Shown: positions 1 to 16,120 of the stretch, one piece after another
How positions within the stretch are numbered: the stretch's first letter is position 1
How the letters are laid out: every line of letters starts with the position of its first letter
Source: a virus
Lineage: Duplodnaviria; Heunggongvirae; Uroviricota; Caudoviricetes
IMG/VR virus record: IMGVR_UViG_2778261035_000013
Span: 1-16,120 of that record
Length of the DNA stretch: 16,120 bases
Direction: 5' to 3' (one strand)
The notes under the pieces: generated by a model
The model's input: the letters and a program-made list of their open reading frames with translations, nothing else
The model's database searches: none
What the model was told of the DNA's origin: nothing
Made by a program: the position numbers and the translations under genes

Positions 1-1284
1 TTAATCAATCAAAAAATCCCACAAATCTCTTAAGGTATGGAAGTTTTGATTTCCACCGTTCATATATTCATCACACATTTTTTCAAGATCATCATCGTCT
101 ATTGACAGGATAAAACCTCTGCCATCATTTGCCGTGTCAAGACAACGCTGTCTGAATAATTTTTTATCCTCAATCTTCCTACAAACGAGAATACCTACAT
201 TTCCCCTATTCCTTGAGAACCTACCAGATAACTGATCTAACTCAGGATTTGCAATTTCTGACGTATAGTTTTTACACTCAACATAAATTCTAGGGCATGT
301 GTAATGTTGCGAAAGCCAATTAAAGAAACCATATTTGGCTTCATTATTATAAGTAATATCAATCCTCTTTCTACCATCATGAATTTTTTTCTGTTTCGTT
401 GGATAACATAATGAAGGATAGAATATTACAGAAAATATCTCTTCAATAAGATCTTCGTACTCCCCAGCTTGTTTTGTACCCGGCTTTAATGATTTTAATT
501 TATTGAGAATTGGATATATGTCAATTTTGTCACTGATTTCCTCTAACTCATTGAAAACTTCATGTGATAATGGTGCAGATGGATTTTTTTCTTTATGCTG
601 TTTATAATCTTCAAATACATCAGGCCGTTGTAAAGTTTGATTAATTACAGAAGGCTTATCACTTCCATATTTATTTTTTAAACTTTTTTTAGTTACTCGC
701 CTCGTGCCATTTTTTAATACCTCTACCAAGGAAGAGTTATTCCTTAAATGTTCATCTTGCATTTCTGGCAATAAATAATGATTATAAAACTCGTCATATT
801 GCAAACATAACCTATGTCTAACCAATAGCTTAGGAACTAATATTACTTTTCCATAAGTTGTCATTGGTAATGATACAAATTCACTATACCACTTTCCTCC
901 ATGTGGATCCCATATTGGCCCAGAATCAATATTGGGCGTTAATTTTACGCCATAATATTCACATATTTCTTGTGTGTATTTTATAAATGGACCTCTTAAA
1001 ATATTGCTTACTGCATCAGAAATCATGTCAGTCCCGATTCCTGGTATTAGTAGCGCTGTATCTTCAAGATCTTTTAACAATCCAGTTGTGACGGCCTTAC
1101 TTTGAGTTAGTGCATTCCAAACCGAATGAGCGGAGCCAGCGCCAAAACCATGTCCACGAGATTTTTCGGACGAATACCCTAAATGAAATTCATTCCTCTC
1201 ATTCAACGAGGCTAACAATTTTTGTGCTTCAGCATTTTTGCCAACCTTAATTAGTTTTAAAACCTTCTCAAAGAAACTTTGCAA
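1..1284 (-). CDS. hypothetical cargo protein (427 aa in ORF track) with C-terminal PD-(D/E)xK-like nuclease signature; candidate defence gene
   Basis: Long uninterrupted ORF whose stop codon is at 1..3. Motif ...HDGRKRIDITY...(26 aa)...RIYVECKNY fits the D...(D/E)xK pattern of restriction-endonuclease-fold nucleases. AT-rich (about one third GC over the first 60 nt). Only in-frame start before the first internal Met is TTG at 1284 with no obvious Shine-Dalgarno, so the 5' end is uncertain. Confidence 0.6.
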   Translation of the reverse strand: MQSFFEKVLKLIKVGKNAEAQKLLASLNERNEFHLGYSSEKSRGHGFGAGSAHSVWNALTQSKAVTTGLLKDLEDTALLIPGIGTDMISDAVSNILRGPFIKYTQEICEYYGVKLTPNIDSGPIWDPHGGKWYSEFVSLPMTTYGKVILVPKLLVRHRLCLQYDEFYNHYLLPEMQDEHLRNNSSLVEVLKNGTRRVTKKSLKNKYGSDKPSVINQTLQRPDVFEDYKQHKEKNPSAPLSHEVFNELEEISDKIDIYPILNKLKSLKPGTKQAGEYEDLIEEIFSVIFYPSLCYPTKQKKIHDGRKRIDITYNNEAKYGFFNWLSQHYTCPRIYVECKNYTSEIANPELDQLSGRFSRNRGNVGILVCRKIEDKKLFRQRCLDTANDGRGFILSIDDDDLEKMCDEYMNGGNQNFHTLRDLWDFLID

Positions 1285-2044
1285 GTGAGATGTAAGTTCT
1301 TGCCCCCAATTCGAATCTAAGGATTTAATAGCACCAGGGTCTAGAAAAACTGGTGTCAGTATCTAGTGGTATGTCAACGAAATCTAGATAAGCTTGAGAA
1401 CGATTAAGTTTGAAATATTCCGAAAAGCGCATAAAGACTCCTAAAAATCGAATGGTTTTTCAAAAAACATAACGCTATTAAAGAATCAACCAAAAATTGA
1501 TGAGATGGGGCACAGCTTAAGCAGAGAGATTCATGTTGAACGATTGAACTCATCATCTCAAGTAAAGATAAATATGGCAAGTACGTGGTTTGACGGTTGA
1601 GCAACCATTGATTGCTTCACCTATCAAAAAGTCGGATTAATATCAAGAAAGTTTAAAACACACCATCACTTAAAATCATTTAACGACGAAAATCGCACTA
1701 CACCGCACCCGCCTGCGGTTTTCATATCACTAAAATTTTTCAGTTGTGATTTTTTACAAACGATATCGCCAGCCCGCGCCCGCTCTGGGGATGCTCTGCG
1801 AGACAGGAACTGAAAAGAATGAAAAGAAATTCAGCTTTTTTCAGTTTTACTGTCCGTCATGTCTGTGGTCTGAATACGCAACACTATGATATTAAATGGA
1901 TAATTTATTTTAGGTGTGTGATTTTATGAAAATTTGTGAAACATGAAAAACATAACAACTTGAAAAATAATAATTTTATGTCCGTATAAACTGAAATCCT
2001 GTGTTCAGGTTTCGGGAACGGATCGGCCACTCCCGACGCATACT

Positions 2045-2317
2045 TTACCCATTTTTTTGCGCAGCCAGCAGCAACTTTAAAGCCTTTTCCCGCTCCTCGG
2101 GTGGAATGGCATCAATGAGCTCTTTAACCCTCCCCTGCCCGTTCAGCGCGCTTGGACTAACGGAATGGGAGAAAGCAACATTCATCACAAACGAGTGACC
2201 GCACTCCACATTAGAGCAATAGCAGTACACATCGTACAGTTGTGGGTGTTTCCTGTTTGTTTTACCTATCCGCGCTACTGCCTGACATGTGGGGCAGTAC
2301 ATTCTCATCATCTTCAT
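2045..2317 (-). CDS. ogr: Ogr/Delta-family zinc-finger late-gene transcription activator
   Basis: MYCPTCQ...(18 aa)...YCYCSNVECGHSF matches the CPxC...CxNVxCxxxF signature of P2 Ogr / P4 Delta. Several in-frame ATGs (2317, 2311, 2308, 2302), so the exact start is uncertain. Confidence 0.8.
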   Translation of the reverse strand: MKMMRMYCPTCQAVARIGKTNRKHPQLYDVYCYCSNVECGHSFVMNVAFSHSVSPSALNGQGRVKELIDAIPPEEREKALKLLLAAQKNG

Positions 2318-2385
2318 CGTTCTGTGCCCTATACTGTTGCCCGCCAGAGGAAGGGATTTGGAACCCTACCTCTTGTTCTGAACGC

Positions 2386-2574
2386 GTAACACTGGTAACA
2401 CGTGTAACATTATTGATTTAAAAGGATTTAATCTGTTACCAGTTAGCATAATCAAGAGGTAACGCGTGGTAACACACCATTTTTTGTTACCAGTGTTACC
2501 AGTCAGTATTTTTGACTGGTAACACTGAAGAACAGCATCAGTCGCGGGTGTTACCTCTGTTACCAGTGTTACCT
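2386..2574. repeat. iteron array (putative origin / cis replication region for the alpha primase-helicase)
   Basis: Eleven copies of the heptamer GGTAACA/TGTTACC in about 190 bp: forward at 2387, 2395, 2404, 2468, 2518; reverse at 2434, 2485, 2494, 2549, 2558, 2567; a near copy at 2458. Copies within clusters are spaced 8-9 bp. Lies between the alpha stop (2600) and the ogr start. Resembles the P4 type I iteron TGTTCACC. Confidence 0.65.
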
Positions 2575-2599
2575 CATAAAAATAAGACTCACGCGATAA

Positions 2600-5287
2600 T
2601 TACTCAGGTTCGGCGCTTCCCAGTACCTGTGTATTGAACTGGTACACACGTTTAAGCCCTATTTCTGGCAGGCGAATGCTGTTTTGCGTCCGGCCATCTT
2701 CACCGGGTTTCAGCCAGCCCGCGTCCACACACAACCTGGCCACCTTACGCGAGTCAAATCCCTTACAGATCTCCTTCCAGCCTGACGGGAGAACGTAGAA
2801 CGTCACAACCGGCTCCGTTACGTTGTCTCCTTTATCGACTTTTCTGAATCCCATCATTGAAACAGGCCGGTTCCTGTCGTCATTCCAGTCAGCAAACCGA
2901 CTGAACTGATTACGCGTCATGAAGTCCCGTACCTGTTCAAGTGCCGCTTTATCTTCCTGATTAGCTGTATGGCCACGGTCAGCCATCCATGCAGCCAGAC
3001 AACGTTGAGCGGCACGAAAGGCCTCTCCCTCCGGCCATCCTGTGATGCCCGCTTTTGTGGCCAGTTCCCCGGCCATCGCAACCAGAGCAAAACGGGTAAC
3101 AGCCCGGCCAACCTGATTCCCGGCATTTTCCGGCGTCAGCCTTCGGGTGTACTCTTTCAATAAGGCTTTCGCCTGGCTGGTCAGTTCCGGCAGTTCAGCG
3201 GTCAGGCAATGCAGCCAGTCGCGGAATGGTGCGCCATGATAATGCGCTACGTGCTGCTCAAGATGCTCAGCCAGGGTTTTCCCGCTACTGAAGCCATGAA
3301 GTTCTTCAAACACGCCATATTTGCCCGAATCGCTTGGGATCTGGATCATTCTGACCTCAACCCCGGCATACGTACGTTCCCCGGCGCTTGCGGCATGCTC
3401 TACCAGTGACAGTTCCCCGGTGGACAGAAACAACAGATTCCAGCGGTTGGTTTCCCTTACCGAACCATCTGTTCTTGCTCTGGCTTTGCCCTGCCCGTTA
3501 GCCAGCATATAAGCGATATTCCCCGCCTCCCTGCCGTCAACCTCCCGGATTTCATCGAGCATCAGCGTGGCATCATTGCGGCGGCTCGCCGTTCCTTCTA
3601 ATGCATTCCCCGTCGCCCGCCACGTATGCCAGAAATCTGTTCCACCACATACTGATGCAGCCACTTTCATCGTCGTGGTTTTACCGTCTGTTGATTCCCC
3701 TTTGAGGTGATAACCTCCACCGCCGATACCAACCAGTTTCAGAAGGGGGGCAGCAAATGCCAGACTCACCGCAAAGGCAAGACGGGCATTCTTTATGCAG
3801 TAACGGCCTATATTTTCACGCCAGTCCTCTGATGTGCCGCTGACACGAAAATCACGCCCCTGCACACTCGATGTTTGTAAGATGACTGACTGGGCTTCGC
3901 GCCCTATCACTTCATCCTGGAGAACGTAAACCCCGCCGTGCCAACCCGTTTTATTCACACAGGTTACTTTTCTGTCCGGTTTACACAGCGAGATATATTC
4001 CATCAGGAATGCTCTGGCCATACCGTTAATGTTGATGTAAGAAAGCCCGTTAACCAGCAGAACGCGGCGCAGTTCTTCCCCGCTGCCACCCAGCATCTCC
4101 ATCGGCATTGCCCATTTACGGCTGTTTCCGTTGGTATCTTCCCATTCCAGCAAACGCCCGTAATTACTTCCATCAGCATCACTGGTGATTGCCGTCACCC
4201 GCAACGGACTGCAAATTTTGATATTACGTATCTCTGTATCACCATCAGACTTATTAACCAGCTTGTCGTACCACAAATATTCTTTTGTCAGCCGGAACCC
4301 TTCTGGTAAACGGGTCTGCCCTTTGCCATGCAACGTCATTTCTTCACGAAAGGCATCTCTCGCCCGTTCTTTCCCCACTTCCTGCCGATAATCATCCCAG
4401 TCAGCCTTATGGCGTACCGGAGGGAGCGTTACCCAGCCATCCACCGCTTTGGCGGCTTTCTCTGCCTGAATACGCCCGGTGTTTTCTTTGCCGTCAGCCA
4501 GATCATTATCTCCTGCCACAATGATCCGGGTTTCCGGCCAGCGTTTTCGGATCTGCTCCGTCACCTTCAGTAAATTGGTGGCAGCGACAGCCGCCACGAT
4601 CCATCCTTCAGTCAGCAGACTGACGGTAAGCGCCGTGGCAAAACCCTCAGTGATAATCACCTGTTCAGGTGTTTCAGCGGGTATATCTGTCAGGGCAATG
4701 AATGCGCCAGACAGCTGGCTACCGGGCAGCAGACTTTTATCCCCGTCAGGATTGATAAGCTGGCCACCGGTAATATTCCCGGAAATATCCGTCAACGGCA
4801 GCAGTAATGAACCGGAGGAAAATGTTATTCCGGCCAGATTCAAAGGCTGTGACAGCAAGGGAAGTGAATACCCGTGTAAGCCCTTGTTTGTCAGATAGAC
4901 CGGCTCACCATTGCAGGACTGCTGTCTGAGTCGGGTATATCCCTCCGCGCCCGCTTCTTTTCCTGCTGCCTTTTTCCTGGCTGGCAAAGCGGGCTTCTCC
5001 TGTATTTCTGGTAATGCAAGCGCCTCAGATACCATCCCGGCGACTTCTTTTATCTTTCTCCCTGTCACCAGACGAACCAGGTCAAGACCATCGCCATGAC
5101 CGCACTGATTACAAAACCACGTCCCACGCCCCGCTTTATCGTCCAGCCGAAAGCGATCTTTTCCACCACAGGCAGGGCAAGCCCCATGATGTCCTGCGGA
5201 CGGTACTTTAATACCTAATGCTGACAGGATATAAGGCCAACGGCCAATTGCAGCCCCTGAAATTGTGGATACAGACGGTGTTTTCAC
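2600..5287 (-). CDS. P4 alpha-like bifunctional DNA primase-helicase (895 aa)
   Basis: N-terminal zinc ribbon CPACGGKDRFRLDDKAGRGTWFCNQCGHGDG, Toprim-like acidic motif IIVAGDNDLADG, Walker A P-loop GESTDGKTT in the C-terminal half. GTG start at 5287 overlaps the stop of the upstream ORF (GTGA). Confidence 0.9.
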   Translation of the reverse strand: MKTPSVSTISGAAIGRWPYILSALGIKVPSAGHHGACPACGGKDRFRLDDKAGRGTWFCNQCGHGDGLDLVRLVTGRKIKEVAGMVSEALALPEIQEKPALPARKKAAGKEAGAEGYTRLRQQSCNGEPVYLTNKGLHGYSLPLLSQPLNLAGITFSSGSLLLPLTDISGNITGGQLINPDGDKSLLPGSQLSGAFIALTDIPAETPEQVIITEGFATALTVSLLTEGWIVAAVAATNLLKVTEQIRKRWPETRIIVAGDNDLADGKENTGRIQAEKAAKAVDGWVTLPPVRHKADWDDYRQEVGKERARDAFREEMTLHGKGQTRLPEGFRLTKEYLWYDKLVNKSDGDTEIRNIKICSPLRVTAITSDADGSNYGRLLEWEDTNGNSRKWAMPMEMLGGSGEELRRVLLVNGLSYININGMARAFLMEYISLCKPDRKVTCVNKTGWHGGVYVLQDEVIGREAQSVILQTSSVQGRDFRVSGTSEDWRENIGRYCIKNARLAFAVSLAFAAPLLKLVGIGGGGYHLKGESTDGKTTTMKVAASVCGGTDFWHTWRATGNALEGTASRRNDATLMLDEIREVDGREAGNIAYMLANGQGKARARTDGSVRETNRWNLLFLSTGELSLVEHAASAGERTYAGVEVRMIQIPSDSGKYGVFEELHGFSSGKTLAEHLEQHVAHYHGAPFRDWLHCLTAELPELTSQAKALLKEYTRRLTPENAGNQVGRAVTRFALVAMAGELATKAGITGWPEGEAFRAAQRCLAAWMADRGHTANQEDKAALEQVRDFMTRNQFSRFADWNDDRNRPVSMMGFRKVDKGDNVTEPVVTFYVLPSGWKEICKGFDSRKVARLCVDAGWLKPGEDGRTQNSIRLPEIGLKRVYQFNTQVLGSAEPE

Positions 5288-5694
5288 AGCAGCACCTCCT
5301 GACCTTCCGGCTTCACAAATTCAAAACCTTCGGGTAGTTCGCCATCAGGTGCACCGAAAATAATATCCCGGTAAACCTCACGCATCTCTGTGACACCAAA
5401 AACTGACAGGCGAATATTTTCTGACATAAAGCCCGGTTTAAGCATCTTTTCCAGTTTCTCTGCGGCCAGTATGCAACCTGCATCAGCCCCAAATTCATTC
5501 ACCCACGGCATTTCAATATGGTAAATAATATTACTCACCACTTTTTCGTGGGTGAGTTCTATTCGTTCGCCATCTTCAATATAAACAGGTTCATTATGAA
5601 CACGCGCCATTAAGGAAATGAATGCATCAGCAATGTAATACCGTAAGACTGCTGTTCGTAAAGCATGCACCTTTAAATTTTGATTATTATTCAT
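5284..5694 (-). CDS. hypothetical protein (136 aa), alpha-operon member
   Basis: ORF with ATG start; start overlaps the stop of the upstream ORF by 8 nt and its stop overlaps the alpha start; backbone-like GC. Confidence 0.6.
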   Translation of the reverse strand: MNNNQNLKVHALRTAVLRYYIADAFISLMARVHNEPVYIEDGERIELTHEKVVSNIIYHIEMPWVNEFGADAGCILAAEKLEKMLKPGFMSENIRLSVFGVTEMREVYRDIIFGAPDGELPEGFEFVKPEGQEVLL

Positions 5695-5923
5695 CGCGCA
5701 TCACTCCCTTAATTGTGCTGGTTTCCTTAACAACGCCATCCAGTTGTTCGGCAATACAGGCCACTAAAGCCGCAGCGCCTTCCGCTGAAACAGTTCTCGC
5801 TCCATTCACTGTGGGAACGGACAGAACCTCTGCAAGAAATTCACTGGCCAGTGCCGCCCGTAACAGACGACTCTCACCCAGTTCACTCAATATGCAGCCT
5901 TGCTTAAAATTCATGGATTTCAT
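5687..5923 (-). CDS. hypothetical protein (78 aa), alpha-operon member
   Basis: ATG at 5923 overlaps the stop of the upstream ORF (ATGA); GGAGGTG Shine-Dalgarno 5 nt upstream. Confidence 0.5.
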   Translation of the reverse strand: MKSMNFKQGCILSELGESRLLRAALASEFLAEVLSVPTVNGARTVSAEGAAALVACIAEQLDGVVKETSTIKGVMRDE

Positions 5924-6123
5924 GCAACCACCTCCCCGGAGCTTTTCACAGGGATACGGGCAGCAAAGCTCAGGATAAATTCAGTGGCAAGTTTAAGGCG
6001 TGCAGCATGCTCGCAGTCTGCGATTACACGCACAGGACGTGGACGGGCATCACGGTCTGTACGGCGGACAGCCAGAAAGACAAAGGTAAATTCAGGGTGA
6101 GATAAAGCAGGGACTGTAGCCAT
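5920..6123 (-). CDS. hypothetical protein (67 aa), first gene of the alpha operon
   Basis: ATG at 6123 preceded by GAAGGAGG Shine-Dalgarno. The ORF-track ORF (5920..6609, 229 aa) extends upstream over the regulatory leader and terminator and is probably not translated there. Confidence 0.45.
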   Translation of the reverse strand: MATVPALSHPEFTFVFLAVRRTDRDARPRPVRVIADCEHAARLKLATEFILSFAARIPVKSSGEVVA

Positions 6124-6175
6124 AATGGCAACCTCCTTCAGATAGCGGGTAACGCTACCACCGGAGTTCCTACGC

Positions 6176-6342
6176 TCATGGGTGGTAGCCCAGACGGGGG
6201 TAGGAATACCGGCTCTGAAGGATACCGGCCAGCCCGAAAGCTGCCCCGCCTGGACTACCATAATACTGATGATGTGGCGTAAAAAATAAAAAAATACAAT
6301 CAGCCACCACACCATAAATTTTAGGTGAGTCAAAGCTGCGAC
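6176..6342 (-). ncRNA. candidate CI/C4-like immunity antisense RNA (boundaries approximate)
   Basis: Region between the intrinsic terminator and the operon RBS that contains the inverted (seqB-like) motif copy at 6199..6224; no coding potential with RBS seen. By analogy with P4 CI RNA and P1/P7 C4 RNA. Ends not determinable from sequence. Confidence 0.3.
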
Positions 6343-6367
6343 ACAAAAAAACACGCCTGGCGCGTGT
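6343..6367 (-). terminator. rho-independent terminator
   Basis: On the minus strand: ACACGC / GCCAG loop / GCGTGT followed by TTTTTTT (plus-strand A-run at 6345..6351). Confidence 0.6.
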
Positions 6368-6563
6368 AGTATCGCCTTCAGATAACACGGGTTCCTACGC
6401 CCGGCTGCCGATTTTGCGGCAACCTTTAAACTATATCCCGTGCATTCCTGGTGAGGCAAGAAATTTATAACCGAAAACTGATCATTGCCTGGATTAATTA
6501 ACGCTGGCATGCTTAAGCCTCTGCTTAAAAATAGTTCTTCATTTTTTCCTGATGCTGTAAACG

Positions 6564-6585
6564 AGACCCGCCTCTGAGCGGGTCT
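6564..6585 (-). terminator. hairpin immediately 3' of the capsid gene (putative terminator)
   Basis: Perfect 8-bp stem AGACCCGC/GCGGGTCT with 6-nt loop, 13 nt after the capsid stop; the T-rich tract is on the plus-strand side only, so function as a minus-strand terminator is uncertain. Confidence 0.35.
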
Positions 6586-6598
6586 TTCTGTCGCTAAG

Positions 6599-7603
6599 TC
6601 AATCCGCAAACGTCAGAGCGCTCTCATCGACAGCCGCGTACAGTTCTGGTTCACCGAGTGCATAGCCTTCATTGCGCAGGTAGGAATGTACGTATTCACT
6701 GTTTTCATCATCAAACTCAGCACGAAACCAGCGTGTTATCGCCTGGGTGTATATATGCAGATTATCCAGCGTCGTTACTGCCAGACGCTTACCCGGCATA
6801 AACGGGGGAATAAACGCAAAGCGGCCAGCAACAGAACTTGTAGCCATCTGTGCAGCATTCACATCAGCCGGGCGGTCTGCGGCATTAAATAACTTCAGGC
6901 GTTGATGTGCTGCCAGCTCTGCCCCAACTAGTACAACCAGACGGGGATCTTCACGAAACTGCTCAGCAATAAGCTCAGTAATCAGATGGTTGGCCAGAGA
7001 ATCAATATTTTTCCAGGTGCCAGTCTCTCCCAGAGTGACAGGCTCAGAGATGATTTGCTTCCCGTTTCCGTAGGCTTTCGCCAGTGCATGCCAGCCAATA
7101 TTGACATCCTCGCCTTTTTTATTGATTTCCGGGTTTGTAGTATTTGCAATCGACACACCATTGAAACCGATCCGCAGCATATCCAGCGCATATGCCTGAG
7201 CAAAAAAGCTCTCAACCGTTTTCTCAAACTCATCCGGCACGCCGGTATGGTAAATATGAGACATATCGGAATAGCTGATCCGGGCGCAGGTATCCGTCTC
7301 TGTCAGAAAGAACTCCGTACCATTGATTGCTATTTTTTTGTGGAAACGGCCACCATCCGCACGTCCGGTATGCAGTTCACTGGCACCAATATTGACGGCA
7401 TTACCTGACACGGCGTTAACATCACGTAGCGTGATATTTTTAATAAGCCAACCGGATTCCAGAATTGAGGTACGCAGTATATTTTCAGTGGGTTCGCTTA
7501 ATGCAAAGCGTCTGTTTGATTCCTCCTGATAGTTAGTGCCAGTAACGAATTTATTATGATAACGACGTGCTGCGTCCGGCCTTTCAGTTTTGAAGGCATA
7601 CAT
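6599..7603 (-). CDS. P2 gpN-like major capsid protein (334 aa; HK97 fold inferred)
   Basis: Recognisable similarity to P2 gpN as recalled from memory: N-terminal RFALSEPTENILRTSILESGWLIKNITLRDV vs KFTVEPSVTQTLMNTMQESSDFLTRINIVPV; GFNGV; NIGW vs AVGW; EDPRLVVLVGAELAA vs EDPDLVVIVGRQLLA; LDNLHIY vs LENLSIY. ATG start with GGTGA RBS. Confidence 0.75.
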   Translation of the reverse strand: MYAFKTERPDAARRYHNKFVTGTNYQEESNRRFALSEPTENILRTSILESGWLIKNITLRDVNAVSGNAVNIGASELHTGRADGGRFHKKIAINGTEFFLTETDTCARISYSDMSHIYHTGVPDEFEKTVESFFAQAYALDMLRIGFNGVSIANTTNPEINKKGEDVNIGWHALAKAYGNGKQIISEPVTLGETGTWKNIDSLANHLITELIAEQFREDPRLVVLVGAELAAHQRLKLFNAADRPADVNAAQMATSSVAGRFAFIPPFMPGKRLAVTTLDNLHIYTQAITRWFRAEFDDENSEYVHSYLRNEGYALGEPELYAAVDESALTFAD

Positions 7604-7625
7604 AGTTTTTCACCTTTTTTAGTAT

Positions 7626-8498
7626 TTAAGAAAAGATTTTATTTTTGTACTCAGTAACCCGATTGTATTTCATTACATGCTCAACATAATCCCGGTCACT
7701 TACGACTGAACGTAATACATAATTATCTGCTCGATAGTACTCCCTGTAAGCCATGACTCTTGCCATTCCACCGTTATTTAATACATAACGATCAGTTGGA
7801 ACGCTACAACGGCTAATAATTTCATTCACAGAATCAGACAAAGATTTGAGTGCATCTGTAATAAATTTAATATCACGAACAACGTCACCGTCATTAAACA
7901 CAGAAATAAAATCAGCAGGGATCTGGCCGGATTGAGGAAATATGCTCAGTAAACGCTTCTCAACTCCCTTACCAATGTAGTTAACTTCATCGGCCAGTAC
8001 GCCCGGTAAAAGCTTGATTGTGCTCAGTCGGTTATGTTGCTCATTCAGCCGGGAAACAGCCAGATGGTAACACCGTTCAGCATCCGCTCGTTCAGCATGC
8101 CCCGTTTTATTCGTTTTGGCTTCAGCAATGCTACTGACGCCGTTTTTTGAGAATGTGCTTTTCCATGCAACTTCCGCATTTGTCACTTCACGCTGCCGGA
8201 AAGATAACTCTTCCTCTTCCTGACGACACAACTGGGCATACCGGCTTAGGAGTAGGTTGATCTCATTCGCCACAGCTTCCGTATCAGGTACTGTTAATCC
8301 CGTAAGTGAATACAGCTTTTCACCTTTAGCGCGCAGCTTATTTAATGAAAATATTTCAATAATTCGCACAATACATGCAGTGTCGCTATGAGTTTCTTTA
8401 AACGGACTTACTTTATAGTTTCCTAACACGGAAACATATTCATTCTTAATTGGAAGGGATATGTATTGACTCCCCGCCGGTTGTAGACGGTAATTCAT
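7626..8498 (-). CDS. hypothetical AT-rich protein (290 aa) immediately upstream of the capsid gene
   Basis: ATG with GAGGAG Shine-Dalgarno; 22-bp gap to the capsid gene; central region rich in charged/helical sequence (LLLSRYAQLCRQEEEELSFRQREV...); lower GC than flanking backbone. Confidence 0.6.
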   Translation of the reverse strand: MNYRLQPAGSQYISLPIKNEYVSVLGNYKVSPFKETHSDTACIVRIIEIFSLNKLRAKGEKLYSLTGLTVPDTEAVANEINLLLSRYAQLCRQEEEELSFRQREVTNAEVAWKSTFSKNGVSSIAEAKTNKTGHAERADAERCYHLAVSRLNEQHNRLSTIKLLPGVLADEVNYIGKGVEKRLLSIFPQSGQIPADFISVFNDGDVVRDIKFITDALKSLSDSVNEIISRCSVPTDRYVLNNGGMARVMAYREYYRADNYVLRSVVSDRDYVEHVMKYNRVTEYKNKIFS

Positions 8499-8534
8499 AT
8501 AAACTCCTCATAAATTCTTCTAATACTAATGTTT

Positions 8535-8735
8535 TTACTCTGAAGAATGACTATCACGCCAAGCATAGTAGTCACCAGCACGCCATCGGGACATACGACC
8601 TAACTTGATTGGTTTAGGAAAACGTCCCAGAGAAATCAGTTTATAAATCCATTTATCAGTAAACAGACAATCAGATGTAATGAATTTCATATCAATGAGC
8701 GAGTCAGCAGAAGGACGATTATCAGTAAACCCCAT
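8535..8735 (-). CDS. alpA: AlpA-family phage transcriptional regulator / excisionase-like (66 aa)
   Basis: Motif LGRFPKPIKLGRMSRWRAGDYYAW matches the AlpA FPKPxKLG...W signature. ATG at 8735 preceded by AGAGAGGAA; the ORF-track start at 8759 is a TTG extension. Confidence 0.75.
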   Translation of the reverse strand: MGFTDNRPSADSLIDMKFITSDCLFTDKWIYKLISLGRFPKPIKLGRMSRWRAGDYYAWRDSHSSE

Positions 8736-8800
8736 AATGAGTTCCTCTCTATGTATCAATCTATATCAACGAAGAGGATTAAAACATCGTTCAAAAACAT

Positions 8801-8835
8801 AAAAAAGGCGAGTAAGAAAAATTTCCTTACTCACC
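8801..8835 (-). terminator. rho-independent terminator after the int-proximal cargo gene
   Basis: Stem 8807..8816 / 8826..8835 (GGCGAGTAAG vs GGTGAGTAAG, one mismatch) with 9-nt loop, followed on the minus strand by TTTTTT (plus A-run 8801..8806). Confidence 0.5.
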
Positions 8836-8842
8836 AAAATTG

Positions 8843-9631
8843 TTAATTTTTTGTAAATGATGGTTTCTTGAATATAGATGATATTAGTTTGCTAATAATT
8901 GGGTGTGATAGCGGAGGCTCTTTTTTATCAGGCCAAAATTCCTCAGCCCGACTAAAGATAAGGTCAGCAAGGGCTGCTGCATTTTCCTTTCGGTATGCCA
9001 TGTCCTCTTTATAAAGATATAATGCTACACTTAGAATCTCATTTCTCTTGGTAGCATGTCTTTCTTGCTGTGCAATTGATAACGATTTATATTTATCATT
9101 AGAAACATCACCATTTAATATCAGATGCAATTTCTTTACATCTTCCCGCTCCAGGTACGCATCTCCCTCATATCCAAACCCATCATCATTTTTCCAGTCA
9201 ATTTGAATATATTTGACCATTTCAGAATAGGTGGTACCAGTAGGAGACAACAATGATGGGTACTCCGGGAACTGCCCCTCATAAAAAACGAAATCACTTT
9301 TAACTTTTGGTGGCATTTGGAAATAGCCTTTTGTACTCGCCAGCACTAGTTTTTTATCTTTTTTAACTTCATTAATCTTAATCAAACTAAACTCAGATAT
9401 ATAACTAAAACCATCTTTATCTTTTTTCAAAGAGTTTATATTCTGAATAAAAGAGTCCACATCTCTTACTTTATGCTTTGAAAAAGACCATCGCCCACAC
9501 ATTCTTAGCGACAATTGAATGTCTTTTTCATCCGCAATATAAATAACATCTTGCTCATCGCAGCCCAATATTTTAGCGGCCTCACTAATACTATAATGAG
9601 TTCTATGAAGCTTGAGAGTATTATTTACCAT
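8843..9631 (-). CDS. hypothetical AT-rich cargo protein (262 aa) between int and alpA
   Basis: ATG start 3 bp after the integrase stop; N-terminal helix-turn-helix-like stretch YSISEAAKILGCDEQDVIY; followed by a terminator; AT-rich. Confidence 0.6.
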   Translation of the reverse strand: MVNNTLKLHRTHYSISEAAKILGCDEQDVIYIADEKDIQLSLRMCGRWSFSKHKVRDVDSFIQNINSLKKDKDGFSYISEFSLIKINEVKKDKKLVLASTKGYFQMPPKVKSDFVFYEGQFPEYPSLLSPTGTTYSEMVKYIQIDWKNDDGFGYEGDAYLEREDVKKLHLILNGDVSNDKYKSLSIAQQERHATKRNEILSVALYLYKEDMAYRKENAAALADLIFSRAEEFWPDKKEPPLSHPIISKLISSIFKKPSFTKN

Positions 9632-9634
9632 TAC

Positions 9635-10816
9635 TCAAGACTCCGTTCCACCAATAAAATCACTGTACCATTGCATCATTTCCCGACGCCCATCAAGATA
9701 CTGAGCATGATTATATATCCCCCGAATAGCATTTTTATCCAAATGTGCAAGCTGGGTTTCAATCCATGCACTATTGAAGCCTTTTTCATGCAAAATAGTG
9801 CTCATTGTGTGTCTGAAACCATGGCCAGTAACTCGGCCAGCATATCCAATACGCTTAAAGACCTGATTAATACTGGCCTCACTCATGCACTTACTTGGAT
9901 CGTTGCGCCCTGGAAACATCAAAGGATAGTTTCCAGTCAGTTCTTTTAATGTTTCAAGATGGGCTAATGCTTGATTTGAAAGCGGCACAATATGAGCACG
10001 TCGCATTTTCATACGTTCTTTAGGAATCTCCCACACCGCATTATCAAAATCCACCTCACGCCACTCACCTGCTCTTAGTTCTCCTGTTCTTAGACCCGTC
10101 AGGATAAGTAAATGTGCCCCCAGCAATACAATTGGGCTTCCTGAATAAGCGTTAAGGGCAGTAAAGAACTCCGGCAGCTCGTTGGCTTTGAGGAATGGAT
10201 AGTGGACTGCTTCATGTCCTTGCATCGCACTGGCAAGATCCGGTGCAGGATTGTAGATTGCTCTACCCGTTACGATGGCATAGCGGAAAACTTCACCGCA
10301 TCGCTGACGGACTTTCTTCGCTTTCTCCATAGCGCCTCGTGCTTCTATCAACCTCAGTACTTCAAGAAGTTCTAGGGGCTGAATATCGGCTATAGGTTTG
10401 TGTCCAATATGCGGGAAAATGTCTTTCTCAAACGCCTCAATGATGTCTGAAGCATAGCCCTCAGACCATTTGGGAGATTTCATTTTGTGCCACTCTAACG
10501 CCACTTCTCTGAATGGGTTAAGTGTCTCGATCGCTGCGTTTAAAGCATGCTTCTTTGCTTTTTTCACTTCGCCAGGATCTTCACCTGCTGCGAGTAGTTT
10601 CTTTGCGTCTTCGCGTTTTTGTCTGGCATCTGCGAGGGTGACTGTTGGATAGACACCAAAGGACAAGCGCTTCTCTTTACCAGCAAAACGGTACTTCATA
10701 CGCCAGTAACGCGAGCCATTAGGTTCAACCTGAAGGTACAGGCCACCTCCATCAGATAGCTTATAGCTCTTCTCTTTTCCTTTAGCGGCTTCAACCTTGC
10801 GAGCATTCAGCATCAT
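9635..10816 (-). CDS. int: P4-family tyrosine integrase
   Basis: N-terminus KSYKLSDGGGLYLQVEPNGSRYWRMKYRFAGKEK typical of P4-type integrases; C-terminal catalytic region with ...HGFRHT... and ...LAHLD...YNHAQY... consistent with the R/H/R/Y tyrosine-recombinase motifs; adjacent to the tRNA fragment. Start placed at the ATG at 10816; the ORF-track start at 10885 is TTG. Confidence 0.9.
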   Translation of the reverse strand: MMLNARKVEAAKGKEKSYKLSDGGGLYLQVEPNGSRYWRMKYRFAGKEKRLSFGVYPTVTLADARQKREDAKKLLAAGEDPGEVKKAKKHALNAAIETLNPFREVALEWHKMKSPKWSEGYASDIIEAFEKDIFPHIGHKPIADIQPLELLEVLRLIEARGAMEKAKKVRQRCGEVFRYAIVTGRAIYNPAPDLASAMQGHEAVHYPFLKANELPEFFTALNAYSGSPIVLLGAHLLILTGLRTGELRAGEWREVDFDNAVWEIPKERMKMRRAHIVPLSNQALAHLETLKELTGNYPLMFPGRNDPSKCMSEASINQVFKRIGYAGRVTGHGFRHTMSTILHEKGFNSAWIETQLAHLDKNAIRGIYNHAQYLDGRREMMQWYSDFIGGTES

Positions 10817-10980
10817 TGGGGGCACATTTCCTAGACCGAACAGAACATGCCCCCGATTGTGCCCCCAATTGTATGTTGATTTCAAGAGATAGGGGTTGAC
10901 GTCAAATGACGAAGAATCGCGTAATATCTATGTTTTTAAAGGGCTTTGTTGATTTGAGATGACTTGGAAATACTAAGGGA

Positions 10981-11026
10981 TGGTGCCGATAATAGGAGTC
11001 GAACCTACGACCTTCGCATTACGAAT
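10981..11026 (-). other. 46-nt 3' fragment of tRNA-Thr(CGU) (thrW-like): att core / displaced tRNA 3' end, not an intact tRNA
   Basis: Minus strand reads ATTCGTAATGCGAAGGTCGTAGGTTCGACTCCTATTATCGGCACCA, matching a thrW-type tRNA from the anticodon loop to the CCA end; the match breaks at 11027, so the 5' half of the tRNA is absent. Confidence 0.7.
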
Positions 11027-11356
11027 TATAAGAATCCGATTCTAATTCAAAGCATTACCCCATCAACACTGCGCTCACACGTCCCACCACATCAAAACAT
11101 GTAAAGCCTTGCAAGCCATTGTGAGGCCTTATGTGTCTCAGTTTTGTCCCATCTTGTATTACGACTCGCATAGCTAATGAAGATAAACGTGACGACAAAC
11201 GGCGAAGCAGTCTTCTTTTCTTTCGCTGCTTCCCCACACCCAGCATGCATACCTTTCCGTCATAACTGAAGTGAATGTCTGTTATGAGCGAGGAGCGGAC
11301 CTTGAATGAAGCACAAACATCCTATAGCTCCTATTATCAAAATGCGTGAGCAAAAA

Positions 11357-12172
11357 TTAATTGATATTTTGGGATATTTCTCTCAAGTATGGTTCAACCT
11401 CTGGGCGTTGCATATGATGCTTCATTGAGTCAAGAAAGGTTATGGGGGTTTGCATTACATCTACTTTAGATTTATTTTTCCTAATGAGAGTCATTCCTTT
11501 GCAAGTTTCTAAATATTCCTTAACTAAAGCTTTCTTTCGATTTCTATGCAAATCGCCTTTAAAAGCTAGAATATGAAAAATTGCGGCACCAATTACAATC
11601 TGTTTCACCGCGCATTCGGATGATTCGAATTCGCCCCATGAAATTCGACCAAAGAAAGGATTCGCATATCCAGAAGGATGCGCTTTGAGGTTATGGCCAT
11701 ATTTTAGCATTTCCGATGGTGTCAATTTTAATGGTTTAAACAACCCAGCCGAAATTGCAAAGTCTGAAAAGTCAGAACTCAACCCCAAAATAACATCTTT
11801 GTATTTATCAAAAAAAGACAATTTCTTCTCACTAGCCCTAGATGAATTAAATGCAACTTTAAGTAGCCAGCGAGAAAGCAAGCTATAATTATAATCGATA
11901 TTAACTTTTTCTTTTAAAAAACACTCTGTAAAGAAACCAGAGCGCTCTAGCATATTTTTGACATAACCATCTAAATTACATAGAACTACGTTATTACAAT
12001 GAAAACAAACATCTTTTATTTTAGCCTCACCACTTATCATTTTTTTTGATTTTTCTTGCCATCCTATAGTTTTCCCAGATGCTGTACTATATTGATATTC
12101 ATAGATGAAAGACGGGAGTATATGTTCTCTAGTCATTTTCCCTTCCTGACCACAATATATGCAAGTGCTCAT
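11357..12172 (-). CDS. hypothetical AT-rich protein (271 aa) with N-terminal HNH-like nuclease motif
   Basis: CIYCGQEGKMTREHILPSF...VCFHCNNVVLC gives a CxxC...EH...CxxC-N HNH-like arrangement in the first ~65 aa; ATG with AAGGA RBS; AT-rich. Confidence 0.6.
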   Translation of the reverse strand: MSTCIYCGQEGKMTREHILPSFIYEYQYSTASGKTIGWQEKSKKMISGEAKIKDVCFHCNNVVLCNLDGYVKNMLERSGFFTECFLKEKVNIDYNYSLLSRWLLKVAFNSSRASEKKLSFFDKYKDVILGLSSDFSDFAISAGLFKPLKLTPSEMLKYGHNLKAHPSGYANPFFGRISWGEFESSECAVKQIVIGAAIFHILAFKGDLHRNRKKALVKEYLETCKGMTLIRKNKSKVDVMQTPITFLDSMKHHMQRPEVEPYLREISQNIN

Positions 12173-12497
12173 CTTATTCCTTTATCAAAGATATAATAAC
12201 TAAAATTCGATTATAACAATTAAAAACTCGCGTTAGTAGTTGTTAACTTATCAATAAACAGTTTCTCAATTATTAGTCAGCATCATCAGAAGAAACCCCT
12301 CTCCAAAGATAATTTTATAAAATAATATAAATGTCCACGCCTGGCACGGAGTAGACTGGCTATCTAAGCTAAAGGTCTGCTGTGAGCGAAAAGCTGACAG
12401 GACGTAGTTTCTTGTTTAAAGAATCAGTTAAGGCATTAAAAATAGATGTAACCAGAGCCAAGGTATAATATCCTGGCTCTATTTACACTTGCGTACA

Positions 12498-13202
12498 TTA
12501 TTCTTGCTTTTTGGGAGGTTTTGGGTGTTTCTCAGGTAATTTTTCTGCAATCTTAAATACCCCCTCATCTTTTAGTATTGTTCGCATTACAAAATTTTCT
12601 ATAATTACCAAAAGTGATTTAAATTCAGCTTCGTTCGGTGACCATGCCCTGTGTGCTGCTGAGTTGCCAGCTTCGGTTACAATTTTAAGTTGGCTCCTTT
12701 CTGTTTCCCCAATAAAACCTTCCTCTTTAAGAATGTCAACCTTCTGGCCTAATGTATGTCCTGGGTGAATATTTAAAACTTCGACTGTTCTGTCAAAAAT
12801 AGTTCTGAGCCCAATTGCCGCTAAAATGAGTGATTTATTTTGAAATGCAATATACATTTCGTTCATTATCACATAAAGCTGATAATCTTTGCTTAATATC
12901 TCGCCAAACCAAGTGGGTCTAATCTCTTCTTGCTCTTGCGTAGGATATGTTGATATATGATAGTTATATACTATACAATCATAGCCTGACTCATCTCTTT
13001 CATAGTCGTAATCTTCACTATGACGGGATTTAATATATGTAAATATTCCGTCGCATCCCATGCACTCTAATAATTTGTATTCACTTTCAGCCCAAAAATA
13101 GTTGTCCCCATCCCCCTCGCTCCATTCTCTTTTTTTATAACCTATTGTGTGACAATTTTTTTCACCTTTACAGTATGGACAAGGCGCTTTGATTTTTTCC
13201 AT
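12498..13202 (-). CDS. hypothetical AT-rich protein (234 aa) with N-terminal zinc ribbon
   Basis: CPYCKGEKNCH...CMGCDG Cys cluster; C-terminal region with a GNSAAH motif loosely reminiscent of DUF4145/HEPN-like domains (unverified); ATG start without a clear Shine-Dalgarno. Confidence 0.5.
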   Translation of the reverse strand: MEKIKAPCPYCKGEKNCHTIGYKKREWSEGDGDNYFWAESEYKLLECMGCDGIFTYIKSRHSEDYDYERDESGYDCIVYNYHISTYPTQEQEEIRPTWFGEILSKDYQLYVIMNEMYIAFQNKSLILAAIGLRTIFDRTVEVLNIHPGHTLGQKVDILKEEGFIGETERSQLKIVTEAGNSAAHRAWSPNEAEFKSLLVIIENFVMRTILKDEGVFKIAEKLPEKHPKPPKKQE

Positions 13203-13572
13203 AATAATTATTCTGCCAATTAAATTAATATTGATATGACATATATGCCAATGATTTATAAACGATAAATTGACTATTCACTTTACTACAATAATTTTCA
13301 TATGAGTAGTGATAAGCCTCTCATTTTCTTTGTCGTAGATTGATCTGCTCTGTATCGATTAACACCGAATGGGGGAGTAGCTTCCGCTTTTGGCACATAG
13401 TAGTCCTAGAGACAGTGACGTAAAGTCATGGAGGATCGGTGGGAGGAGGTGCTAATCCTTTCATACAAAAAATATGTAAAATCAATAACGGCTGTAAATC
13501 ATTCAATACTCGCACTATCGGAAGTTCACCAGCCAGCCGCAGCACGTTCTTGCATACGACGAGCCTGCGGTT

Positions 13573-14127
13573 TCATTTATCTCCGACCGGAAACATCTTA
13601 TACAGTGTCGATACACCAACATCATAGATGATCGCCACCTTTTGGCGAGGAACGCCTGATGCAATTAATCGCCCGGCCTGCGCCCATTGTTCTGGTGTAA
13701 GTTTGGGACGACGTCCACCAATTCGTCCCTGCGCGCGAGCAGCTTCCAGTCCAGCTTTTGTTCGTTCAACAATCAGTTCTCGTTCCATTTCAGCCAAGGC
13801 ACCCATCACATGAAAGAAAAAACGCCCCATCGGTGTGCTGGTATCAATAGCATCCGTCAGGCTGCGAAAATTAACGCCACGTTCGCGCAACTCCTCAACT
13901 AGAATGACCAAATGCCGCATACTACGCCCCAGCCGATCCAGCTTCCAGACAACCAGTGTGTCACCTGCCGATAATGTCCTGAGCAGTTTTTTCAGTCCGG
14001 GCCTTTCGGACTTCGTACCGCTTATCTTGTCTTCAAAAATCAGCTCGCATCCTGCACAGTTCAGCGCATTACGTTGTAGATCTGTGTTCTGGTCATTTGT
14101 TGACACACGTACATAGCCAATAAGCAT
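13573..14127 (-). CDS. pin: Pin/Gin/Hin-family serine DNA invertase
   Basis: MLIGYVRVSTNDQNTDLQ...LVVWKLDRLGRSM...FRSLTD...MGRFFFHVMGALAEMERELI matches e14 Pin / Mu Gin (catalytic Ser in VRVST). Start placed at the ATG at 14127; the ORF-track start at 14163 is an upstream extension. Confidence 0.9.
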   Translation of the reverse strand: MLIGYVRVSTNDQNTDLQRNALNCAGCELIFEDKISGTKSERPGLKKLLRTLSAGDTLVVWKLDRLGRSMRHLVILVEELRERGVNFRSLTDAIDTSTPMGRFFFHVMGALAEMERELIVERTKAGLEAARAQGRIGGRRPKLTPEQWAQAGRLIASGVPRQKVAIIYDVGVSTLYKMFPVGDK

Positions 14128-14181
14128 GGTAGATCTCCCTGACAAAAGCAGGAATGATGCCATTTGCTCGTTATTTCTGCA

Positions 14182-14207
14182 TTTTCATAAACGTTGGTTT
14201 GAGAGAA
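14182..14207. other. left crossover site (pix/gix/hix-like) of the invertible segment
   Basis: TTTTCATAAACG TT GGTTTGAGAGAA has the 12+2+12 quasi-palindromic layout of Hin-family sites (compare hix TTATCAAAAACC AA GGTTTTTGATAA). Its inner half is an inverted repeat of the window end: the first 13 nt, GGTTTGAGAGAAG, match the reverse complement of 16108..16120 at 12 of 13. Confidence 0.55.
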
Positions 14208-14648
14208 GCGGCAAAACGAAATGTGGGCAACGGGGAAAACCAAATCCCTGATATGTCTTTCTGGACGGTTACTGGTGGCAATGGAAATTTTGTGATTCGT
14301 CAACCTGACGGGCTAATCATTCAGATGGTTACTGTAAGTATAAGCGGTCCAGTGGCGATGAATGGAATGACTGATAATGCTTATGCCATTACAGGTTCTA
14401 ATAAGTCTTATATTGCCACAGCCACATTGCCCTTTGTATTTCCTAATAAGGTGCTGGGCGTTATCCCTCTGGTATCAACAACAGCTTATGGTGGTGTATC
14501 CAGTAATATTACAGGTTCATACGCGACGGCGGTTTGTTCTTTTGCCGCTGTCAGGGGGAATAATACGATTGTGTTCAAAGTCGACAAACCACTGAATGCA
14601 GCCTTTCCTTCAGATACCAGCGTCTCAGCGTTAATCATTGGACGGTAA
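14196..14648 (+). CDS. tail fibre variable C-terminal cassette (currently promoterless/silent orientation)
   Basis: Reading frame begins inside the left crossover site (GLREAAKRNVGNGEN...); the upstream in-frame codons of the ORF-track ORF (from 14154) lie in the pin promoter region; followed directly by a tail-fibre assembly gene. Confidence 0.6.
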   Translation, partial: GLREAAKRNVGNGENQIPDMSFWTVTGGNGNFVIRQPDGLIIQMVTVSISGPVAMNGMTDNAYAITGSNKSYIATATLPFVFPNKVLGVIPLVSTTAYGGVSSNITGSYATAVCSFAAVRGNNTIVFKVDKPLNAAFPSDTSVSALIIGR

Positions 14649-14650
14649 TA

Positions 14651-15094
14651 ATGAACTCAGTATTCTTTTCACCCGGAAGTAAAAGTTTTTATCTGCAAGA
14701 ATTGTTTCCAGAATATGAGGATGCGGGAACGCTTCCTGATGATGTTATTGAAATTACCAGAGAAACATATGAGCAATTTCTTGGTCTGCATCCAGAAGGG
14801 AAAGAAATTGGCGCTGACAGTTCAGGACGGCCAATATGGATTAATTCCCCACCCCCTTCAAAAGAGGATGAGGTGTTGACGGCTGAAATGAAAAAAATAT
14901 CTTTGGTTTCAGAAGTCAATACCTACATCAATACCCATCAGTGGCCTGGCAAAGCTGCTATTGGTCGTCTGAAAGGCGAGGAACTGGCGCAATATAATTC
15001 GTGGCTGGATTATCTGGACGCACTGGAACTGGTCGATACTTCCTGTGCGCCAGATATTGAATGGCCTACGCCTCCGGCAGTTCAGGCCAGATGA
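14651..15094 (+). CDS. tail fibre assembly protein (147 aa) of the silent cassette
   Basis: ATG 2 nt after the upstream stop; C-terminal half AAIGRLKGEELAQYNSWLDYLDALELVDTSCAPDIEWPTPP parallels the C-terminus of the opposite assembly protein (TRLNAVLDYIDAVTATNTSTAPDVIWPELP). Confidence 0.7.
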   Translation: MNSVFFSPGSKSFYLQELFPEYEDAGTLPDDVIEITRETYEQFLGLHPEGKEIGADSSGRPIWINSPPPSKEDEVLTAEMKKISLVSEVNTYINTHQWPGKAAIGRLKGEELAQYNSWLDYLDALELVDTSCAPDIEWPTPPAVQAR

Positions 15095-15668
15095 CATCCG
15101 GCGCTGTGCTGGTATTTGTTGCCGTCACCGCGTCAATGTAATCCAGCACAGCGTTAAGCCGGGTTGTTTCTGCCTGCATCAGCTTCCGTCCGGCCTGTAA
15201 TTTCAGCTGAATCAGACCGATGGAAGCCATTGCAGCATCAATCAGTGACTGACGCTGTGCTTCTGCCGCGTCTACTGCGGCGCTATGCTGTGCCTCAGTA
15301 TCGGTCACCCATTTCTCACCATCCCATTTATCGTATGGCGTTAATGGGGCAATAGTGGTTGTATTTTCGGGGTAATCACCCGGTGCTGTGATCTGTTTTG
15401 ATTCTCCCGTTTCGGTGTTATAGACGATTTCACCGCGATGGTCTGGCACATATTCCCATGAATTTAAATTCACAGAACGACAGATAGCATAACCTGCCTT
15501 ATGTATACCTGGTGCATCCAGACAGGAATATGCCGGGATACCAACACCAACGGCAAGATATTCACTTGAAGTGGAAATATATTCCCGAGTTTCACCATCA
15601 TAGTTATAAACGGTAATATCCCCTGCCTTTGTAGCAACAAGTCCACTATTTAATATTGCTTTATCCAT
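15066..15668 (-). CDS. tail fibre assembly protein (200 aa) of the expressed cassette
   Basis: ATG overlaps the stop of the upstream fibre ORF (TAATG); Tfa/U-like size and C-terminal motif; convergent 29-bp overlap with the other assembly gene. Confidence 0.75.
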   Translation of the reverse strand: MDKAILNSGLVATKAGDITVYNYDGETREYISTSSEYLAVGVGIPAYSCLDAPGIHKAGYAICRSVNLNSWEYVPDHRGEIVYNTETGESKQITAPGDYPENTTTIAPLTPYDKWDGEKWVTDTEAQHSAAVDAAEAQRQSLIDAAMASIGLIQLKLQAGRKLMQAETTRLNAVLDYIDAVTATNTSTAPDVIWPELPEA

Positions 15669-16120
15669 TATGCTGCTCTCACGATATAGTTAAATGCAAT
15701 GTTGCGTGGACGGGTATCGACGGGGTTAACGGCCACTGTACCCGACACGGACTGGTCATTACCGTTGCTAACGGTAATGTTACTACTGGTTGATCCAATC
15801 CCTACTGAATCGGTAAATTTAGCACCTGAGCCGCTCAAAGTTCCCGAGATGATAGCTAGCCCCACATAAAAAGTACCTACAGTTGGCTCTTGTGTTGACA
15901 GCACCGCACGCCTTGAATCAACGCCGCGCCCATCATCCCAGCCACGAATAAACTCACCACGTAAATCAGGCAATTTATTTGTCGGATAAGCCTTTGCCAG
16001 TTCCGGGTATTCTTCAGCAGAAAAAGCCGCACCGTTGCATTTCAGCCAGCCTGTTGGCGGTGTGGCTGAAGGCCATGGAACAGGCACACCAACAGGTAAT
16101 GCAGAGCCTTCTCCCAAACC
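15668..16120 (-). CDS. tail fibre protein, variable C-terminal part; 5' partial (constant part lies beyond the window)
   Basis: Frame is open to the window edge (the track's M at 16117 is TTG). Contains PVGVPVPWP...GWLKCNGAAFSAEEYPELAKAY, which looks like the collar motif of Mu/P1/e14-type fibre tips. Reading frame passes through the right half-site. Confidence 0.75.
   Translation of the reverse strand, partial: GLGEGSALPVGVPVPWPSATPPTGWLKCNGAAFSAEEYPELAKAYPTNKLPDLRGEFIRGWDDGRGVDSRRAVLSTQEPTVGTFYVGLAIISGTLSGSGAKFTDSVGIGSTSSNITVSNGNDQSVSGTVAVNPVDTRPRNIAFNYIVRAA

Follow-up and report, generated by a model that had tools for sequence, protein, structure and literature searches.

The DNA analysed here, called the window throughout, is a stretch of 16,120 nucleotides (positions 1 to 16,120 of the IMG/VR virus record IMGVR_UViG_2778261035_000013, Caudoviricetes). 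On the minus strand of its first 1284 nucleotides, it carries an ORF of 427 aa, which begins with TTG and ends with a TAA stop codon. The region is AT-rich, with a GC content of 34.4% (window 1-1672) as compared to 46.5% in the satellite backbone (1673-10885) and 53.4% in the gene for the alpha primase. The translated ORF contains a GHGFGAGSAHS stretch near its N-terminus and two motifs further downstream. These are RIDITY (Asp codon at 360-358) and IYVECK (Glu codon at 279-277 and Lys codon at 273-271), the latter being followed by the stretch SGRFSRNRGNVG. A preliminary description of this DNA, made from the sequence alone, had reported the AT-rich ORF with its TTG start, the pair RIDITY...IYVECK with a subsequent basic/Gly-rich stretch, and GHGFGAGSAHS. 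All of these are found in the sequence. On sequence grounds, a chance ORF is excluded because more than 4600 homologues exist, nearly all of the 120 listed ones having about 477 residues, and because the motif residues are conserved (see below). The features of the locus are collected in Table 1, in which residue numbers refer to the intact protein of 477 aa.

Table 1. Features of the cargo gene and its flanks in the window
Feature	Position	Strand	Basis or remark
TAA stop codon of the gene	1..3	(-)	In TK3887, the attR repeat (ATGGTGCCGATAATAGGA) lies 116 bp further downstream, beyond the window
ORF, 427 aa, TTG start	4..1284	(-)	Residues 51-477 of the intact protein (DUF8370/PDC-M36A, 477 aa); precomputed Pfam assignment PF28123 on the 427-aa product
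PD-(D/E)xK nuclease domain, residues ~318-477	4..483	(-)	Predicted; model and weak Mrr_cat match
Codons of E386-C387-K388 (VECK), predicted (D/E)xK of core strand 3	271..279	(-)	Conservation and model
Codon of D359 (RIDITY), predicted catalytic Asp, start of core strand 2	358..360	(-)	Conservation and model
Conserved N-terminal module, residues 1 to ~290	565..1432	(-)	Alignments; the module also occurs alone and in DS-20
5' gene remnant	1325..1432	(-)	ATG at 1432-1430 and 26 native codons (MRFSEYFKLNRSQAYLDFVDIPLDTD), followed by out-of-frame codons until the stop at 1327-1325
2-bp (TA/AT) deletion causing the frameshift	1353..1354	.	Intact allele CTGGTATGTCAG, window allele CTGGTGTCAG; comparison with TK3887
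Shine-Dalgarno sequence AGGAG	1438..1442	(-)	5 nt upstream of the true ATG; read from the sequence
Cargo-specific upstream region, presumed promoter	1433..1689	(-)	Similarity to sister satellites begins only at 1672-1689, the cargo/backbone junction
Ogr/Delta-like zinc-finger gene, conserved backbone flank of the slot	2045..2317	(-)	WP_000783295.1; same accession in sister satellites with other cargo

The frameshift and the true start codon

Among 5,426 complete E. coli genomes, the satellite DNA of the window is present in a single one, that of strain TK3887 (NZ_AP044767.1). In this strain, the gene has 1434 nt (NZ_AP044767.1 positions 3608920-3610353) and codes for a protein of 477 aa, annotated as a hypothetical protein (WP_021574992.1). 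When window positions 1-2000 were mapped base by base, the sole difference to TK3887 was a 2-bp (TA) deletion at window position 1353/1354. Over window positions 1-11026, the sequences show 100.0% identity, with 11026 bases in the window and 11028 in TK3887. Therefore, the deletion is taken as the only difference over 11 kb, which is consistent with the mapping of positions 1-2000. The two extra bases in TK3887 restore an ATG start codon (window 1432-1430), which is preceded by an AGGAG Shine-Dalgarno sequence. Because the TK3887 island is otherwise identical over 11 kb, the gene in the window is assigned as a frameshift allele. In the window, an ORF of only 35 codons begins at this ATG, in a frame other than that of the TTG ORF. 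The identical 35-aa remnant is also called in L017. The preliminary description had suspected that the start might be misplaced or the gene damaged. The suspicion of damage was right, and the TTG ORF, which had been taken as the gene, is corrected to the 3' part of a 477-aa gene.

The deletion recurs in the Logan assembly of run SRR3951614, which was made independently and matches the window over 4284 bp with 100% identity. It is therefore present in the sequencing reads and is not an assembler artefact. In a contig from SRR12298522, the 427-aa call is the same but the lesion is another one, namely an insertion of 1 bp at a distance of 17 nt. In RefSeq, the 427-aa product is represented as WP_249818654.1 on 3-4 contigs and the intact protein is found on 337 contigs by exact look-up, which makes the intact allele about 100 times commoner. 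Programmed frameshifting was considered as the reason for the 2-bp deletion. It was rejected, as no slippery motif is present and the intact allele so strongly prevails.

It might be argued that translation of the TTG ORF yields a functional protein with a shortened N-terminus, given that its 427 codons are uninterrupted and that RefSeq annotates the protein. We consider this very improbable. The TTG has no Shine-Dalgarno sequence ahead of it and is located 40 nt past the stop codon of the remnant. Nearly all listed homologues start at the MRFSE position. The 50 residues that would be lost include the invariant positions Q13, L16, D17, F18, D20, T25, D26, V29, F30, P33, S41, W43 and G44, and the great excess of contigs with the intact allele also argues against such a variant. 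With the first 50 residues, invariant ones included, being lost through the 2-bp deletion and with a TTG devoid of a ribosome-binding site, the frameshift allele of the window probably gives no functional product. It follows that nothing at this locus is active as read.

The satellite and its cargo slot

The gene belongs to a P4-type satellite integrated at tRNA-Thr, which also has genes for an integrase, an AlpA-like regulator, a P2-family capsid protein, an Icd-like protein, a DUF927 primase and an Ogr/Delta-like protein. The P4-type backbone is confirmed by the C4 and isrK RNAs. The gene under study is the last one before attR. It is the sole gene between the Ogr gene and attR, so that the slot is also devoid of a methyltransferase gene. 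Sister satellites with the same Ogr accession contain, in the same slot, either the Kiwa genes kwaAB or a pair encoding DprA and a HAD-like protein. Thus, variable cargo is inserted into a conserved backbone next to att/int, as is typical for a hotspot. This agrees with the preliminary description, which had called it a cargo gene and a candidate single-gene defence and had referred to variable defence hotspots in P4-like satellites.

For P4, a hotspot with variable defence cargo between the conserved genes psu and int has been described (Rousset et al. 2022, PMC9122126). The slot analysed here resembles that hotspot in being a small variable locus by att/int, with different AT-rich cargo in each of the near-identical satellites. 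It differs in that psu is absent, that the flank is an Ogr/Delta-like gene, and that a P2-family capsid gene is carried. Because psu is absent, searches anchored on psu would miss this satellite lineage. In the upstream region of the gene, the frequency of promoter-like sites does not exceed that of shuffled sequence. A repeat search of positions 1285-2400 revealed no iteron-like array.

In other settings, members of the family are likewise always solitary cargo. In Yersinia, the gene is carried by the same satellite, and in Vibrio and Pseudomonas it neighbours integrases and filamentous prophages. In Geobacter, it is located at the end of a small integrative element, in Klebsiella near Gabija, and another copy occupies the hotspot of a P2-like prophage, adjacent to the PADLOC candidate PDC-S31. 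Across 7 genomic contexts, no conserved partner gene was found. A partner gene "PDC-M36B" was considered and rejected: the neighbour in Providencia is a separate candidate (PDC-S31/DUF2971), and the other neighbours have no match.

Family assignment and distribution

The PADLOC candidate PDC-M36A matches the intact protein from end to end (model PDLC04597, E 5.5e-53, profile positions 7-245 and 234-435 of 457), and a second PDC-M36A model, PDLC04598, matches at E 2.5e-19. A PADLOC check had been proposed in the preliminary description. PHROG 27295, for which no function is assigned, also matches from end to end (E 4e-187). The Pfam family PF28123 (DUF8370) is assigned to all of the 120 listed homologues, to each of the genes for which the neighbourhood was queried and to the 427-aa product of the window; this membership is a precomputed annotation, the local Pfam copy being devoid of that new model. 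The intact protein shares the length of 477 aa and all motifs with PF28123, PDC-M36A and PHROG 27295, without any difference at the family level. The gene in the window differs from the members by the 2-bp deletion.

The search for homologues resulted in more than 4600 matches. Among the 120 listed, nearly all have 476-478 aa and sequence identities are 58-95%; their hosts are Enterobacterales, Vibrio, Pseudomonas, Shewanella, Halomonas and Geobacter. An exhaustive profile search yielded 3,668 clusters (50% identity level) when E-values of up to 1e-3 were accepted; 701 of them remain at a limit of 1e-30. These clusters span Proteobacteria, Bacillota and Actinobacteria. Three further searches were negative. 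A search of NCBIfam gave only noise below threshold, a comparison of the family profile with PDB sequences gave only spurious matches (the beta subunit of Na/K-ATPase at E ~0.5), and tblastn against 50,697 deposited phage genomes gave no match.

PF28123, PDC-M36A and PHROG 27295 are catalogue entries without an assigned function, and PDC-M36 is an unvalidated PADLOC candidate. We found no paper that names PDC-M36, DUF8370, PF28123 or WP_021574992. The accession was not found in the searched portion of the supplement to Rousset et al. 2022 (PMC9122126), and a 2022 preprint on T4 and nuclease systems covers known systems only. As judged from these sequence comparisons, the gene in the window is a broken member of a catalogued but functionally uncharacterised family of defence candidates. 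The suggestion of a new family, made in the preliminary description, is not borne out, since the family is already listed as PF28123/DUF8370, as PDC-M36A, as PHROG 27295 and in Table S10 of the DefensePredictor study (see below).

The C-terminal nuclease domain

An AlphaFold2 model was obtained for the homologue P0001, which is 95% identical to the intact protein (pLDDT 83, pTM 0.84). In this model, a helix (320-337, with E327 and E331) is followed by three strands (342-346, 360-364 and 382-388), a second helix (396-406) and a further strand (413-418). Residues 320-418 are thus predicted to form the alpha-beta-beta-beta-alpha-beta core of PD-(D/E)xK nucleases. D359 is located at the start of strand 360-364, and E386 and K388 are within strand 382-388. 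Together with C387 and Q401, these residues are invariant in 35 of 35 sequences. In 72 representatives with 30-45% identity to P0001, the conservation of all five is 90% or higher. The nuclease signature noted in the preliminary description is therefore upheld, because the fold is predicted and the motif residues are conserved.

The Pfam domain Mrr_cat matches the intact protein only over residues 375-418, with a score of 17.9 bits (E 0.004) that is below the gathering cut-off of 21. In the structural comparison, the C-terminal domain qualifies as a FokI-like cleavage domain, and the enzymes ranked at the top by Foldseek agree with those of the structure comparison. Based on the model, we predict that the C-terminal domain is a FokI/Mrr-like PD-(D/E)xK nuclease. 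The likeness to FokI is confined to this domain. Type IIS enzymes and nickases of the FokI/BspD6I type have no sequence similarity to the DUF8370 protein, and the recognition domains of FokI are unrelated to its N-terminal part. Moreover, a cognate methyltransferase would be expected for a FokI-like Type IIS restriction-modification system, but none is encoded in the satellite slot.

The preliminary description had proposed that the protein is Shedu-like. In such a case, an N-terminal domain as in SduA would sense free DNA ends and would release a C-terminal DUF4263 nuclease. The overall organisation is indeed alike, with a non-catalytic N-terminal part and a C-terminal PD-(D/E)xK nuclease in a single protein. 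However, a Pfam search with E-values of up to 10 gives no match to DUF4263, no SduA model is among the PADLOC matches, and the SduA chains have a score of only 5.6-5.8 in the structure comparison. Membership in Shedu is thus effectively refuted, and we attribute an extremely low probability to an SduA-type protein. As a working analogy, Shedu is nevertheless plausible, with an autoinhibited nuclease being freed by a phage cue.

The N-terminal module

The N-terminal module is conserved to at least the same extent as the nuclease domain. It is characterized by the motifs LDFVD, EPNExxLGxS, GLLxDLED, GIGxDxISD, YTQ and LVPK..VR. D136 and S139 (both within GIGxDxISD) are invariant, and several acidic residues are near-invariant. 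The module also makes up entire proteins of 314-318 aa, the genes of which are located on small plasmids in Acinetobacter baumannii and Bacillus cereus (hhalign probability 99.95-100% over residues 1-285). The copy on the A. baumannii plasmid adjoins a RelE/ParE pair. In a few proteins, the fusion partner of the module is a PNP_UDP_1 phosphorylase domain or a C-terminus devoid of D..ExK. As it is thus encountered without a nuclease, the module may itself be active.

Structure searches revealed no structural analogue of the module, which reaches a pLDDT of only 66 when modelled alone. Neither Mrr_N, SRA, PUA or another known reader of modified bases nor a winged helix was detected in it. Given that there is no structural analogue and that the isolated module is modelled with low confidence, its role as a sensor is one that we purely infer. 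The high pTM of the full-length model suggests that the module and the C-terminal domain pack together.

DefensePredictor and the distant relative DS-20

In Table S10 of the DefensePredictor study (Science 2026, PMC13092281), WP_021574992.1 is listed as a "predicted novel defense gene" with a mean log-odds of 12.09. The same table reports a remote HHblits match to a Type IV Mrr restriction endonuclease (probability 97.2, coverage 0.29). In the part of the supplement that was available, the accession occurs only in Table S10 and is not found among the tested units (PMC13092281).

That study also describes DS-20 (WP_032291790.1, 487 aa), a validated single-gene defence (PMC13092281). According to the available part of this source, DS-20 lowers the efficiency of plating by 1.15-1.7 log10 (10-50-fold) for Bas1, Bas3, Bas11, Bas19, T3, T7 and SECphi27, and it leads to small plaques for several other phages. 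DS-20 is encoded between psu and int of a P4-like satellite. It matches the PDC-M36A model at E 8e-21 and the intact protein by BLASTP at E 3e-10, with 22% identity over residues 3-356. Profile comparison of the N-terminal modules gives an hhalign probability of 99.0% (E 6e-18) over residues 1-210. The C-terminus of DS-20 has a PD-(D/E)xK domain with GRGPVDY...LVEFK, and comparison of the two C-terminal domains is not significant (hhalign E 0.077), the best local alignment pairing GRKRID with GRGPVD.

DS-20 and the DUF8370 protein have a similar architecture, consisting of the N-terminal module, a helical linker and a C-terminal PD-(D/E)xK domain with G-R-x-x-[IV]-D ... [VL]-E-x-K. They also have in common their similar size, the organisation as a single gene and the location in a hotspot of P4-like satellites. 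They differ by the low sequence identity and by the assignment of DS-20 to PHROG 30194. The nuclease domain of DS-20 was annotated as DpnII/MboI-like by its authors, not as Mrr/FokI-like (PMC13092281). By sequence, DS-20 is a distant relative, with homology to DUF8370 that extends over residues 1 to ~210 only. Its phenotype cannot simply be transferred to the DUF8370 protein.

Proposed function

The minus strand of window positions 1-1432 probably carries a frameshift-inactivated allele of a 477-aa DUF8370/PDC-M36A single-protein nuclease, which is the sole cargo of the slot in a P4-like satellite and is anti-phage in its intact form. We infer both the anti-phage function and the split of roles between the two modules. 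The intact protein would most likely protect the host and the satellite against other phages. The N-terminal module of ~290 aa would be responsible for sensing or regulation, by recognition of a target or trigger or by autoinhibition. Once licensed, the C-terminal FokI/Mrr-like domain would cut DNA, using D359, E386 and K388. Because neither a methyltransferase nor a partner gene is present, the discrimination between self and non-self would have to be intrinsic to the protein, being based, for example, on a feature of the phage DNA or on a phage-induced state. The preliminary description had called the gene a nuclease-type defence effector. For the family, this is supported by the conserved motif, the location as hotspot cargo, the PDC-M36A match and the validated distant relative DS-20; for the copy in the window, it probably does not apply, as this copy is frameshifted.

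Alternatively, the intact protein could be a stand-alone Type IV (modification-dependent) restriction enzyme, with the N-terminal module reading a modified base of the phage DNA and the Mrr/FokI-like domain cutting nearby. This would explain why a methyltransferase, which is not encoded in the slot, is not needed. It is also in line with the weak Mrr_cat match over the catalytic strand and with the remote HHblits match to a Type IV enzyme in the DefensePredictor table (PMC13092281). However, the Mrr_cat score is below the gathering cut-off, and no known reader domain for modified bases was detected. In the available part of the phage table of that study, T4 is absent from the DS-20 rows (PMC13092281). 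DS-20, even though only a distant relative, restricts T3 and T7. The DNA of these two phages is, to our knowledge, not hypermodified. The restriction of T3 and T7 thus argues against a strict dependence on hypermodified DNA, and we consider a Type IV enzyme unlikely.

The protein might also be a selfish nuclease of the mobile element, acting as an addiction or exclusion factor or as a weapon against competing satellites and helper phages. Without exception, the gene is part of an integrative element or borders on one, be it a satellite, a P2-like or filamentous prophage, or a small plasmid (beside RelE/ParE). The existence of two different frameshift alleles would fit a costly gene. On the other hand, there is no conserved antitoxin-like partner, bona fide defence systems occupy the same slot, and DS-20 protects against unrelated virulent phages. 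In practice, such a nuclease would differ from a defence protein in the beneficiary rather than in the mechanism. A purely selfish role is quite improbable in our view, and an anti-phage single-protein nuclease is the reading that we prefer.

Significance for the family

The practical message of the window itself is smaller, as it contains a pseudogene allele from a family that has already been flagged by PADLOC, Pfam and DefensePredictor. With respect to the satellites, the analysis shows the Ogr-att slot of psu-less P4-type elements to be a defence hotspot, and one that psu-anchored surveys overlook. If the intact protein defends, a widespread family would join the single-protein nuclease immunity genes. 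This family would be linked, via the shared N-terminal module, to the validated DS-20. In that case, a search for the phage cue would best begin with this module.

The interest lies at the family level, in the role of the N-terminal module. The module is found alone on small plasmids and in fusion with two different PD-(D/E)xK domains; occasional fusions with a PNP/UDP phosphorylase domain also exist. On this basis, it is tempting to speculate, as a tentative reading that we regard as somewhat unlikely, that the module is a new phage-sensing or enzymatic domain which licenses interchangeable effectors. If this were true, DUF8370 and DS-20 would be the founders of a mechanistically new and widespread class of single-protein immunity, comprising ~3,700 clusters at 50% identity.

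Frameshift lesions in the candidate nuclease gene

The DUF8370 gene, a 477-aa candidate defence nuclease in the cargo slot between the Ogr/Delta gene and att, is affected by two distinct frameshift lesions. These are located in codons 27-33 and are 17 nt apart (see table). Either lesion, the 2-bp deletion or the 1-bp A insertion, leads to the same 427-aa call. The paired lesions could represent recurrent inactivation of a costly nuclease; alternatively, they could be due to read errors, with the allele from SRR12298522 being found on a short Logan contig (L018).

The cargo/backbone junction (1672-1689) is followed, 13-30 nt away and just inside the backbone, by the G+C-rich hairpin ACCGCACCCGCCTGCGGT. 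This hairpin could act as terminator for Ogr, or it could belong to the recombination or cos-proximal boundary.

Features of the window and of related contigs (window coordinates unless stated)
Feature	Position	Strand	Details
Lesion 1, 2-bp deletion	1353/1354		alleles: window and SRR3951614
Lesion 2, 1-bp A insertion	1337; L018 1321-1340		allele: SRR12298522
Hairpin ACCGCACCCGCCTGCGGT	1702-1719		just inside backbone
C4 antisense RNA	6178-6265	-	Rfam, 81 bits
isrK	6346-6423	-	Rfam, 69.5 bits
P2-family major capsid protein	6599-7603	-	satellite-encoded
Cys-rich protein	11357-12172	-	271 aa
DUF4145 protein	12498-13202	-	234 aa
Putative Hin/Pin-type DNA invertase	13573-14163	-	196 aa; by eye from translation
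ORFs resembling tail-fibre and tail-fibre-assembly genes	within 13573-16117	opposed	by eye from translations
Stand-alone N-module proteins	L015 2480-3424; L016 2500-3456		314-318 aa; without nuclease

DUF8370 relatives and their neighbours

The conserved N module (residues 1 to about 290) also occurs in stand-alone proteins, encoded in Bacillus cereus and Acinetobacter baumannii on plasmids of 4.5-9.5 kb; in the latter species, the gene is adjoined by a RelE/ParE toxin-antitoxin pair. In rare members (P0235, 751 aa; P0246, 1144 aa), an additional PNP_UDP_1 (nucleoside phosphorylase) domain is C-terminal to the DUF8370 region, which hints at effector modularity or at gene calls fused in metagenomes.

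In a hotspot of a Providencia P2-like prophage, the DUF8370 gene adjoins that of a DUF2971 protein (L002/L003 6884-7621), which matches PADLOC PDC-S31 (E 5e-51). In Table S6 of the DefensePredictor paper (PMC13092281), the working id "2971" corresponds to the validated DS-45, and FDRT, a DUF2971-annotated unit, is listed as negative when tested.

Regions beyond the satellite

When compared to E. coli TK3887, which has the intact allele, identity of the window stops at 11026, within tRNA-Thr; ARAGORN found no tRNA in the window. Past this position, there is a second AT-rich block (within 11026-13202; 31-38% GC) with two minus-strand genes. The product of one, the Cys-rich protein, has no family match. 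Possibly, the block is another island, or another stretch of cargo, located at this tRNA. It is followed by a putative invertase gene, adjoined by the tail-fibre-like ORFs. Based on gene identities assigned by eye from translations, 13573-16117 would correspond to a host-range cassette that can invert and belongs to a cryptic prophage.

Probable immunity region and capsid gene of the satellite

C4 antisense RNA and isrK each overlap a 229-codon mechanical ORF (5920-6609), in or beside the Icd-like region as annotated in TK3887. In our interpretation, the satellite has its P4-type immunity region here. In the satellite lineage of the window, both psu and sid are absent, and the major capsid protein, of the P2 family, is encoded by the satellite itself; the Yersinia relative (L010 1623-3154) additionally has a GPO_N scaffold-like gene. 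This makes the satellite a P4 variant with a capsid gene. Such a variant would escape psu-anchored hotspot surveys.

What the first reader, a model, noticed from the sequence alone, without database searches (positions are those of the whole stretch)
2386..2574. Dense iteron array immediately 3' of the primase-helicase gene: putative satellite origin
Seen in sequence: 11 copies of GGTAACA/TGTTACC (5 forward, 6 reverse) in about 190 bp, clustered with 8-9 bp spacing. Established: P4 alpha binds type I iterons (TGTTCACC) in ori and crr, and PICI/SaPI origins are iteron arrays directly downstream of the primase/rep gene. Inference: this is the cognate origin for the 895-aa alpha-like protein; the diverged iteron sequence suggests a distinct replicon specificity.
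Basis: partly seen in the sequence, partly recalled or inferred. Interest (0 to 1): 0.45.

Follow-up and report, generated by a model that had tools for sequence, protein, structure and literature searches.

The report
Iteron origin of a phage satellite
A 190-bp block of twelve short repeats just after a primase-helicase gene in an E. coli phage-satellite-like island is very probably where that enzyme binds to start copying the island; the arrangement is well known from other satellites, but has not been described for this family.

Summary
The repeat cluster is real and far beyond chance. Nine exact GGTAACA/TGTTACC 7-mers lie in 189 bp, against 1.75 expected in the whole window. Comparison with other species shows 12 sites.

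The sites have a fixed mirror layout on the gene strand (>>> < >> | << > <<<, centre ~2479). It starts 26 bp after the stop codon of the 895-aa primase-helicase.

In 18 related loci from E. coli to Xenorhabdus, the sites are conserved (95% vs 68% for spacers) with almost no indels. Other lineages keep the layout but change the repeat (GGTGTAACA, GGGTAACA, GGATACA, GGTGGAACA, GGGGAACA).

Near-identical elements with different repeats differ almost only in the array and in the last ~50 codons of the helicase. Those codons encode a predicted winged helix. Its fold matches the origin-binding C-terminus of SaPIbov1 Rep.

- Only the N-terminal primase is P4 alpha-like.
- The helicase and DNA-binding part is SaPIbov1-Rep/Cch-like (DUF927).
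- There is no second, crr-like cluster.

Origin firing itself is untested. This is a new member of a known kind, of moderate interest.

The parts
2600..5287 (-). Primase-helicase gene (895 aa). It has a Zn-ribbon and Toprim primase (aa ~33-307), a DUF927 AAA+ helicase (aa 331-614), and a helical C-terminal region ending in a winged helix.
   Evidence: ORF list. Pfam gives PF08273, PF13362 and PF06048. Aa 1-317 are 38% identical to P4 alpha. PDB sequence hits are SCCmec Cch 5dgk and SaPIbov1 Rep 8tch. It matches phrog_1139 over its full length.
2621..2851 (-). [quoted passage not shown] This is the segment that co-varies with iteron sequence.
2549..2573 (-). Iterons I1-I3 (2567-2573, 2558-2564, 2549-2555). 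Three direct GGTAACA copies on the gene strand with a 9-bp period.
   Evidence: 97-99% conserved in 18 loci.
2518..2524 (+). Iteron I4, inverted relative to I1-I3. With I5 it forms a 15-nt perfect palindrome around an A/T loop.
   Evidence: (inverted repeat I5).
2485..2500 (-). Iterons I5-I6 (2494-2500, 2485-2491).
2458..2474 (+). Iterons I7-I8 (2468-2474 GGTAACA, 2458-2464 GGTAACG). The dyad centre of the whole array lies between I6 and I7, at ~2479.
   Evidence: All six mirror pairs centre at 2479-2479.5, computed from the coordinates.
2434..2440 (-). Iteron I9.
2410..2433 (.). 24-bp spacer with 83% A+T and a conserved T.TAAATCAA core. It is the likely first melting site or a host-factor site (the WATCAA half of an IHF consensus).
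   Evidence: Sequence, composition. It is the best-conserved of the longer (10 bp or more) spacers, at 0.75. The mirror spacer 2525-2548 is 58% G+C and variable.
2385..2409 (+). Iterons I10-I12 (2403-2409 TGTAACA, 2394-2400 GGTAACA, 2385-2391 CGTAACA). This is the mirror image of I1-I3.
   Evidence: (inverted repeat I1).
2578..2588 (-). Conserved box GTCTTATTTTT between the stop codon and I1. Its role is unknown, and it is not a convincing terminator.
   Evidence: Alignment. The RNA fold z-score is -1.1 and no terminator was called.
2339..2353 (-). Box A (CTTCCTCTGGCGGGC), 32 bp beyond I12. It forms an inverted pair with Box B around the array. That it belongs to the origin is a hypothesis only.
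2659..2673 (+). Box B (CTATTTCTGGCAGGC), antisense inside the last codons of the helicase (RLPEIG), 86 bp from I1.
2045..2317 (-). ogr/delta-type zinc-finger activator gene, the next gene after the array. It is a neighbour and not part of the origin.
   Evidence: Pfam PF04606. It is absent from 8 homologous loci that keep the array.

Best explanation
The 2385-2573 array is the vegetative replication origin of this integrative, satellite-like island. The island's own primase-helicase recognises it.

Proposed mechanism, inferred by analogy with SaPI Rep proteins:
1. The C-terminal winged helix of each helicase subunit binds one GGTAACA site.
2. The twelve sites form two mirror-image sets of six, which would position two hexamers.
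3. The DNA melts at an A/T-rich spacer, most likely 2410-2433.
4. The helicase loads itself without DnaA or a separate loader.
5. The fused P4-type primase domain makes the first primers.

What is shown: the array is non-random, it has a conserved geometry, it is physically linked to the helicase gene, and it co-evolves with the predicted DNA-reading residues of that protein. What is inferred: binding stoichiometry, the melting site and origin firing.
For: 1. Enrichment. 9 of the 11 exact 7-mers in the window fall in 189 bp, against 1.75 expected in the whole window.

2. Footprint. In 18 non-identical loci (E. coli, Citrobacter, Enterobacter, Franconibacter, Kosakonia, Yersinia, Pectobacterium, Xenorhabdus and others), iteron columns are 94.6% conserved and spacers 67.5%. 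Only 2 of 189 columns contain a gap. Mann-Whitney p = 9e-20.

3. Geometry. Site offsets of 0, 9, 18, 49, 73, 82, 99, 109, 133, 164, 173 and 182 are nearly invariant. Distant lineages add 10-45 bp at the centre only.

4. Concerted change. All twelve sites switch together between lineages: GGTGTAACA, GGGTAACA, GGTTACA, GGATACA, GGTGGAACA, GGTGACA, and GGGGAACA in Pseudomonas satellite phiAH14b.

5. Covariation.
- L017 and L019 differ at only 6 residues after aa 320 (651, 809, 846, 867, 883, 887) yet have different iterons.
- L021, L008 and L009 differ at 854, 861-865, 869-871, 878 and 880.
- R866 goes with GGTAACA. K866 goes with GGTGTAACA and GGGTAACA.
- The dip in DNA identity is confined to codons ~853-870 plus the array. 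It is clearest in L021/L008, where the 375 bp beyond the array are 94-100% identical.

7. The helicase core is DUF927, with hits to 5dgk and 8tch at E ~1e-12.

8. Literature.
- SaPI Reps bind 6-12 iterons immediately 3' of rep through a C-terminal winged helix, probably as two hexamers (PMC9371898, PMC7581432).
- A rep gene with a 3' iteron ori was shown to be functional for E. coli PICI EcCICFT073 (PMC6092414).
- A related element, pHS87b, exists as an 11.2-kb circle about twice as abundant as its integrated copy, with 'replication genes unknown' (PMC4739549).

9. The array stays with the helicase in 8 loci that lack ogr and capsid genes. There are no DnaA boxes in the region.
Against: - There is no experimental binding or replication data for this element.
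- The A/T-rich spacer is off-centre (9 sites on one side and 3 on the other), unlike the central A/T region described for SaPIs.
- In pHS87b the equivalent array lies ~660 bp downstream of the helicase gene, not adjacent to it.
- Iteron arrays can also serve copy control or transcriptional control, and this one sits directly upstream of ogr.
- The covariation rests on a handful of lineages, and recombination of a CTD+array module would give the same picture. That would still imply a functional pairing.
- The structural match covers a predicted model only.
Confidence: 0.8

Rival explanations
1. The array is only an operator or promoter region that controls the downstream ogr/delta gene, or terminates and insulates the primase transcript. 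It would be bound by a regulator other than the helicase, or by the helicase acting purely as an autoregulator.
For: It lies between the primase stop (2600) and the ogr start (2317). A TGT-N12-ACA dyad, the form of P2/P4 late-promoter activator sites, can be read at 2374-2391, overlapping I12. This is from the sequence and my own knowledge of that consensus.
Against: - The array is kept at the helicase 3' end in 8 loci that have no ogr.
- L021 and L008 have different iterons although the ~375 bp beyond the array, including the first ~290 bp of ogr, are 94-100% identical.
- The TGT-N12-ACA dyad is not conserved in L006, L007 or L010.
- No promoter or terminator was called within the array.
- Covariation is with the helicase C-terminus.
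Confidence: 0.06
2. The array is a crr-like cis enhancer or a copy-number/incompatibility (handcuffing) site. It binds the helicase, but replication starts elsewhere in the element.
For: In P4 the iteron block that sits directly 3' of alpha is crr, not ori. Iterons of plasmids are known to mediate copy control (general knowledge; PMC4980987 reviews iteron origins).
Against: No second cluster of the same or a related motif exists in the window or in the 32.5-kb TK3887 locus. The array itself contains the conserved A/T-rich element and the mirror-image site arrangement expected of a loading site. In the homologous SaPI system the 3' array is the origin (PMC9371898).
Confidence: 0.08
3. The repeats are arm-type integrase sites or a packaging (cos/pac) recognition region.
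For: Phage attachment and packaging regions also carry short repeated protein-binding sites. P4's crr abuts attP.
Against: - The integrase gene and the element end are about 7-8.5 kb away.
- Loci sharing GGTAACA have unrelated integrases, at 28%, 59-61% and 83-94% identity to the window's.
- There is no similarity to the P4 cos region.
- Covariation is with the helicase.
Confidence: 0.02

Closest known systems
SaPIbov1 Rep and its ori (staphylococcal pathogenicity islands); SCCmec Cch
   Same: The DUF927/MCM-like AAA+ helicase core is shared. The C-terminal helical region plus winged helix has the same fold. Both have 6-12 short iterons in both orientations immediately 3' of the gene, with an A/T-rich spacer, and a model of self-loading as two hexamers (PMC9371898, PMC7581432).
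   Different: Here the host is Gram-negative and a P4/DnaG-type Zn-ribbon-Toprim primase is fused to the N-terminus; SaPIbov1's primase is a separate AEP protein (PMC7581432). Sequence identity is only ~12-15% in the C-terminal region. The sites are 7-9 bp long in a strict 6+6 mirror layout, and the A/T-rich element is off-centre.
Bacteriophage P4 alpha protein with ori and crr
   Same: The primase domain is homologous at 38% identity. Both proteins are ordered primase, then helicase, then C-terminal winged helix (PMC2777425). An iteron block lies directly 3' of the gene, with 9-10 bp spacing and both orientations. The iteron looks alike (GGTGAACA vs GGTAACA). The element also shares a P4-type integrase, a CI/C4-type RNA region and a delta-type gene.
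   Different: The helicase is DUF927, not SF3/D5-type. There is no detectable similarity of the C-terminal DNA-binding domain. There is a single cluster instead of ori + crr. There are no sid or psu genes; a P2-family capsid gene is present instead.
E. coli PICI EcCICFT073 Pri-Rep-ori
   Same: Same host species and the same layout: int, alpA, pri-rep, then an iteron array (GGTAGACAG type) within 300 bp 3' of the gene. Function of rep+ori was shown experimentally (PMC6092414). The island also carries a capsid gene.
   Different: The Rep protein is not homologous (BLASTP E 0.029 over 34 aa). The iteron sequence and arrangement differ.
pHS87b (P. aeruginosa integrative plasmid) and satellite prophage phiAH14b
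   Same: Both have Toprim primase + DUF927 helicase. pHS87b also has ogr/delta and a P2-family capsid, and integrates at tRNA-Thr. Both carry GGGAACA/GGGGAACA arrays with the same >>> < >> ... <<< order. pHS87b is found as a free circle (PMC4739549).
   Different: Primase and helicase are separate genes. The helicase is ~33% identical. In pHS87b the array is ~660 bp downstream. The papers did not identify the origin.

Membership tests
SaPI-type self-loading Rep helicase with 3' iteron origin | Initiator is an AAA+ helicase of the SaPIbov1 Rep/Cch (DUF927) type | tested here: met
   PF06048 at E 2e-91 over aa 331-614. phmmer hits to 5dgk and 8tch at E ~1e-12.
SaPI-type self-loading Rep helicase with 3' iteron origin | C-terminal domain with a winged helix that reads the iterons | tested here: met
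SaPI-type self-loading Rep helicase with 3' iteron origin | Six to twelve short iterons immediately downstream of the rep ORF, in both orientations | tested here: met
   12 sites at 2385-2573, starting 26 bp after the stop codon.
SaPI-type self-loading Rep helicase with 3' iteron origin | A/T-rich region at about the centre, with half of the iterons on each side | tested here: inconclusive
   A conserved 83% A+T spacer (2410-2433) is flanked by oppositely oriented sites, but it splits them 9:3. The geometric centre (~2479) has only a short A/T run.
SaPI-type self-loading Rep helicase with 3' iteron origin | Specific Rep-iteron binding, ATP-independent melting, and rep+ori sufficient for replication | not testable with these tools
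   Only indirect support: iteron and winged-helix covariation and the free circular form of the relative pHS87b (PMC4739549).
P4 alpha / ori-crr replicon | DnaG-type Zn-ribbon + Toprim primase domain homologous to alpha | tested here: met
   38% identity over aa 1-317, E 5e-50. Pfam PF08273 and PF13362.
P4 alpha / ori-crr replicon | Superfamily-3 (D5-type) helicase domain | tested here: not met
   No alignment beyond aa 317. The domain is DUF927.
P4 alpha / ori-crr replicon | Alpha-type C-terminal origin-binding domain and type I iteron TGTTCACC | tested here: not met
   hhalign probability 0.1%. The P4 alpha domain is not among the listed fold hits. The iteron is TGTTACC, one base shorter.
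P4 alpha / ori-crr replicon | Two separated iteron regions (ori and crr), both required in cis | tested here: not met
   There is a single cluster in the window and in 32.5 kb of TK3887.
Classical iteron plasmid origins (RepA/pi/TrfA type) | DnaA boxes next to the iterons, with host DnaB loaded by DnaA/DnaC | tested here: not met
   No TTATCCACA-like site with up to 2 mismatches between 1904 and 2831. The initiator is itself a helicase.

The most novel reading that the evidence does not exclude
The strict 6+6 mirror layout, invariant to the base pair across Enterobacterales and with length changes allowed only at the centre, may be a template in which each of the twelve winged helices of a head-to-head double hexamer docks on one iteron.

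The natural series of near-identical proteins with different iterons then gives a readable recognition code for this winged helix. R866 goes with GGTAACA, K866 with GGTGTAACA/GGGTAACA, and residues 869-871/W880 with GGATACA.

In addition, the inverted CTGGCNGGC boxes flanking the array (2339-2353 and 2659-2673) may be fixed start sites for the fused primase. They are conserved at the DNA level in two different reading frames and in non-coding DNA. If so, the whole initiation reaction (site, loader, helicase, primer start) would be encoded in about 3 kb.
Probability: 0.2. Interest if true: 0.6.

Novelty: new member of a known kind. Interest (0 to 1): 0.35.

Why it matters
It assigns an origin and an initiator to a widespread but little-studied group of integrative elements. 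About 8% of complete E. coli genomes carry this one, and relatives occur across Enterobacterales and in Pseudomonas. For a relative, the pHS87b paper explicitly stated that the replication genes were unknown.

It shows that the SaPIbov1-Rep/Cch type of self-loading helicase, fused to a P4-type primase, is used by P4-like elements of Gram-negative bacteria.

The natural specificity swaps offer a compact system for studying how a hexameric helicase reads its origin. They could also be used to build orthogonal small replicons or satellite-based delivery vectors.

Tried and rejected
- P4 alpha C-terminus homology. BLASTP, hhalign of a 12-sequence profile against the alpha C-terminus and a profile search of PDB sequences all found nothing. 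The iteron likeness to P4 is therefore left unexplained.
- Terminator reading of the conserved GTCTTATTTTT box. The RNA fold z-score is -1.1 and no terminator was called in the region.
- sigma-70 promoters. None was called inside the array.
- DnaA boxes. None in the region.
- P4 cos. No match in the window.
- TGT-N12-ACA (Ogr/delta-type site) at 2374-2391. It is present in the window, L003 and L005 but not in L006, L007 or L010, so it is treated as probably fortuitous.
- Plasmid evidence. OX345456.1 (99.5% identical, labelled a plasmid) is a 7-kb linear contig and gives no evidence of autonomy. pTAO100 has its own RepM. The Photobacterium record is a linear protelomerase element. Only pHS87b is informative.
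- Rfam. No family covers the array.
- The DNA fold z-score of -6.95 for the array simply restates the inverted iterons. It is not evidence of a cruciform.

Full report
**Context**

The first 11,026 bases of the window are 100% identical to an island in the chromosome of E. coli TK3887, which lies next to tRNA-Thr/proA. All island genes are on the - strand:
- a P4-type integrase (9635-10885);
- a weak AlpA-like HTH (8535-8759);
- a 290-aa unknown protein;
- a P2-family major capsid protein (6599-7603);
- an Ash/Icd-like protein (5920-6609), overlapped by Rfam C4 antisense RNA and isrK matches;
- two small ORFs;
- the 895-aa primase-helicase (2600-5287);
- the repeat array;
- an Ogr/Delta zinc-finger gene (2045-2317);
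- a variable cargo gene.

No terminase, portal, tail or lysis genes lie within the island. The layout is that of a P4-like satellite. The 501-bp region around the array is present in 450 of 5,426 complete E. coli genomes, always on the chromosome.

**The observation**

GGTAACA occurs 11 times in the window on both strands, and 9 of these lie between 2394 and 2573. The expected number for the whole window is 1.75, and none of 200 shuffles reached 11. The exact 7-mer count in the array is 3+6. Three one-mismatch sites complete a set of twelve.

On the primase strand the order is >>> < >> | << > <<<. Each of the six mirror pairs is centred at 2479-2479.5, so the array consists of two mirror-image sets of six. 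It starts 26 bp after the stop codon. No second cluster exists in the window or in 32.5 kb of TK3887.

**Comparative evidence**

A scan of one genome per species returned 58 loci encoding relatives. Every locus with the gene's 3' end intact (L041, matched only to aa 855, has none) has 8-12 copies of a short repeat within 450 bp of the gene.

In 18 non-identical loci that use GGTAACA, from E. coli to Yersinia and Xenorhabdus:
- the twelve sites are 94.6% conserved, against 67.5% for the spacers;
- only 2 of 189 columns contain a gap;
- Mann-Whitney p = 9e-20.

Site offsets (0, 9, 18, 49, 73, 82, 99, 109, 133, 164, 173, 182) are almost invariant. More distant lineages insert 10-45 bp at the centre only.

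Other lineages keep the layout but replace all sites together:

| Repeat | Loci |
|---|---|
| GGTGTAACA | L012, L017, L023, L024, L033 |
| GGGTAACA | L019, L025, L027 |
| GGTTACA/GGTGACA | L008 |
| GGATACA | L009 |
| GGTGGAACA | L034 |
| GGTGACA | Paraburkholderia |
| GGGGATACA | Accumulibacter |
| GGGGAACA | Pseudomonas satellite prophage phiAH14b |

**Covariation with the protein**

Pairs of elements with near-identical helicases but different repeats are natural experiments.
- L017 and L019 differ at only six residues after aa 320: 651, 809, 846, 867, 883 and 887.
- L010 and L012 differ at 13, including 846, 850, 866, 870 and 887.
- L021, L008 and L009 differ at 854, 861-865, 869-871, 878 and 880.

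At the DNA level the loss of identity is confined to codons ~853-870 and the ~215-bp array. This is clearest in L021 versus L008, where the next 375 bp, including the start of ogr, are 94-100% identical. R866 is found with GGTAACA-type sites, and K866 with GGTGTAACA and GGGTAACA (L033 and L034 read by eye).

The repeat type does not follow the integrase. Integrase identities of 28%, 59-61% and 83-94% all occur with GGTAACA. It does not follow ogr either, which is absent from eight loci that keep the array.

**The protein**

Aa 1-317 are 38% identical to the primase domain of P4 alpha. Nothing beyond that aligns. The middle is DUF927, with PDB sequence hits to SCCmec Cch and SaPIbov1 Rep.

An AlphaFold2 model of aa 640-895, built on 36 sequences, has mean pLDDT 84. 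It shows a helical region followed by strand-strand-helix-helix-hairpin, which is a winged helix. Its best structural matches are:
- Cch.

The covarying residues fall in the recognition helix (846-855) and the wing (869-884). The C-terminus has no detectable similarity to that of P4 alpha.

**Mechanism**

The literature establishes several points.
- SaPI Reps are self-loading helicases whose C-terminal winged helix binds six to twelve iterons immediately downstream of rep. An A/T-rich region lies between oppositely oriented sites, and two hexamers are probably loaded (PMC9371898, PMC7581432).
- Cch (DUF927) is related to SaPIbov1 Rep (PMC7581432).
- A rep gene with a 3' iteron ori was shown to work in E. 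coli for the PICI EcCICFT073 (PMC6092414). Its Rep is not homologous to this protein, but its 3' region carries GGTAGACAG-type repeats.

By homology of the helicase and its C-terminal domain, and by the covariation, the array is best read as the cognate origin. The twelve sites would position two hexamers. The conserved 83% A+T spacer 2410-2433 (core T.TAAATCAA) would be the likely melting or host-factor site, and the fused primase would supply primers. The absence of DnaA boxes fits a self-loading initiator.

A relative, pHS87b of P. aeruginosa, has Toprim + DUF927 genes, ogr and a P2-type capsid, and integrates at tRNA-Thr. It is a free 11.2-kb circle about twice as abundant as its integrated copy, and its authors could not name the replication genes (PMC4739549). 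It carries a GGGAACA array of the same order ~660 bp after the helicase gene.

**Limits**

- Binding, melting and firing are inferred.
- The A/T-rich element is off-centre, unlike the SaPI description.
- The array may also influence ogr transcription or copy number.
- The covariation rests on a few lineages, and exchange of a CTD+array module by recombination would produce the same pattern. That would still argue for a functional pair.

**Comparison and novelty**

It works like, and by helicase and C-terminal fold belongs with, the SaPIbov1-Rep/Cch type of initiator-origin pair. It is not a P4 alpha/ori-crr replicon. Three of the four defining features tested failed: the SF3 helicase, the alpha-type DNA-binding domain with its iteron, and the bipartite ori/crr. 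In the papers I could search, I found none that identifies the origin of this element family.

It is therefore a new member of a known kind. The added value is the base-pair-fixed 6+6 geometry and the natural specificity series. Interest is moderate.

**Extra finding**

A box with consensus GCYTYWTTY-CTGGC-R-GGC occurs exactly three times in the window, against 0.31 expected for its core.
- Box A (2339-2353, - strand) is non-coding and lies just beyond the array.
- Box B (2659-2673, + strand) is antisense in the helicase's last codons.
- Box C (4971-4985, + strand) is antisense in the primase linker.

Their positions are conserved across genera, including loci without ogr. B and C are read in different frames (RLPE and PAR), so the constraint is on the DNA. 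Boxes A and B form an inverted pair around the array, each pointing away from it. Priming sites, outward promoters or a long-range RNA pairing are all possible. None was tested.

Noticed in passing
window 2339-2353 (-), 2659-2673 (+), 4971-4985 (+): A box with consensus GCYTYWTTY-CTGGC-R-GGC occurs three times (core expected 0.31). Two copies form an inverted pair flanking the iteron array, and two lie antisense inside the primase-helicase ORF in different reading frames. Positions are conserved across genera, including loci without ogr. The function is unknown (priming sites? promoters? RNA pairing?).
   Followed up: partly
window 6178-6265 (-) and 6346-6423 (-): Rfam matches to C4 antisense RNA (81 bits) and isrK (69.5 bits) lie inside or upstream of the Ash/Icd-like gene. 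The region is 71% identical in DNA to the P4 cI region. This suggests a P4/P1-type antisense-RNA immunity system in the island.
   Followed up: partly
window 6599-8498 (-); loci L003-L032; L067 (pHS87b): The island has a P2-family major capsid gene and an adjacent 290-aa unknown gene, but no sid or psu. The set int / 290-aa / capsid / ash / primase-helicase / ori / ogr is conserved in many Enterobacterales. A similar set is found on the circular P. aeruginosa plasmid pHS87b. This may be a distinct satellite lineage that brings its own capsid protein.
   Followed up: partly
window 1-1672: Similarity among E. coli islands stops near 1672-1695. The left-end cargo gene (partial here, 477 aa in TK3887, phrog_27295 of unknown function) is variable, and is preceded by a very A/T-rich stretch (1880-2000, 17-23% G+C). 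This is a possible accessory or defence hotspot.
   Followed up: no
window 11027-16120: Identity to TK3887 ends at 11026, inside what is tRNA-Thr in that strain, and ARAGORN finds no tRNA in the window. What follows are a DUF4145 protein, a resolvase-type DNA invertase (13573-14163), and oppositely oriented tail-fibre C-terminus and tail-fibre-assembly genes (14154-16117). This looks like an invertible tail-fibre cassette of a prophage lying next to the island. The prophage might be a helper.
   Followed up: partly
window 2578-2588 (-) and 2410-2433: Two conserved non-iteron elements lie within or next to the array. One is GTCTTATTTTT, between the stop codon and the first iteron; it is not a convincing terminator. 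The other is T.TAAATCAA in the A/T-rich spacer, which matches the WATCAA half of the IHF consensus.
   Followed up: partly
loci L021, L026, L032: Some homologues are damaged. L021 has a 33-aa in-frame deletion in the helicase, and L026 and L032 have truncated ORFs. All three still keep full iteron arrays, so these copies are probably decaying.
   Followed up: no
L064 (OX345456.1): A Salmonella record labelled 'plasmid: 118' that is 99.5% identical to the helicase is a 6,989-bp linear contig of a fragmented assembly. It is not evidence for an episomal form.
   Followed up: yes

Follow-up and report, generated by a model that had tools for sequence, protein, structure and literature searches.

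A P4-type RNA immunity leader, most likely controlling the primase-helicase operon, in a satellite prophage of Escherichia coli

Immunity of retronphage phiR73 is reportedly a heteroimmune variant of the P4 type, as Sabbattini et al. are said to have described in 1996. Details of the P4 terminators t1, t4, and timm reportedly go back to Briani et al. in 2000. In the P4 genome, the immunity region carries three Rfam matches (C4, isrK, and c4-a1b1), and the P4 record labels this region "cI gene product / transcriptional repressor". The termination mechanism of P4 has been summarized previously (PMC4825925; PMC3632133). For P4-like prophages, IsrK has been equated with seqA and C4 with the CI RNA (PMC3632133), and the core gene set of P4-like satellites comprises int, alpA, alpha, delta, sid, psu, and epsilon (PMC8628076).

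Herein, we analyzed a stretch of 16,120 nucleotides, called the window (positions 1 to 16,120 of the IMG/VR virus record IMGVR_UViG_2778261035_000013, Caudoviricetes), which has the same three Rfam matches as P4. Our analysis indicates that a leader in this window is very probably a P4-type RNA immunity switch, most likely working as in P4. Direct support comes from sequence and structure homology, from complementarity among three sites with family-wide co-variation, and from a conserved overlapping frame. By analogy with the work on P4, the RNA would be expected to be processed, to bring about termination, and to confer immunity, and eta to act as it does there.

A first-pass annotation of the window had described a bipartite motif occurring twice in direct and once in inverted orientation. 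All three copies were present within 265 bases, and their coordinates had been given correctly to within a few bases. One half of the motif, CCTTCAGA, has two plus-strand copies (6135-6142, 6375-6382), one minus-strand copy (6214-6221), and an unrelated copy at 14607. These 4 matches in the window compare with 0.36 expected, and 0 of 200 shuffles contained at least 4. The other half, TTCCTAC, likewise has two plus-strand copies (6167-6173, 6392-6398) and one minus-strand copy (6200-6206). The intrinsic terminator described between the distal direct copy and the inverted copy was recovered on the minus strand (6367..6341), where the terminator scan found a stem at 6367..6351 (6 pairs, 4 of them G-C) followed by TTTTTTTGTGT to 6341. 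Overlap of the proximal copy with a Shine-Dalgarno sequence was also borne out, as UCUGAAGGA (6142..6134) shares bases with AAGGAGG (6138..6132) in the minus-strand RNA. The functional (RNA) strand is the minus strand. Therefore, the "direct" copies are the targets (RNA GUAGGAA...UCUGAAGG), and it is the "inverted" copy that supplies the antisense element of the small RNA.

This small RNA had been proposed as an unannotated member of the CI/C4 family marked by the inverted copy. An Infernal search with the Rfam C4 model gave a match centered there, scoring 81.1 bits (gathering score 45, E 6e-15), and the RNA is absent from the RefSeq annotation. Folding of the CI RNA gave an MFE of -47.8 kcal/mol (z -5.1) and the same structure as that in Rfam, in which a closing stem (6260..6183) encloses two hairpins. 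By analogy with P4, the mature CI RNA is predicted to be about 79 nt long. Across 29 distinct relatives, the CI stem positions were paired in 783 of 783 cells (100%), with double changes at 8 pairs, and 0 of 500 shuffles matched this result. Exact complements of the two seqB determinants, 8-9 nt and 7 nt, respectively, are found at both 6398..6375 and 6173..6134. The closing stem is followed by CCA (ACCACCCAU), likewise in P4 (CGCCAUC); judged from the sequence, this CCA may fit RNase P recognition. On the plus strand, Rfam matches to SNORD37 and Trp_leader at 6499..6591 were weak and at chance level (E 0.15-0.27), and these were rejected.

The P4 immunity promoter region has the two hexamers of the PLE-like promoter unchanged and in the same place in the alignment. 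Of the 33 related loci in which a promoter pattern was found, 23 have the pair TTGCCT/TATAGT, more than have any other. The promoter-like site ends 6 nt before the start of the isrK model, and the transcription start is a putative one. The leader that follows matched the Rfam isrK model (RF01394) with 69.5 bits at 6423..6346 on the minus strand, against a gathering score of 50, with the intrinsic terminator at its end. The model c4-a1b1 (RF03163, "a1, b1 targets of C4") scored 43.8 bits at 6436..6384 on the minus strand, just under its threshold of 46.7. Hairpin 2 of the leader presents GUAGGAA in its loop, and the linker carries UCUGAAGG; the predicted duplex between seqA and seqB reaches -37.1 kcal/mol. 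The leader terminator (stem 6367..6351, U-run to 6341) is the equivalent of P4 t1. Two points go beyond the first-pass annotation: IsrK, to which the terminated leader belongs, is a curated RNA family, and a conserved eta-like frame spans the leader.

At the downstream target, AAGGAGG ends 8 nt before the AUG (6123..6121) of the kil/icd-like gene; the codon at 6126 is AUU. The predicted seqC-seqB duplex reaches -35.4 kcal/mol. The Kil/Icd-like protein matched NCBIfam phage_ICD_like (E 1.6e-19); P4 has a 65-aa ORF in this place, and the two share 52.5% identity. Further downstream, the ORFs of the operon (2600..5923) overlap by 4-8 bases, stop over start codons. The description of the leader as lying upstream of the alpha operon is fair, since the last gene of this operon encodes a primase-helicase, the N-terminal 320 aa of which are 38% identical to P4 alpha. 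The features are collected in Table 1.

Table 1. Features of the candidate immunity leader and the operon downstream of it (coordinates within the window)
Feature	Coordinates	Strand	Basis
PLE-like sigma-70 promoter, TTGCCT-18 nt-TATAGT	6459..6430	-	Promoter scan; alignment with P4
IsrK-type leader (hairpin 1, hairpin 2, linker, intrinsic terminator)	6423..6341	-	Rfam, terminator scan, fold
seqA-equivalent upstream target: GUAGGAA (6398..6392) and UCUGAAGG (6382..6375)	6398..6375	-	Motif matches
C4/CI-family antisense RNA	6265..6178	-	Rfam C4 RF01695, 81.1 bits, full-length model match 1-87
seqB determinants: UCCUUCAGA in hairpin 2 loop; UUCCUAC in single-stranded 3' junction	6222..6214; 6206..6200	-	
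seqC-equivalent downstream target: GUAGGAA (6173..6167), spacer hairpin, UCUGAAGGA (6142..6134)	6173..6132	-	Motif matches
Kil/Icd-like protein, 67 aa, first translated gene after promoter	6123..5920	-	Translation
78-aa ORF	5687..5923	-	Matches only PHROGs of unknown function
136-aa ORF	5284..5694	-	Matches only PHROGs of unknown function
Primase-helicase, 895 aa	2600..5287	-	Pfam Zn_Ribbon_Prim, Toprim_3, DUF927
Eta-like 196-aa frame (the PGAP "Icd-like protein" CDS)	AUG 6510 to stop 5920	-	P4 comparison

Comparison with P4 by blastn aligned P4 8285..8707 with window 6043..6438 at 70.9% identity. The order and spacing of all parts are common to both, as is the position of seqC over the kil Shine-Dalgarno, and the promoter hexamers and hairpin 1 (GCCGCAAAAUCGGC) are identical. 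The alignment also shows the terminator, the CI backbone, and the SD-AUG context. In contrast, the pairing sequences differ. The targets read GUGAGAA/UUCACAGG in P4 and GUAGGAA/UCUGAAGG in the window, and the CI determinants read CCUGUGAA/UUCUCAC and CCUUCAGA/UUCCUAC, respectively, which amounts to a compensating switch at all three sites. Expressed as alleles, the CI loop is UUCAGA in the window and UGUGAA in P4, and the CI junction is CCUA and CUCA, respectively. Cognate duplexes were predicted at -35 to -38 kcal/mol and window-by-P4 cross duplexes at -20 to -26 kcal/mol, the cross duplexes being 11-17 kcal/mol weaker. This weaker predicted cross-pairing suggests heteroimmunity, and on these duplex energies the window allele is probably heteroimmune to P4. 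Other differences concern the surroundings. The window is without 29 nt of the variable spacer of P4 between t1 and CI, its leader is preceded by a capsid gene where P4 has orf88/PLL, and its downstream genes are unrelated to those of P4 except at the alpha N-terminus. Equivalents of the P4 terminators t4 and timm were not located by sequence in the element.

If the leader works as in P4, the promoter would constitutively give rise to the leader transcript, from which the CI RNA of about 79 nt would be cut out, presumably by RNase P and PNPase. Its determinants would then pair with two bipartite targets on transcripts of the same promoter. Pairing with seqA would increase termination at 6367..6341 and limit CI synthesis, an autoregulation. 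Pairing with seqC would cover the ribosome-binding site of the kil/icd-like gene, and the untranslated transcript would stop before the replication genes. Expression of the primase-helicase operon would thus be shut off in the lysogen, and likewise in any superinfecting element that shares its type.

The leader could instead act in the manner of Gifsy-1 IsrK, where a stable short leader RNA (6423..6341) would activate the long transcript in trans or titrate the C4-like RNA and serve chiefly as an inducer. In favor of this, the leader scores above the isrK threshold (69.5 bits) and contains a CI target in full. The short IsrK of Gifsy-1 activates translation of the long isrK-orf45-anrP transcript, and STnc1160, a C4-like RNA that undergoes processing, lies downstream (PMC4825925); TraDIS in S. 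Typhi found IsrK-like elements of P4-like prophages to be required (PMC3632133). However, the same isrK match is present in P4, the leader of which is about 71% identical to that of the window, and the gene downstream is kil/eta, not orf45/anrP. In the Gifsy-1 study itself, co-expression of STnc1160 departed from a simple titration model (PMC4825925). We consider a chiefly inducing leader unlikely. The Gifsy-1-style and P4-style roles are not mutually exclusive, and they may coexist.

The leader is carried by an E. coli satellite prophage that is related to P4 and has a tRNA-Thr gene as its integration site. Positions 1..11026 of the window are 99.96% identical to the chromosome of E. coli TK3887 (NZ_AP044767.1), in which the matching stretch is an island between a tyrosine integrase and the tRNA-Thr gene adjoining proA, with its genes on the minus strand throughout. 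The identity to the TK3887 chromosome ends at 11026, within the tRNA-Thr gene adjoining the integrase. Therefore, the flank of the island differs on that side in the window's own genome (11027..16120). The P4-like core genes present are int (43% identity), an alpA-like gene, the alpha N-terminal domain (38%), and an Ogr/Delta zinc finger; blastp gave no match in the element to P4 sid, psu, epsilon, or orf151. The element is a P4 relative carrying another morphogenetic module. Because it is not P4 beyond the leader, int, alpA, part of alpha, and the delta-like gene, the role of the operon after derepression and the helper may both differ.

Several other features of the island were observed. A capsid gene and a 290-aa ORF occupy 6599..8498 (minus strand), between the alpA-like gene and the immunity leader. 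The P2-family major capsid protein has 334 aa (Pfam PF05125, E 7.6e-67), and its best phage matches are only about 49-51% identical; the 290-aa ORF precedes the capsid gene and has no Pfam match. The satellite may build, or modify, a capsid using its own coat protein. A TGT-N12-ACA dyad of the P2/P4 late-promoter type lies at 2374..2391, with the start of the Ogr/Delta-like zinc-finger gene (2317, minus strand) some 60 nt downstream, in a window where the count of such dyads is at chance level. At the far end of the island, past the Ogr/Delta-like gene, 1..1284 (minus strand) holds part of the ORF for a large hypothetical protein (477 aa in the RefSeq annotation), with PHROG 27295 (function unknown) as its sole match. 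This ORF may be satellite cargo.

The leader was found at an identity of at least 95% in 448 of 5,426 complete E. coli genomes (about 8%). Matching places in complete E. coli genomes numbered 1,865, and 892 of these are plasmid-borne. The majority of all 1,865 matches fall in the 80-90% identity band, a distribution that pools all replicons. The plasmid matches may stem from phage-plasmids, as modules of the C4/icd type.

Cryptic P4-like islands are common in E. coli, and this element is without sid, psu, and epsilon, so that the module might be an intact-looking but silent relic in a defective island, regulating nothing. Against this, the promoter hexamers, terminator, CI fold, and both targets are intact and perfectly complementary; int, alpA, a full-length primase-helicase, and the capsid gene are retained; and the leader recurs at high identity in the 448 genomes. 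We regard a silent relic as very unlikely.

The RefSeq record that is 100% identical at the leader locus has no RNA gene annotated there. Its sole annotation at this place, made by PGAP, is a 196-aa "host cell division inhibitor Icd-like protein" CDS, corresponding to window 5920..6510. This eta-like frame begins upstream of the promoter, crosses seqA, t1, CI, and seqC, and ends as kil. Compared with a 197-aa P4 frame, it is 49% identical over 180 aa, and both start with MPAL. The P4 frame is eta, nested with kil, as reportedly described by Forti et al. in 1999. Forti et al. are also said to have reported in 1999 that P4 eta is translated solely from transcripts of the upstream late promoter PLL and that eta translation prevents termination.

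Read in the frame of the kil AUG, 59 of 65 distinct leaders lack any stop codon over the 354 nt upstream; for the other two frames, the corresponding numbers are 1 and 4, with averages of 5.9 and 4.2 stops, respectively. Therefore, the leader is also coding. Among the six exceptions, four loci (L014, L079, L089, and L102) have another frame open and a CI-to-AUG distance one base shorter, which suggests that they carry a frame-shifted version of the overlapping gene. We rejected the idea that the 196-aa PGAP CDS is an over-extended mis-annotation, given that most distinct relatives (59 of 65) keep the frame open and that its identity to P4 eta is 49%. The CDS is an eta homologue and not simply an error, yet it hides two RNA genes. 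By analogy with P4, transcripts from further upstream would allow the eta-like frame to be translated from the AUG at 6510 through the leader, overriding immunity. Between alpA and the eta-like frame lie the capsid gene and another ORF. As for a PLL-like late promoter, no TGT-N12-ACA dyad was found near 6510..6700, with the window count at chance level.

Co-variation was examined in 106 loci with a P4-type CI core, collected from IMG/VR and GTDB genomes. These represent 73 distinct leaders and 41 distinct CI sequences, and the set contains redundancy. The collecting pattern fixes hairpin 2 and its flanks, and it samples close CI relatives only. The 106 loci fall into 16 determinant types, drawn from ten loop alleles and three junction alleles. 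The 8-mer complement of a locus's own loop allele was present upstream in 92 of 106 and downstream in 103 of 106, against 3 of 954 and 0 of 954, respectively, for foreign alleles. The 7-mer for the own junction allele was present upstream in 103 of 106 and downstream in 106 of 106; with foreign junction alleles, the numbers were 6 of 212 and 0 of 212, respectively. Most of the imperfect seqA sites have a single A-to-G change that preserves a G-U pair. Across these loci, each allele switch is copied into all three sites.

One CI backbone can carry up to six types, and the determinant columns are the most variable, with the collecting pattern lowering the values they are compared with. The window type, UUCAGA/CCUA, is common (17 of 106 loci), and a sibling type (GUUAGA) is two substitutions away from the window allele with a backbone otherwise identical. 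Two IMG/VR loci (L034 and L047) have the CI loop allele UAUGAC with no downstream half-site match (3 mismatches) and imperfect upstream sites. These loci may be immunity-defective or between types.

That the repeats are a by-product of the 196-aa coding frame, or operators of a protein repressor, with no regulatory RNA involved is hardly credible: a conserved open frame does span the whole region, PGAP annotates the CDS alone, and the P4 record speaks of a "transcriptional repressor", but neither the co-variation, over 16 types, of an inverted copy with two direct copies nor the compensatory CI stem pairs can be accounted for by coding, no repressor-like protein is encoded beside the leader (the only HTH is that of the AlpA-like gene 2.4 kb upstream), and P4 immunity is attributed to RNA (PMC4825925; PMC3632133).

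A broader proposal can be put forward tentatively. The CI system of P4-type satellites could be a combinatorial address code with two modules, shaped by diversifying selection. In addition, the terminated IsrK-like leader, with its full CI target, might act as a trans decoy that sets the immunity threshold between co-resident elements. We hold this proposal to be possible, with the balance of probability against it. Swapping of specificity is said to be an old principle, known from phiR73 through Sabbattini et al. in 1996. Neither an address-code survey nor a decoy test was found in the searchable literature.

The RNA immunity switch was recognized from raw sequence, though it is missing from the RefSeq annotation of the identical E. 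coli locus. What is added to a classic system is an intact, probably heteroimmune CI/seqA/seqC allele that is present in about 8% of complete E. coli genomes. The system, its Rfam families, and the equivalence of IsrK with seqA and of C4 with CI were already known, and knowledge of the mechanism is unchanged. The comparative set provides a clean natural demonstration of three-site co-variation, and the family as a whole conserves the eta-like frame that overlaps the RNA genes.

Among the other known systems, phiR73 reportedly resembles the window in having a P4-type CI RNA, the specificity of which comes from a few bases changing together in seqA, seqB, and seqC. Gifsy-1 IsrK/STnc1160 shares with the window an isrK-family leader followed by a C4-like RNA, which is processed in Gifsy-1 (PMC4825925). 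In Gifsy-1, the short RNA activates orf45-anrP translation and leads to growth arrest, and the downstream genes differ from those of the window. In phiKO2 and related Klebsiella phages, CI and leader segments about 81-82% identical to the window lie beside an Icd-like gene, but just two short pieces match. The context of N15/phiKO2-type modules is the antirepressor operon of a linear plasmid-prophage. The C4 RNA-icd-ant system (immI) of P1/P7 also belongs to the Rfam C4 family, its antisense RNA and targets share a transcript, and, as in the window, a target covers the ribosome-binding site of the icd-like gene. The P1 operon encodes an antirepressor, whereas that of the window encodes replication genes. 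The P1 type also departs from the window in its determinants and in the sequence of hairpin 2, and nucleotide sequence groups the window with P4, not with P1.

Follow-up and report, generated by a model that had tools for sequence, protein, structure and literature searches.

The window that we analysed is the whole 16,120-nt stretch of caudoviral DNA (IMG/VR record IMGVR_UViG_2778261035_000013, positions 1 to 16,120), and at positions 6599–7603 of its minus strand lies an intact open reading frame of 334 aa that begins with ATG and is preceded by an AAGGTG Shine-Dalgarno sequence 7–12 nt 5′ of the start. The GC content there (0.47–0.50) falls inside the range of the surrounding backbone (0.45–0.57). 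An earlier, sequence-only reading of the same DNA had described an ORF of this length and position with its own ribosome-binding site and a backbone-like base composition, all of which our analysis bears out. It had further called the product P2 gpN-like, to be judged by a profile search, in which an absence of similarity was to count against it, and by comparing a predicted structure with the gpN fold.

The ORF is a genuine P2-family, HK97-fold major capsid gene. Its product matches the Pfam family Phage_cap_P2 (PF05125) with E=7.6e-67 (226 bits against a 27-bit cutoff) over profile positions 16–325 of 327, i.e., over the full length, and matches PHROG_70 (“major head protein”) with E=1.2e-85; the profile of its family in turn matches the solved capsids of phiRSA1 (7oz4, E=1e-32) and P2 gpN (7jw1, E=8e-26). 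The AlphaFold model shows the full HK97 fold (pLDDT 79, pTM 0.79), for which Foldseek ranks gpN of the P4 procapsid first (7jw1, E=1e-21, TM 0.68) and also matches phiRSA1 (7oz4) at E=9e-18. The term gpN-like holds for family and fold, but the protein shares only about 21–25% identity with P2 gpN and is nearer to the capsid proteins of ESSI-2-like Peduoviridae phages, its closest phage relatives (46–50% identity, colinear over the full length, fold family shared). The NCBIfam equivalog TIGR01551 scores 202.2 bits, under its cutoff of 219.65; the paralogue is a divergent member of the family, and hence its function cannot simply be equated with that of phage gpN. PGAP labels the gene “P2 family phage major capsid protein.”

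The capsid module and its P4-related backbone

Directly 5′ of the capsid gene, positions 7626–8498 (minus strand, as are all features below unless stated) encode hyp290, a 290-aa all-alpha protein of unknown family. The block alpA–hyp290–capsid begins with a gene for an AlpA-like helix-turn-helix regulator or excisionase (8535–8759), which matches Phage_AlpA (PF05930) with E=6.4e-4 and 20 bits, just below the 21-bit cutoff, shows a weak match to P4 orf88 (34% identity over 38 aa), is annotated by PGAP as a helix-turn-helix regulator, and probably starts at the ATG at 8735. The block is divided from the upstream int–hyp262 unit by a terminator-like hairpin with a 13-bp stem and a T run (8807–8835). 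Fifteen nucleotides past the capsid stop codon, we read from the sequence a GC-rich hairpin, GACCCGC-N6-GCGGGTC (6565–6584), which the terminator scan did not score as a terminator and which is possibly a weak terminator or an RNA-stabilizing element. Further downstream lie an isrK-like leader RNA of an early (PLE-like) operon (6346–6423; Rfam RF01394, 69.5 bits against a gathering threshold of 50), for which a promoter scan places a sigma-70-like promoter at 6459–6430, and a P4-type C4/CI antisense immunity RNA (6178–6265; RF01695, 81.1 bits against 45), overlapped by an ORF that shares 58% identity with the cI region of P4. The sequence-only reading had set the capsid gene between alpA and the RNA-immunity leader and had taken it to be alone. 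The gene does lie between the AlpA-like gene and the isrK/C4 RNAs of the alpha operon, but the 290-aa ORF at 7626–8498 separates it from alpA; nor is it a lone gene, being part of a two-gene module with hyp290 that has three genes in relatives where a gpO N-terminal protease gene follows. No remnant of a gpO protease gene was found in the window, and direct inspection revealed no inverted repeat between the capsid gene and hyp290.

The remainder of the element is recognizably related to P4. A tyrosine integrase of the P4 family (9635–10885; Pfam, 43% identical to P4 Int over 409 aa) lies beside an att site that consists of the 3′ 46 nt of tRNA-Thr (10981–11026) and closes the satellite, identified by tRNA comparison and by the attL/attR repeat of Escherichia coli TK3887. 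That strain carries a 100%-identical satellite, identity with the window ending at 11026, and there the complete element measures ~11.1 kb between 18-bp att repeats. Among complete E. coli genomes, the sequence to the right of the att site matches nothing but e14-like pieces. The alpha-like primase/helicase (2600–5287) has Zn-ribbon, Toprim and DUF927 domains by Pfam; P4 alpha shares 38% identity with the N-terminal 320 aa but gave no BLASTP match to the C-terminal DUF927 part, and the gene has a dN/dS of 0.05. Downstream of alpha, at least eight TGTTACC(AGT) iterons in both orientations mark a probable replication origin (2371–2587, no strand assigned), and we take these to resemble the type-1 repeats of the P4 ori, having also used the annotated position in the P4 record. 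An Ogr/Delta-type late-gene activator follows (2045–2317; PF04606, E=5e-14); it is of the single-domain Ogr type and is 48–51% identical to Ogr of ESSI-2-like phages, including that of a TK3887 prophage, and 21% identical to P4 delta. A cargo gene in a hotspot between cos and attR (1–1434) encodes a candidate defence protein, PDC-M36A (PADLOC, E=5.5e-53); in relatives the hotspot is occupied by genes of the Kiwa, DndB, retron-like RT, Abi, or P4 cII-like types. Elements of this kind are found at several integration sites with different integrases.

The P4-related backbone proposed by the sequence-only reading is upheld by the integrase, the primase domain, the C4 RNA, and the Ogr/Delta gene, and so is its remark that portal, terminase, Sid, and Psu are missing. 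Profile and BLASTP searches detected homologues of none of these in the window or in the complete 11.1-kb element, BLASTP of all element proteins against P4 Sid and Psu gave no match, and epsilon had no match in the window; a PF25738 “Derepression” gene is present in three relatives (L007, L012, and L024). A complete head module beyond the window would have made the element something more ordinary, and the entire 11.1-kb element contains no further head module.

Conservation and origin of the capsid module

We compared 31 satellite loci from Escherichia, Salmonella, Enterobacter, Cronobacter, Yersinia, Providencia, Xenorhabdus, and IMG/VR. All 31 share one gene order (regulator, hyp~285, capsid, optional GPO_N, primase, Ogr, cos, and hotspot), so that the survey of homologous islands suggested by the sequence-only reading finds the capsid gene at the same relative position throughout. 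The capsid gene is always preceded by a gene for an all-helical protein of ~280–320 aa from a small unknown family, the hyp290 of this window. Sequence, profile, and structure comparisons detected no likeness of hyp290 to any scaffold, Sid, or Psu; a profile comparison with Sid/Psu gave a probability of 0.25%, and Psu and Sid were absent among the structure matches. From its position, its co-conservation with the capsid gene, and its elongated helical shape, we would guess that hyp290 serves the satellite as its own scaffold or size determinant. In Yersinia, Providencia, and Xenorhabdus, the capsid gene is followed by a gpO gene reduced to its protease part (GPO_N), which is 44–55% identical to the N-termini of helper-type gpO and lacks the scaffolding C-domain; this would fit a division of labour that leaves scaffolding to hyp~285. 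Ogr-type late-promoter dyads (TGT-N12-ACA) occur upstream of alpA in three of eight relatives; none precedes alpA in the window, which has three matches against 4.1 expected, one of them (2374–2391) within the origin iterons.

Capsid genes of this family separate into two settings. Among 80 IMG/VR capsid loci, 18 are satellite-type loci without the neighbouring genes for scaffold (O), small terminase (M), large terminase (P), and portal (Q), and 62 are phage-type loci with them; all of the latter carry TerL, TerS, or scaffold genes, most also having portal and sheath genes. The satellite capsids are monophyletic (99/100 neighbor-joining bootstrap replicates), and their sister group is formed by the capsids of ESSI-2-like Peduoviridae phages. 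Because of this monophyly, the satellite capsid is best read as a single ancient acquisition and not as the product of repeated capture. The copies in different genera are only 46–60% identical to each other, and the capsid protein of the window is 49% identical to that of a helper-type prophage resident in the same TK3887 genome. Satellite and phage clades diverge most in the N-terminal ~40 residues and at residues 81–140, the C-terminal half being conserved, a pattern compatible with an altered scaffold partner or altered capsomer contacts.

By codon comparison, the capsid gene is under purifying selection: dN/dS is 0.10 within E. coli, pN is 0.09–0.17 between genera (where pS is saturated), and among the large genes of the element only alpha is better conserved. 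Of 5426 complete E. coli genomes, 449 (about 8%) carry it, and in 446 of these 449 it is near full length.

The cos site and the probable helper phages

Between Ogr and the hotspot lies a cos site (1685–1850) with the 15-nt cohesive end GCGGGTGCGGTGTAG at 1698–1712 and CTGAAA/TTTCAG repeats on one side. The record of phage ESSI-2 has this 15-mer as its terminal repeat; in the window it occurs once, against 0.01 occurrences expected by chance. It is exact in 13 of 13 directly fetched satellite loci that reach this position and in 18 of 18 satellite loci from IMG/VR. Over ~150 nt the cos region is 75–80% identical to that of ESSI-2-like phages, with matching architecture of the flanking repeats. 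P2 was dropped as a helper because the 19-nt cos of P2 and P4, GGCGAGGCGGGGAAAGCAC, is absent from the window with up to three mismatches allowed, the ESSI-2 cohesive end being present instead. By these sequence signals, the helper is almost certainly an ESSI-2-like member of Peduoviridae (Seongnamvirus, Quadragintavirus, or Evevirus) and not P2. “Salmonella phage S.Kent 1-2-1” (7.8 kb), which has the cos region in common, was considered as a further satellite and turned out to be a fragment of an ESSI-2-like phage; it does show the two ends of ESSI-2 joined through a single copy of the 15-mer.

E. coli TK3887 also holds a complete ESSI-2-like prophage with the identical cos 15-mer. Such prophages are found in 30 of 5426 complete E. 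coli genomes and have been reported in 1 of 10,943 genomes (PMC6969025); they are commoner in Salmonella, Citrobacter, and Enterobacter. The four genomes whose satellite capsid is at least 99% identical to that of the window all belong to these 30, a co-occurrence that represents about two independent lineages, and the helper prophage is missing from most of the satellite-carrying E. coli genomes seen. The ratio of satellite to helper genome size is 0.37 (~11.1 kb vs. ~30 kb). We set aside the IMG/VR records as evidence of packaging, given that the close relatives there come from isolate genomes, at the margins of predicted prophage regions of ~50 kb.

Proposed role and comparison with known satellites

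P4 is the textbook satellite, and the common view of its relatives centres on Sid and Psu, which reshape the capsid made of helper protein. Here a P4-type chassis carries what looks like a different head strategy aimed at a different Peduoviridae lineage. On balance, we favour the hypothesis that the ORF encodes a working paralogue of the major capsid protein and belongs to an ~11.1-kb, cos-packaged, P4-related satellite of ESSI-2-like helpers, and that it serves to build satellite-sized heads. The timing of expression, particle assembly, capsid size, and the role of hyp290 we infer as follows. A head module of hyp290, the capsid paralogue, and in some genera the protease-only gpO gene would stand in for Sid and Psu and would be expressed upon helper growth. 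The satellite capsid protein, with hyp290 as scaffold or size determinant, would then form small, probably T=4, heads, either alone or mixed with helper capsid protein, like Ccm in SaPIbov5. These heads would borrow the portal, terminase, head-completion proteins, and tail of the helper, as well as its maturation protease where the satellite has none; the helper terminase would cut and package the satellite at the helper-type cos, and the ~30-kb helper genome would be shut out.

The 46–50% identity to helper capsids might equally render mixed assembly defective, and it is conceivable, if unlikely, that the capsid paralogue and hyp290 do nothing except poison the T=7 assembly of the helper as a dominant-negative or decoy, protecting the host population or lowering helper yield, while the satellite travels in helper heads as multimers or hardly moves. 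A hotspot of defence-type cargo would be at home in such an element, and the frequency of the satellite gene (449/5426) against that of ESSI-2-like prophages (30/5426) fits an element that excludes these phages, as does their reported presence in 1 of 10,943 genomes (PMC6969025). However, the helper-type cos is strictly conserved in every satellite, which indicates selection for packaging; the size ratio of 0.37 matches that of P4 and P2, where small heads form; and the protease gene retained in some members speaks for a productive maturation and against poisoning. Interference and size redirection are usually coupled in known satellites, so interference on its own is not a clean alternative.

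A role of less consequence has a precedent in the PICI EcCICFT073, which is packaged in full-size heads and whose capsid deletion did not relieve interference with phage lambda (PMC6092414); PICI capsid genes have also been reported as dispensable for helper-assisted transfer (PMC10111431). From these reports it follows that a satellite capsid gene need not be essential, and the PICI-like architecture of our element (int, alpA, primase, and unidirectional genes) would agree with a captured late gene, kept as a spare or modulatory duplicate of its helper counterpart like the lambda-E-type PICI capsids and carried by a satellite that is packaged in helper-made heads. We nevertheless regard this as distinctly improbable: the capsid clade goes back to one ancient acquisition (99/100 monophyly), the gene has been kept with a dedicated partner across genera in copies that are 46–60% identical, and its dN/dS is 0.10, whereas a spare copy would be expected to stay helper-like or decay. 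Almost no weight attaches to the idea of a leftover gene in a degraded P2-like prophage or in a misassembled or chimeric region. It would account for a protein of a phage structural family and for the PGAP name “P2 family phage major capsid protein,” but the element is compact (11.1 kb) with att repeats at both ends, occurs at several integration sites with different integrases, contains no pseudogenized head genes, and carries a gene that is intact in 446 of 449 genomes, under purifying selection, and part of a satellite-only clade. The remnant explanation is in effect already refuted.

If satellite-sized heads are indeed made from the capsid paralogue, this would be the first case known to us of a myovirus satellite that redirects capsid size via a capsid homologue, it would be a natural intermediate between whole-capsid-stealing and capsid-making satellites, and the handful of known size determinants would gain a new protein family in hyp290. 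More tentatively, these elements could constitute a distinct and widespread class of Peduoviridae satellites between P4 and the capsid-forming PICIs (cf-PICIs), which make a whole T=4 shell from their own capsid protein with a hyp290-type scaffold and sometimes their own gpO-derived protease, steal only the portal, terminase, head-completion proteins, and tails from ESSI-2-like helpers, and show that Sid/Psu and capsid-paralogue modules are exchangeable on a P4-type chassis. The system is tractable, since TK3887 carries both the satellite and a helper-type prophage. Around 8% of the complete E. coli genomes carry the satellite, which is also spread across Enterobacterales, and a “P2 family phage major capsid protein” annotated in an enterobacterial genome is often a satellite gene and not evidence of a P2-like prophage.

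The sequence-only reading was aware of no description of such a strategy. In this general form the claim is too broad, given the precedent of SaPIbov5 Ccm (PMC8569155) and the lone capsid genes of PICIs (PMC6092414, PMC10111431); what appears to be new is the capsid-paralogue strategy in a P4-related satellite of Peduoviridae, where it replaces Sid/Psu, and our literature search, of incomplete coverage, returned no account of P4-related satellites with a P2-family capsid gene.

The likeness to P4 extends to the integrase (43%), the alpha primase domain (38%), the C4/CI RNA, the AlpA/orf88-like gene, the Ogr/Delta activator, the iterons downstream of alpha, the cargo hotspot adjoining cos, a size of ~11 kb or about 0.37 of the helper genome, and helpers within Peduoviridae. 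Unlike P4, the satellite has its own capsid gene, lacks Sid, Psu, and epsilon, uses another cos sequence and helper lineage, has all genes in one direction with Ogr after alpha, and ends its alpha protein in DUF927. P4-like satellites have been defined by int, psu, delta, sid, alpA, epsilon, and alpha with at most two missing (PMC8628076). The element has int and delta and lacks sid, psu, and epsilon, which places it outside the two-missing limit, and elements of its kind would escape the genome surveys consulted, in which five of the seven core genes are required. ESSI-2-like phages (Seongnamvirus ESSI2, Quadragintavirus ev015/ev040, and Evevirus ev239), in contrast, carry the capsid gene in a complete O-N-M-L plus P-Q head module, which the satellite does not have.

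Among capsid-encoding satellites, cf-PICIs have their own HK97-fold capsid, so that their small capsids need no helper protein (10.1101/2022.09.08.507074); they encode capsid, protease/scaffold, portal, connectors, and small terminase and steal tails only, whereas the present element has a capsid gene of another Pfam family (PF05125) with hyp290, plus a protease domain in some genera, and no portal, connector, or terminase. Lone capsid genes are common in Gram-negative PICIs (PMC6092414, PMC10111431), of which EcCICFT073 (c1499), HE-PICI (11capE), and PmCI172 resemble our satellite in having ~10–12 kb, int, alpA, a primase, one capsid gene, and no portal or terminase (PMC6092414, PMC10111431, PMC6893505). 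In the E. coli cases among them, the capsid is of the lambda E family, next to a D-like decoration gene (PMC10111431), and the helpers are lambdoid, in contrast to the P4-related backbone, the P2-family capsid with a partner gene, and the Peduoviridae myovirus helper found here. EcCICFT073, whose capsid gene follows the primase and adjoins a lambda D-like decoration gene, was considered as a member of the same family and set apart by description, with its D-like neighbour and lambda E assignment (PMC10111431).

In SaPIbov5, Ccm is a satellite homologue of the capsid protein that redirects assembly of the helper phi12 to small T=4 heads (PMC8569155, PMC5052747). That system differs from ours in its host (Staphylococcus aureus, of another phylum), in a siphovirus helper with a prolate-to-isometric switch, and in its capsid family; between Ccm (7rwz) and the capsid paralogue, no homology other than the HK97 fold was detected (Foldseek E~5e-8, TM ~0.47), and the capsid gene here is always paired with that of a helical protein and sometimes with a protease gene. 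Both are cos-type satellites that carry the cos of the helper, have no terminase of their own, and encode a capsid protein of HK97 fold that has diverged from its homologue in the helper; the genomic marks of a Ccm-type system are found in the present element, namely homology to the helper capsid (49%), a cos shared with the helper, and no satellite terminase. As read from its genes, the element thus appears to have its closest functional analogy, for the role that we propose, in SaPIbov5 Ccm.

The capsid gene and its place in the satellite

The capsid gene is an ATG-initiated ORF of 334 aa on the minus strand (6599–7603), preceded by the ribosome-binding site AAGGTG. Its sequence-only reading as a P2-family major capsid gene is borne out by Pfam Phage_cap_P2 (E = 7.6e-67, with nearly the whole profile covered), by PHROG_70 "major head protein" (E = 1.2e-85) and by a profile built from the protein and its relatives, which matches the solved capsids of phiRSA1 and P2 gpN. 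The comparison with gpN that this reading proposed leads to the same place: the AlphaFold model (pLDDT 79) has the full HK97 fold, and its top structural match is the P4 procapsid gpN of 7jw1 (E = 1e-21). The description "gpN-like" thus holds for family and fold but is loose for sequence, as identity to P2 gpN is just 21–24.5% and the score of 202 bits lies below the NCBIfam equivalog cutoff of 219.65.

Every gene from 10885 down to 1 lies on the minus strand, beginning with a P4-family integrase (43% identical to P4 Int), a 262-aa protein of no assigned family followed by a strong terminator, and an AlpA-like gene. The capsid gene had been placed between alpA and the RNA-immunity leader; the leader does come after it, but a 290-aa ORF (7626–8498, minus strand; herein hyp290) separates it from the AlpA-like gene. 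The leader, which is of the P4 type, comprises an isrK-like RNA (6346–6423; Rfam, 69.5 bits) and a C4 antisense RNA (6178–6265; Rfam, 81 bits) in tandem on the minus strand, with a sigma-70-like promoter upstream at 6459–6430; PGAP places an "Icd-like" CDS over this region. An Icd-like ORF and two small ORFs then precede the alpha-like primase (Zn-ribbon, Toprim and DUF927; N-terminus 38% identical to P4 alpha). Between alpha and ogr (2371–2587), TGTTACC(AGT) iterons occur at least eight times, in either orientation, and probably mark the replication origin; P4 crr likewise sits downstream of the primase gene. The Ogr/Delta gene, a cos-like site (1685–1850, core 1698–1712, minus strand) and a candidate defence gene (1–1434, minus strand; PADLOC candidate PDC-M36A) complete the order.

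Positions 1–11026 match a region of E. coli TK3887 at 99.96% identity, where the satellite spans ~11.1 kb between 18-bp att repeats at tRNA-Thr with host genes on both sides; a complete head module beyond the window, which would have refuted the sequence-only reading, is therefore absent from this element. The att copy at 10981 onward is just the 3' 46 nt of tRNA-Thr. The sequence past it, to 16120, belongs to a separate island, which has two uncharacterised genes (one with DUF4145) and a pinE-type invertase (13573–14163) with tail-fibre and tail-fibre-assembly cassettes on either side. This is an e14-like invertible remnant, and the islands thus stand in tandem at the site.

Distribution, selection and origin

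Of the 5426 complete E. coli genomes, 449 have the capsid gene at ≥95% identity, and all but three of these copies (446) are close to full length; the gene is named "P2 family phage major capsid protein" by PGAP; relatives at 50–98% protein identity are found across Enterobacterales. We fetched 13 loci directly (from Escherichia, Salmonella, Enterobacter, Cronobacter, Yersinia, Providencia, Xenorhabdus and one unassigned source), and a single satellite architecture is common to all: a regulator (AlpA, or Cox with a C-type repressor), a 278–319-aa protein of no known family, the capsid gene, an optional gene for the gpO N-terminal protease, primase, Ogr/Delta and a cargo hotspot, with the integrase at either end. 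The cargo slot, which cos bounds on one side and the att site or integrase on the other, holds in various relatives (L003–L025) Kiwa (KwaAB), DndB, Abi_alpha, a retron-like RT with an STM3845-like protein, or the P4 cII-like sce7725/7726. In two loci, L012 and L024, the module of a ~310-aa protein and the capsid gene sits on another chassis, in which a P2-type integrase, C-like repressor and Cox replace the P4-type integrase and AlpA (the L012 primase is a Toprim_2); it follows that the head module moves from one satellite backbone to another.

These data bear on whether the gene is simply left over from a decayed prophage. When the best 80 loci from an IMG/VR scan were classified by gene content, 62 carried phage head, packaging or tail genes, most with a full terminase, portal, scaffold and sheath set, and 18 combined alpha, a hyp290 relative and cos without terminase, portal or sheath, a clean split in which the 18 have the architecture of the fetched loci. 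Within E. coli, 20 synonymous and 7 non-synonymous differences give the capsid gene a dN/dS of 0.10 (alpha, 0.05; hyp290, which evolves faster, 0.20); across genera synonymous sites are saturated and pN is 0.09–0.17. Together with the att-bounded ~11.1-kb element and a satellite-only clade of capsids, the satellite-only loci and the purifying-type dN/dS effectively exclude a prophage remnant. The capsid gene is real, is under selection and is part of a coherent, widespread satellite family.

The nearest phage capsids are those of Quadragintavirus ev015, Evevirus ev239 and Seongnamvirus ESSI-2 (46–50% identity; herein ESSI-2-like phages), followed by Vibrio Canoevirus (~40%), with P2 far lower. 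In a neighbour-joining tree of 45 non-redundant capsids (22 phage and 23 satellite, 8 of the latter labelled by sequence clustering rather than checked context), satellite capsids group as one clade (bootstrap 99/100), whose sister is that of the ESSI-2-like phages. Median within-clade identity is 56% for satellites versus 80% for the phage sister, and this greater diversity suggests that the gene was captured once, long ago, and has since stayed in satellites. Satellite and phage capsids are colinear, diverging most in the N-terminal ~40 residues and residues 81–140.

A shared cos site and a putative head module

The P2/P4 cohesive-end sequence was not found in the window. Positions 1685–1850, however, share 75–80% identity with a non-coding segment found in ESSI-2-like phages. 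The ESSI-2 record carries an identical 15 nt at both ends, GCGGGTGCGGTGTAG, as fits a record written cohesive end to cohesive end, and the window contains an exact copy at 1698–1712 (0.01 matches expected by chance). This 15-mer is unchanged in every satellite locus that reaches its position, always directly after Ogr, although the capsids of those satellites share only ~50% identity. It is flanked by four to five CTGAAA/TTTCAG repeats, a set shared with the phage; in two satellite subclades TTGCAA/TGCAA repeats take the CTGAAA positions (cos at ~16935–17099 in L007 and ~15103–15270 in L012), which looks like a switch in small-terminase recognition around a fixed cut site.

A candidate helper accompanies the satellite in TK3887: the satellite capsid genes of this strain and of the window are 100% identical, and its genome also contains a complete ESSI-2-like prophage of ~30 kb that has the 15-mer and repeats as well. 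Such prophages occur in only 30 of 5426 complete E. coli genomes, and all four genomes with the satellite capsid gene at ≥99% identity have one, three of the four being near-identical strains. Satellite and helper-type Ogr are ~50% identical, and the size ratio (11.1 kb to ~30 kb, 0.37) equals that of P4 to P2. The satellite gene is ~15 times commoner than these prophages in complete E. coli genomes (449 versus 30); either satellites outlive their helpers or they help exclude them. Among 10,943 E. coli genomes in a published survey, 1 had such a prophage, whereas they were commoner in Salmonella, Citrobacter and Enterobacter (PMC6969025).

In satellites that open with alpA on the att side, a TGT-N12-ACA dyad lies ~55–70 nt upstream of it (L025 ~7800–7817, L023 ~8753–8770, L011 ~8846–8863); none lies upstream of alpA in the window or L022, where int, the 262-aa gene and the terminator precede alpA. 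Late-promoter activator sites of P2 and P4 have this form.

A positional homologue of hyp290 is present in every satellite locus whose contig covers the position, alignable across subclades at 18–31% identity with motifs in common. Its predicted structure (pLDDT 87) is all-helical with a long hairpin. Comparisons with Pfam families, with solved structures and with gpO scaffolds, Sid and Psu detected no relatives, and 1.84 billion representative proteins, searched exhaustively with a profile, yielded only 54 family members, those of full length all about 276–308 aa. Satellites of Yersinia, Providencia and Xenorhabdus encode, directly after the capsid gene, a 173–177-aa gpO protease half that lacks the C-terminal scaffolding domain (L003 11011–11532; L005 11017–11550; L011 and L013 11017–11538) and is 44–55% identical to the gpO N-terminal half of ESSI-2-like phages and 31–39% to that of P2; this gene is wholly absent from the E. 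coli element. Because of its position, its co-conservation with the capsid gene, its elongated helical shape and these scaffold-less proteases, the most economical guess is that hyp290 is a scaffold or size determinant.

We hypothesize that ESSI-2-like phages mobilise the satellite via the common cos, and that the capsid paralogue and hyp290 would direct assembly of small heads able to hold 11 kb and shut out the 30-kb helper genome. This is the best-supported reading, with every assembly step inferred. A rival remains in which the module acts by interference only, poisoning helper heads with no role in satellite particles. In a second rival the capsid gene would be a captured late gene that is dispensable for transfer, the satellite being packaged in heads made by its helper.

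Relation to known satellites

P4 is the closest backbone relative, but the element lacks sid, psu and epsilon, three of the seven P4 core genes, which places it outside the P4-like definition applied in the large surveys; these make no mention of capsid genes (PMC8628076). The cf-PICIs, which carry a full head and packaging set, are a different kind of element. A lone capsid gene is frequent in Gram-negative PICIs, but those examined in E. coli PICIs encode lambda E-type capsids, and the helpers are lambdoid (PMC6092414, PMC10111431). The sequence-only reading was aware of no description of the strategy. This appears true of the satellite family, as literature searches, which were not exhaustive, found no paper describing a capsid-carrying P4-related one; the general strategy, by contrast, to which the proposed function would belong, has its closest functional precedent in SaPIbov5 Ccm, a satellite capsid homologue that yields T=4 heads via pentamer positions (PMC8569155).

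Follow-up and report, generated by a model that had tools for sequence, protein, structure and literature searches.

Among the late genes found on the satellites of Gram-negative bacteria, those for capsid proteins are the most frequent (PMC6092414; PMC10111431), and they were reported in 21 of the 29 reference PICIs, where they are described as components of "capsid morphogenesis" (PMC10111431, PMC10085698). In SaPIbov5, the capsid homologue Ccm occupies the pentamers and forces the formation of small T=4 shells; it has a delta (scaffold) domain of its own at the N terminus, and no other island protein is needed (PMC8569155). CpmB of SaPI1 is a helical satellite protein that changes the curvature of the shell to give a T=4 capsid, and an all-alpha, long-hairpin design is shared by Sid, CpmB, phi29 gp7 and the C-terminal domain of gpO (PMC7552001). 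Residues 1–141 of gpO constitute the maturation protease and residues 195–284 the internal scaffold, and shells can assemble without gpO if Sid is available (PMC7552001). Deletion of the structural genes of EcCICFT073, the only GN-PICI to have been tested, changed neither transfer nor interference (PMC6092414).

Whereas satellite modules for capsid morphogenesis are therefore known already, the protein family described here and its pairing with a P2-type capsid gene are new, and no open-access paper was found on either of them. The founding member of this new all-alpha family, ORF290, is encoded on the minus strand at positions 7626–8498 of the window, i.e., of the entire 16,120-nucleotide stretch of viral DNA that was analysed (IMG/VR record IMGVR_UViG_2778261035_000013). 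In the loci sampled, the P2-type satellite capsid gene was always found together with a gene for a helical protein of the ORF290 family, and such elements are present in about 8% of complete Escherichia coli genomes, including those of ST131-type strains, and across the Enterobacterales.

Organization of the satellite element

Positions 1–11026 of the window are 99.96% identical to an island adjacent to tRNA-Thr in E. coli TK3887, and the satellite ends near position 11026, inside a partial copy of tRNA-Thr. All of the features described below lie on the minus strand, in the order integrase, a variable gene encoding a 262-aa protein (p262), terminator, alpA, ORF290 and capsid gene, followed by the isrK and C4 RNAs with an Icd-like ORF, two small ORFs, primase, Ogr/Delta and cargo, for which the candidate in this element is PDC-M36A. 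The P4-type tyrosine integrase (9635–10885) is 43% identical to P4 Int, and the primase-helicase (2600–5287), which combines a Zn ribbon with Toprim and DUF927, is 38% identical to P4 alpha over its N-terminal 320 aa. The alpA/vis-like HTH regulator (8535–8735) shows a weak match to PF05930 and 34% identity to P4 orf88, and an identical E. coli copy is recorded in RefSeq as an HTH regulator. The Ogr/Delta-type zinc-finger late-gene activator (2045–2317; PF04606, E = 5e-14) shares 50% identity with its Ogr-like counterpart in phage ESSI-2. An isrK-type RNA (6346–6423; Rfam RF01394, 69.5 bits) and a C4/CI-type antisense RNA corresponding to the P4-like immunity RNA (6178–6265; Rfam RF01695, 81.1 bits) were identified downstream of the capsid gene, where positions 6043–6438 of the window are 71% identical in nucleotide sequence to P4 8285–8707 and the cI region shows 58% identity to that of P4 at the protein level and 71% at the nucleotide level. 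A promoter scan located a promoter-like site at 6459–6430, likewise downstream of the capsid gene and in the position of P4 P_LE. In SatelliteFinder, the core set for P4-like satellites consists of int, alpha, alpA, epsilon, delta, sid and psu. The core features of a P4-like element (integrase, alpha-type primase, alpA/vis, delta/ogr and CI-RNA immunity) are present, and the element is, to judge from this gene content, a P4-related satellite of approximately 11 kb.

Genes for Sid, Psu, portal and terminase were absent from the window and from 24 related loci (tblastn in the case of sid and psu), and a Pfam search of the neighbouring genes in related loci gave no match to sid or psu. From the complete head module of the cf-PICIs, which comprises capsid, protease, portal, head-tail connectors, TerS and TerL, only the capsid gene was found; no homologue of a portal, terminase or head-completion protein was detected, and the relatives add at most a gene for a gpO_N protease. 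In this satellite, the cassette formed by ORF290 and the capsid gene stands in place of sid and psu. The helper is probably an ESSI-2-like phage of the Peduoviridae, because the capsid protein and the Ogr-like protein are 49 and 50% identical, respectively, to those of the ESSI-2 type; similarity of the satellite to the cos site of ESSI-2 or P2 was not found in the stretches compared.

The module of capsid gene and ORF290 was identified at a DNA identity of at least 95% in 450 of 5426 complete E. coli genomes. In strains of the SE15/ST131 type, the module is located at tRNA-Arg and the integrase lies at the opposite end. The entry OX345456.1, which carries the label "plasmid", proved to be the same satellite in the form of a linear assembly fragment.

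The capsid gene and its transcriptional context

The capsid gene (6599–7603) encodes 334 aa, starts 22 nt after the stop codon of ORF290 and has a ribosome-binding site of its own (AGGTGA, 7615–7610). Its product is a full-length major capsid protein of the P2 family, which matches PF05125 with an E-value of 7.6e-67 over profile positions 16–325 of 327 and PHROG 70 with an E-value of 1.2e-85; the score of 202 bits against NCBIfam TIGR01551 is under the cut-off of 219.65. The protein is 25% identical to P2 gpN and 47–49% identical to the capsid proteins of ESSI-2-like Peduoviridae.

The alpA/vis-like gene is the first gene of the transcription unit that contains ORF290, from which it is separated by 36 nt. 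A strong terminator-like hairpin at 8835–8807, consisting of a 13-bp stem followed by a T run and kept in three related loci, divides the int and p262 genes from the alpA–ORF290–capsid unit. Relative to P4, ORF290 and the capsid gene appear to be inserted between vis/orf88 and P_LE, because the region homologous to P4 P_LE and the CI-RNA immunity region begins only after the capsid gene. In P4, transcription of this position starts at the late promoter P_LL, which the helper activates. A search upstream of alpA–ORF290 for a TGT-N12-ACA activator box of the Ogr/Delta type found none.

ORF290 as a gene

The reading frame of ORF290 extends from an ATG at 8498–8496 to a TAA at 7628–7626 and encodes 290 aa, and a ribosome-binding site, GAGGAG, can be read from the sequence at 8509–8504, 5 nt 5′ of the ATG. 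The GC content is 41.5%, compared with 48.1% for the capsid gene, and the corresponding GC3 values are 36 and 45%. An earlier note on this DNA had described a 290-aa ORF with a strong GAGGAG ribosome-binding site and a lower GC content than a capsid gene located 22 bp further on the same strand, and these descriptions hold, with the clarification that the strand concerned is the minus strand.

ORF290 is a genuine gene and not a chance ORF, because it has homologues (89 in a word-indexed search, and 53 cluster representatives in an exhaustive profile search), shows a dN/dS of 0.157 relative to a 79%-identical Citrobacter copy and belongs to the module that recurs in the 450 E. coli genomes. One match of the profile search, the 886-aa protein P0253, was a repetitive coiled-coil false positive. 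In the same comparison with Citrobacter, the capsid gene gave a dN/dS of 0.091 and the primase gene one of 0.041. ORF290 evolves two to three times faster than the neighbouring genes, yet under purifying selection. The length of the family members is tightly kept, at 276–332 aa with a median of 288. With a pI of 8.5, ORF290 is mildly basic, in contrast to the acidic proteins gpO, ESSI-2 scaffold and Sid.

Pairing of ORF290 with the capsid gene

In every informative locus, of which there were about 40, several of them near-identical, a gene of the ORF290 family was positioned directly upstream of a P2-family capsid gene, across a sample in which identity within the family falls to 12%. The co-conservation that the earlier note had proposed to examine was therefore observed without exception. 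Starting from homologues of ORF290, the pairing held at each of the 8 loci that lie in species-representative genomes (Citrobacter, Enterobacter, Franconibacter and one assembly under the label Vagococcus) and at all 21 informative loci in IMG/VR. The most distant members of the family, with 12–17% identity where this was computed, had a PF05125 capsid gene immediately downstream in five of five cases; the contig of a sixth such member was too short to judge and is left out of this count. The look-up was also performed in the opposite direction, starting from capsid homologues with 51–67% identity in Salmonella (two types), Yersinia ruckeri, Pectobacterium and Providencia. In all five, a gene of 278–332 aa to which no Pfam family is assigned lies directly upstream, and the product of each of these five genes is matched by the ORF290 profile (HMM E-values from 5e-60 to 5e-21).

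The gap between the two genes varies from −4 to 123 bp across the loci. Pairwise divergence of ORF290 and pairwise divergence of the capsid gene are correlated (Spearman 0.92 over 78 pairs that are not independent of one another), with ORF290 diverging much faster. ORF290 and the capsid gene behave as a cassette, because the backbones in which the pair is found differ in integrase (Int_N or Arm-binding), in regulator (AlpA or HTH_3) and in primase (DUF927, DUF5906 or Toprim_2). The GC content of ORF290 is below that of the capsid gene in 12 of 12 family pairs; hence, the lower GC content is not the mark of a recent insertion of cargo.

Predicted structure and conservation

A model of ORF290 was built with AlphaFold2 on an alignment of 26 sequences. 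The model is of high confidence (pLDDT 87.5, pTM 0.80) and entirely alpha-helical, with residues 1–13 disordered. The central residues 77–161 are predicted to form a hairpin of two helices of approximately 40 residues each (77–120 and 124–161), which includes the run CRQEEEELSFRQRE; the charged helical segment that had been noticed in the middle of the ORF from its sequence corresponds to this hairpin. The N-terminal (20–66) and C-terminal (165–289) helices are confidently predicted and are the best-conserved parts of the protein, and in the model they presumably pack as a compact core. Conservation within the family is centred on this core, in the helix 39–66 and in residues 232–255, and R45, E48 and E79 are invariant, while the tip of the hairpin (101–140), the loop 176–203 and the N-terminal tail are variable. 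No structural match to the model was found in the PDB or in BFVD, and a profile search against PDB sequences returned coiled-coil proteins only. As modelled, ORF290 is structurally novel, with a fold for which there is no known relative.

Comparison of ORF290 with protein families and with phage genomes

ORF290 gave no match in Pfam, NCBIfam or PADLOC, including 0 families of PADLOC-DB 2.0 at E ≤ 0.1, and in PHROGs a weak coiled-coil match only. The searches of Pfam and PHROGs were extended to all 51 family members of a second alignment, which reaches down to 14% identity to the protein of the window, and returned only scattered coiled-coil noise (phrog_6880 with an E-value of 4.8e-4, and matches of single members). 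PF05929 (Phage_GPO_N) matched neither ORF290 nor any of these 51 members. A clear match to an unrelated known family, which the earlier note had named as the result that would speak against its proposal, was obtained from none of Pfam, NCBIfam, PHROGs, PADLOC, the PDB and BFVD.

The hhalign probabilities were 0.06 and 0.75% for ORF290 against P2 gpO, 1.4% against the ESSI-2 scaffold and 0.2–0.5% against P4 Sid and P4 Psu. With values below about 1% for gpO, these comparisons agree with the earlier impression that no similarity to gpO could be recognised. A blastp match to P4 cII (E = 0.012) is regarded as noise, because the hhalign probability for this pair is less than 2%. A C-terminal motif common to ORF290 and the helper scaffolds (cf. 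CpmB and the 80alpha scaffold) was not seen. A tblastn search with three diverged members of the family found nothing in 50,697 phage records, and the family appears, within these collections, to be restricted to satellites. An identification of ORF290 with c1500 of EcCICFT073, a "head decoration protein", was considered and rejected, since c1500 has 111 aa and belongs to a different element, in which it comes after a capsid gene of the lambda type.

Relatives with a gpO protease gene

In the relatives from Yersinia, Pectobacterium and Providencia, the capsid gene is followed by a gene of 169–177 aa with a match to Phage_GPO_N, and these stand-alone gpO_N proteins align to residues 6–183 of P2 gpO. 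According to their sequences, these relatives keep a capsid protein and a protease without the scaffolding domain of gpO and without Sid; therefore, something else must act as the scaffold. This suggests the ORF290 family, as the one conserved member of the cassette that has no assigned function, as the supplier of scaffolding or size determination, and it is the strongest indirect argument for such a role. The cargo of the relatives varies and includes Kiwa, a reverse transcriptase and DndB, each in a different locus.

Possible functions of ORF290

The best explanation of these observations, to which we would give an even chance, is that ORF290 is a satellite-specific partner in the assembly of the satellite's own capsid, either as a scaffold or as a size determinant; this reading is drawn from the genomic context and the type of fold. 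ORF290 occupies the slot that in P2 and ESSI-2 belongs to the gpO scaffold, immediately ahead of the capsid gene, and the resemblance in length and position to the O–N gene pair of P2, to which the earlier note had drawn attention, is borne out in this slot (284 aa for gpO, 290 aa for ORF290). The pairing, its persistence on different backbones, the co-divergence, the slot, the stand-alone gpO protease genes of the relatives, the missing sid, psu, portal and terminase genes, the all-alpha hairpin fold, the fast evolution under purifying selection, the absence from phages and the location in a unit with alpA/vis ahead of the P_LE-equivalent promoter all support this reading.

In the mechanism that we propose, the alpA–ORF290–capsid unit would be transcribed when the helper, probably an ESSI-2-like phage of the Peduoviridae, is active. 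P2-family capsid proteins are not known to contain a scaffold of their own and normally rely on the C-terminal scaffolding domain of gpO, and ORF290 would supply this function. Whether as an internal scaffold or as one that sets the size in the manner of Sid, it would give rise to shells suited to a genome of approximately 11 kb, which would then be completed with the portal, terminase and tail of the helper. The conserved helical core may serve as a surface for capsid binding or oligomerisation, and the variable hairpin as a spacer or as a contact within the lattice. It is possible, although doubtful, that ORF290 represents a new class of scaffold or size determinant within a minimal cassette of two genes together with the satellite capsid gene, or of three where the Yersinia, Pectobacterium and Providencia relatives add their stand-alone gpO-type protease, which builds its own small shell and uses a stolen portal, terminase and tail. 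If this is true, the satellites with ORF290 and a capsid gene would be intermediate between P4, which remodels a helper protein with Sid, and the cf-PICIs, which carry a full head module.

Several observations stand against a scaffold. ORF290 resembles none of the known scaffolds or size determinants in sequence, profile or structure; its core is predicted, with confidence, to be compact and globular, which would be unusual for an internal scaffold; and its basic pI of 8.5 differs from the acidic character of gpO, the ESSI-2 scaffold and Sid. In addition, no Ogr/Delta site lies upstream of alpA–ORF290, the adjacency of the two genes is evidence of linkage and not of mechanism, and EcCICFT073 provides a precedent for structural genes of a PICI that are dispensable (PMC6092414).

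The satellite-specific distribution of the family and its absence from phages would also be expected of a factor that interferes with the helper by binding its gpN, gpO or portal and thereby blocking or diverting assembly, with the satellite capsid protein serving as a resistant substrate or as a co-poison. Such a role, which we consider rather unlikely, would fit an arms race in view of the fast non-synonymous divergence of ORF290 relative to its neighbours; the linked capsid homologue is only 47–49% identical to the likely helper type, and capsid homologues are known as tools of interference, e.g., Ccm (PMC8569155). However, the dN/dS of 0.16 gives no sign of positive selection over the whole gene, and the conserved surface is located on the core and not in a variable recognition region; moreover, interference overlaps heavily with scaffolding and is inseparable from it in silico. 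The globular domain and long coiled-coil arm of the ORF290 model could alternatively belong to an external protein that decorates or stabilises the finished capsid in the manner of Psu, perhaps with a second, regulatory role in anti-termination, for which an RNA-based termination and immunity region is at hand just downstream. Psu is also an all-helical, satellite-encoded, capsid-binding protein, and the satellites described here have no psu gene; nevertheless, ORF290 has no profile similarity to Psu or Sid, and decoration leaves the missing scaffolding domain of gpO in the protease-keeping relatives unexplained, so that we judge a decoration protein to be unlikely.

Its place as the second gene of an alpA-led unit, 36 nt after alpA, together with the failure to find an Ogr-type late promoter upstream, could mean that ORF290 is a regulator of an early operon, e.g., a derepressor or activator of the helper that is co-transcribed with alpA, and that its linkage to the capsid gene is incidental. 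This is quite improbable: no domain for DNA binding or for any other kind of regulation was detected in ORF290, the gene remains paired with the capsid gene even where an HTH_3 regulator replaces alpA and small genes intervene, and several relatives already have a separate derepression gene of the P4 epsilon type. The earlier note had offered two readings, a partner of the capsid protein and a gene for defence or cargo that had entered between alpA and the capsid gene. The pairing supports the former, within which the function in scaffolding or size determination is itself only inferred. The latter, for which the lower GC content relative to the neighbours and the lack of an assigned function might be cited, is extremely improbable and is rejected, because ORF290 belongs to the fixed core at every locus, whereas genuine cargo varies, because PADLOC, consulted for the defence option, gave no match, and because the lower GC content is shared by all 12 gene pairs and is not the mark of a recent insertion.

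Comparison with known systems

Among the described proteins, gpO of P2 and its ESSI-2 homologue are encoded, like ORF290, directly upstream of a P2-family capsid gene and are of similar length (284 and 274 aa, compared with 290 aa), and the scaffolding part of gpO is helical, as is ORF290 (PMC7552001). In contrast to gpO, ORF290 has no protease domain, is basic instead of acidic and shows no similarity in sequence or profile (hhalign 0.06–1.4% for the two proteins). Furthermore, in some of the satellite relatives the protease domain of gpO is a separate gene after the capsid gene, and ORF290 occurs in no phage record. P4 Sid and Psu are likewise satellite-encoded and all alpha-helical, have no phage counterpart and act on a P2-family capsid, and their niche may be filled by ORF290 and the capsid gene in the P4 relatives without sid and psu. 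The position and the operon differ, as the late operon of P4 is sid-delta-psu whereas ORF290 follows alpA, and Sid acts on the gpN of the helper whereas ORF290 is paired with a capsid protein that the satellite itself encodes; there is no detectable homology between them.

P2-family capsid proteins are not known to have a delta domain. Ccm of SaPIbov5 is likewise a satellite copy of a diverged major capsid protein of the helper type (PMC8569155); unlike Ccm, the satellite capsid protein described here is always accompanied by ORF290. A two-gene structural cassette is also carried by EcCICFT073, an E. coli satellite with the int-alpA-primase arrangement, in which c1499 and c1500 encode a lambda E-type capsid protein (351 aa) followed by a 111-aa decoration protein of the lambda D type, neither of which is homologous to ORF290. 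TcaP of PLE is reportedly a satellite-encoded scaffold that, like CpmB, alters the curvature of the helper capsid to T=4. CpmB of SaPI1 and TcaP act on the helper capsid only, whereas ORF290 is paired with a satellite capsid; their sequences are unrelated to that of ORF290, as judged from searches of PDB chains, which gave generic coiled-coil matches, and not from direct comparison. In being elongated, all-helical and encoded next to a capsid gene, ORF290 has the features that scaffolding proteins share as a class. If ORF290 is truly a scaffold or size determinant, it would represent a further independent solution to the redirection of capsid size, beside Sid, CpmAB, TcaP and Ccm, and a capsid-size determinant whose fold lacks a known relative.

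Recombination breakpoint and variable gene positions

A match with 95% identity to the module formed by the capsid gene and ORF290, the gene encoding the 290-aa all-helical protein (7626-8498, minus strand), stops at position 8452 of the window, approximately 15 codons into ORF290, in 441 E. coli genomes (hits H2-H29). Past this point (8453-8498 onward), other sequence in these genomes replaces the disordered N-terminal tail of ORF290 and the alpA-like regulatory gene, indicating a recombination breakpoint within the 5′-terminal part of ORF290.

A gene encoding a 262-aa protein (8843-9631, minus strand) is located between the integrase gene and the terminator hairpin, and its product is highly variable, with 30-70% identity across otherwise similar satellites; no tblastn match to it was found in the related locus L045. 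A weak N-terminal HTH signal was the only one obtained for this protein, and the gene may occupy a second variable or cargo position. At the left end of the window, a cargo gene of the satellite (1-1284, minus strand) encodes 427 aa, its ORF continuing past the window end, and has a PADLOC match (E 1e-43) to the candidate defence family PDC-M36A. The same position in related satellites is occupied by other cargo, namely Kiwa, a reverse transcriptase, DndB and sce7725/7726.

Stand-alone gpO protease domain in related satellites

In satellites of Yersinia ruckeri, Pectobacterium and Providencia, the N-terminal protease domain of gpO, the internal scaffolding protein/protease of P2, is encoded as a stand-alone gene directly after the capsid gene. 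These genes (L019, 8011-8532; L021, 3563-4072; L022, 8017-8550) lack the scaffolding domain of gpO, and their products share 31-39% identity with residues 6-183 of P2 gpO; the lineage of the window carries no stand-alone gpO protease gene.

Satellite boundary and probably mislabelled records

The match to the E. coli satellite integrated at tRNA-Thr ends at 11026, within a copy of tRNA-Thr; no tRNA was found by ARAGORN in the window. The region to the right of the satellite (11027-16120) is a different island, which harbors genes for a 271-aa protein without a Pfam match, a DUF4145 protein and a Hin/Pin-type invertase (13573-14163), as well as invertible-looking cassettes for a tail-fibre C-terminus and assembly. 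This arrangement points to either islands in tandem or the remnant of a prophage adjoining the satellite.

An assembly labelled Vagococcus sp. WN89Y (L007, NZ_JBQPOM010000063.1) contains this typically enterobacterial satellite, with an integrase 92% identical to that of the window; an error in the label or in the assembly is likely. The Salmonella record “plasmid 118” (L050, OX345456.1) represents a linear piece of this same satellite, 7 kb in length.

Putative regulatory elements

A perfect TGT-N12-ACA dyad, the activator-site type of P2 late promoters, was identified at 2374-2391, 57 nt upstream of the Ogr/Delta-like gene of the satellite. Since chance alone would give about four such sites in the window, the dyad offers no more than a lead towards helper-activated or auto-activated expression. 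Just downstream of the capsid gene, within an ORF annotated as “Icd-like”, Rfam models identified a C4 antisense RNA (6178-6265) and isrK (6346-6423), both on the minus strand, and a promoter-like site is present in this region at 6459-6430. The region shows 71% nucleotide identity to the immunity region of P4 and looks like a P4-type RNA immunity system.

Follow-up and report, generated by a model that had tools for sequence, protein, structure and literature searches.

For Gram-negative PICIs the repressor or sensor is unknown, and it is the helper phage that switches alpA on (PMC6092414). The experimentally studied element EcCICFT073 is helper-inducible through alpA, its authors state that no repressor is known, and its alpA precedes ORF3 (PMC6092414), an order that we read as placing int and alpA next to each other. 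In CP4-57, yfjH lies between the integrase gene and alpA on the opposite strand, and in ICEKp258.2, a large Klebsiella genomic island, a gene of the uncharacterised DUF6387 family (PF19924) is found directly beside alpA (PMC10763509). The positions at which P4 elements exchange cargo have been mapped elsewhere. On the circular map their main hotspot is bounded by delta/psu/sid and by int (PMC9122126, PMC13586616), and the published hotspots run from int to psu/delta/sid and from the primase gene to att (PMC13586616).

Here we analyse a gene, ORF262, that occupies the int-alpA slot in a window of 16,120 nucleotides (the whole stretch of viral DNA under study, IMG/VR record IMGVR_UViG_2778261035_000013). 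ORF262 is a real gene. Its ATG (9631-9629) lies 3 nt past the TGA of a P4-type tyrosine integrase gene and is preceded by GGAG, 9 nt 5' of the start codon, and its GC content is 34-36% against 45-58% for the backbone. The preliminary description of this DNA had recorded an AT-rich 262-aa ORF beginning 3 bp after the int stop, with its own terminator before alpA, and the ORF listing and a terminator scan bear out all of these points. We tentatively regard the product as an optional, allele-diversified accessory protein of integrative phage satellites, placed at their int-alpA control junction. The features on which the analysis draws are collected in Table 1.

Table 1. Features of the window around ORF262 and within the satellite that carries it.
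Feature	Position	Strand	Description and source
ORF262 (fam262 member)	8843-9631	-	262 aa, predicted soluble cytoplasmic; ORF listing, homologues, AlphaFold model
N-terminal MerR/Xis-type winged helix of ORF262	9434-9604	-	approximately residues 10-66; predicted fold, PDB structure match
Central beta-rich domain of ORF262	9107-9433	-	approximately residues 67-175; secondary structure of model; most variable part
C-terminal helical domain of ORF262	8846-9106	-	approximately residues 176-262; signature ERHAxxR ... FWPxxxxPPL; most conserved part
P4-type tyrosine integrase gene, thrW-targeting	9635-10816 (longest ORF to 10885)	-	adjoins ORF262 upstream; Pfam Arm-DNA-bind_3, Phage_int_M, Phage_integrase; RefSeq; tRNA-Thr beside int in strain TK3887
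Intrinsic terminator after ORF262	8807-8835	-	hairpin of 13 pairs, then T-run, 8 nt past ORF262 stop; terminator scan
alpA-leader hairpin	8743-8778, in leader 8736-8806	-	upstream UCCUCU pairs alpA Shine-Dalgarno GAGAGGA; thermodynamic prediction only
alpA/vis-like gene	8535-8735	-	66 aa; downstream neighbour of ORF262; Pfam Phage_AlpA; RefSeq annotation
290-aa gene and P2 gpN-type major capsid gene	6599-8498	-	290-aa gene variable, no assigned function; capsid full-length, PF05125 E 7.6e-67; TIGR01551 just under cut-off
P4-type RNA immunity elements	6178-6436	-	between capsid and icd-like genes; C4 antisense RNA 81 bits, isrK 69.5 bits, c4-a1b1 target 43.8 bits (just under gathering score 46.7)
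Hotspot cargo gene after ogr/delta	1-1284, runs off left end (1434 nt in TK3887)	-	matches candidate defence protein PDC-M36A; PADLOC E 1e-43

The satellite carrying ORF262 spans approximately 1673-11026. E. coli TK3887 matches the window with 100% identity up to 11026, and there the right end of the element lies in tRNA-Thr (thrW) beside proA. Read along the minus strand, the element consists of int, ORF262, alpA, the 290-aa gene, the capsid gene, the immunity RNAs, an icd/ash-like gene, two small genes, a DUF927/Toprim primase gene, ogr/delta and the cargo gene. Neither sid nor psu appears in the ORF listing or in the RefSeq annotation; as P4-like satellites go, the element is non-canonical, and it may form a capsid shell of its own. 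In L016, a Vibrio-like relative, the capsid gene is followed by an additional gene for a gpO N-terminal domain. Three copies of the sequence CAATxGGGGGCA are found at the int start (10815-10871), two of them direct (10848-10871) and one inverted (10815-10826). They stay the same in elements whose ORF262 alleles differ, and for this reason we take them as probable arm sites of Int or sites of autoregulation. At the other end of the element, the position after ogr/delta (window 1 to approximately 1700) is taken in related satellites by Kiwa, retron Ec48, STM3845 or DUF4365 genes. Such varied defence cargo after ogr/delta matches the known P4 hotspot, which places the true defence hotspot of the element at the far end of the window and not at ORF262.

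Two further observations concern the right-hand boundary. The match to the satellite ends at 11026, within what is left of a tRNA-Thr gene, and no intact tRNA is detected by ARAGORN. The AT-rich stretch beyond it (11027-13400) encodes a 271-aa protein with an N-terminal CxxC/HNH_5-like motif (11357-12172, minus strand) and a 234-aa DUF4145 protein (12498-13202, minus strand; phrog_1305, E 2.5e-28). It looks like a second island in tandem and is possibly a two-gene defence candidate.

The terminator that follows ORF262 is conserved among related elements; in an RNAalifold comparison of 12 loci, six of its ten pairs have changed on both sides. The alpA leader beyond it is predicted to fold so that the Shine-Dalgarno sequence is paired in the minimum-free-energy structure of 11 of the 12 leaders. 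The arms of this hairpin vary between loci yet stay complementary, for example CUCCGUAU/AUACGGAG in L014 and UCACUCCA/UGGAGUGA in L016, and CCUCCGUGUU/AAUACGGGGG, with G-U pairs, in L030. This predicted masking of the Shine-Dalgarno sequence suggests that any transcript running past the terminator would be blocked in alpA translation. An operator search of the two intergenic regions found no allele-dependent repeat; the repeats present were the terminator, the hairpin masking the Shine-Dalgarno sequence, or the CAATxGGGGGCA copies at the int start. The core of AlpA is kept across the loci compared.

An AlphaFold model of ORF262, built on an alignment of 67 sequences, is confident and well packed (pLDDT 89.2, pTM 0.70), and comparison with solved structures in the PDB matches only the N-terminal MerR/Xis-type winged helix. 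This domain has the beta-alpha-turn-alpha-beta-beta wing fold of HTH_17 or MerR type in the model. The helix-turn-helix appearance of the N-terminus had been noticed earlier from the letters alone. The Pfam HTH_17 score stays under its gathering threshold (13.9 bits vs 27, E=0.066). The closest counterparts of the domain are Pfam HTH_17, the DNA-binding domains of pSK1 Par and B. subtilis RacA, the excisionases Xis, TorI and RdfS, and AlpA/Vis. Unlike these winged helices, ORF262 has a recognition helix that is acidic rather than basic, and it continues for approximately 200 residues that make up two domains without a known counterpart. Besides being acidic, this putative recognition helix is hydrophobic; the net charge reaches -9 to -10 in some N-terminal domains, and the median pI of the family is 5.5, so that DNA binding by its members is not assured; the window allele has a pI of 8.25.

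The central domain finds no fold match in the PDB or BFVD, and a BFVD fold search with the ORF262 model returned no match. Across Pfam, PDB sequence profiles and the fold searches, the winged helix is the one known fold to emerge, and no motif of an enzyme or effector was found. The conserved ERH...R residues prompted a comparison with HEPN-like RNases, which was rejected for want of the Rx4-6H spacing and of a HEPN fold match. A DNA-mimic anti-restriction protein, prompted by the very acidic central domains of some members, was likewise set aside, as the acidity is inconsistent across the family and the window allele is basic. The protein has no transmembrane segment (maximum Kyte-Doolittle value over 19 residues 0.53, with none of the 67 members above 1.6), which makes a classical membrane-bound exclusion protein unlikely. 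Superinfection exclusion of the membrane-bound Sie/Imm/Cor type, one of the roles first proposed for the gene, would call for a signal peptide, lipobox or transmembrane segment, and the Kyte-Doolittle survey of the 67 members gives it no support.

ORF262 has no significant match in Pfam, PADLOC, PHROGs, NCBIfam or PDB sequence profiles, and its standing as an uncharacterised gene holds. We refer to it and its homologues as fam262. A word-indexed search of 5.8 billion proteins yielded 15 clusters, every one of them from enterobacteria and without a name. The family is a rare one: when 1.84 billion representatives were searched exhaustively with a profile, the number rose to 81 clusters at E<=1e-3, just eight of them at E<=1e-30, and most of the matches cover the C-terminal 80-100 residues only. 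Among 67 members, four match an unnamed PHROG, and Pfam gave nothing useful. A tblastn comparison with 50,697 phage records returned no match, and by this measure the family appears to be essentially absent from phages. We found no account of it in the literature searched. Fam262 is thus an unannotated family, with two domains of no known fold, within a well-known kind of element. Full-length copies span genera and keep the C-terminal signature invariant. Two split copies are signs of occasional decay: in Citrobacter youngae (L022, 7186-7975) a member 98% identical to ORF262 is broken into two ORFs, and in Rouxiella badensis (L101, 7186-8069) both the fam262 member and int are split. Three clusters (P0013, P0014 and P0016) are truncated.

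The genomic position of the family is far more constant than its sequence. In homologues down to 23-33% identity, a same-strand alpA-like gene lies directly downstream, followed by a replication module, wherever the contig continues. These replication modules differ, and include DUF927 with or without a P2-type capsid gene, D5_N/Pox_D5, AAA_25 and DUF3987. With one exception, the gene directly upstream is that of a P4-type integrase, which overlaps the fam262 member or lies 0-107 nt from it. In that exception (L106), a GmrSD-like gene and a gene for a 210-aa protein stand upstream of the fam262 member, which still adjoins alpA. No context that was read places a member outside the slot upstream of alpA.

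We then used the window integrase as query in a locus scan limited to one genome per species, which gave 80 loci. Where the integrase is at least 84% identical, fam262 and alpA follow in all 12 loci, twice as split genes. Where it is at most 71% identical, they follow in none of 68 loci, and the cargo after int is heterogeneous, as in canonical P4. The slot is also filled differently in closely related PICIs. One PICI-type relative holds a DUF6387 gene (L012, 4907-5788), another has an empty slot with flanks 92% and 84.5% identical (L013), and a third carries a 313-aa fam262 member (L105, hhalign probability 98.3%). The variability of the slot that was proposed at the outset therefore holds at the broad scale, from yfjH in CP4-57 to DUF6387, nothing or fam262 in PICIs. 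The accompanying suggestion of an int-proximal defence hotspot does not hold, as the true hotspot comes after ogr/delta, and one family occupies the slot in 12 of 12 elements with related integrases and adjoins alpA in all distant homologues examined. Over this set of elements, unrelated systems replace one another in the ogr/delta-side hotspot while the int-alpA slot keeps one family, a behaviour that speaks against ordinary hotspot cargo.

Sister satellites that share 96-99% identity over the body, from the 290-aa gene through ogr, carry another integrase at the far end and no fam262 gene, indicating that ORF262 is dispensable for the satellite body. As to whether the gene belongs to a backbone conserved in all relatives, its position and family are conserved and its sequence is not. 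A conserved backbone gene is excluded by this hypervariable sequence and by the absence from sister elements.

Within the clade, the identities we compared make ORF262 the most variable gene of its element. In the E. coli satellite BCE049 (L004), the integrase is 97% identical to that of the window, AlpA 100%, and the 290-aa protein and capsid both 98%, against 58% for ORF262. The corresponding values are 95% for Int, 83% for AlpA and 31% for ORF262 in L024, and 84% for Int, 84% for AlpA, 74% for the capsid and about 30-32% for ORF262 in L032. Variability is highest in the centre of the protein, where identity falls to 10-21% in distant alleles, and lowest at the C-terminus. An integrase cofactor co-evolving with Int is excluded by these values, since elements with 95-97% identity in Int show 31-58% in ORF262.

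The comparison between the window and BCE049 indicates how their alleles came to differ. DNA identity is 95-100% on both sides, 70-87% over the last third of int and 52-77% across ORF262, forming a divergent patch that is sharply bounded near 8810 and 10050. Synonymous sites are saturated in ORF262 (pS 0.75), against 0.08-0.25 in the neighbouring genes. The saturated sites and sharp borders point to an old divergent allele swapped in by recombination rather than to recent fast evolution, and for the same reason positive selection was rejected as the cause of this divergence. Within a close allele pair (ORF262 and its L005 counterpart), dN/dS is 0.12, as expected under purifying selection. The lineages of fam262 and the integrase are also incongruent: ORF262 homologues of L032 and L016 are 56% identical where their integrases are 61% identical, and those of L032 and the window are about 30-32% identical where their integrases are 84% identical. 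Rank correlations of the identities are 0.29 between ORF262 and Int and 0.38 between ORF262 and AlpA, compared with 0.64 between Int and AlpA. ORF262 thus varies independently of both neighbours, and its partner seems to lie outside the element.

Our preferred reading, held tentatively and at somewhat less than even confidence, is that ORF262 is a phage-facing (that is, helper-facing) specificity factor that modulates the AlpA-driven satellite switch. We infer that the integrated element would make ORF262 together with Int from a shared transcript, the ORF262 start being coupled to the int stop, and that the terminator of ORF262 would keep this transcription from entering alpA. The variable central domain would recognise a product of the helper or of a competitor phage. 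The conserved, basic C-terminal helical domain could provide the common output, for example by keeping AlpA, the alpA leader or Int in an inactive state before the signal is received, and the N-terminal winged helix would dock on nucleic acid or on an HTH partner.

Several of the patterns described above count in favour of such a modulator. One is the constant adjacency to alpA across differing replication modules and down to 23-33% identity, which persists in L106, where cargo has been inserted upstream and the fam262 member still adjoins alpA. Others are the extreme alleles, with lineages incongruent with the integrase and under purifying selection, and the combination of a MerR/Xis-type winged helix with a family essentially absent from phages. 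Against it, no operator was found, and the alpA leader is near-identical (about 98-100%) between the window and BCE049 although their N-terminal domains share 44% identity. The N-terminal domain is acidic, P4-type CI/C4 RNA immunity is already present in the element, and ORF262 is read in the same direction as alpA, whereas Stl is transcribed divergently. The dispensability of ORF262 also weighs against this reading, as seen in sister satellites without the gene, in the empty PICI slot and in EcCICFT073, which is helper-inducible.

Comparison with Stl (Rpr) of SaPIs and PICIs brings out both sides. Stl and ORF262 are alike in being int-adjacent, in having an N-terminal HTH-type domain and in having alleles that are highly divergent between related elements, and both suggest the coupling of a satellite to a particular phage. 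The logic of ORF262 thus resembles that of SaPI Stl or of a phage immunity allele, with homology to neither; between Stl and ORF262 no sequence or fold similarity was found. Unlike Stl, ORF262 is co-directional with the operon that it would regulate, is dispensable in sister elements and stands beside P4-type CI RNA immunity. The other known occupants of the slot resemble it mainly in position. DUF6387 proteins share the int-alpA slot in related PICIs, the strand, a similar size (approximately 293 aa) and their uncharacterised status, but homology to fam262 was rejected (hhalign probability 0.25%, with PF19924 matched by none of the 67 members). They may be a functional analogue of fam262 that is unrelated in sequence. 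YfjH likewise lies between intA and alpA in CP4-57; homology was rejected here too, since none was found for this 318-aa protein on the opposite strand.

A stand-alone anti-phage or interference factor, expressed constitutively with int by the integrated satellite and blocking phage development through a variable domain that recognises a phage component, is possible though doubtful, and we consider it nearly as likely as a modulator of the alpA switch. The allele diversity would then be the trace of an arms race. Like the hotspot cargo in the same window, ORF262 is AT-rich, and it has a terminator of its own. It is dispensable, with unrelated DUF6387 or nothing in its place in related PICIs, and divergent alleles are swapped into near-identical backbones. 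This view also fits the accessory genes known beside int in SaPIs (PMC6092414) and the defence genes known from satellites (PMC9122126, PMC13586616). The defence cargo of P4/P2 hotspots (Rousset et al. 2022; PMC13586616) is similar in its AT-richness, in its conserved core flanks and in differing between near-identical satellites. Unlike that cargo, the ORF262 slot holds alleles of one family, not unrelated systems, and ORF262 has no PADLOC match.

The search of PADLOC-DB v2.0.0 returned no match to ORF262 at E<=0.1, and among seven other slot proteins (five fam262 members, DUF6387 and YfjH) only P0017 gave a hit, to PtuB and at chance level (E=0.023). The single-gene defence factor put forward in the preliminary description thus finds no defence model that matches ORF262 or the relatives tested. 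Such a factor is further disfavoured by the lack of a recognisable effector motif and of any known fold beyond the winged helix, and, for classical membrane-bound exclusion, by the lack of a membrane segment. Known defence genes occur in many contexts, whereas fam262 is seen only upstream of alpA in those that were read. The family persists in the slot to approximately 25% identity while the true hotspot of its elements turns over, and the published P4 hotspots lie elsewhere (PMC13586616). A defence or exclusion role for ORF262 is nevertheless possible.

It is improbable that ORF262 acts alongside Int as an accessory directionality or architectural factor, binding att arm DNA through its Xis-type winged helix. 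Allele trees are incongruent and, as noted, Int is nearly constant where ORF262 is not. Directionality factors are small (less than approximately 100 aa), basic, single-domain and DNA-bending, and co-evolve with their integrase, in contrast to the 262 aa and three domains of this often acidic family, and the element already has a homologue of Vis/AlpA, which is the excisionase in P4 (PMC6092414). In L106 the fam262 member stays with alpA and not with int, and other P4-type integrases work without fam262. Least probable is a decaying or functionless passenger ORF kept by position only, to which the split copies (L022, L101) and truncated clusters would point, as it is contradicted by the full-length copies across genera with their invariant signature, the dN/dS of 0.12, the confident and well-packed model and the compensatory changes in the terminator.

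Being fixed beside alpA, the most variable gene of its element, shuffled between near-identical satellites and equipped with two domains of no known fold, fam262 offers a concrete candidate for the sensor by which Gram-negative PICIs and P4-like satellites of the non-canonical kind detect their helpers, or for a new anti-phage factor. Should it prove to be neither, an annotation rule stays, namely that the defence hotspot of these elements is the ogr/delta-side locus and not the int-alpA slot. A bolder proposal, which we think rather unlikely, is that the sensor for helper phages so far missing from Gram-negative satellites is fam262 (and, by analogy, DUF6387, to which it is unrelated), a hypervariable protein beside alpA that would decide which phage activates the satellite or is blocked. 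If true, this would mean a new fold and a new mechanism in the role of Stl for proteobacterial PICIs and P4-like elements.

Follow-up and report, generated by a model that had tools for sequence, protein, structure and literature searches.

The stretch of viral DNA analysed here, referred to as the window, comprises 16,120 nt and contains at positions 10981–11026 a fragment of a tRNA-Thr gene. The fragment reads TGGTGCCGATAATAGGAGTCGAACCTACGACCTTCGCATTACGAAT on the plus strand and is the exact reverse complement of nt 31–76 of thrW, with 46 of 46 positions identical to the annotated gene of Escherichia coli TK3887, a 76-nt gene with the anticodon CGT. [quoted passage not shown] The fragment lies on the minus strand, as does the integrase open reading frame (ORF) at 9635–10885, and its CCA end at 10981 is located 164 nt upstream of the annotated integrase start at 10816; the identity to thrW ends at 11027, where the window has T and the gene has G. 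An initial annotation made from the letters alone had described an anticodon-loop-to-CCA portion of a thrW-type tRNA that is co-oriented with the integrase and diverges at 11027, and this description was confirmed in full, as was the statement that no intact tRNA is present at this position: no tRNA gene was called in the window by ARAGORN and a permissive Rfam scan of the window gave no tRNA match at the fragment. These two results, together with the break at 11027, rule out a misread intact tRNA gene. Further copies of the 46-mer were sought within the window with up to three mismatches tolerated and only the single copy was found, with matches in 0 of 200 shuffles; likewise, no second copy of the 17-nt core described below was found within the window at the same tolerance.

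Two shorter stretches can be distinguished inside the fragment. The 17-nt sub-core at 10981–10997 (minus strand), which occurs once in the window, corresponds to the 3′-terminal 17 nt of the tRNA, namely the 3′ strands of the T and acceptor stems ending in CCA. The second stretch, at 10997–11019 (minus strand, positioned by the thrW alignment), equals ATGCGAAGGTCGTAGGTTCGACT, the P22 attP site of Lindsey et al. (1992) as quoted in a preprint (bioRxiv 10.1101/2020.10.05.325894). As delimited by that quotation, it adjoins the 17-nt sub-core and overlaps it by one base. An inverted 11-nt copy of the T-arm at 11328–11338 extends no further and was treated as a chance match.

The satellite and the prophage end flanking the fragment

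The element to the left of the fragment is an 11.1-kb P4-like satellite, and the window starts approximately 115 nt inside its distal end. Its P4-family tyrosine integrase (9635–10816, minus strand), annotated in TK3887 as a RefSeq CDS of 393 aa with the frame open to 10885, contains the Pfam domains Arm-DNA-bind_3, Phage_int_M and Phage_integrase and adjoins the 3′ end of the tRNA in the same orientation. The intervening int-proximal att arm and int upstream region (10817–10980, minus strand) is 100% identical to TK3887. TGCCCCC-type repeats (D1, I1 and I2) at 10815–10871 begin 2 nt inside the annotated int gene, overlapping its start codon, and the same GCCCCC..GCCCCC motif is present on the distal arm of the satellite in TK3887 (L002, about 2930–2955) and in EC11; these repeats are probably arm-type binding sites of the integrase.

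The rest of the satellite (1–9634, minus strand) is 99.96% identical to TK3887, and all of the features described in the following are encoded on the minus strand. A candidate defence gene at 1–1284 resembles PDC-M36A (PADLOC, E = 1e-43) and has a weak match to the Mrr_cat nuclease domain; its position at the distal end agrees with the defence hotspot known from P4-like satellites. An Ogr/Delta gene (2045–2317) was assigned by a match to the Ogr_Delta profile, and a primase-helicase gene (2600–5287) by its Zn_Ribbon_Prim, Toprim_3 and DUF927 domains. An Ash/Icd-like gene is located at 5920–6609, a P2-family major capsid homologue of 334 aa at 6599–7603 (Pfam E = 7.6e-67) and a weakly matching AlpA-like helix–turn–helix protein at 8535–8759. 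The NCBIfam score of the capsid homologue, 202 bits, lies just under the equivalog cut-off of 219.65. Two ORFs beside it, of 290 aa (7626–8498) and 262 aa (8843–9631), received no annotation, and no ORF matched Sid or Psu in the Pfam, PHROG and NCBIfam profiles. In and around the Ash/Icd-like gene, a C4 antisense RNA (6178–6265; full-length Rfam match, 81 bits), isrK (6346–6423; full-length Rfam match, 69.5 bits) and a c4 a1/b1 target (6384–6436; 43.8 bits, just under the Rfam gathering score of 46.7) form a cluster that resembles the RNA immunity module of P1, P7 and P4 type. P4-like satellites normally remodel the capsid of their helper instead of encoding a capsid protein, and the gene for a capsid homologue is an unusual feature in this one.

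[quoted passage not shown] Among them, int, delta and alpha are found here. The satellite in the window shares with the elements of that survey the P4-family integrase at a tRNA, the Ogr/Delta and primase-helicase genes, a distal defence candidate and a C4/CI-like RNA with Icd/Ash, but differs from them (PMC8628076) in that Sid and Psu matches are absent and the P2-family major capsid homologue is present instead.

On the other side of the fragment, the window enters the end of a prophage. Positions 10981–11153, which consist of the 46-nt core and 127 nt of the adjoining arm (11027–11153), are 99.4% identical to Shigella phage SfIV, whose attP contains the identical 46-mer, and 97.1% identical to SfII and SfI; the matching stretch is annotated as attP in the latter records. 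In SfIV it is located directly downstream of int and is followed by the gtr O-antigen genes. The att arm, which belongs to the int-distal side of attP, was assigned to 11027–11306 (plus strand) on the basis of the SfIV match over 11027–11153 and of a similarity that other phages and prophages carrying this integration module (DX6 and phi458) retain to approximately 11305–11306. It contains two terminator-like hairpins on the plus strand at 11106–11140. In addition, 11092–11300 resembles, with approximately 85% identity, DNA close to the int/att region in phage 21 and in several lambda-like phages, and a 63-aa ORF at 11055–11246 (minus strand) has been called as a gene in one assembly.

Next to the arm lie cargo genes. 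An ORF of 271 aa (11357–12172, minus strand) begins with CIYCG..TREHILP..CFHCNN and is HNH-like at the level of motifs; it received no annotation from Pfam, NCBIfam or PADLOC. The following gene (12498–13202, minus strand) matches Pfam DUF4145 and PHROG 1305, and the N-terminus of its product, CPYC..CMGC, is zinc-ribbon-like (a CxxC..CxxC motif). HNH and Zn-ribbon genes had been proposed for this region beforehand; the resemblance holds at the motif level, but no HNH profile was matched and the second ORF is assigned to DUF4145 only. The pin and tail-fibre genes that had also been recognized to the right of 11027 are substantiated by Pfam matches. The Pin-type serine DNA invertase (13573–14163, minus strand) contains the Resolvase and HTH_7 domains and is annotated as pinE in EC11 and DX6. 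It is followed by the invertible tail-fibre segment (14189–16120), which contains alternative fibre C-termini and tail-fibre assembly genes, with Pfam matches to Caudo_TAP, Collar and Gp53-like_C.

A simple inverted-repeat search revealed no clear crossover (pix) sites of the invertible segment, and the inversion was established instead by comparison with assembly L013: 14189–16120 is 99.95% identical to L013 6046–7977 but inverted, with a 20-nt overlap of the breakpoints at 14189–14208. The right boundary of the segment is located at or just past the end of the window. Since the segment is found in both orientations, recent Pin activity is suggested.

The right-hand element was compared with the serotype-converting phages of Shigella flexneri. 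The att site that flanks the SfIV prophage measures 46 bp and is the same in SfI and SfV (PMC3851460), and phages of the SfI/SfIV/SfV type integrate at thrW downstream of proA (PMC3851460, PMC3306764). The 46-bp core in the window is identical to that of attR of SfI, SfII, SfIV and SfV, and the adjoining arm is 97–99.4% identical over 127 nt; as in these phages, the arm is situated at the prophage end opposite int, where the cargo genes are found. The cargo beside attP in SfIV comprises a flippase and two glucosyltransferases, whereas the visible part of the present prophage has no gtrA–gtrB–gtr(type) operon and no oac gene next to att; the HNH-like and DUF4145 genes are found there in place of the O-antigen operon. 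As far as can be seen, this prophage is not serotype-converting. It also differs from the Shigella prophages in that a satellite, and not the chromosome, lies beyond the core.

States of the thrW locus in related genomes

The satellite is found without the prophage in TK3887. Positions 1–11026 of the window are 99.96% identical to this genome over 11,028 nt, and in TK3887 the satellite DNA runs on into an intact thrW followed by proA and proB. The second tRNA copy in TK3887 consists of only 17 nt, TGGTGCCGATAATAGGA, which is the sole second copy of the 17-nt sub-core and lies at the far end of the satellite, where it adjoins the chromosomal flank on the paoD side. Because this distal repeat is only 17 nt in length, the att core of the satellite is taken to be approximately 17 nt (10981–10997) and the length of 46 nt is attributed to the att core of the right-hand prophage. 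In the genome represented by the window, the distal repeat, as seen in TK3887, is expected approximately 115 nt before position 1. The initial annotation had drawn on the general behaviour of tRNA-targeting P4-family integrases; the intact thrW beside the satellite in TK3887 supports its inference of a second element, but the 46-nt length comes from the prophage and not from the P4-type integrase.

The complementary, prophage-only state was found by an exact look-up of the 271-aa protein, which returned eight contexts including assemblies L007 and L013. In these two assemblies the prophage end, which is 99.5–99.97% identical to 10980–14208 of the window, adjoins the native flank ...CTCTTTGATTTTAA without a satellite. 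Together with the 99.4% match to SfIV attP, this bears out the proposal that the DNA from 11027 onwards is the distal end of a second element. The window is an exact composite of the two single states, with the int-proximal arm of the satellite, the 46-nt core and the arm of the prophage in succession.

Complete arrays of these two kinds of element are present in two further genomes. In EC11, which matches 11027–14208 of the window with 99.4% identity, the order is proA, intact thrW, int, a 40.0-kb prophage, pin and cargo, the 46-nt copy, a P4-type integrase with its satellite, and the paoD side. The integrase of the EC11 prophage is 99.7% identical to SfIV Int, and the prophage contains HK97-type head genes, Mu-like baseplate genes and a contractile-tail sheath gene; the P4-type integrase and satellite of EC11 are related to those in the window but are not the same. 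The DX6 array begins with a remnant of the satellite described here, which is cut off by IS1 and shares 98.2% identity with the window in its int region; the 46-nt copy, a 42.4-kb prophage, intact thrW and proA come next, in this order. The prophage of DX6 is a different, lambdoid one that carries an IS3 insertion, and the integrase at its thrW end is identical as a protein to that of EC11. In L010, IS elements adjoin the same core. Relative to the shared DNA, the fragment is co-oriented with the intact thrW of EC11, DX6 and TK3887.

The 46-nt core with the phage arm is present in 1194 of 5426 complete E. coli genomes, and the junction of a P4-type satellite, the 46 nt and the phage arm in 56 of the 5426 (approximately 1%); 17 of these 56 match the proximal 100 nt of the satellite described here. 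The exact combination of satellite and prophage was found in no genome of the collections searched, the best single-genome match covering 83% of window positions 9000–13000 with 87% identity.

A probable tandem array at thrW and its alternatives

We interpret the fragment as the att junction inside a tandem array at thrW, in which two elements use different parts of the tRNA, and assign this interpretation a probability of about 0.9. The 46-nt 3′ portion of thrW (10981–11026, minus strand) would then be a hybrid att core, acting as attR of the prophage and as attL of the satellite, and would have no function beyond that of an att site. The P4-family integrase of the satellite would carry out recombination in the 3′-terminal 17 nt of the tRNA. 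The right-hand element would be a temperate phage that belongs to the SfIV/SfV/e14 type and has cargo beside attP, a tail fibre invertible by Pin and Mu-like baseplate genes; its P22/SfIV-family integrase would use the 46-bp core from the anticodon loop to CCA. Strand exchange by the latter integrase likely takes place in 10997–11019. Each integration would restore an intact tRNA on the proA side and leave a 3′ partial copy on the far side, and the order proA, thrW, prophage, satellite would result in a middle junction consisting of the int-proximal arm of the satellite, the 46-nt core and the prophage arm. The two integrases would use adjacent parts of the same 46 nt, 10981–10997 for the satellite and about 10997–11019 for the phage. 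A 2002 study by Williams reportedly attributed the use of the anticodon loop to the P22 family and that of the T-loop or the 3′ end to the P4 family.

Tandem arrays of islands are an already known, well understood and common structure, of which this locus is one more instance. Among 3919 islands, Islander contains 125 tandem arrays at tDNAs (Hudson, Lau & Williams, 2015; PMC4383910), and it separates anticodon-centred sites from those in the T-stem region (PMC4383910). In the present array one member uses an anticodon-centred block and the second a short one at the tRNA 3′ end, and no substantive difference from these tandems is seen. As for the features by which such islands are recognized, a co-oriented 3′ fragment of the tDNA is present, the satellite integrase is in the window and the prophage integrase is found in the arrays of EC11 and DX6. 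A tandem lysogen of SfI and SfX at thrW has been made experimentally, in which the newcomer entered attL (Sun et al., 2011; PMC3306764), and the Int and Xis of SfX have very little identity to their SfI counterparts (PMC3851460). The window resembles this lysogen in that two elements follow one another downstream of proA and are separated by an internal att copy, but the lysogen consists of two phages, whereas the window contains a phage and a P4-like satellite with a shorter target of 17 nt.

The window ends at 16120 inside the invertible segment, and the prophage int gene and the intact thrW are seen in the related genomes only; from these we infer that this genome, too, continues past the right end of the window with the rest of the prophage, its int and an intact thrW, the last of which would be expected about 35–40 kb beyond that end. 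It may also be that the array is real but that the prophage has decayed, so that only its attR-side end survives and int, and perhaps the intact tRNA, has been deleted or disrupted. Decay does occur at this locus, as shown by the IS1 that cuts the satellite and the IS3 in the prophage of DX6, by the IS elements beside the core in L010 and by a 1-nt deletion in the attR of the EC11 satellite, and the prophage in question is visible up to 16120 only. Nevertheless, the 5.1 kb that are visible are 99.95–99.97% identical to L013 with unbroken ORFs, the tail-fibre segment exists in both orientations, which suggests recent Pin activity, and full-length prophages are present in EC11 and DX6, and we regard a decayed prophage as unlikely.

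The same junction would also arise if the satellite had entered the tRNA-like attP of a phage that is not located at thrW, whether free, plasmid-borne or integrated elsewhere. The 46 nt would in that case be the pseudo-tRNA core of the phage itself, and the other side of the satellite would adjoin the phage int. The attP of an SfIV-type phage holds the whole 46-nt core including the 17-nt target and therefore represents a valid attB for the satellite integrase, and the left junction of the satellite is outside the window. However, EC11, and DX6 for its right-hand end, show a chromosomal array between proA and the paoD side, and an additional 11 kb would probably exceed the packaging capacity of the phage. 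In ARS-C101 the distal end of a satellite does adjoin a phage int, yet this satellite lies beside an intact chromosomal thrW and belongs to an array of reverse order. An insertion into a phage attP away from thrW is accordingly considered very improbable. Truncation of the tRNA by an unrelated deletion or insertion, or an assembly artefact, with which only the missing 5′ half of the gene would agree, can practically be dismissed, since the break falls exactly at the boundary of the published 46-bp core, the next 127 nt match SfIV attP (99.4% over 10981–11153) and the same type of junction is found in 56 complete genomes.

With the fragment taken as the internal junction of an array at thrW, the order of the two elements can be considered. 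The differing crossover positions had suggested that the order thrW–prophage–satellite is obligatory, but this was rejected. Genomes with the reverse order were found using a synthetic junction query composed of phage int, a 16–17-nt copy and the distal end of a satellite, and the order was verified in ARS-C101 as proA, thrW, satellite int, satellite, 16–17 nt and phage int. In arrays of the ARS-C101 type, the int-side junction of the phage lacks the stretch matching the P22 attP site. Since this junction keeps only 16–17 nt, the phage in the reverse order would be locked and unable to excise until the satellite leaves. In the order of the window, both elements would retain complete att pairs, and both should be separately excisable because the prophage has 46-nt cores and the satellite has its 17 nt at both ends.

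Two routes may lead to the order of the window: the phage would enter the rebuilt thrW of a resident satellite, or the satellite would enter the 17-nt target inside the 46-nt attR of a resident prophage. Both routes yield an identical product and, as none of the copies of the core differs in sequence, the structure is the same whichever was taken. The earlier proposal placed the insertion of a second element between the intact tRNA and the satellite; this arrangement agrees with the tandem arrays in EC11 and DX6, but the order of insertion had been presumed.

For annotation, the exact boundary at 10981–11026 calls for two separate entries, one for the satellite and one for the prophage, and the fragment should be listed neither as a tRNA gene nor as a pseudogene.

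In EC11 (L003, about 4640) and ARS-C101 (L137, 20105–20120), the thrW satellite is of a second type, with an int of 87% DNA identity. It has the same 1-nt deletion in the distal 17-nt att copy (TGGTG-CGATAATAGGA) in two array orders, which suggests that the deletion travels with the attP of the satellite and did not arise in place.

Dyad sites around the HNH-like gene

The HNH-like ORF lies in a 1.1-kb cargo cassette (11274–12399, minus strand) between two co-oriented 30-bp dyad sites at 11274–11303 and 12372–12399, for which 0.04 matches are expected by chance. Their consensus is aAGGTCYGCTnTGAGCGArrAGCRGACnTt, with arms AAGGTCYGCT and a conserved 7-bp centre, TGAGCGA. The cassette (11285–12398) is 99.3–99.7% identical in five unrelated contexts, in every one of which it is bracketed by two co-oriented dyad sites and the junctions are always inside TGAGCGA. 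Loci with the cassette or the sites beyond the window are L008, L012, L006, L136 and L016–L135, and in DX6 a single dyad site occupies this position, with other cargo following it.

In a scan that took one genome per species, at least 120 stretches with dyad sites were obtained, and Proteus, Erwinia, Pantoea, Citrobacter, Klebsiella, Yersinia, Hafnia, Morganella and a few Alteromonadales are among the matches listed. Conservation is limited to the 30 bp of the site, neighbouring sites are co-oriented in a ratio of 59:9, and 81 of 182 between-locus homology breakpoints are located 20 nt or less from a dyad site. In at least five arrays, the start codon of a tyrosine recombinase of 200 aa, which consists of the catalytic domain only, is found 38–39 nt from a site. 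This recombinase is present in 772 of 5426 E. coli genomes; it received no specific family name, and no relative was found in the PDB.

A tentative explanation, which we hold to be possible but less than probable, is that the dyad sites are the recombination sites of an integron-like cassette system of Enterobacterales that is run by the 200-aa recombinase. A folded-hairpin site of the integron attC type was considered and rejected, as the arms do not covary and the observed counts equal those expected under independence; given this lack of covariation, a double-stranded recombinase site is more likely. Alternatively, the dyad site may be a REP-like intergenic palindrome that merely attracts recombination. 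A narrow literature search returned no description of the dyad site or of integron-like cassette systems in Enterobacterales. If such cassettes exist, they could provide a clue to the movement of accessory and defence-like genes between prophages and chromosomes. The genes located between sites are varied accessory genes, for example LysR and AraC regulators, GNAT acetyltransferases, hydrolases and arsenic-resistance genes.

What the first reader, a model, noticed from the sequence alone, without database searches (positions are those of the whole stretch)
11357..13202. Two AT-rich genes (HNH-like and zinc-ribbon proteins) in the slot between pin and the att fragment: candidate two-gene defence module
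Seen in sequence: the 271-aa protein carries a CxxC...EH...CxxC-N HNH-like motif at its N-terminus with about 200 aa of unassigned sequence; the 234-aa protein has an N-terminal Cys cluster and a C-terminal GNSAAH motif loosely reminiscent of DUF4145/HEPN-like domains. Both are strongly AT-rich, same strand, with a hairpin downstream of the first. Established: in e14 the position next to pin is occupied by the restriction gene mcrA, an HNH nuclease. Inference: this is the equivalent accessory slot here, holding an uncharacterised nuclease-based system; whether the two act together is unknown.
Basis: partly seen in the sequence, partly recalled or inferred. Interest (0 to 1): 0.65.

Follow-up and report, generated by a model that had tools for sequence, protein, structure and literature searches.

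The report
Two separate solo prophage nuclease genes
The two AT-rich genes between pin and the thrW att fragment are real. They are not a two-gene system but two independently mobile single-gene cargo genes: a zinc-ribbon/HEPN-like putative RNase and a zinc-finger HNH-like putative DNase, each a plausible but untested anti-phage gene.

Summary
Both ORFs and all the motifs described are confirmed, and both genes are under purifying selection (dN/dS 0.08-0.18).

**geneB** (234 aa) has a Cys4 zinc ribbon plus a DUF4145/HEPN-like domain. This is the architecture of the single-gene abortive-infection RNase RAZR (PD-T7-4). It belongs to a separate, large family that no PADLOC model hits and that lacks RAZR's catalytic arginine.

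**geneA** is 271 aa; PGAP's 259-aa call cuts off the first CxxC. It has a strictly conserved CxxC..EH..DxCxxCN HNH_5-like core plus about 190 aa with no solved-structure relative. DefensePredictor already lists it as a predicted, untested defence gene.

**The pairing is not conserved.**
- In 5,426 complete E. coli genomes, geneA occurs in 4, geneB in 14, and both together in 1.
- None of 44 species-level loci carrying geneA relatives has a geneB relative within 10 kb.
- Each gene occurs alone in the same P2 tail-fibre/sheath slot and in other mobile-element slots.
- The pair recurs only as one near-identical pin-adjacent prophage end at thrW, once with two genes inserted between them.
- Each gene has its own flanks, with a strong hairpin after geneB and a 325-bp spacer.

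**Verdict:** these are stacked solo cargo genes in the slot that holds mcrA in e14. Moderate interest.

The parts
11357..12172 (-). geneA: 271-aa zinc-finger HNH_5-like protein with an unassigned C-terminal domain. The true start is the ATG at 12172; PGAP's 259-aa call starts at 12136.
   Evidence: ORF. The family has 94 clusters. C4 and C7 are conserved in at least 90% of 50 relatives and in 41 of 41 species-level homologues. dN/dS 0.08-0.14. AF2 pLDDT 92.7, pTM 0.90.
11933..12172 (-). geneA residues 1-80: Cys4 zinc site plus a putative His-Me (HNH) catalytic core. Motif: C4, C7, E16, H17, D54, C56, C59, N60, D68.
   Evidence: Pfam HNH_5 gives E 0.013 for this protein, below the cut-off. It matches 17 of 19 relatives, best E 7.7e-6. 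DSSP shows strand 13-17 ending at H17, strand 51-56 and helix 57-78 carrying C59 and N60. hhalign places CxxC..EH on McrA's CxxC..HH, but weakly (E 0.1).
11360..11920 (-). geneA residues about 85-271: alpha/beta domain with no known relative. It carries the invariant helix R101-W-L-L-K105-x3-N109-S-x-R112, and R176.
12210..12218 (-). Extended -10-like element TGTTATAAT, 38 nt upstream of the geneA ATG. A candidate promoter of geneA's own.
   Evidence: Read directly from the sequence. It lies inside the upstream flank that travels with geneA in other contexts. Not experimentally supported.
12375..12399 (.). 25-nt junction patch where the geneB module (12375-13395/13400) and the geneA module (11160/11274-12399) overlap.
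   Evidence: blastn end-points are identical in unrelated contexts. Variants of the patch sit at the module ends in other loci. It occurs once in the window, with 0 expected by chance.
12446..12488 (-). Strong hairpin 10 nt downstream of the geneB stop codon; a U-run follows 11 nt later. Terminator-like.
   Evidence: dG -20.4 kcal/mol, z -4.0. The consensus terminator scan did not call it.
12498..13202 (-). geneB: 234-aa zinc-ribbon + DUF4145 (HEPN-like) protein.
   Evidence: ORF. Pfam DUF4145. phrog_1305 matches over the full length at E 2.5e-28. Family size. dN/dS 0.12-0.18.
12951..13196 (-). geneB residues 3-84: beta-rich Cys4 zinc-ribbon domain, with knuckles C8/C11 and C47/C50.
   Evidence: C8 and C47 are invariant, and C11 and C50 at least 90% conserved, in 100 diverse relatives. 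AF2 strands 3-8, 13-25, 38-47 and 53-61.
12600..12860 (-). geneB residues 115-201: DUF4145/HEPN-like helical domain, with invariant R133 and H184.
   Evidence: Pfam. The best Foldseek PDB matches are HEPN proteins: 2hsb (prob 1.00, target-normalised TM 0.68), YutE, HepT, and the HEPN toxin 7ae8; all have E>0.001. Invariant residues.
13573..14163 (-). pin: serine invertase at the end of the Mu-like-tailed prophage. It marks the upstream edge of the cargo slot.
   Evidence: Resolvase E 1e-51 plus HTH_7. Annotated pinE in EC11. Homology with e14 ends at its stop codon.
10981..11026 (-). thrW' : the 3' 46 nt of tRNA-Thr(CGU). This is the att fragment separating the pin prophage from the P4-type-integrase satellite.
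   Evidence: 100% match to positions 31-76 of K-12 thrW. ARAGORN finds no complete tRNA.

Best explanation
The region holds two unrelated, independently mobile single-gene cargo units. They were stacked by recombination in the variable slot between pin and attR of a thrW-integrated, e14-like, Mu-tailed prophage. That is the slot that holds the restriction gene mcrA in e14.

**geneB (most likely).** A stand-alone, phage-triggered RNase of the zinc-ribbon + DUF4145/HEPN type.
- The Cys4 zinc-ribbon domain would sense a phage protein.
- The helical domain would dimerise to form an active site around the invariant H184, with R133 and R185.
- On activation it would cut tRNA or mRNA and stop translation, an abortive infection as shown for RAZR/PD-T7-4.

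**geneA (most likely).** A stand-alone DNase.
- A Cys4-stabilised His-Me (HNH) finger would cleave DNA, with H17 as general base and E16 and N60 (possibly D54) as metal ligands.
- The C-terminal domain of unknown fold, with a conserved basic helix, would supply target recognition or auto-inhibition.
- It has no methyltransferase or immunity partner. It therefore must either recognise a feature of foreign DNA (a type IV-like logic, as for McrA) or stay off until infection.

**Shown here:** gene reality, domain architecture, residue conservation, independence of the two genes, and residence in mobile-element slots.

**Inferred:** nuclease activities, triggers, and an anti-phage role.
For: **Independence.**
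- E. coli counts are 4, 14 and 1 of 5,426 genomes.
- 0 of 44 species-level geneA loci have a geneB relative within 10 kb. The only recurrent neighbours among 53 loci are integrases, recombinases and HTH proteins.
- Each module has distinct, sharply bounded flanks that meet at window 12375-12399.
- A hairpin follows geneB, then a 325-bp spacer.
- In L030 two genes are inserted between the pair.

**Cargo and hotspot nature.**
- geneA alone lies in the P2 tail-fibre-assembly/sheath slot in CE0011b. A geneB homologue alone lies in the same slot in O121 strain 201805972.
- Other geneA contexts are a lambdoid prophage end next to the bio operon, an integrative element, an ICE, and chromosomal islets.
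- Other geneB contexts are a Rac-like prophage beside an anti-phage dGTPase, an ICE, a Pseudomonas P2-like late operon, and a locus with AbiTii.
- A preprint reports defence hotspots within the P2 late/tail genes (bioRxiv 10.64898/2026.02.27.708500).

**geneB.**
- DUF4145 above the Pfam cut-off, and the best fold matches are HEPN proteins.
- The Cys4 ribbon, R133 and H184 are invariant in 100 relatives of 26-50% identity.
- RAZR has the same architecture and works as a single gene (PMC13017515).
- Pseudogenised alleles exist (an IS1 insertion and frameshifts), as would be expected of a dispensable or costly accessory gene.

**geneA.**
- The HNH motif is invariant in 41 of 41 homologues across phyla, although overall identity is 23-55%.
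- HNH_5 matches 17 of 19 relatives.
- DefensePredictor Table S10 lists WP_029396804.1, the 259-aa PGAP form of geneA carried by CE0011b and NB4833. It is called a 'Predicted novel defense gene' with mean log-odds 6.33, against a cut-off of 4 (PMC13092281).
Against: - No experiment exists on either protein or on a close homologue.
- Neither gene, nor any of 162 relatives scanned, matches a PADLOC-DB v2.0.0 model.
- geneB lacks the arginine eight residues before the histidine that RAZR needs (T176 here; the position is variable across the family). Catalytic competence is therefore unproven.
- PHROGs labels the geneB family 'DNA binding protein'.
- geneA's own HNH_5 score is below Pfam's cut-off. 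Whole-chain fold searches did not retrieve any HNH nuclease.
- DefensePredictor's overall validation rate was 45%.
- Neither protein has a tblastn match in 50,697 phage records.
- The pair travels together on roughly 100 contigs, so cooperation within this one lineage is not formally excluded.
Confidence: 0.6

Rival explanations
1. The two genes form one cooperative two-gene defence module. For example, an RNase and a DNase would act together, or one would sense for the other.
For: They are adjacent on the same strand, both AT-rich, and lie in a defence-type slot. The arrangement pin-geneB-geneA recurs in many assemblies, and each exact allele is on about 100 contigs.
Against: - Every instance of the pair carries an identical geneB protein next to pin, so it is one lineage linked by descent.
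- 13 E. coli genomes have only geneB and 3 have only geneA.
- 0 of 44 independent species-level loci hold both.
- Both exact alleles also occur alone: L023, L024, L026 and L027 for geneA; L032 and L038 for geneB.
- L030 has two unrelated genes between them.
- The genes have separate flanks, with a hairpin and a 325-bp spacer between them.
Confidence: 0.05
2. One or both genes are not anti-phage. geneA could be a selfish or homing-type HNH endonuclease, or a nuclease serving the element itself. geneB could be a prophage DNA- or RNA-binding regulator or a toxin-like addiction gene.
For: No defence database matches either gene. PHROGs labels the geneB family 'DNA binding protein'. geneA moves as a compact single-gene unit with sharp ends. 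About half of DefensePredictor predictions fail to validate.
Against: - geneA's insertion contexts are unrelated to each other: a P2 slot, a lambdoid prophage end, an ICE, and an islet next to the phn operon. That is not the behaviour of a site-specific homing endonuclease.
- Neither gene sits next to packaging or replication genes that it could serve.
- Both genes occupy slots where defence genes are documented.
- The zinc-ribbon + DUF4145 architecture has a validated defence precedent.
Confidence: 0.2
3. For geneA specifically: it is a type IV (modification-dependent) restriction endonuclease, functionally replacing McrA. It would not be an infection-triggered suicide nuclease.
For: It occupies the exact positional equivalent of mcrA. 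It is a solitary nuclease with no methyltransferase, antitoxin or conserved neighbour. It has an HNH core plus a separate domain that could read modified bases.
Against: It has no sequence similarity to McrA beyond the CxxC..H motif (BLASTP E 3.8; hhalign E 0.1). The domain order is reversed. The C-terminal domain matches no SRA, PUA, YTH or other known modified-base reader in the PDB.
Confidence: 0.25

Closest known systems
RAZR (PD-T7-4), the ring-activated zinc-finger RNase of E. coli UMB1727 (Nature 2026, PMC13017515; Vassallo et al. 2022, PMC9519451)
   Same: For geneB: a single gene of similar size (234 aa against an ORF of about 219 aa). It has an N-terminal Cys4 zinc ribbon, a linker, and a C-terminal Pfam DUF4145/HEPN-like domain with a conserved histidine. 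It is carried as accessory DNA.
   Different: - No PADLOC defence model matched geneB or 112 relatives.
- Profiles of the geneB family found no RAZR chain in the PDB sequences.
- The arginine eight residues before the histidine (RAZR R146) is absent. The invariant arginine is R133, on another helix.
- The zinc-ribbon domain is longer (residues 3-84 against about 1-65).
- The trigger, RNase activity and oligomerisation are untested.
DS-38 (DefensePredictor; HEPN + zinc finger; WP_001313577.1)
   Same: An E. coli single-protein system with HEPN and zinc-finger domains. Its zinc finger differs from that of PD-T7-4.
   Different: DS-38 is encoded by a 1,101-nt CDS (about 366 aa), against 234 aa for geneB, so it is not the same protein. 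Homology could not be tested because no sequence was available.
McrA (EcoKMcrA) of prophage e14
   Same: For geneA: an HNH-type nuclease gene with no partner, sitting directly downstream of pin at the prophage end.
   Different: There is no detectable homology. The HNH motif is N-terminal in geneA and C-terminal in McrA. geneA's second domain has an unknown fold. Dependence on DNA modification is untested.
Pfam HNH_5 (PF14279) / His-Me finger endonucleases with two CxxC zinc knuckles
   Same: The motif order CxxC..(E/D)H..P..CxxCN, beta-beta-alpha secondary structure, and family-wide profile hits.
   Different: About 30 residues are inserted between the two strands. The window protein scores below Pfam's cut-off (15.9 against 27.5 bits). 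No solved HNH structure was retrieved.
Prophage and satellite defence hotspots (P2 old/tin and late-gene slots; P4 psu-int slot)
   Same: Both genes appear, singly, in the P2 tail-fibre-assembly/sheath slot and in other prophage, ICE and islet slots. They are AT-rich and patchily distributed.
   Different: The slot here is the pin-attR end of a Mu-like-tailed prophage at thrW. Neither gene has been shown to defend.

Membership tests
RAZR / PD-T7-4 | N-terminal Cys4 zinc-ribbon domain | tested here: met
   C8 and C47 are invariant, and C11 and C50 at least 90% conserved, in 100 relatives. The AF2 model shows paired beta-hairpins.
RAZR / PD-T7-4 | C-terminal DUF4145 (divergent HEPN) domain | tested here: met
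   Pfam PF13643 at E 1.1e-11, 45 bits against a cut-off of 23.1. The best Foldseek PDB hits are HEPN proteins, though all have E>0.001.
RAZR / PD-T7-4 | Catalytic pair R146...H154, an arginine eight residues before the histidine | tested here: not met
   H184 is invariant, but the position eight residues before it is T176 and varies across the family. The invariant arginine is R133, and R185 is at least 90% conserved.
RAZR / PD-T7-4 | Recognised by the family's sequence model | tested here: not met
   No PADLOC-DB v2.0.0 hit for geneB (E up to 1), for 12 close relatives or for 99 distant ones. That this release contains the PD-T7-4 model rests on my knowledge. The library did work on another window protein. 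DefenseFinder was not available.
RAZR / PD-T7-4 | Works as a single gene without a partner | tested here: met
   geneB homologues are solo in Rac-like, P2-like, ICE and plasmid-like contexts. This is genomic evidence only.
RAZR / PD-T7-4 | Activated by phage portal or Gp77 rings; cleaves ssRNA; abortive infection | not testable with these tools
   Needs phage assays and biochemistry.
HNH / His-Me finger nuclease (Pfam HNH_5) | Profile match above the curated threshold | tested here: inconclusive
   The window protein scores 15.9 bits against a cut-off of 27.5. 17 of 19 relatives match at E<=0.1, best 7.7e-6. Three relatives carry a precomputed PF14279 hit.
HNH / His-Me finger nuclease (Pfam HNH_5) | Conserved catalytic His at the end of strand 1, Asn in the helix, and a Cys4 zinc site | tested here: met
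   C4, C7, E16, H17, D54, C56, C59 and N60 are identical in 41 of 41 homologues. DSSP shows strand 13-17, strand 51-56 and helix 57-78.
HNH / His-Me finger nuclease (Pfam HNH_5) | Structural similarity to a solved HNH nuclease | tested here: not met
Multi-gene defence system (the proposed geneB+geneA module) | Co-occurrence of the two families in phylogenetically independent genomes | tested here: not met
   1 of 5,426 E. coli genomes has both. 0 of 44 species-level loci do. All joint occurrences share identical alleles next to pin.
Multi-gene defence system (the proposed geneB+geneA module) | Operon organisation (tight spacing, one transcription unit) | tested here: inconclusive
   The spacer is 325 bp, with a strong hairpin after geneB. 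The flanks are separately conserved. There is an extended -10-like element before geneA. No transcript data are available.
McrA-type type IV restriction | Homology to McrA | tested here: not met
   BLASTP E 3.8. hhalign E 0.1, over the CxxC..H motif only.
McrA-type type IV restriction | Cleavage dependent on DNA modification | not testable with these tools
   Needs nuclease assays on modified and unmodified DNA.
Mobile-element cargo ('moron') in a variable slot | Sharp homology break at the slot edges, atypical composition, patchy distribution, alternative occupants | tested here: met
   Homology with e14 ends at the pin stop codon. GC is 0.35 against 0.50. The genes are in 4 and 14 of 5,426 genomes. 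The two genes are alternative occupants of the P2 G/FI slot.

The most novel reading that the evidence does not exclude
geneA founds a previously uncharacterised, phylum-spanning family of single-protein anti-phage nucleases. In this reading a Cys4 His-Me (HNH) finger is coupled to a sensor or recognition domain whose fold has no solved relative. In parallel, the geneB family would be a RAZR-like RNase that uses a non-canonical HEPN site, with R133 and H184 on different helices, and a different zinc-ribbon sensor.
Probability: 0.35. Interest if true: 0.55.

Novelty: new variant of a known kind. Interest (0 to 1): 0.4.

Why it matters
If either gene defends, this locus shows a prophage-end slot accumulating independent single-gene immunity modules by short-patch recombination.

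It would also supply two compact nucleases for mechanistic study.
- geneB is a relative of RAZR with a different sensor domain and a different active-site layout. It could test whether activation by phage-protein rings is general.
- geneA is an HNH enzyme with a confidently predicted but unprecedented second domain. It is found from Enterobacteriaceae to Paenibacillus and cyanobacteria.

Practical consequences:
- RefSeq's start codon for geneA removes part of the zinc site and should be corrected.
- Annotation pipelines should not merge adjacent hotspot cargo genes into 'systems' without a co-occurrence test.

Tried and rejected
- **Family libraries.** PADLOC, NCBIfam and Pfam on both proteins returned only DUF4145 for geneB and a sub-threshold HNH_5 for geneA. 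PADLOC on 50 geneA relatives, 13 geneB relatives and 100 further geneB relatives gave no real hit.
- **Solved-structure sequence searches.** Profiles A1, A2 and A4 found nothing significant. RAZR entries 9Y9C and 9Y6U were not retrieved, so either they are absent from the copy or they are too divergent.
- **Phage records.** tblastn of both proteins against 50,697 phage records gave no match.
- **RNA searches.** Rfam on 10800-13700 gave nothing above threshold. ARAGORN found no complete tRNA.
- **Promoters.** The sigma-70 scan found no more sites than in shuffled sequence, so it is not informative.
- **Is geneB DS-38?** Rejected on length. geneB accessions were not found in the stored DefensePredictor tables, which are truncated.
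- **A conserved partner for geneA.** None was found among 53 loci. The 63-aa ORF at 11055..11246 downstream of geneA lies outside the module in two contexts and is low-complexity, so it was rejected as a partner.
- **RAZR sequence.** It could not be obtained; only its accession, RRL46918.1. A direct alignment or structure superposition was therefore impossible.
Full report
**1. Observation**

Both ORFs exist on the minus strand exactly where stated: 11357..12172 (271 aa, here geneA) and 12498..13202 (234 aa, here geneB). Their GC is 0.344 and 0.362, against 0.496 for pin and 0.437 for the window.

- geneA has C4xxC7, E16-H17 and C56xxC59-N60.
- geneB has C8, C11, C17, C47 and C50, and A-G-N-S-A-A-H184-R.

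A strong hairpin follows geneB at window 12446-12488 (dG -20.4 kcal/mol, z -4.0).

Both are real genes. dN/dS against homologues in other elements and genera is 0.08-0.18. Both have many relatives.

**2. Setting**

The window's closest complete genome is E. coli EC11. Identity is 99.5-99.8% over 10954-13700, but only about 90% or no match elsewhere, so the source is another strain.

Read on the minus strand the order is as follows.
- A Mu-like-tailed prophage with e14-type ymfQ, tail-fibre and pin genes.
- pin (13573..14163).
- geneB, then geneA.
- The exact 3' 46 nt of tRNA-Thr thrW (10981-11026).
- A P4-type integrase (9635..10885) that begins a satellite.

In K-12, e14 ends pinE-mcrA-attR. 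The window's homology to e14 stops at the pin stop codon.

**3. geneB**

- Pfam DUF4145 matches residues 115-201 above the curated cut-off (E 1.1e-11).
- phrog_1305 matches the full length (E 2.5e-28), although PHROGs labels it 'DNA binding protein'.
- The AF2 model (pLDDT 81) has a beta-rich domain at residues 3-84 and a helical domain at 101-221.
- Its best PDB matches are HEPN proteins: 2hsb with prob 1.00 and target-normalised TM 0.68, then YutE, HepT and the HEPN toxin 7ae8. All have E>0.001.
- A full HMMER scan finds 2,722 50%-identity clusters at E<=1e-3 and 301 at E<=1e-30. All 150 listed hits align over nearly the whole profile, and most are about 230 aa.
- In 100 relatives of 26-50% identity the invariant residues are C8, C47, R133 and H184. 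C11, C50, D137 and R185 are at least 90% conserved.

DUF4145 is an accepted divergent HEPN family that is sometimes fused to zinc ribbons (PMC3710099).

The same architecture defines RAZR (PD-T7-4). RAZR is a single-gene abortive-infection RNase that assembles around phage portal or Gp77 rings through its zinc-finger domain and cleaves ssRNA (PMC13017515).

geneB is not a RAZR family member by the tests I could run.
- No PADLOC model hits it or 112 relatives.
- The arginine eight residues before the histidine (RAZR R146) is T176 here, and that position varies across the family.
- Its zinc-ribbon domain is longer.

DS-38, another validated E. coli zinc-finger-HEPN protein, is about 366 aa and so is a different protein.

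**4. geneA**

The family has 94 clusters at 90% identity. It has a short form of about 260-280 aa and a long form of about 430 aa with an extra C-terminal domain. All members are annotated 'hypothetical' or 'HNH endonuclease'.

PGAP starts the gene at M13 (259 aa). However, C4 and C7 are conserved in at least 90% of relatives and in 41 of 41 species-level homologues, so the 271-aa reading is right.

Pfam HNH_5 is sub-threshold for the window protein (15.9 bits) but hits 17 of 19 relatives, best E 7.7e-6.

C4, C7, E16, H17, D54, C56, C59, N60 and D68 are identical in all 41 full-length homologues. These span gamma- and beta-proteobacteria, Paenibacillus, cyanobacteria and myxobacteria at 23-55% identity. 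None of these residues was part of the search pattern.

The AF2 model is confident (pLDDT 92.7, pTM 0.90). It places H17 at the end of a strand and C59 and N60 in the following long helix, as in a His-Me finger with a roughly 30-residue insert.

WP_029396804.1, the 259-aa PGAP form of geneA carried by CE0011b and NB4833, is listed in DefensePredictor Table S10. It appears there as an uncharacterised 'Predicted novel defense gene' with mean log-odds 6.33 against a cut-off of 4. It was not tested, and the overall validation rate was 45% (PMC13092281).

**5. Do the two belong together?**

No.
- In 5,426 complete E. coli genomes, geneA is in 4, geneB in 14, and both in 1.
- geneA alone lies at a lambdoid prophage end beside the bio operon (J31), in an integrative element (NB4833), and in the P2 tail-fibre-assembly/sheath slot (CE0011b).
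- geneB alone lies in Rac-like prophages next to an anti-phage dGTPase.
- An 85%-identical geneB homologue lies in the same P2 slot in an O121 strain. The two genes are thus alternative occupants of one slot.
- More distant homologues are solo in Cedecea, Dickeya and a Salmonella ICE for geneA. For geneB they are solo in a Duffyella ICE, a Pseudomonas P2-like late operon and a plasmid-like locus with AbiTii.
- A scan of one genome per species returned 44 loci with geneA relatives. An HMM of the geneB family found none within 10 kb. The only recurrent neighbours among 53 loci were integrases, recombinases and HTH proteins.

Exact-allele look-ups do show pin-geneB-geneA on many contigs. In every case geneB is identical and lies next to pin. 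The flanks seen after geneA are of two kinds: a P4-type integrase as in the window, or XdhC/xanthine-dehydrogenase-type genes, which I take to be the pao genes that follow CP4-6 downstream of thrW in K-12. A remnant also occurs in a 5.66-Mb genome. This is one lineage. In one such contig two unrelated genes sit between the pair. Both exact alleles also occur alone.

**6. Module anatomy**

- The DNA that travels with geneA elsewhere spans window 11160/11274 to 12399.
- The DNA that travels with geneB spans 12375 to 13395/13400.
- The two overlap in a 25-nt patch (12375-12399). Variants of it sit at the module ends in unrelated contexts, which suggests short-homology recombination.
- The hairpin after geneB, the 325-bp spacer and an extended -10-like TGTTATAAT 38 nt before the geneA ATG point to separate transcription. 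That is not proven.

**7. Mechanism**

The best-supported view is two stacked, independent single-gene cargo units, each a candidate anti-phage nuclease.

For geneB, I infer from RAZR that the zinc ribbon senses a phage protein. HEPN-like dimers built around H184, R133 and R185 would then cleave RNA and arrest translation.

For geneA, I infer from the motif that a zinc-stabilised His-Me finger cuts DNA. The unknown C-terminal domain, with its conserved basic helix R101-K105-N109-R112, would give target recognition or auto-inhibition. Because it has no partner gene, it must either discriminate foreign DNA (a type IV-like logic) or be switched on by infection.

Architecture, conservation, independence and mobile-element residence are shown here. 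Activities, triggers and phenotype are inferred.

**8. Novelty and score**

- The two-gene module is not supported.
- geneB is a new variant of a known kind: zinc-ribbon-HEPN single-gene immunity.
- geneA is an uncharacterised HNH family already flagged by a machine-learning predictor, with a second domain of unknown fold.
- Candidate defence genes in prophage-end slots are expected, so overall interest is moderate (0.4).

Noticed in passing
window 12136-12172 (geneA start): RefSeq/PGAP annotates geneA as 259 aa starting at M13 (WP_063406870, WP_029396804, WP_000196387). That cuts off the conserved C4xxC7 zinc knuckle. Homologues across phyla support the 271-aa start.
   Followed up: yes
window 12375-12399: A 25-nt patch (plus strand: GTCTGCTGTGAGCGAAAAGCTGACA) lies exactly where the geneB and geneA modules meet. 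Related versions sit at the ends of each module in unrelated genomes. It is possibly a short-homology recombination site for cargo swapping.
   Followed up: partly
window 1-1284 (-): An AT-rich ORF that reaches position 1, the edge of the window. It matches the PADLOC phage-defence candidate PDC-M36A (E 1e-43). It is probably cargo at the far end of the thrW satellite.
   Followed up: no
window 2600-10885 (-): The satellite next to the att fragment encodes several recognisable genes: a P4-type integrase, a P2-family major capsid protein homologue (6599..7603, PF05125 E 8e-67), an Ash protein, and a DUF927/Toprim primase. Two AT-rich ORFs with no family match (7626..8498 and 8843..9631) sit right after the integrase, the usual cargo position.
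   Followed up: partly
window 14942-16117: This tail-fibre segment is inverted relative to E. coli EC11 (91% identity on the opposite strand). That is consistent with pin-mediated inversion of the tail-fibre cassette.
   Followed up: no
L006 7058-7534; hits H7/H33, H38, H39, H41, H42: Several E. coli copies of geneB are damaged: an IS1 insertion in ET979, and 704-nt frameshift alleles annotated as truncated DUF4145 proteins. A 158-aa truncated form is on 122 contigs.
   Followed up: partly
L030 479-4816: One metagenome contig has pin-geneB, then two unrelated genes (287 aa and 299 aa), then geneA-integrase. The same two genes precede geneA alone at an ssrA/smpB island (L027, L031).
   Followed up: partly
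geneB residues 133, 184, 185 (window 12804-12806, 12651-12653, 12648-12650): The geneB family has no arginine at the position eight residues before its invariant histidine, where RAZR has R146. The invariant pair is R133 and H184, on different helices, with R185 adjacent. This may be a non-canonical HEPN site or an inactive one.
   Followed up: partly
P0028, P0029, P0030 and about 40 other relatives: A long form of the geneA family (about 430 aa) carries an extra C-terminal domain of about 150 aa. It weakly matches Pfam Crr6 (E 1.7e-4). Significance unknown.
   Followed up: no
L007 8434-11729, L003 9437-12732, L026 2301-3463: In the P2 slot of CE0011b, in the NB4833 element and in L026, geneA is preceded by the same block: a transglycosylase-domain gene and, in the first two, several hypothetical genes. 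This may be a larger cargo cassette.
   Followed up: no

What the first reader, a model, noticed from the sequence alone, without database searches (positions are those of the whole stretch)
13573..16120. Pin-type invertible tail-fibre switch whose right crossover site is cut by the window end
Seen in sequence: a serine invertase gene lies 55 bp from a hix-like site (14182..14207) whose inner half is an inverted repeat of the last bases of the window. Inside are two convergent cassettes (fibre tip plus assembly protein). The minus-strand tip ORF is open through the site to the window edge, so in the present orientation the 15668..16120 tip and the 200-aa assembly protein are the expressed pair and the plus-strand pair is silent. 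Both tips encode G-L-x-E at the junction.
Basis: partly seen in the sequence, partly recalled or inferred. Interest (0 to 1): 0.4.

Follow-up and report, generated by a model that had tools for sequence, protein, structure and literature searches.

The report
Pin-type invertible phage tail-fibre switch

Summary
A 184-aa serine invertase gene (13573..14127, minus strand) is 95.6% identical to K-12 PinE and 77% to Mu Gin. It lies 54 bp from a 26-bp hix-type site (14182..14207, TTTTCATAAACG-TT-GGTTTGAGAGAA). The last 13 bases of the window are the inverted copy of that site's inner half (12/13).

Two public E. coli loci identical to the window continue rightward into the rest of the right site (CTCTCGAAAACC-TT-) and a 97-aa constant fibre part. 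That part is 96% identical to the e14 StfP N-terminus.

A third locus, 99.3-99.9% identical, carries the same 1.9-kb segment inverted, with the exchange mapped to TTGGTTTG. Exact-protein counts in public assemblies show both orientations: about 40 contigs as in the window and 7-15 inverted.

Either orientation gives an in-frame 247-aa fibre followed by its own assembly chaperone. One tip has a Collar domain, the other a gp53-like domain.

The element is an e14-family P segment at the end of a prophage with a Mu-type baseplate, inserted at thrW. Its tips differ from those of K-12.

One caveat: the pin-proximal copy has its own ATG. A 2025 paper reports anti-phage activity for the equivalent e14 ORF when produced from a plasmid, so "silent" is unproven.

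This is a new member of a known kind and of low interest.

The parts
13573..14127 (-). pin: a 184-aa serine DNA invertase of the Hin/Gin/Cin/Pin group
   Evidence: Pfam Resolvase E 8.9e-52 and HTH_7 E 1.7e-13. Mu Gin structures 3UJ3 and 4M6F match at E 8e-93 over residues 1-181. 95.6% aa identity to K-12 PinE and 77% to Mu Gin. Catalytic Ser9 is present. The basic residues K46/K47/R50 and Q150/R153/L154, which correspond to the Hin residues that contact Fis and the enhancer, are kept (residue list from PMC3798978).
14043..14106 (-). Candidate recombinational enhancer inside the pin 5' coding region: two Fis-core-like 15-mers, GTGTCAACAAATGAC (14092..14106) and GTGCAGGATGCGAGC (14043..14057)
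   Evidence: Both have the G-N13-C form. Their centres are 49 bp apart, and the proximal centre is about 95 bp from the hixL centre. PMC3798978 gives about 100 bp for hin and a TAATG tract between the sites; TAATG is present here at 14067..14071. The block is nearly identical in K-12 pinE and largely conserved in Mu gin. This rests on position and homology only; Fis binding was not tested.
14128..14181 (.). 54-bp spacer between pin and the crossover site. It holds the ATG ATG (14154/14157) that opens an ORF running through the site into the pin-proximal tip.
   Evidence: The same leader (MMPFA.YF.IFINVGL) is present in K-12 e14 stfE. No sigma-70-like promoter was found in the spacer on either strand.
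14182..14207 (.). Left crossover site (hix/pix type): TTTTCATAAACG | TT | GGTTTGAGAGAA
   Evidence: It is the only match in the window to the invertase-site pattern, with 0 mismatches and 0.07 expected. The breakpoint of the natural inversion in L009 maps inside TTGGTTTG of this site.
14196..14648 (+). Tip B: alternative fibre C-terminus of 150 aa, gp53-like. It is pin-proximal, so it is not joined to the constant part in this orientation.
   Evidence: Pfam Gp53-like_C E 3.6e-5, 24.6 bits, just under the 24.9 cut-off. PHROG 12714 E 8e-48 and tail-fibre PHROGs. In L009 it is fused in frame to the constant part, giving a 247-aa protein.
14651..15094 (+). Tail-fibre assembly chaperone for tip B, 147 aa
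   Evidence: Pfam Caudo_TAP E 6e-28. PHROG 188 E 8e-55.
15066..15668 (-). Tail-fibre assembly chaperone for tip A, 200 aa, TfaE-like. It overlaps the convergent chaperone gene by 29 bp.
   Evidence: Pfam Caudo_TAP E 4e-30. PHROG 105 E 3e-95. About 89% nucleotide identity to K-12 tfaE.
15668..16120 (-). Tip A: fibre C-terminus of 150 aa with a Collar domain, open to the window edge. It is joined to the constant part in this orientation.
   Evidence: Pfam Collar E 8.6e-16. The first 66 aa are identical to K-12 StfE and the distal part diverges. In the identical locus L007 it is the C-terminus of a 247-aa fibre.
16108..16120 (-). Inner half of the right crossover site (GGTTTGGGAGAAG on the minus strand). 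The TT core and the outer half lie just beyond the window.
   Evidence: The full right site CTCTCGAAAACC|TT|GGTTTGGGAGAA was read in L007, L004 and L001.

Best explanation
This is a Pin/Gin-type invertible tail-fibre (host-range) switch at the distal end of an e14-family temperate prophage with a Mu-type baseplate, inserted at thrW.

Pin dimers bind two 26-bp sites in inverted orientation. One site is 14182..14207. The window holds only the inner half of the other, at 16108..16120. By analogy with Hin and Gin, the dimers probably synapse on a Fis-bound enhancer in the 5' end of pin. They cut at the central TT and exchange strands, inverting about 1.93 kb.

The fibre gene is split by the right site. 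A 97-aa constant N-terminus lies outside the segment, just right of the window and read leftward. It is joined in frame to one of two unrelated 150-aa tips: Collar type or gp53-like type. Each tip is followed by its own assembly chaperone.

In the window's orientation the Collar tip and the 200-aa chaperone are the expressed pair.

Shown: the parts, the sites, the reading frames and natural inversion between strains. Inferred: Fis dependence, the promoter lying outside the segment, and the change in receptor specificity.
For: - Invertase identity and key residues: with the residue list from PMC3798978.
- The left site is unique in the window and matches the family pattern. The inverted inner half sits at the window edge.
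- L004 and L007 are 100% identical to the window over 5.1 and 13.6 kb. They continue into the outer half of the right site and the constant part.
- L009 has collinear flanks at 99.3-99.5% identity and the 1,939-bp segment inverted at 99.9%. The A/G polymorphism in the inner half-site travels with the segment, and the outer halves stay in place. This confines the exchange to TTGGTTTG, which includes the core.
- Both fusions are in-frame 247-aa proteins.
- Exact-sequence counts in public assemblies: constant+tip A on 39 contigs, constant+tip B on 7, leader+tip B on 43, leader+tip A on 15.
- The gene order baseplate J / gp48 / fibre / Tfa / Tfa' / tip' / invertase is the same as in phage Mu.
- The constant part is 96% identical to the e14 StfP N-terminus.
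- The e14 P segment inverts in culture (PMC4272514; PMC12529663).
- A relative (GF3-3) carries a complete-looking prophage of about 37 kb with this module at thrW.
Against: - The window itself lacks the outer half of the right site and the constant part. These are read only in identical or related loci.
- No read-level data show flipping within one culture of this strain.
- The Fis sites are candidates only. A synonymous-site comparison with Mu gin did not single out the enhancer region.
- No receptor or host-range data exist for either tip.
- The completeness of the prophage in the source genome is unknown. One related locus (L006) has terminase directly adjacent to the DNA-circularisation and baseplate genes where the others have the tape-measure gene, so some copies may be defective.
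Confidence: 0.9

Rival explanations
1. The switch mainly serves the host as an anti-phage device, instead of or in addition to changing virion host range. The pin-proximal ORF (ATG 14154/14157, leader plus gp53-like tip B, 163-164 aa) would be made on its own and would mask surface receptors, as reported for e14 StfE2. Inversion would then toggle which truncated tip is produced.
For: The window's pin-proximal ORF has the same leader and the same domain type (gp53-like C-terminus) as K-12 StfE2. Kirigo et al. 2025 report that StfE2, produced from a plasmid, blocks T2 adsorption, and that P-segment inversion protects cells (PMC12529663).
Against: Tip B shows no significant BLASTP similarity to the e14 StfP tip. 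The AGGA lies 0-3 nt from the ATGs, which is poor spacing. No promoter-like site lies in the spacer. In the sections I read, the StfE2 effect came from plasmid expression. A related strain carries a complete-looking prophage, for which a virion host-range role is sufficient.
Confidence: 0.1
2. The switch is a fossil. The parts are recognisable but inversion no longer occurs, or it has no consequence because the prophage is defective, as with e14 in K-12.
For: One related locus (L006) has terminase directly adjacent to the DNA-circularisation and baseplate genes where the others have the tape-measure gene. The archetype e14 is itself cryptic. The source genome's prophage cannot be seen beyond the window.
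Against: Pin is full length with all the catalytic and Fis-contact residues that were checked. Both sites are intact in the identical loci. Both orientations exist with identical protein alleles and between loci 99%+ identical. Even cryptic e14 still inverts in culture. All four cassette ORFs are intact.
Confidence: 0.05
3. The 13-nt inverted match at the window edge is a coincidence, and the segment is a fixed pair of convergent fibre cassettes.
For: A generic repeat search did not rank the pair among many 12-22-nt chance pairs.
Against: The targeted pattern is found only at these two places, with none expected by shuffling. The full partner site is present in identical loci. A natural inversion has breakpoints exactly there.
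Confidence: 0.01

Closest known systems
e14 P segment with PinE of E. coli K-12 (stfP-tfaP-tfaE-stfE-pinE; Plasterk and van de Putte 1985, and Mehta et al. 2004, both as cited in PMC4272514)
   Same: Pin is 95.6% identical in protein and 91% in DNA. The spacer, leader ORF and crossover sequence are the same: the paper's TTGGTTTGGGAGAAGG against TTGGTTTGAGAGAAG here. The constant part is 96% identical. The TfaE-like chaperone is about 89% identical in DNA. The tip pairing is the same, Collar against gp53-like. Segment size is similar, about 1.93 kb against 1.797 kb.
   Different: Tip B and most of its chaperone have no detectable DNA or BLASTP similarity to the StfP tip and TfaP. Tip A diverges from StfE after residue 66. 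The element sits at thrW, in tandem with a P4-like satellite, not at icd. DUF4145 and unknown genes occupy the position of mcrA. Relatives are complete-looking prophages rather than a 15-kb remnant. The window is in the opposite orientation to the MG1655 reference.
Phage Mu G segment with Gin (S-U / S'-U')
   Same: The gene order is identical: baseplate gp47, gp48, split fibre gene, two convergent tip-plus-chaperone cassettes, and the invertase immediately outside. Gin is 77% identical. The site half GGTTT/AAACC and the 5' coding block of the invertase gene are conserved.
   Different: The Mu segment is about 3 kb with a 169-aa constant part and about 330-aa tips. Here the segment is 1.93 kb with a 97-aa constant part and 150-aa tips. 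The rest of the phage is not Mu-like: relatives have an HK97-type head, lambdoid/e14 regulators and an integrase at thrW.
Salmonella Hin/hix H segment and P1 Cin/C segment (Fis-dependent DNA invertases)
   Same: The same recombinase family, a 26-bp site with a 2-bp core, and an enhancer expected in the invertase 5' coding region about 100 bp from the nearby site (PMC3798978). The Fis-contact residues are conserved.
   Different: Hin flips a promoter for flagellin rather than exchanging coding tips. Cin flips a larger segment. Neither was compared at sequence level here.

Membership tests
Fis-dependent serine DNA invertase systems (Hin/Gin/Cin/Pin) | A small serine recombinase with an N-terminal catalytic domain, the nucleophilic Ser at position 9/10, and a C-terminal helix-turn-helix | tested here: met
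   Resolvase plus HTH_7. Ser9 present. Gin structures match at E 8e-93.
Fis-dependent serine DNA invertase systems (Hin/Gin/Cin/Pin) | Two 26-bp crossover sites (12-bp imperfect half-sites around a 2-bp core) in inverted orientation flanking the segment, with matching cores | tested here: met
   The left site is complete in the window. The right site is only half present in the window but complete, with the same TT core, in the 100%-identical loci L004 and L007.
Fis-dependent serine DNA invertase systems (Hin/Gin/Cin/Pin) | Invertase residues that contact Fis and the enhancer (Hin K47/R48/K51 basic patch; Q151, R154, L155) | tested here: met
   Pin K46/K47/R50 and Q150/R153/L154. The residue list is from PMC3798978.
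Fis-dependent serine DNA invertase systems (Hin/Gin/Cin/Pin) | A cis-acting enhancer with two Fis sites in the 5' part of the invertase gene, about 100 bp from the nearby site | tested here: inconclusive
   Two G-N13-C 15-mers lie 49 bp apart, with the proximal one about 95 bp from the site centre. They are conserved in pinE and Mu gin. Fis sites are degenerate, the region is coding, and the synonymous-site test was not discriminating.
Fis-dependent serine DNA invertase systems (Hin/Gin/Cin/Pin) | The segment actually inverts | tested here: met
   Shown between strains: L009 against L007 is a clean inversion, and both fusion proteins occur as exact sequences in public assemblies. Flipping within one culture could not be tested.
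e14-type P segment | PinE-like invertase, StfP-type constant part, TfaE-type chaperone, and Collar against gp53-like tips | tested here: met
e14-type P segment | The same tip alleles and the same chromosomal element as K-12 e14 (at icd, with mcrA next to pin) | tested here: not met
   Tip B is unrelated to the StfP tip by BLASTP. Tip A diverges after residue 66. The locus is at thrW, with DUF4145 and unknown genes next to pin.
Multi-site shufflon-like inversion systems (more than two crossover sites) | Additional crossover sites inside the segment | tested here: not met
   No further site at up to 3 mismatches. There are exactly two sites in each full locus.

The most novel reading that the evidence does not exclude
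The pin-proximal copy is not silent. The ORF 14154/14157..14648 (15-aa leader plus gp53-like tip B) would be produced by the lysogen and would block adsorption of other phages, as claimed for e14 StfE2. The switch would then toggle a host defence phenotype, with different tips masking different receptors across E. coli strains.
Probability: 0.1. Interest if true: 0.45.

Novelty: new member of a known kind. Interest (0 to 1): 0.15.

Why it matters
It matters little beyond correct annotation. The locus is a textbook invertible host-range cassette, and RefSeq already labels its homologues pinE and tfaE.

It does explain two practical things. Gene callers report a 163-aa 'hypothetical protein' next to pin, and its fusion to the constant part (constant part + tip B) is likewise deposited as a 247-aa 'hypothetical protein'. 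Draft assemblies also break exactly at this site.

The set of near-identical loci with different tips, and the same tips on two different constant parts, is a tidy natural example of cassette exchange. It could be used to test the recent claim that the pin-proximal tip ORF has an anti-phage role.

Tried and rejected
- **Generic repeat search.** It did not list the 13-nt inverted pair among its top 25, because the longest exact run is 6 nt. I replaced it with targeted pattern searches.
- **Extra internal crossover sites (shufflon-like).** None were found.
- **Synonymous-site conservation as a test for an enhancer embedded in pin.** Against Mu gin the 5' codons are not clearly more conserved. 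Against pinE codons 1-70 are, but that could be recombination mosaicism. Inconclusive.
- **Orientation counts with chimeric 600-nt queries in complete E. coli genomes.** 158 genomes have pin next to tip B and 799 have pin next to tip A. These mix different prophages, so they are not a clean ratio. The exact-protein look-up replaced them.
- **Fetching annotated records.** CP099279.1 and CP050198.1 are not in the collection.
- **Literature look-ups.** Three papers were not held or not found: the Johnson review, the Mehta e14 paper and a paper listing hin Fis-site sequences. The Fis-core form used here (G-N13-C with an A/T-rich centre, about 48 bp spacing) therefore rests on my own knowledge.
- **Promoter and terminator scan.** Counts were not above shuffles, and nothing was found in the pin-hix spacer.
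- **PADLOC on the two genes left of pin.** No hits.
Full report
**What is in the window**

The window is E. coli DNA. Bases 1..11026 are 100% identical to a P4-like satellite inserted at the thrW tRNA-Thr gene next to proA in strain TK3887. A partial copy of the tRNA 3' end lies at about 10982..11026 and forms the junction (no intact tRNA). From about 10979 to the end, the window is 100% identical to two public E. coli loci, L004 (CP099279.1) and L007 (GCA_053778815.1). In those loci this stretch is the distal end of a prophage with a Mu-type baseplate.

**Checking the observation**

- **Invertase.** The gene is 13573..14127 on the minus strand (184 aa). The longer ORF reaching 14163 is an artefact. 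It has Resolvase and HTH_7 domains and matches the Mu Gin crystal structures at E 8e-93. It is 95.6% identical to K-12 PinE and 77% to Gin.
- **Left site.** 54 bp upstream of the pin start lies TTTTCATAAACG-TT-GGTTTGAGAGAA (14182..14207). This is the only match in the window to the hix/gix-type pattern, with zero mismatches and 0.07 expected.
- **Right half-site.** The 13-mer GGTTTGRGAGAAG occurs exactly twice, at 14196 (+) and on the minus strand at the last 13 bases of the window. None is expected by shuffling. A generic repeat search did not rank this short pair, so on length alone it would not stand out.
- **Cassettes.** Tip B (14196..14648, +) has a weak Gp53-like_C match and strong tail-fibre PHROG matches. 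Its 147-aa Caudo_TAP chaperone is at 14651..15094 (+). A 200-aa TfaE-like chaperone is at 15066..15668 (-). Tip A (15668..16120, -) has a Collar domain and is open to the window edge.
- **Junction residues.** They are G-L-R-E and G-L-G-E.

**Beyond the window**

In L007 and L004 the sequence continues into the TT core, the outer half-site CTCTCGAAAACC and a 97-aa constant N-terminus. That N-terminus is 96% identical to the first 100 residues of e14 StfP. The window therefore ends exactly between the inner half-site and the core dinucleotide. The gene order upstream is baseplate J, Mu gp48/YmfQ, fibre, Tfa, Tfa', tip', invertase. This is the order in phage Mu itself.

**Does it flip?**

Locus L009 has flanks collinear with L007 at 99.3-99.5% identity. 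Its central 1,939 bp are inverted at 99.9% identity.

The single A/G difference between the two inner half-sites moves with the segment, and the two different outer halves stay put. The exchange is therefore confined to TTGGTTTG, which contains the central TT. That is where serine invertases of this family cut (established knowledge; PMC3798978 describes the Hin reaction).

Both orientations give in-frame 247-aa fibres. An exact-sequence look-up in public assemblies gave these counts:

| Protein | Orientation | Contigs |
|---|---|---|
| Constant part + tip A | as in the window | 39 |
| Leader + tip B | as in the window | 43 |
| Constant part + tip B | inverted | 7 |
| Leader + tip A | inverted | 15 |

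For the archetype e14, co-existing orientations in clonal cultures have been shown by sequencing, PCR and qPCR (PMC4272514; PMC12529663).

**Mechanism**

Shown:
- an intact invertase with Ser9;
- the basic helix-B residues (K46/K47/R50) and Q150/R153/L154, which correspond to the Hin residues that contact Fis and the enhancer;
- two proper sites with matching cores;
- in-frame tip exchange.

Inferred: a Fis-bound enhancer in the pin 5' coding region. Candidates are GTGTCAACAAATGAC (14092..14106) and GTGCAGGATGCGAGC (14043..14057). Their centres are 49 bp apart, and the proximal one is about 95 bp from the site centre. This resembles the spacing of about 100 bp in hin, and the block is conserved in pinE and Mu gin. 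The Fis-core form used is from my own knowledge, and the synonymous-site test was not discriminating. Transcription from outside the segment, and a change in receptor specificity, are also inferred by analogy with Mu.

**The 'silent' copy**

The pin-proximal tip is preceded by ATG ATG at 14154/14157 in the spacer. This gives a 163-164-aa ORF that gene callers report as a hypothetical protein. It is the structural equivalent of e14 stfE/StfE2.

Kirigo et al. 2025 report that e14 StfE2 (leader plus the gp53-like StfP tip) blocks T2 adsorption. In domain terms the window's current state corresponds to that 'inverted' K-12 state: Collar tip on the constant part, gp53-like tip next to pin.

However, tip B is not detectably similar to the StfP tip. 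The Shine-Dalgarno spacing is poor, and no promoter-like site lies in the spacer. The StfE2 assays I read used plasmid expression. I therefore keep this as a minor rival.

**Comparison and novelty**

This is an e14-family P segment: the same invertase, site, leader, constant part and TfaE-type chaperone. Its tips are different, and it sits in a different chromosomal element, at thrW rather than icd. Relatives there are complete-looking prophages of about 37 kb with an HK97-type head, a contractile tail and e14-like regulators. Architecturally it is a miniature Mu G segment. It has no extra internal sites. I classify it as a new member of a known kind, of low interest.

Noticed in passing
window 16108..16120 (right edge); proteins P0015, P0016, P0012 and others: The window ends exactly at the boundary between the inner half-site and the core. 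Public draft assemblies hold many contigs of about 1.7-2.0 kb carrying partial tips, and the two 150-aa ones read (P0015, P0016) start exactly at G-L-G-E. The invertible segment is therefore often assembled on its own. This suggests assembly-graph breaks at the sites, as expected if cultures are mixed in orientation or if the constant part is repeated in another prophage. Contigs of 2-5 kb are also the commonest class carrying the neighbouring DUF4145 gene; att-to-hixL is 3.2 kb.
   Followed up: partly
L008 8417..9046 (CP050198.1, a 5.66-Mb chromosome): Pin, the spacer and the left site are 99.5% identical to the window up to 14208. The site is then fused in frame to the C-terminal part (profile positions 165-271 of 271) of a TsiV type VI immunity gene instead of a fibre tip. 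No second site lies within 20 kb. This looks like a Pin-site-mediated rearrangement or deletion that removed the prophage.
   Followed up: partly
L005 and L006 8636..9046, compared with window 14255..14942: Loci with flanks about 99% identical to the window carry a different pin-proximal tip (136 aa, clear Gp53-like_C match). The adjacent part of the chaperone gene also does not match the window. Cassettes are swapped within an otherwise identical element.
   Followed up: partly
proteins P0007 and P0025: The same two tips also occur fused to an unrelated 113-aa constant N-terminus (MAKNDFKAFATD...). The junction [26 protein letters not shown] is the same, and both fusions exist (43 and 4 contigs). 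The invertible module is therefore shared between different phage backbones. P2-like phages with a related invertase module appear.
   Followed up: no
window 11357..12172 (-) and 12498..13202 (-): Two cargo genes lie between the att junction and pin, in the position mcrA occupies in e14. One is a 271-aa protein with no Pfam or PADLOC match. The other is a 234-aa DUF4145 protein (PHROG 1305, 'DNA binding protein'). In GF3-3 the same position holds a DUF4365 protein and other small genes, so this is a variable cargo hotspot.
   Followed up: partly
window 1..~11026: A P4-like satellite sits in tandem with the prophage at thrW. It carries an integrase, a DUF927 primase, an Icd-like gene, a P2-family capsid gene and an Ogr/Delta gene, with a partial tRNA-Thr copy at about 10982..11026 as the shared junction. 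Its first ORF (1..1284, minus; 477 aa as annotated in TK3887) matches the PADLOC candidate defence family PDC-M36A at E 1e-43. The window begins exactly at that gene's stop codon.
   Followed up: partly
window 15066..15094: The two convergent chaperone genes overlap by 29 bp at their 3' ends. A terminator-like hairpin (15098..15112, +) follows the plus-strand stop inside the other gene, but terminator counts are not above shuffles.
   Followed up: no
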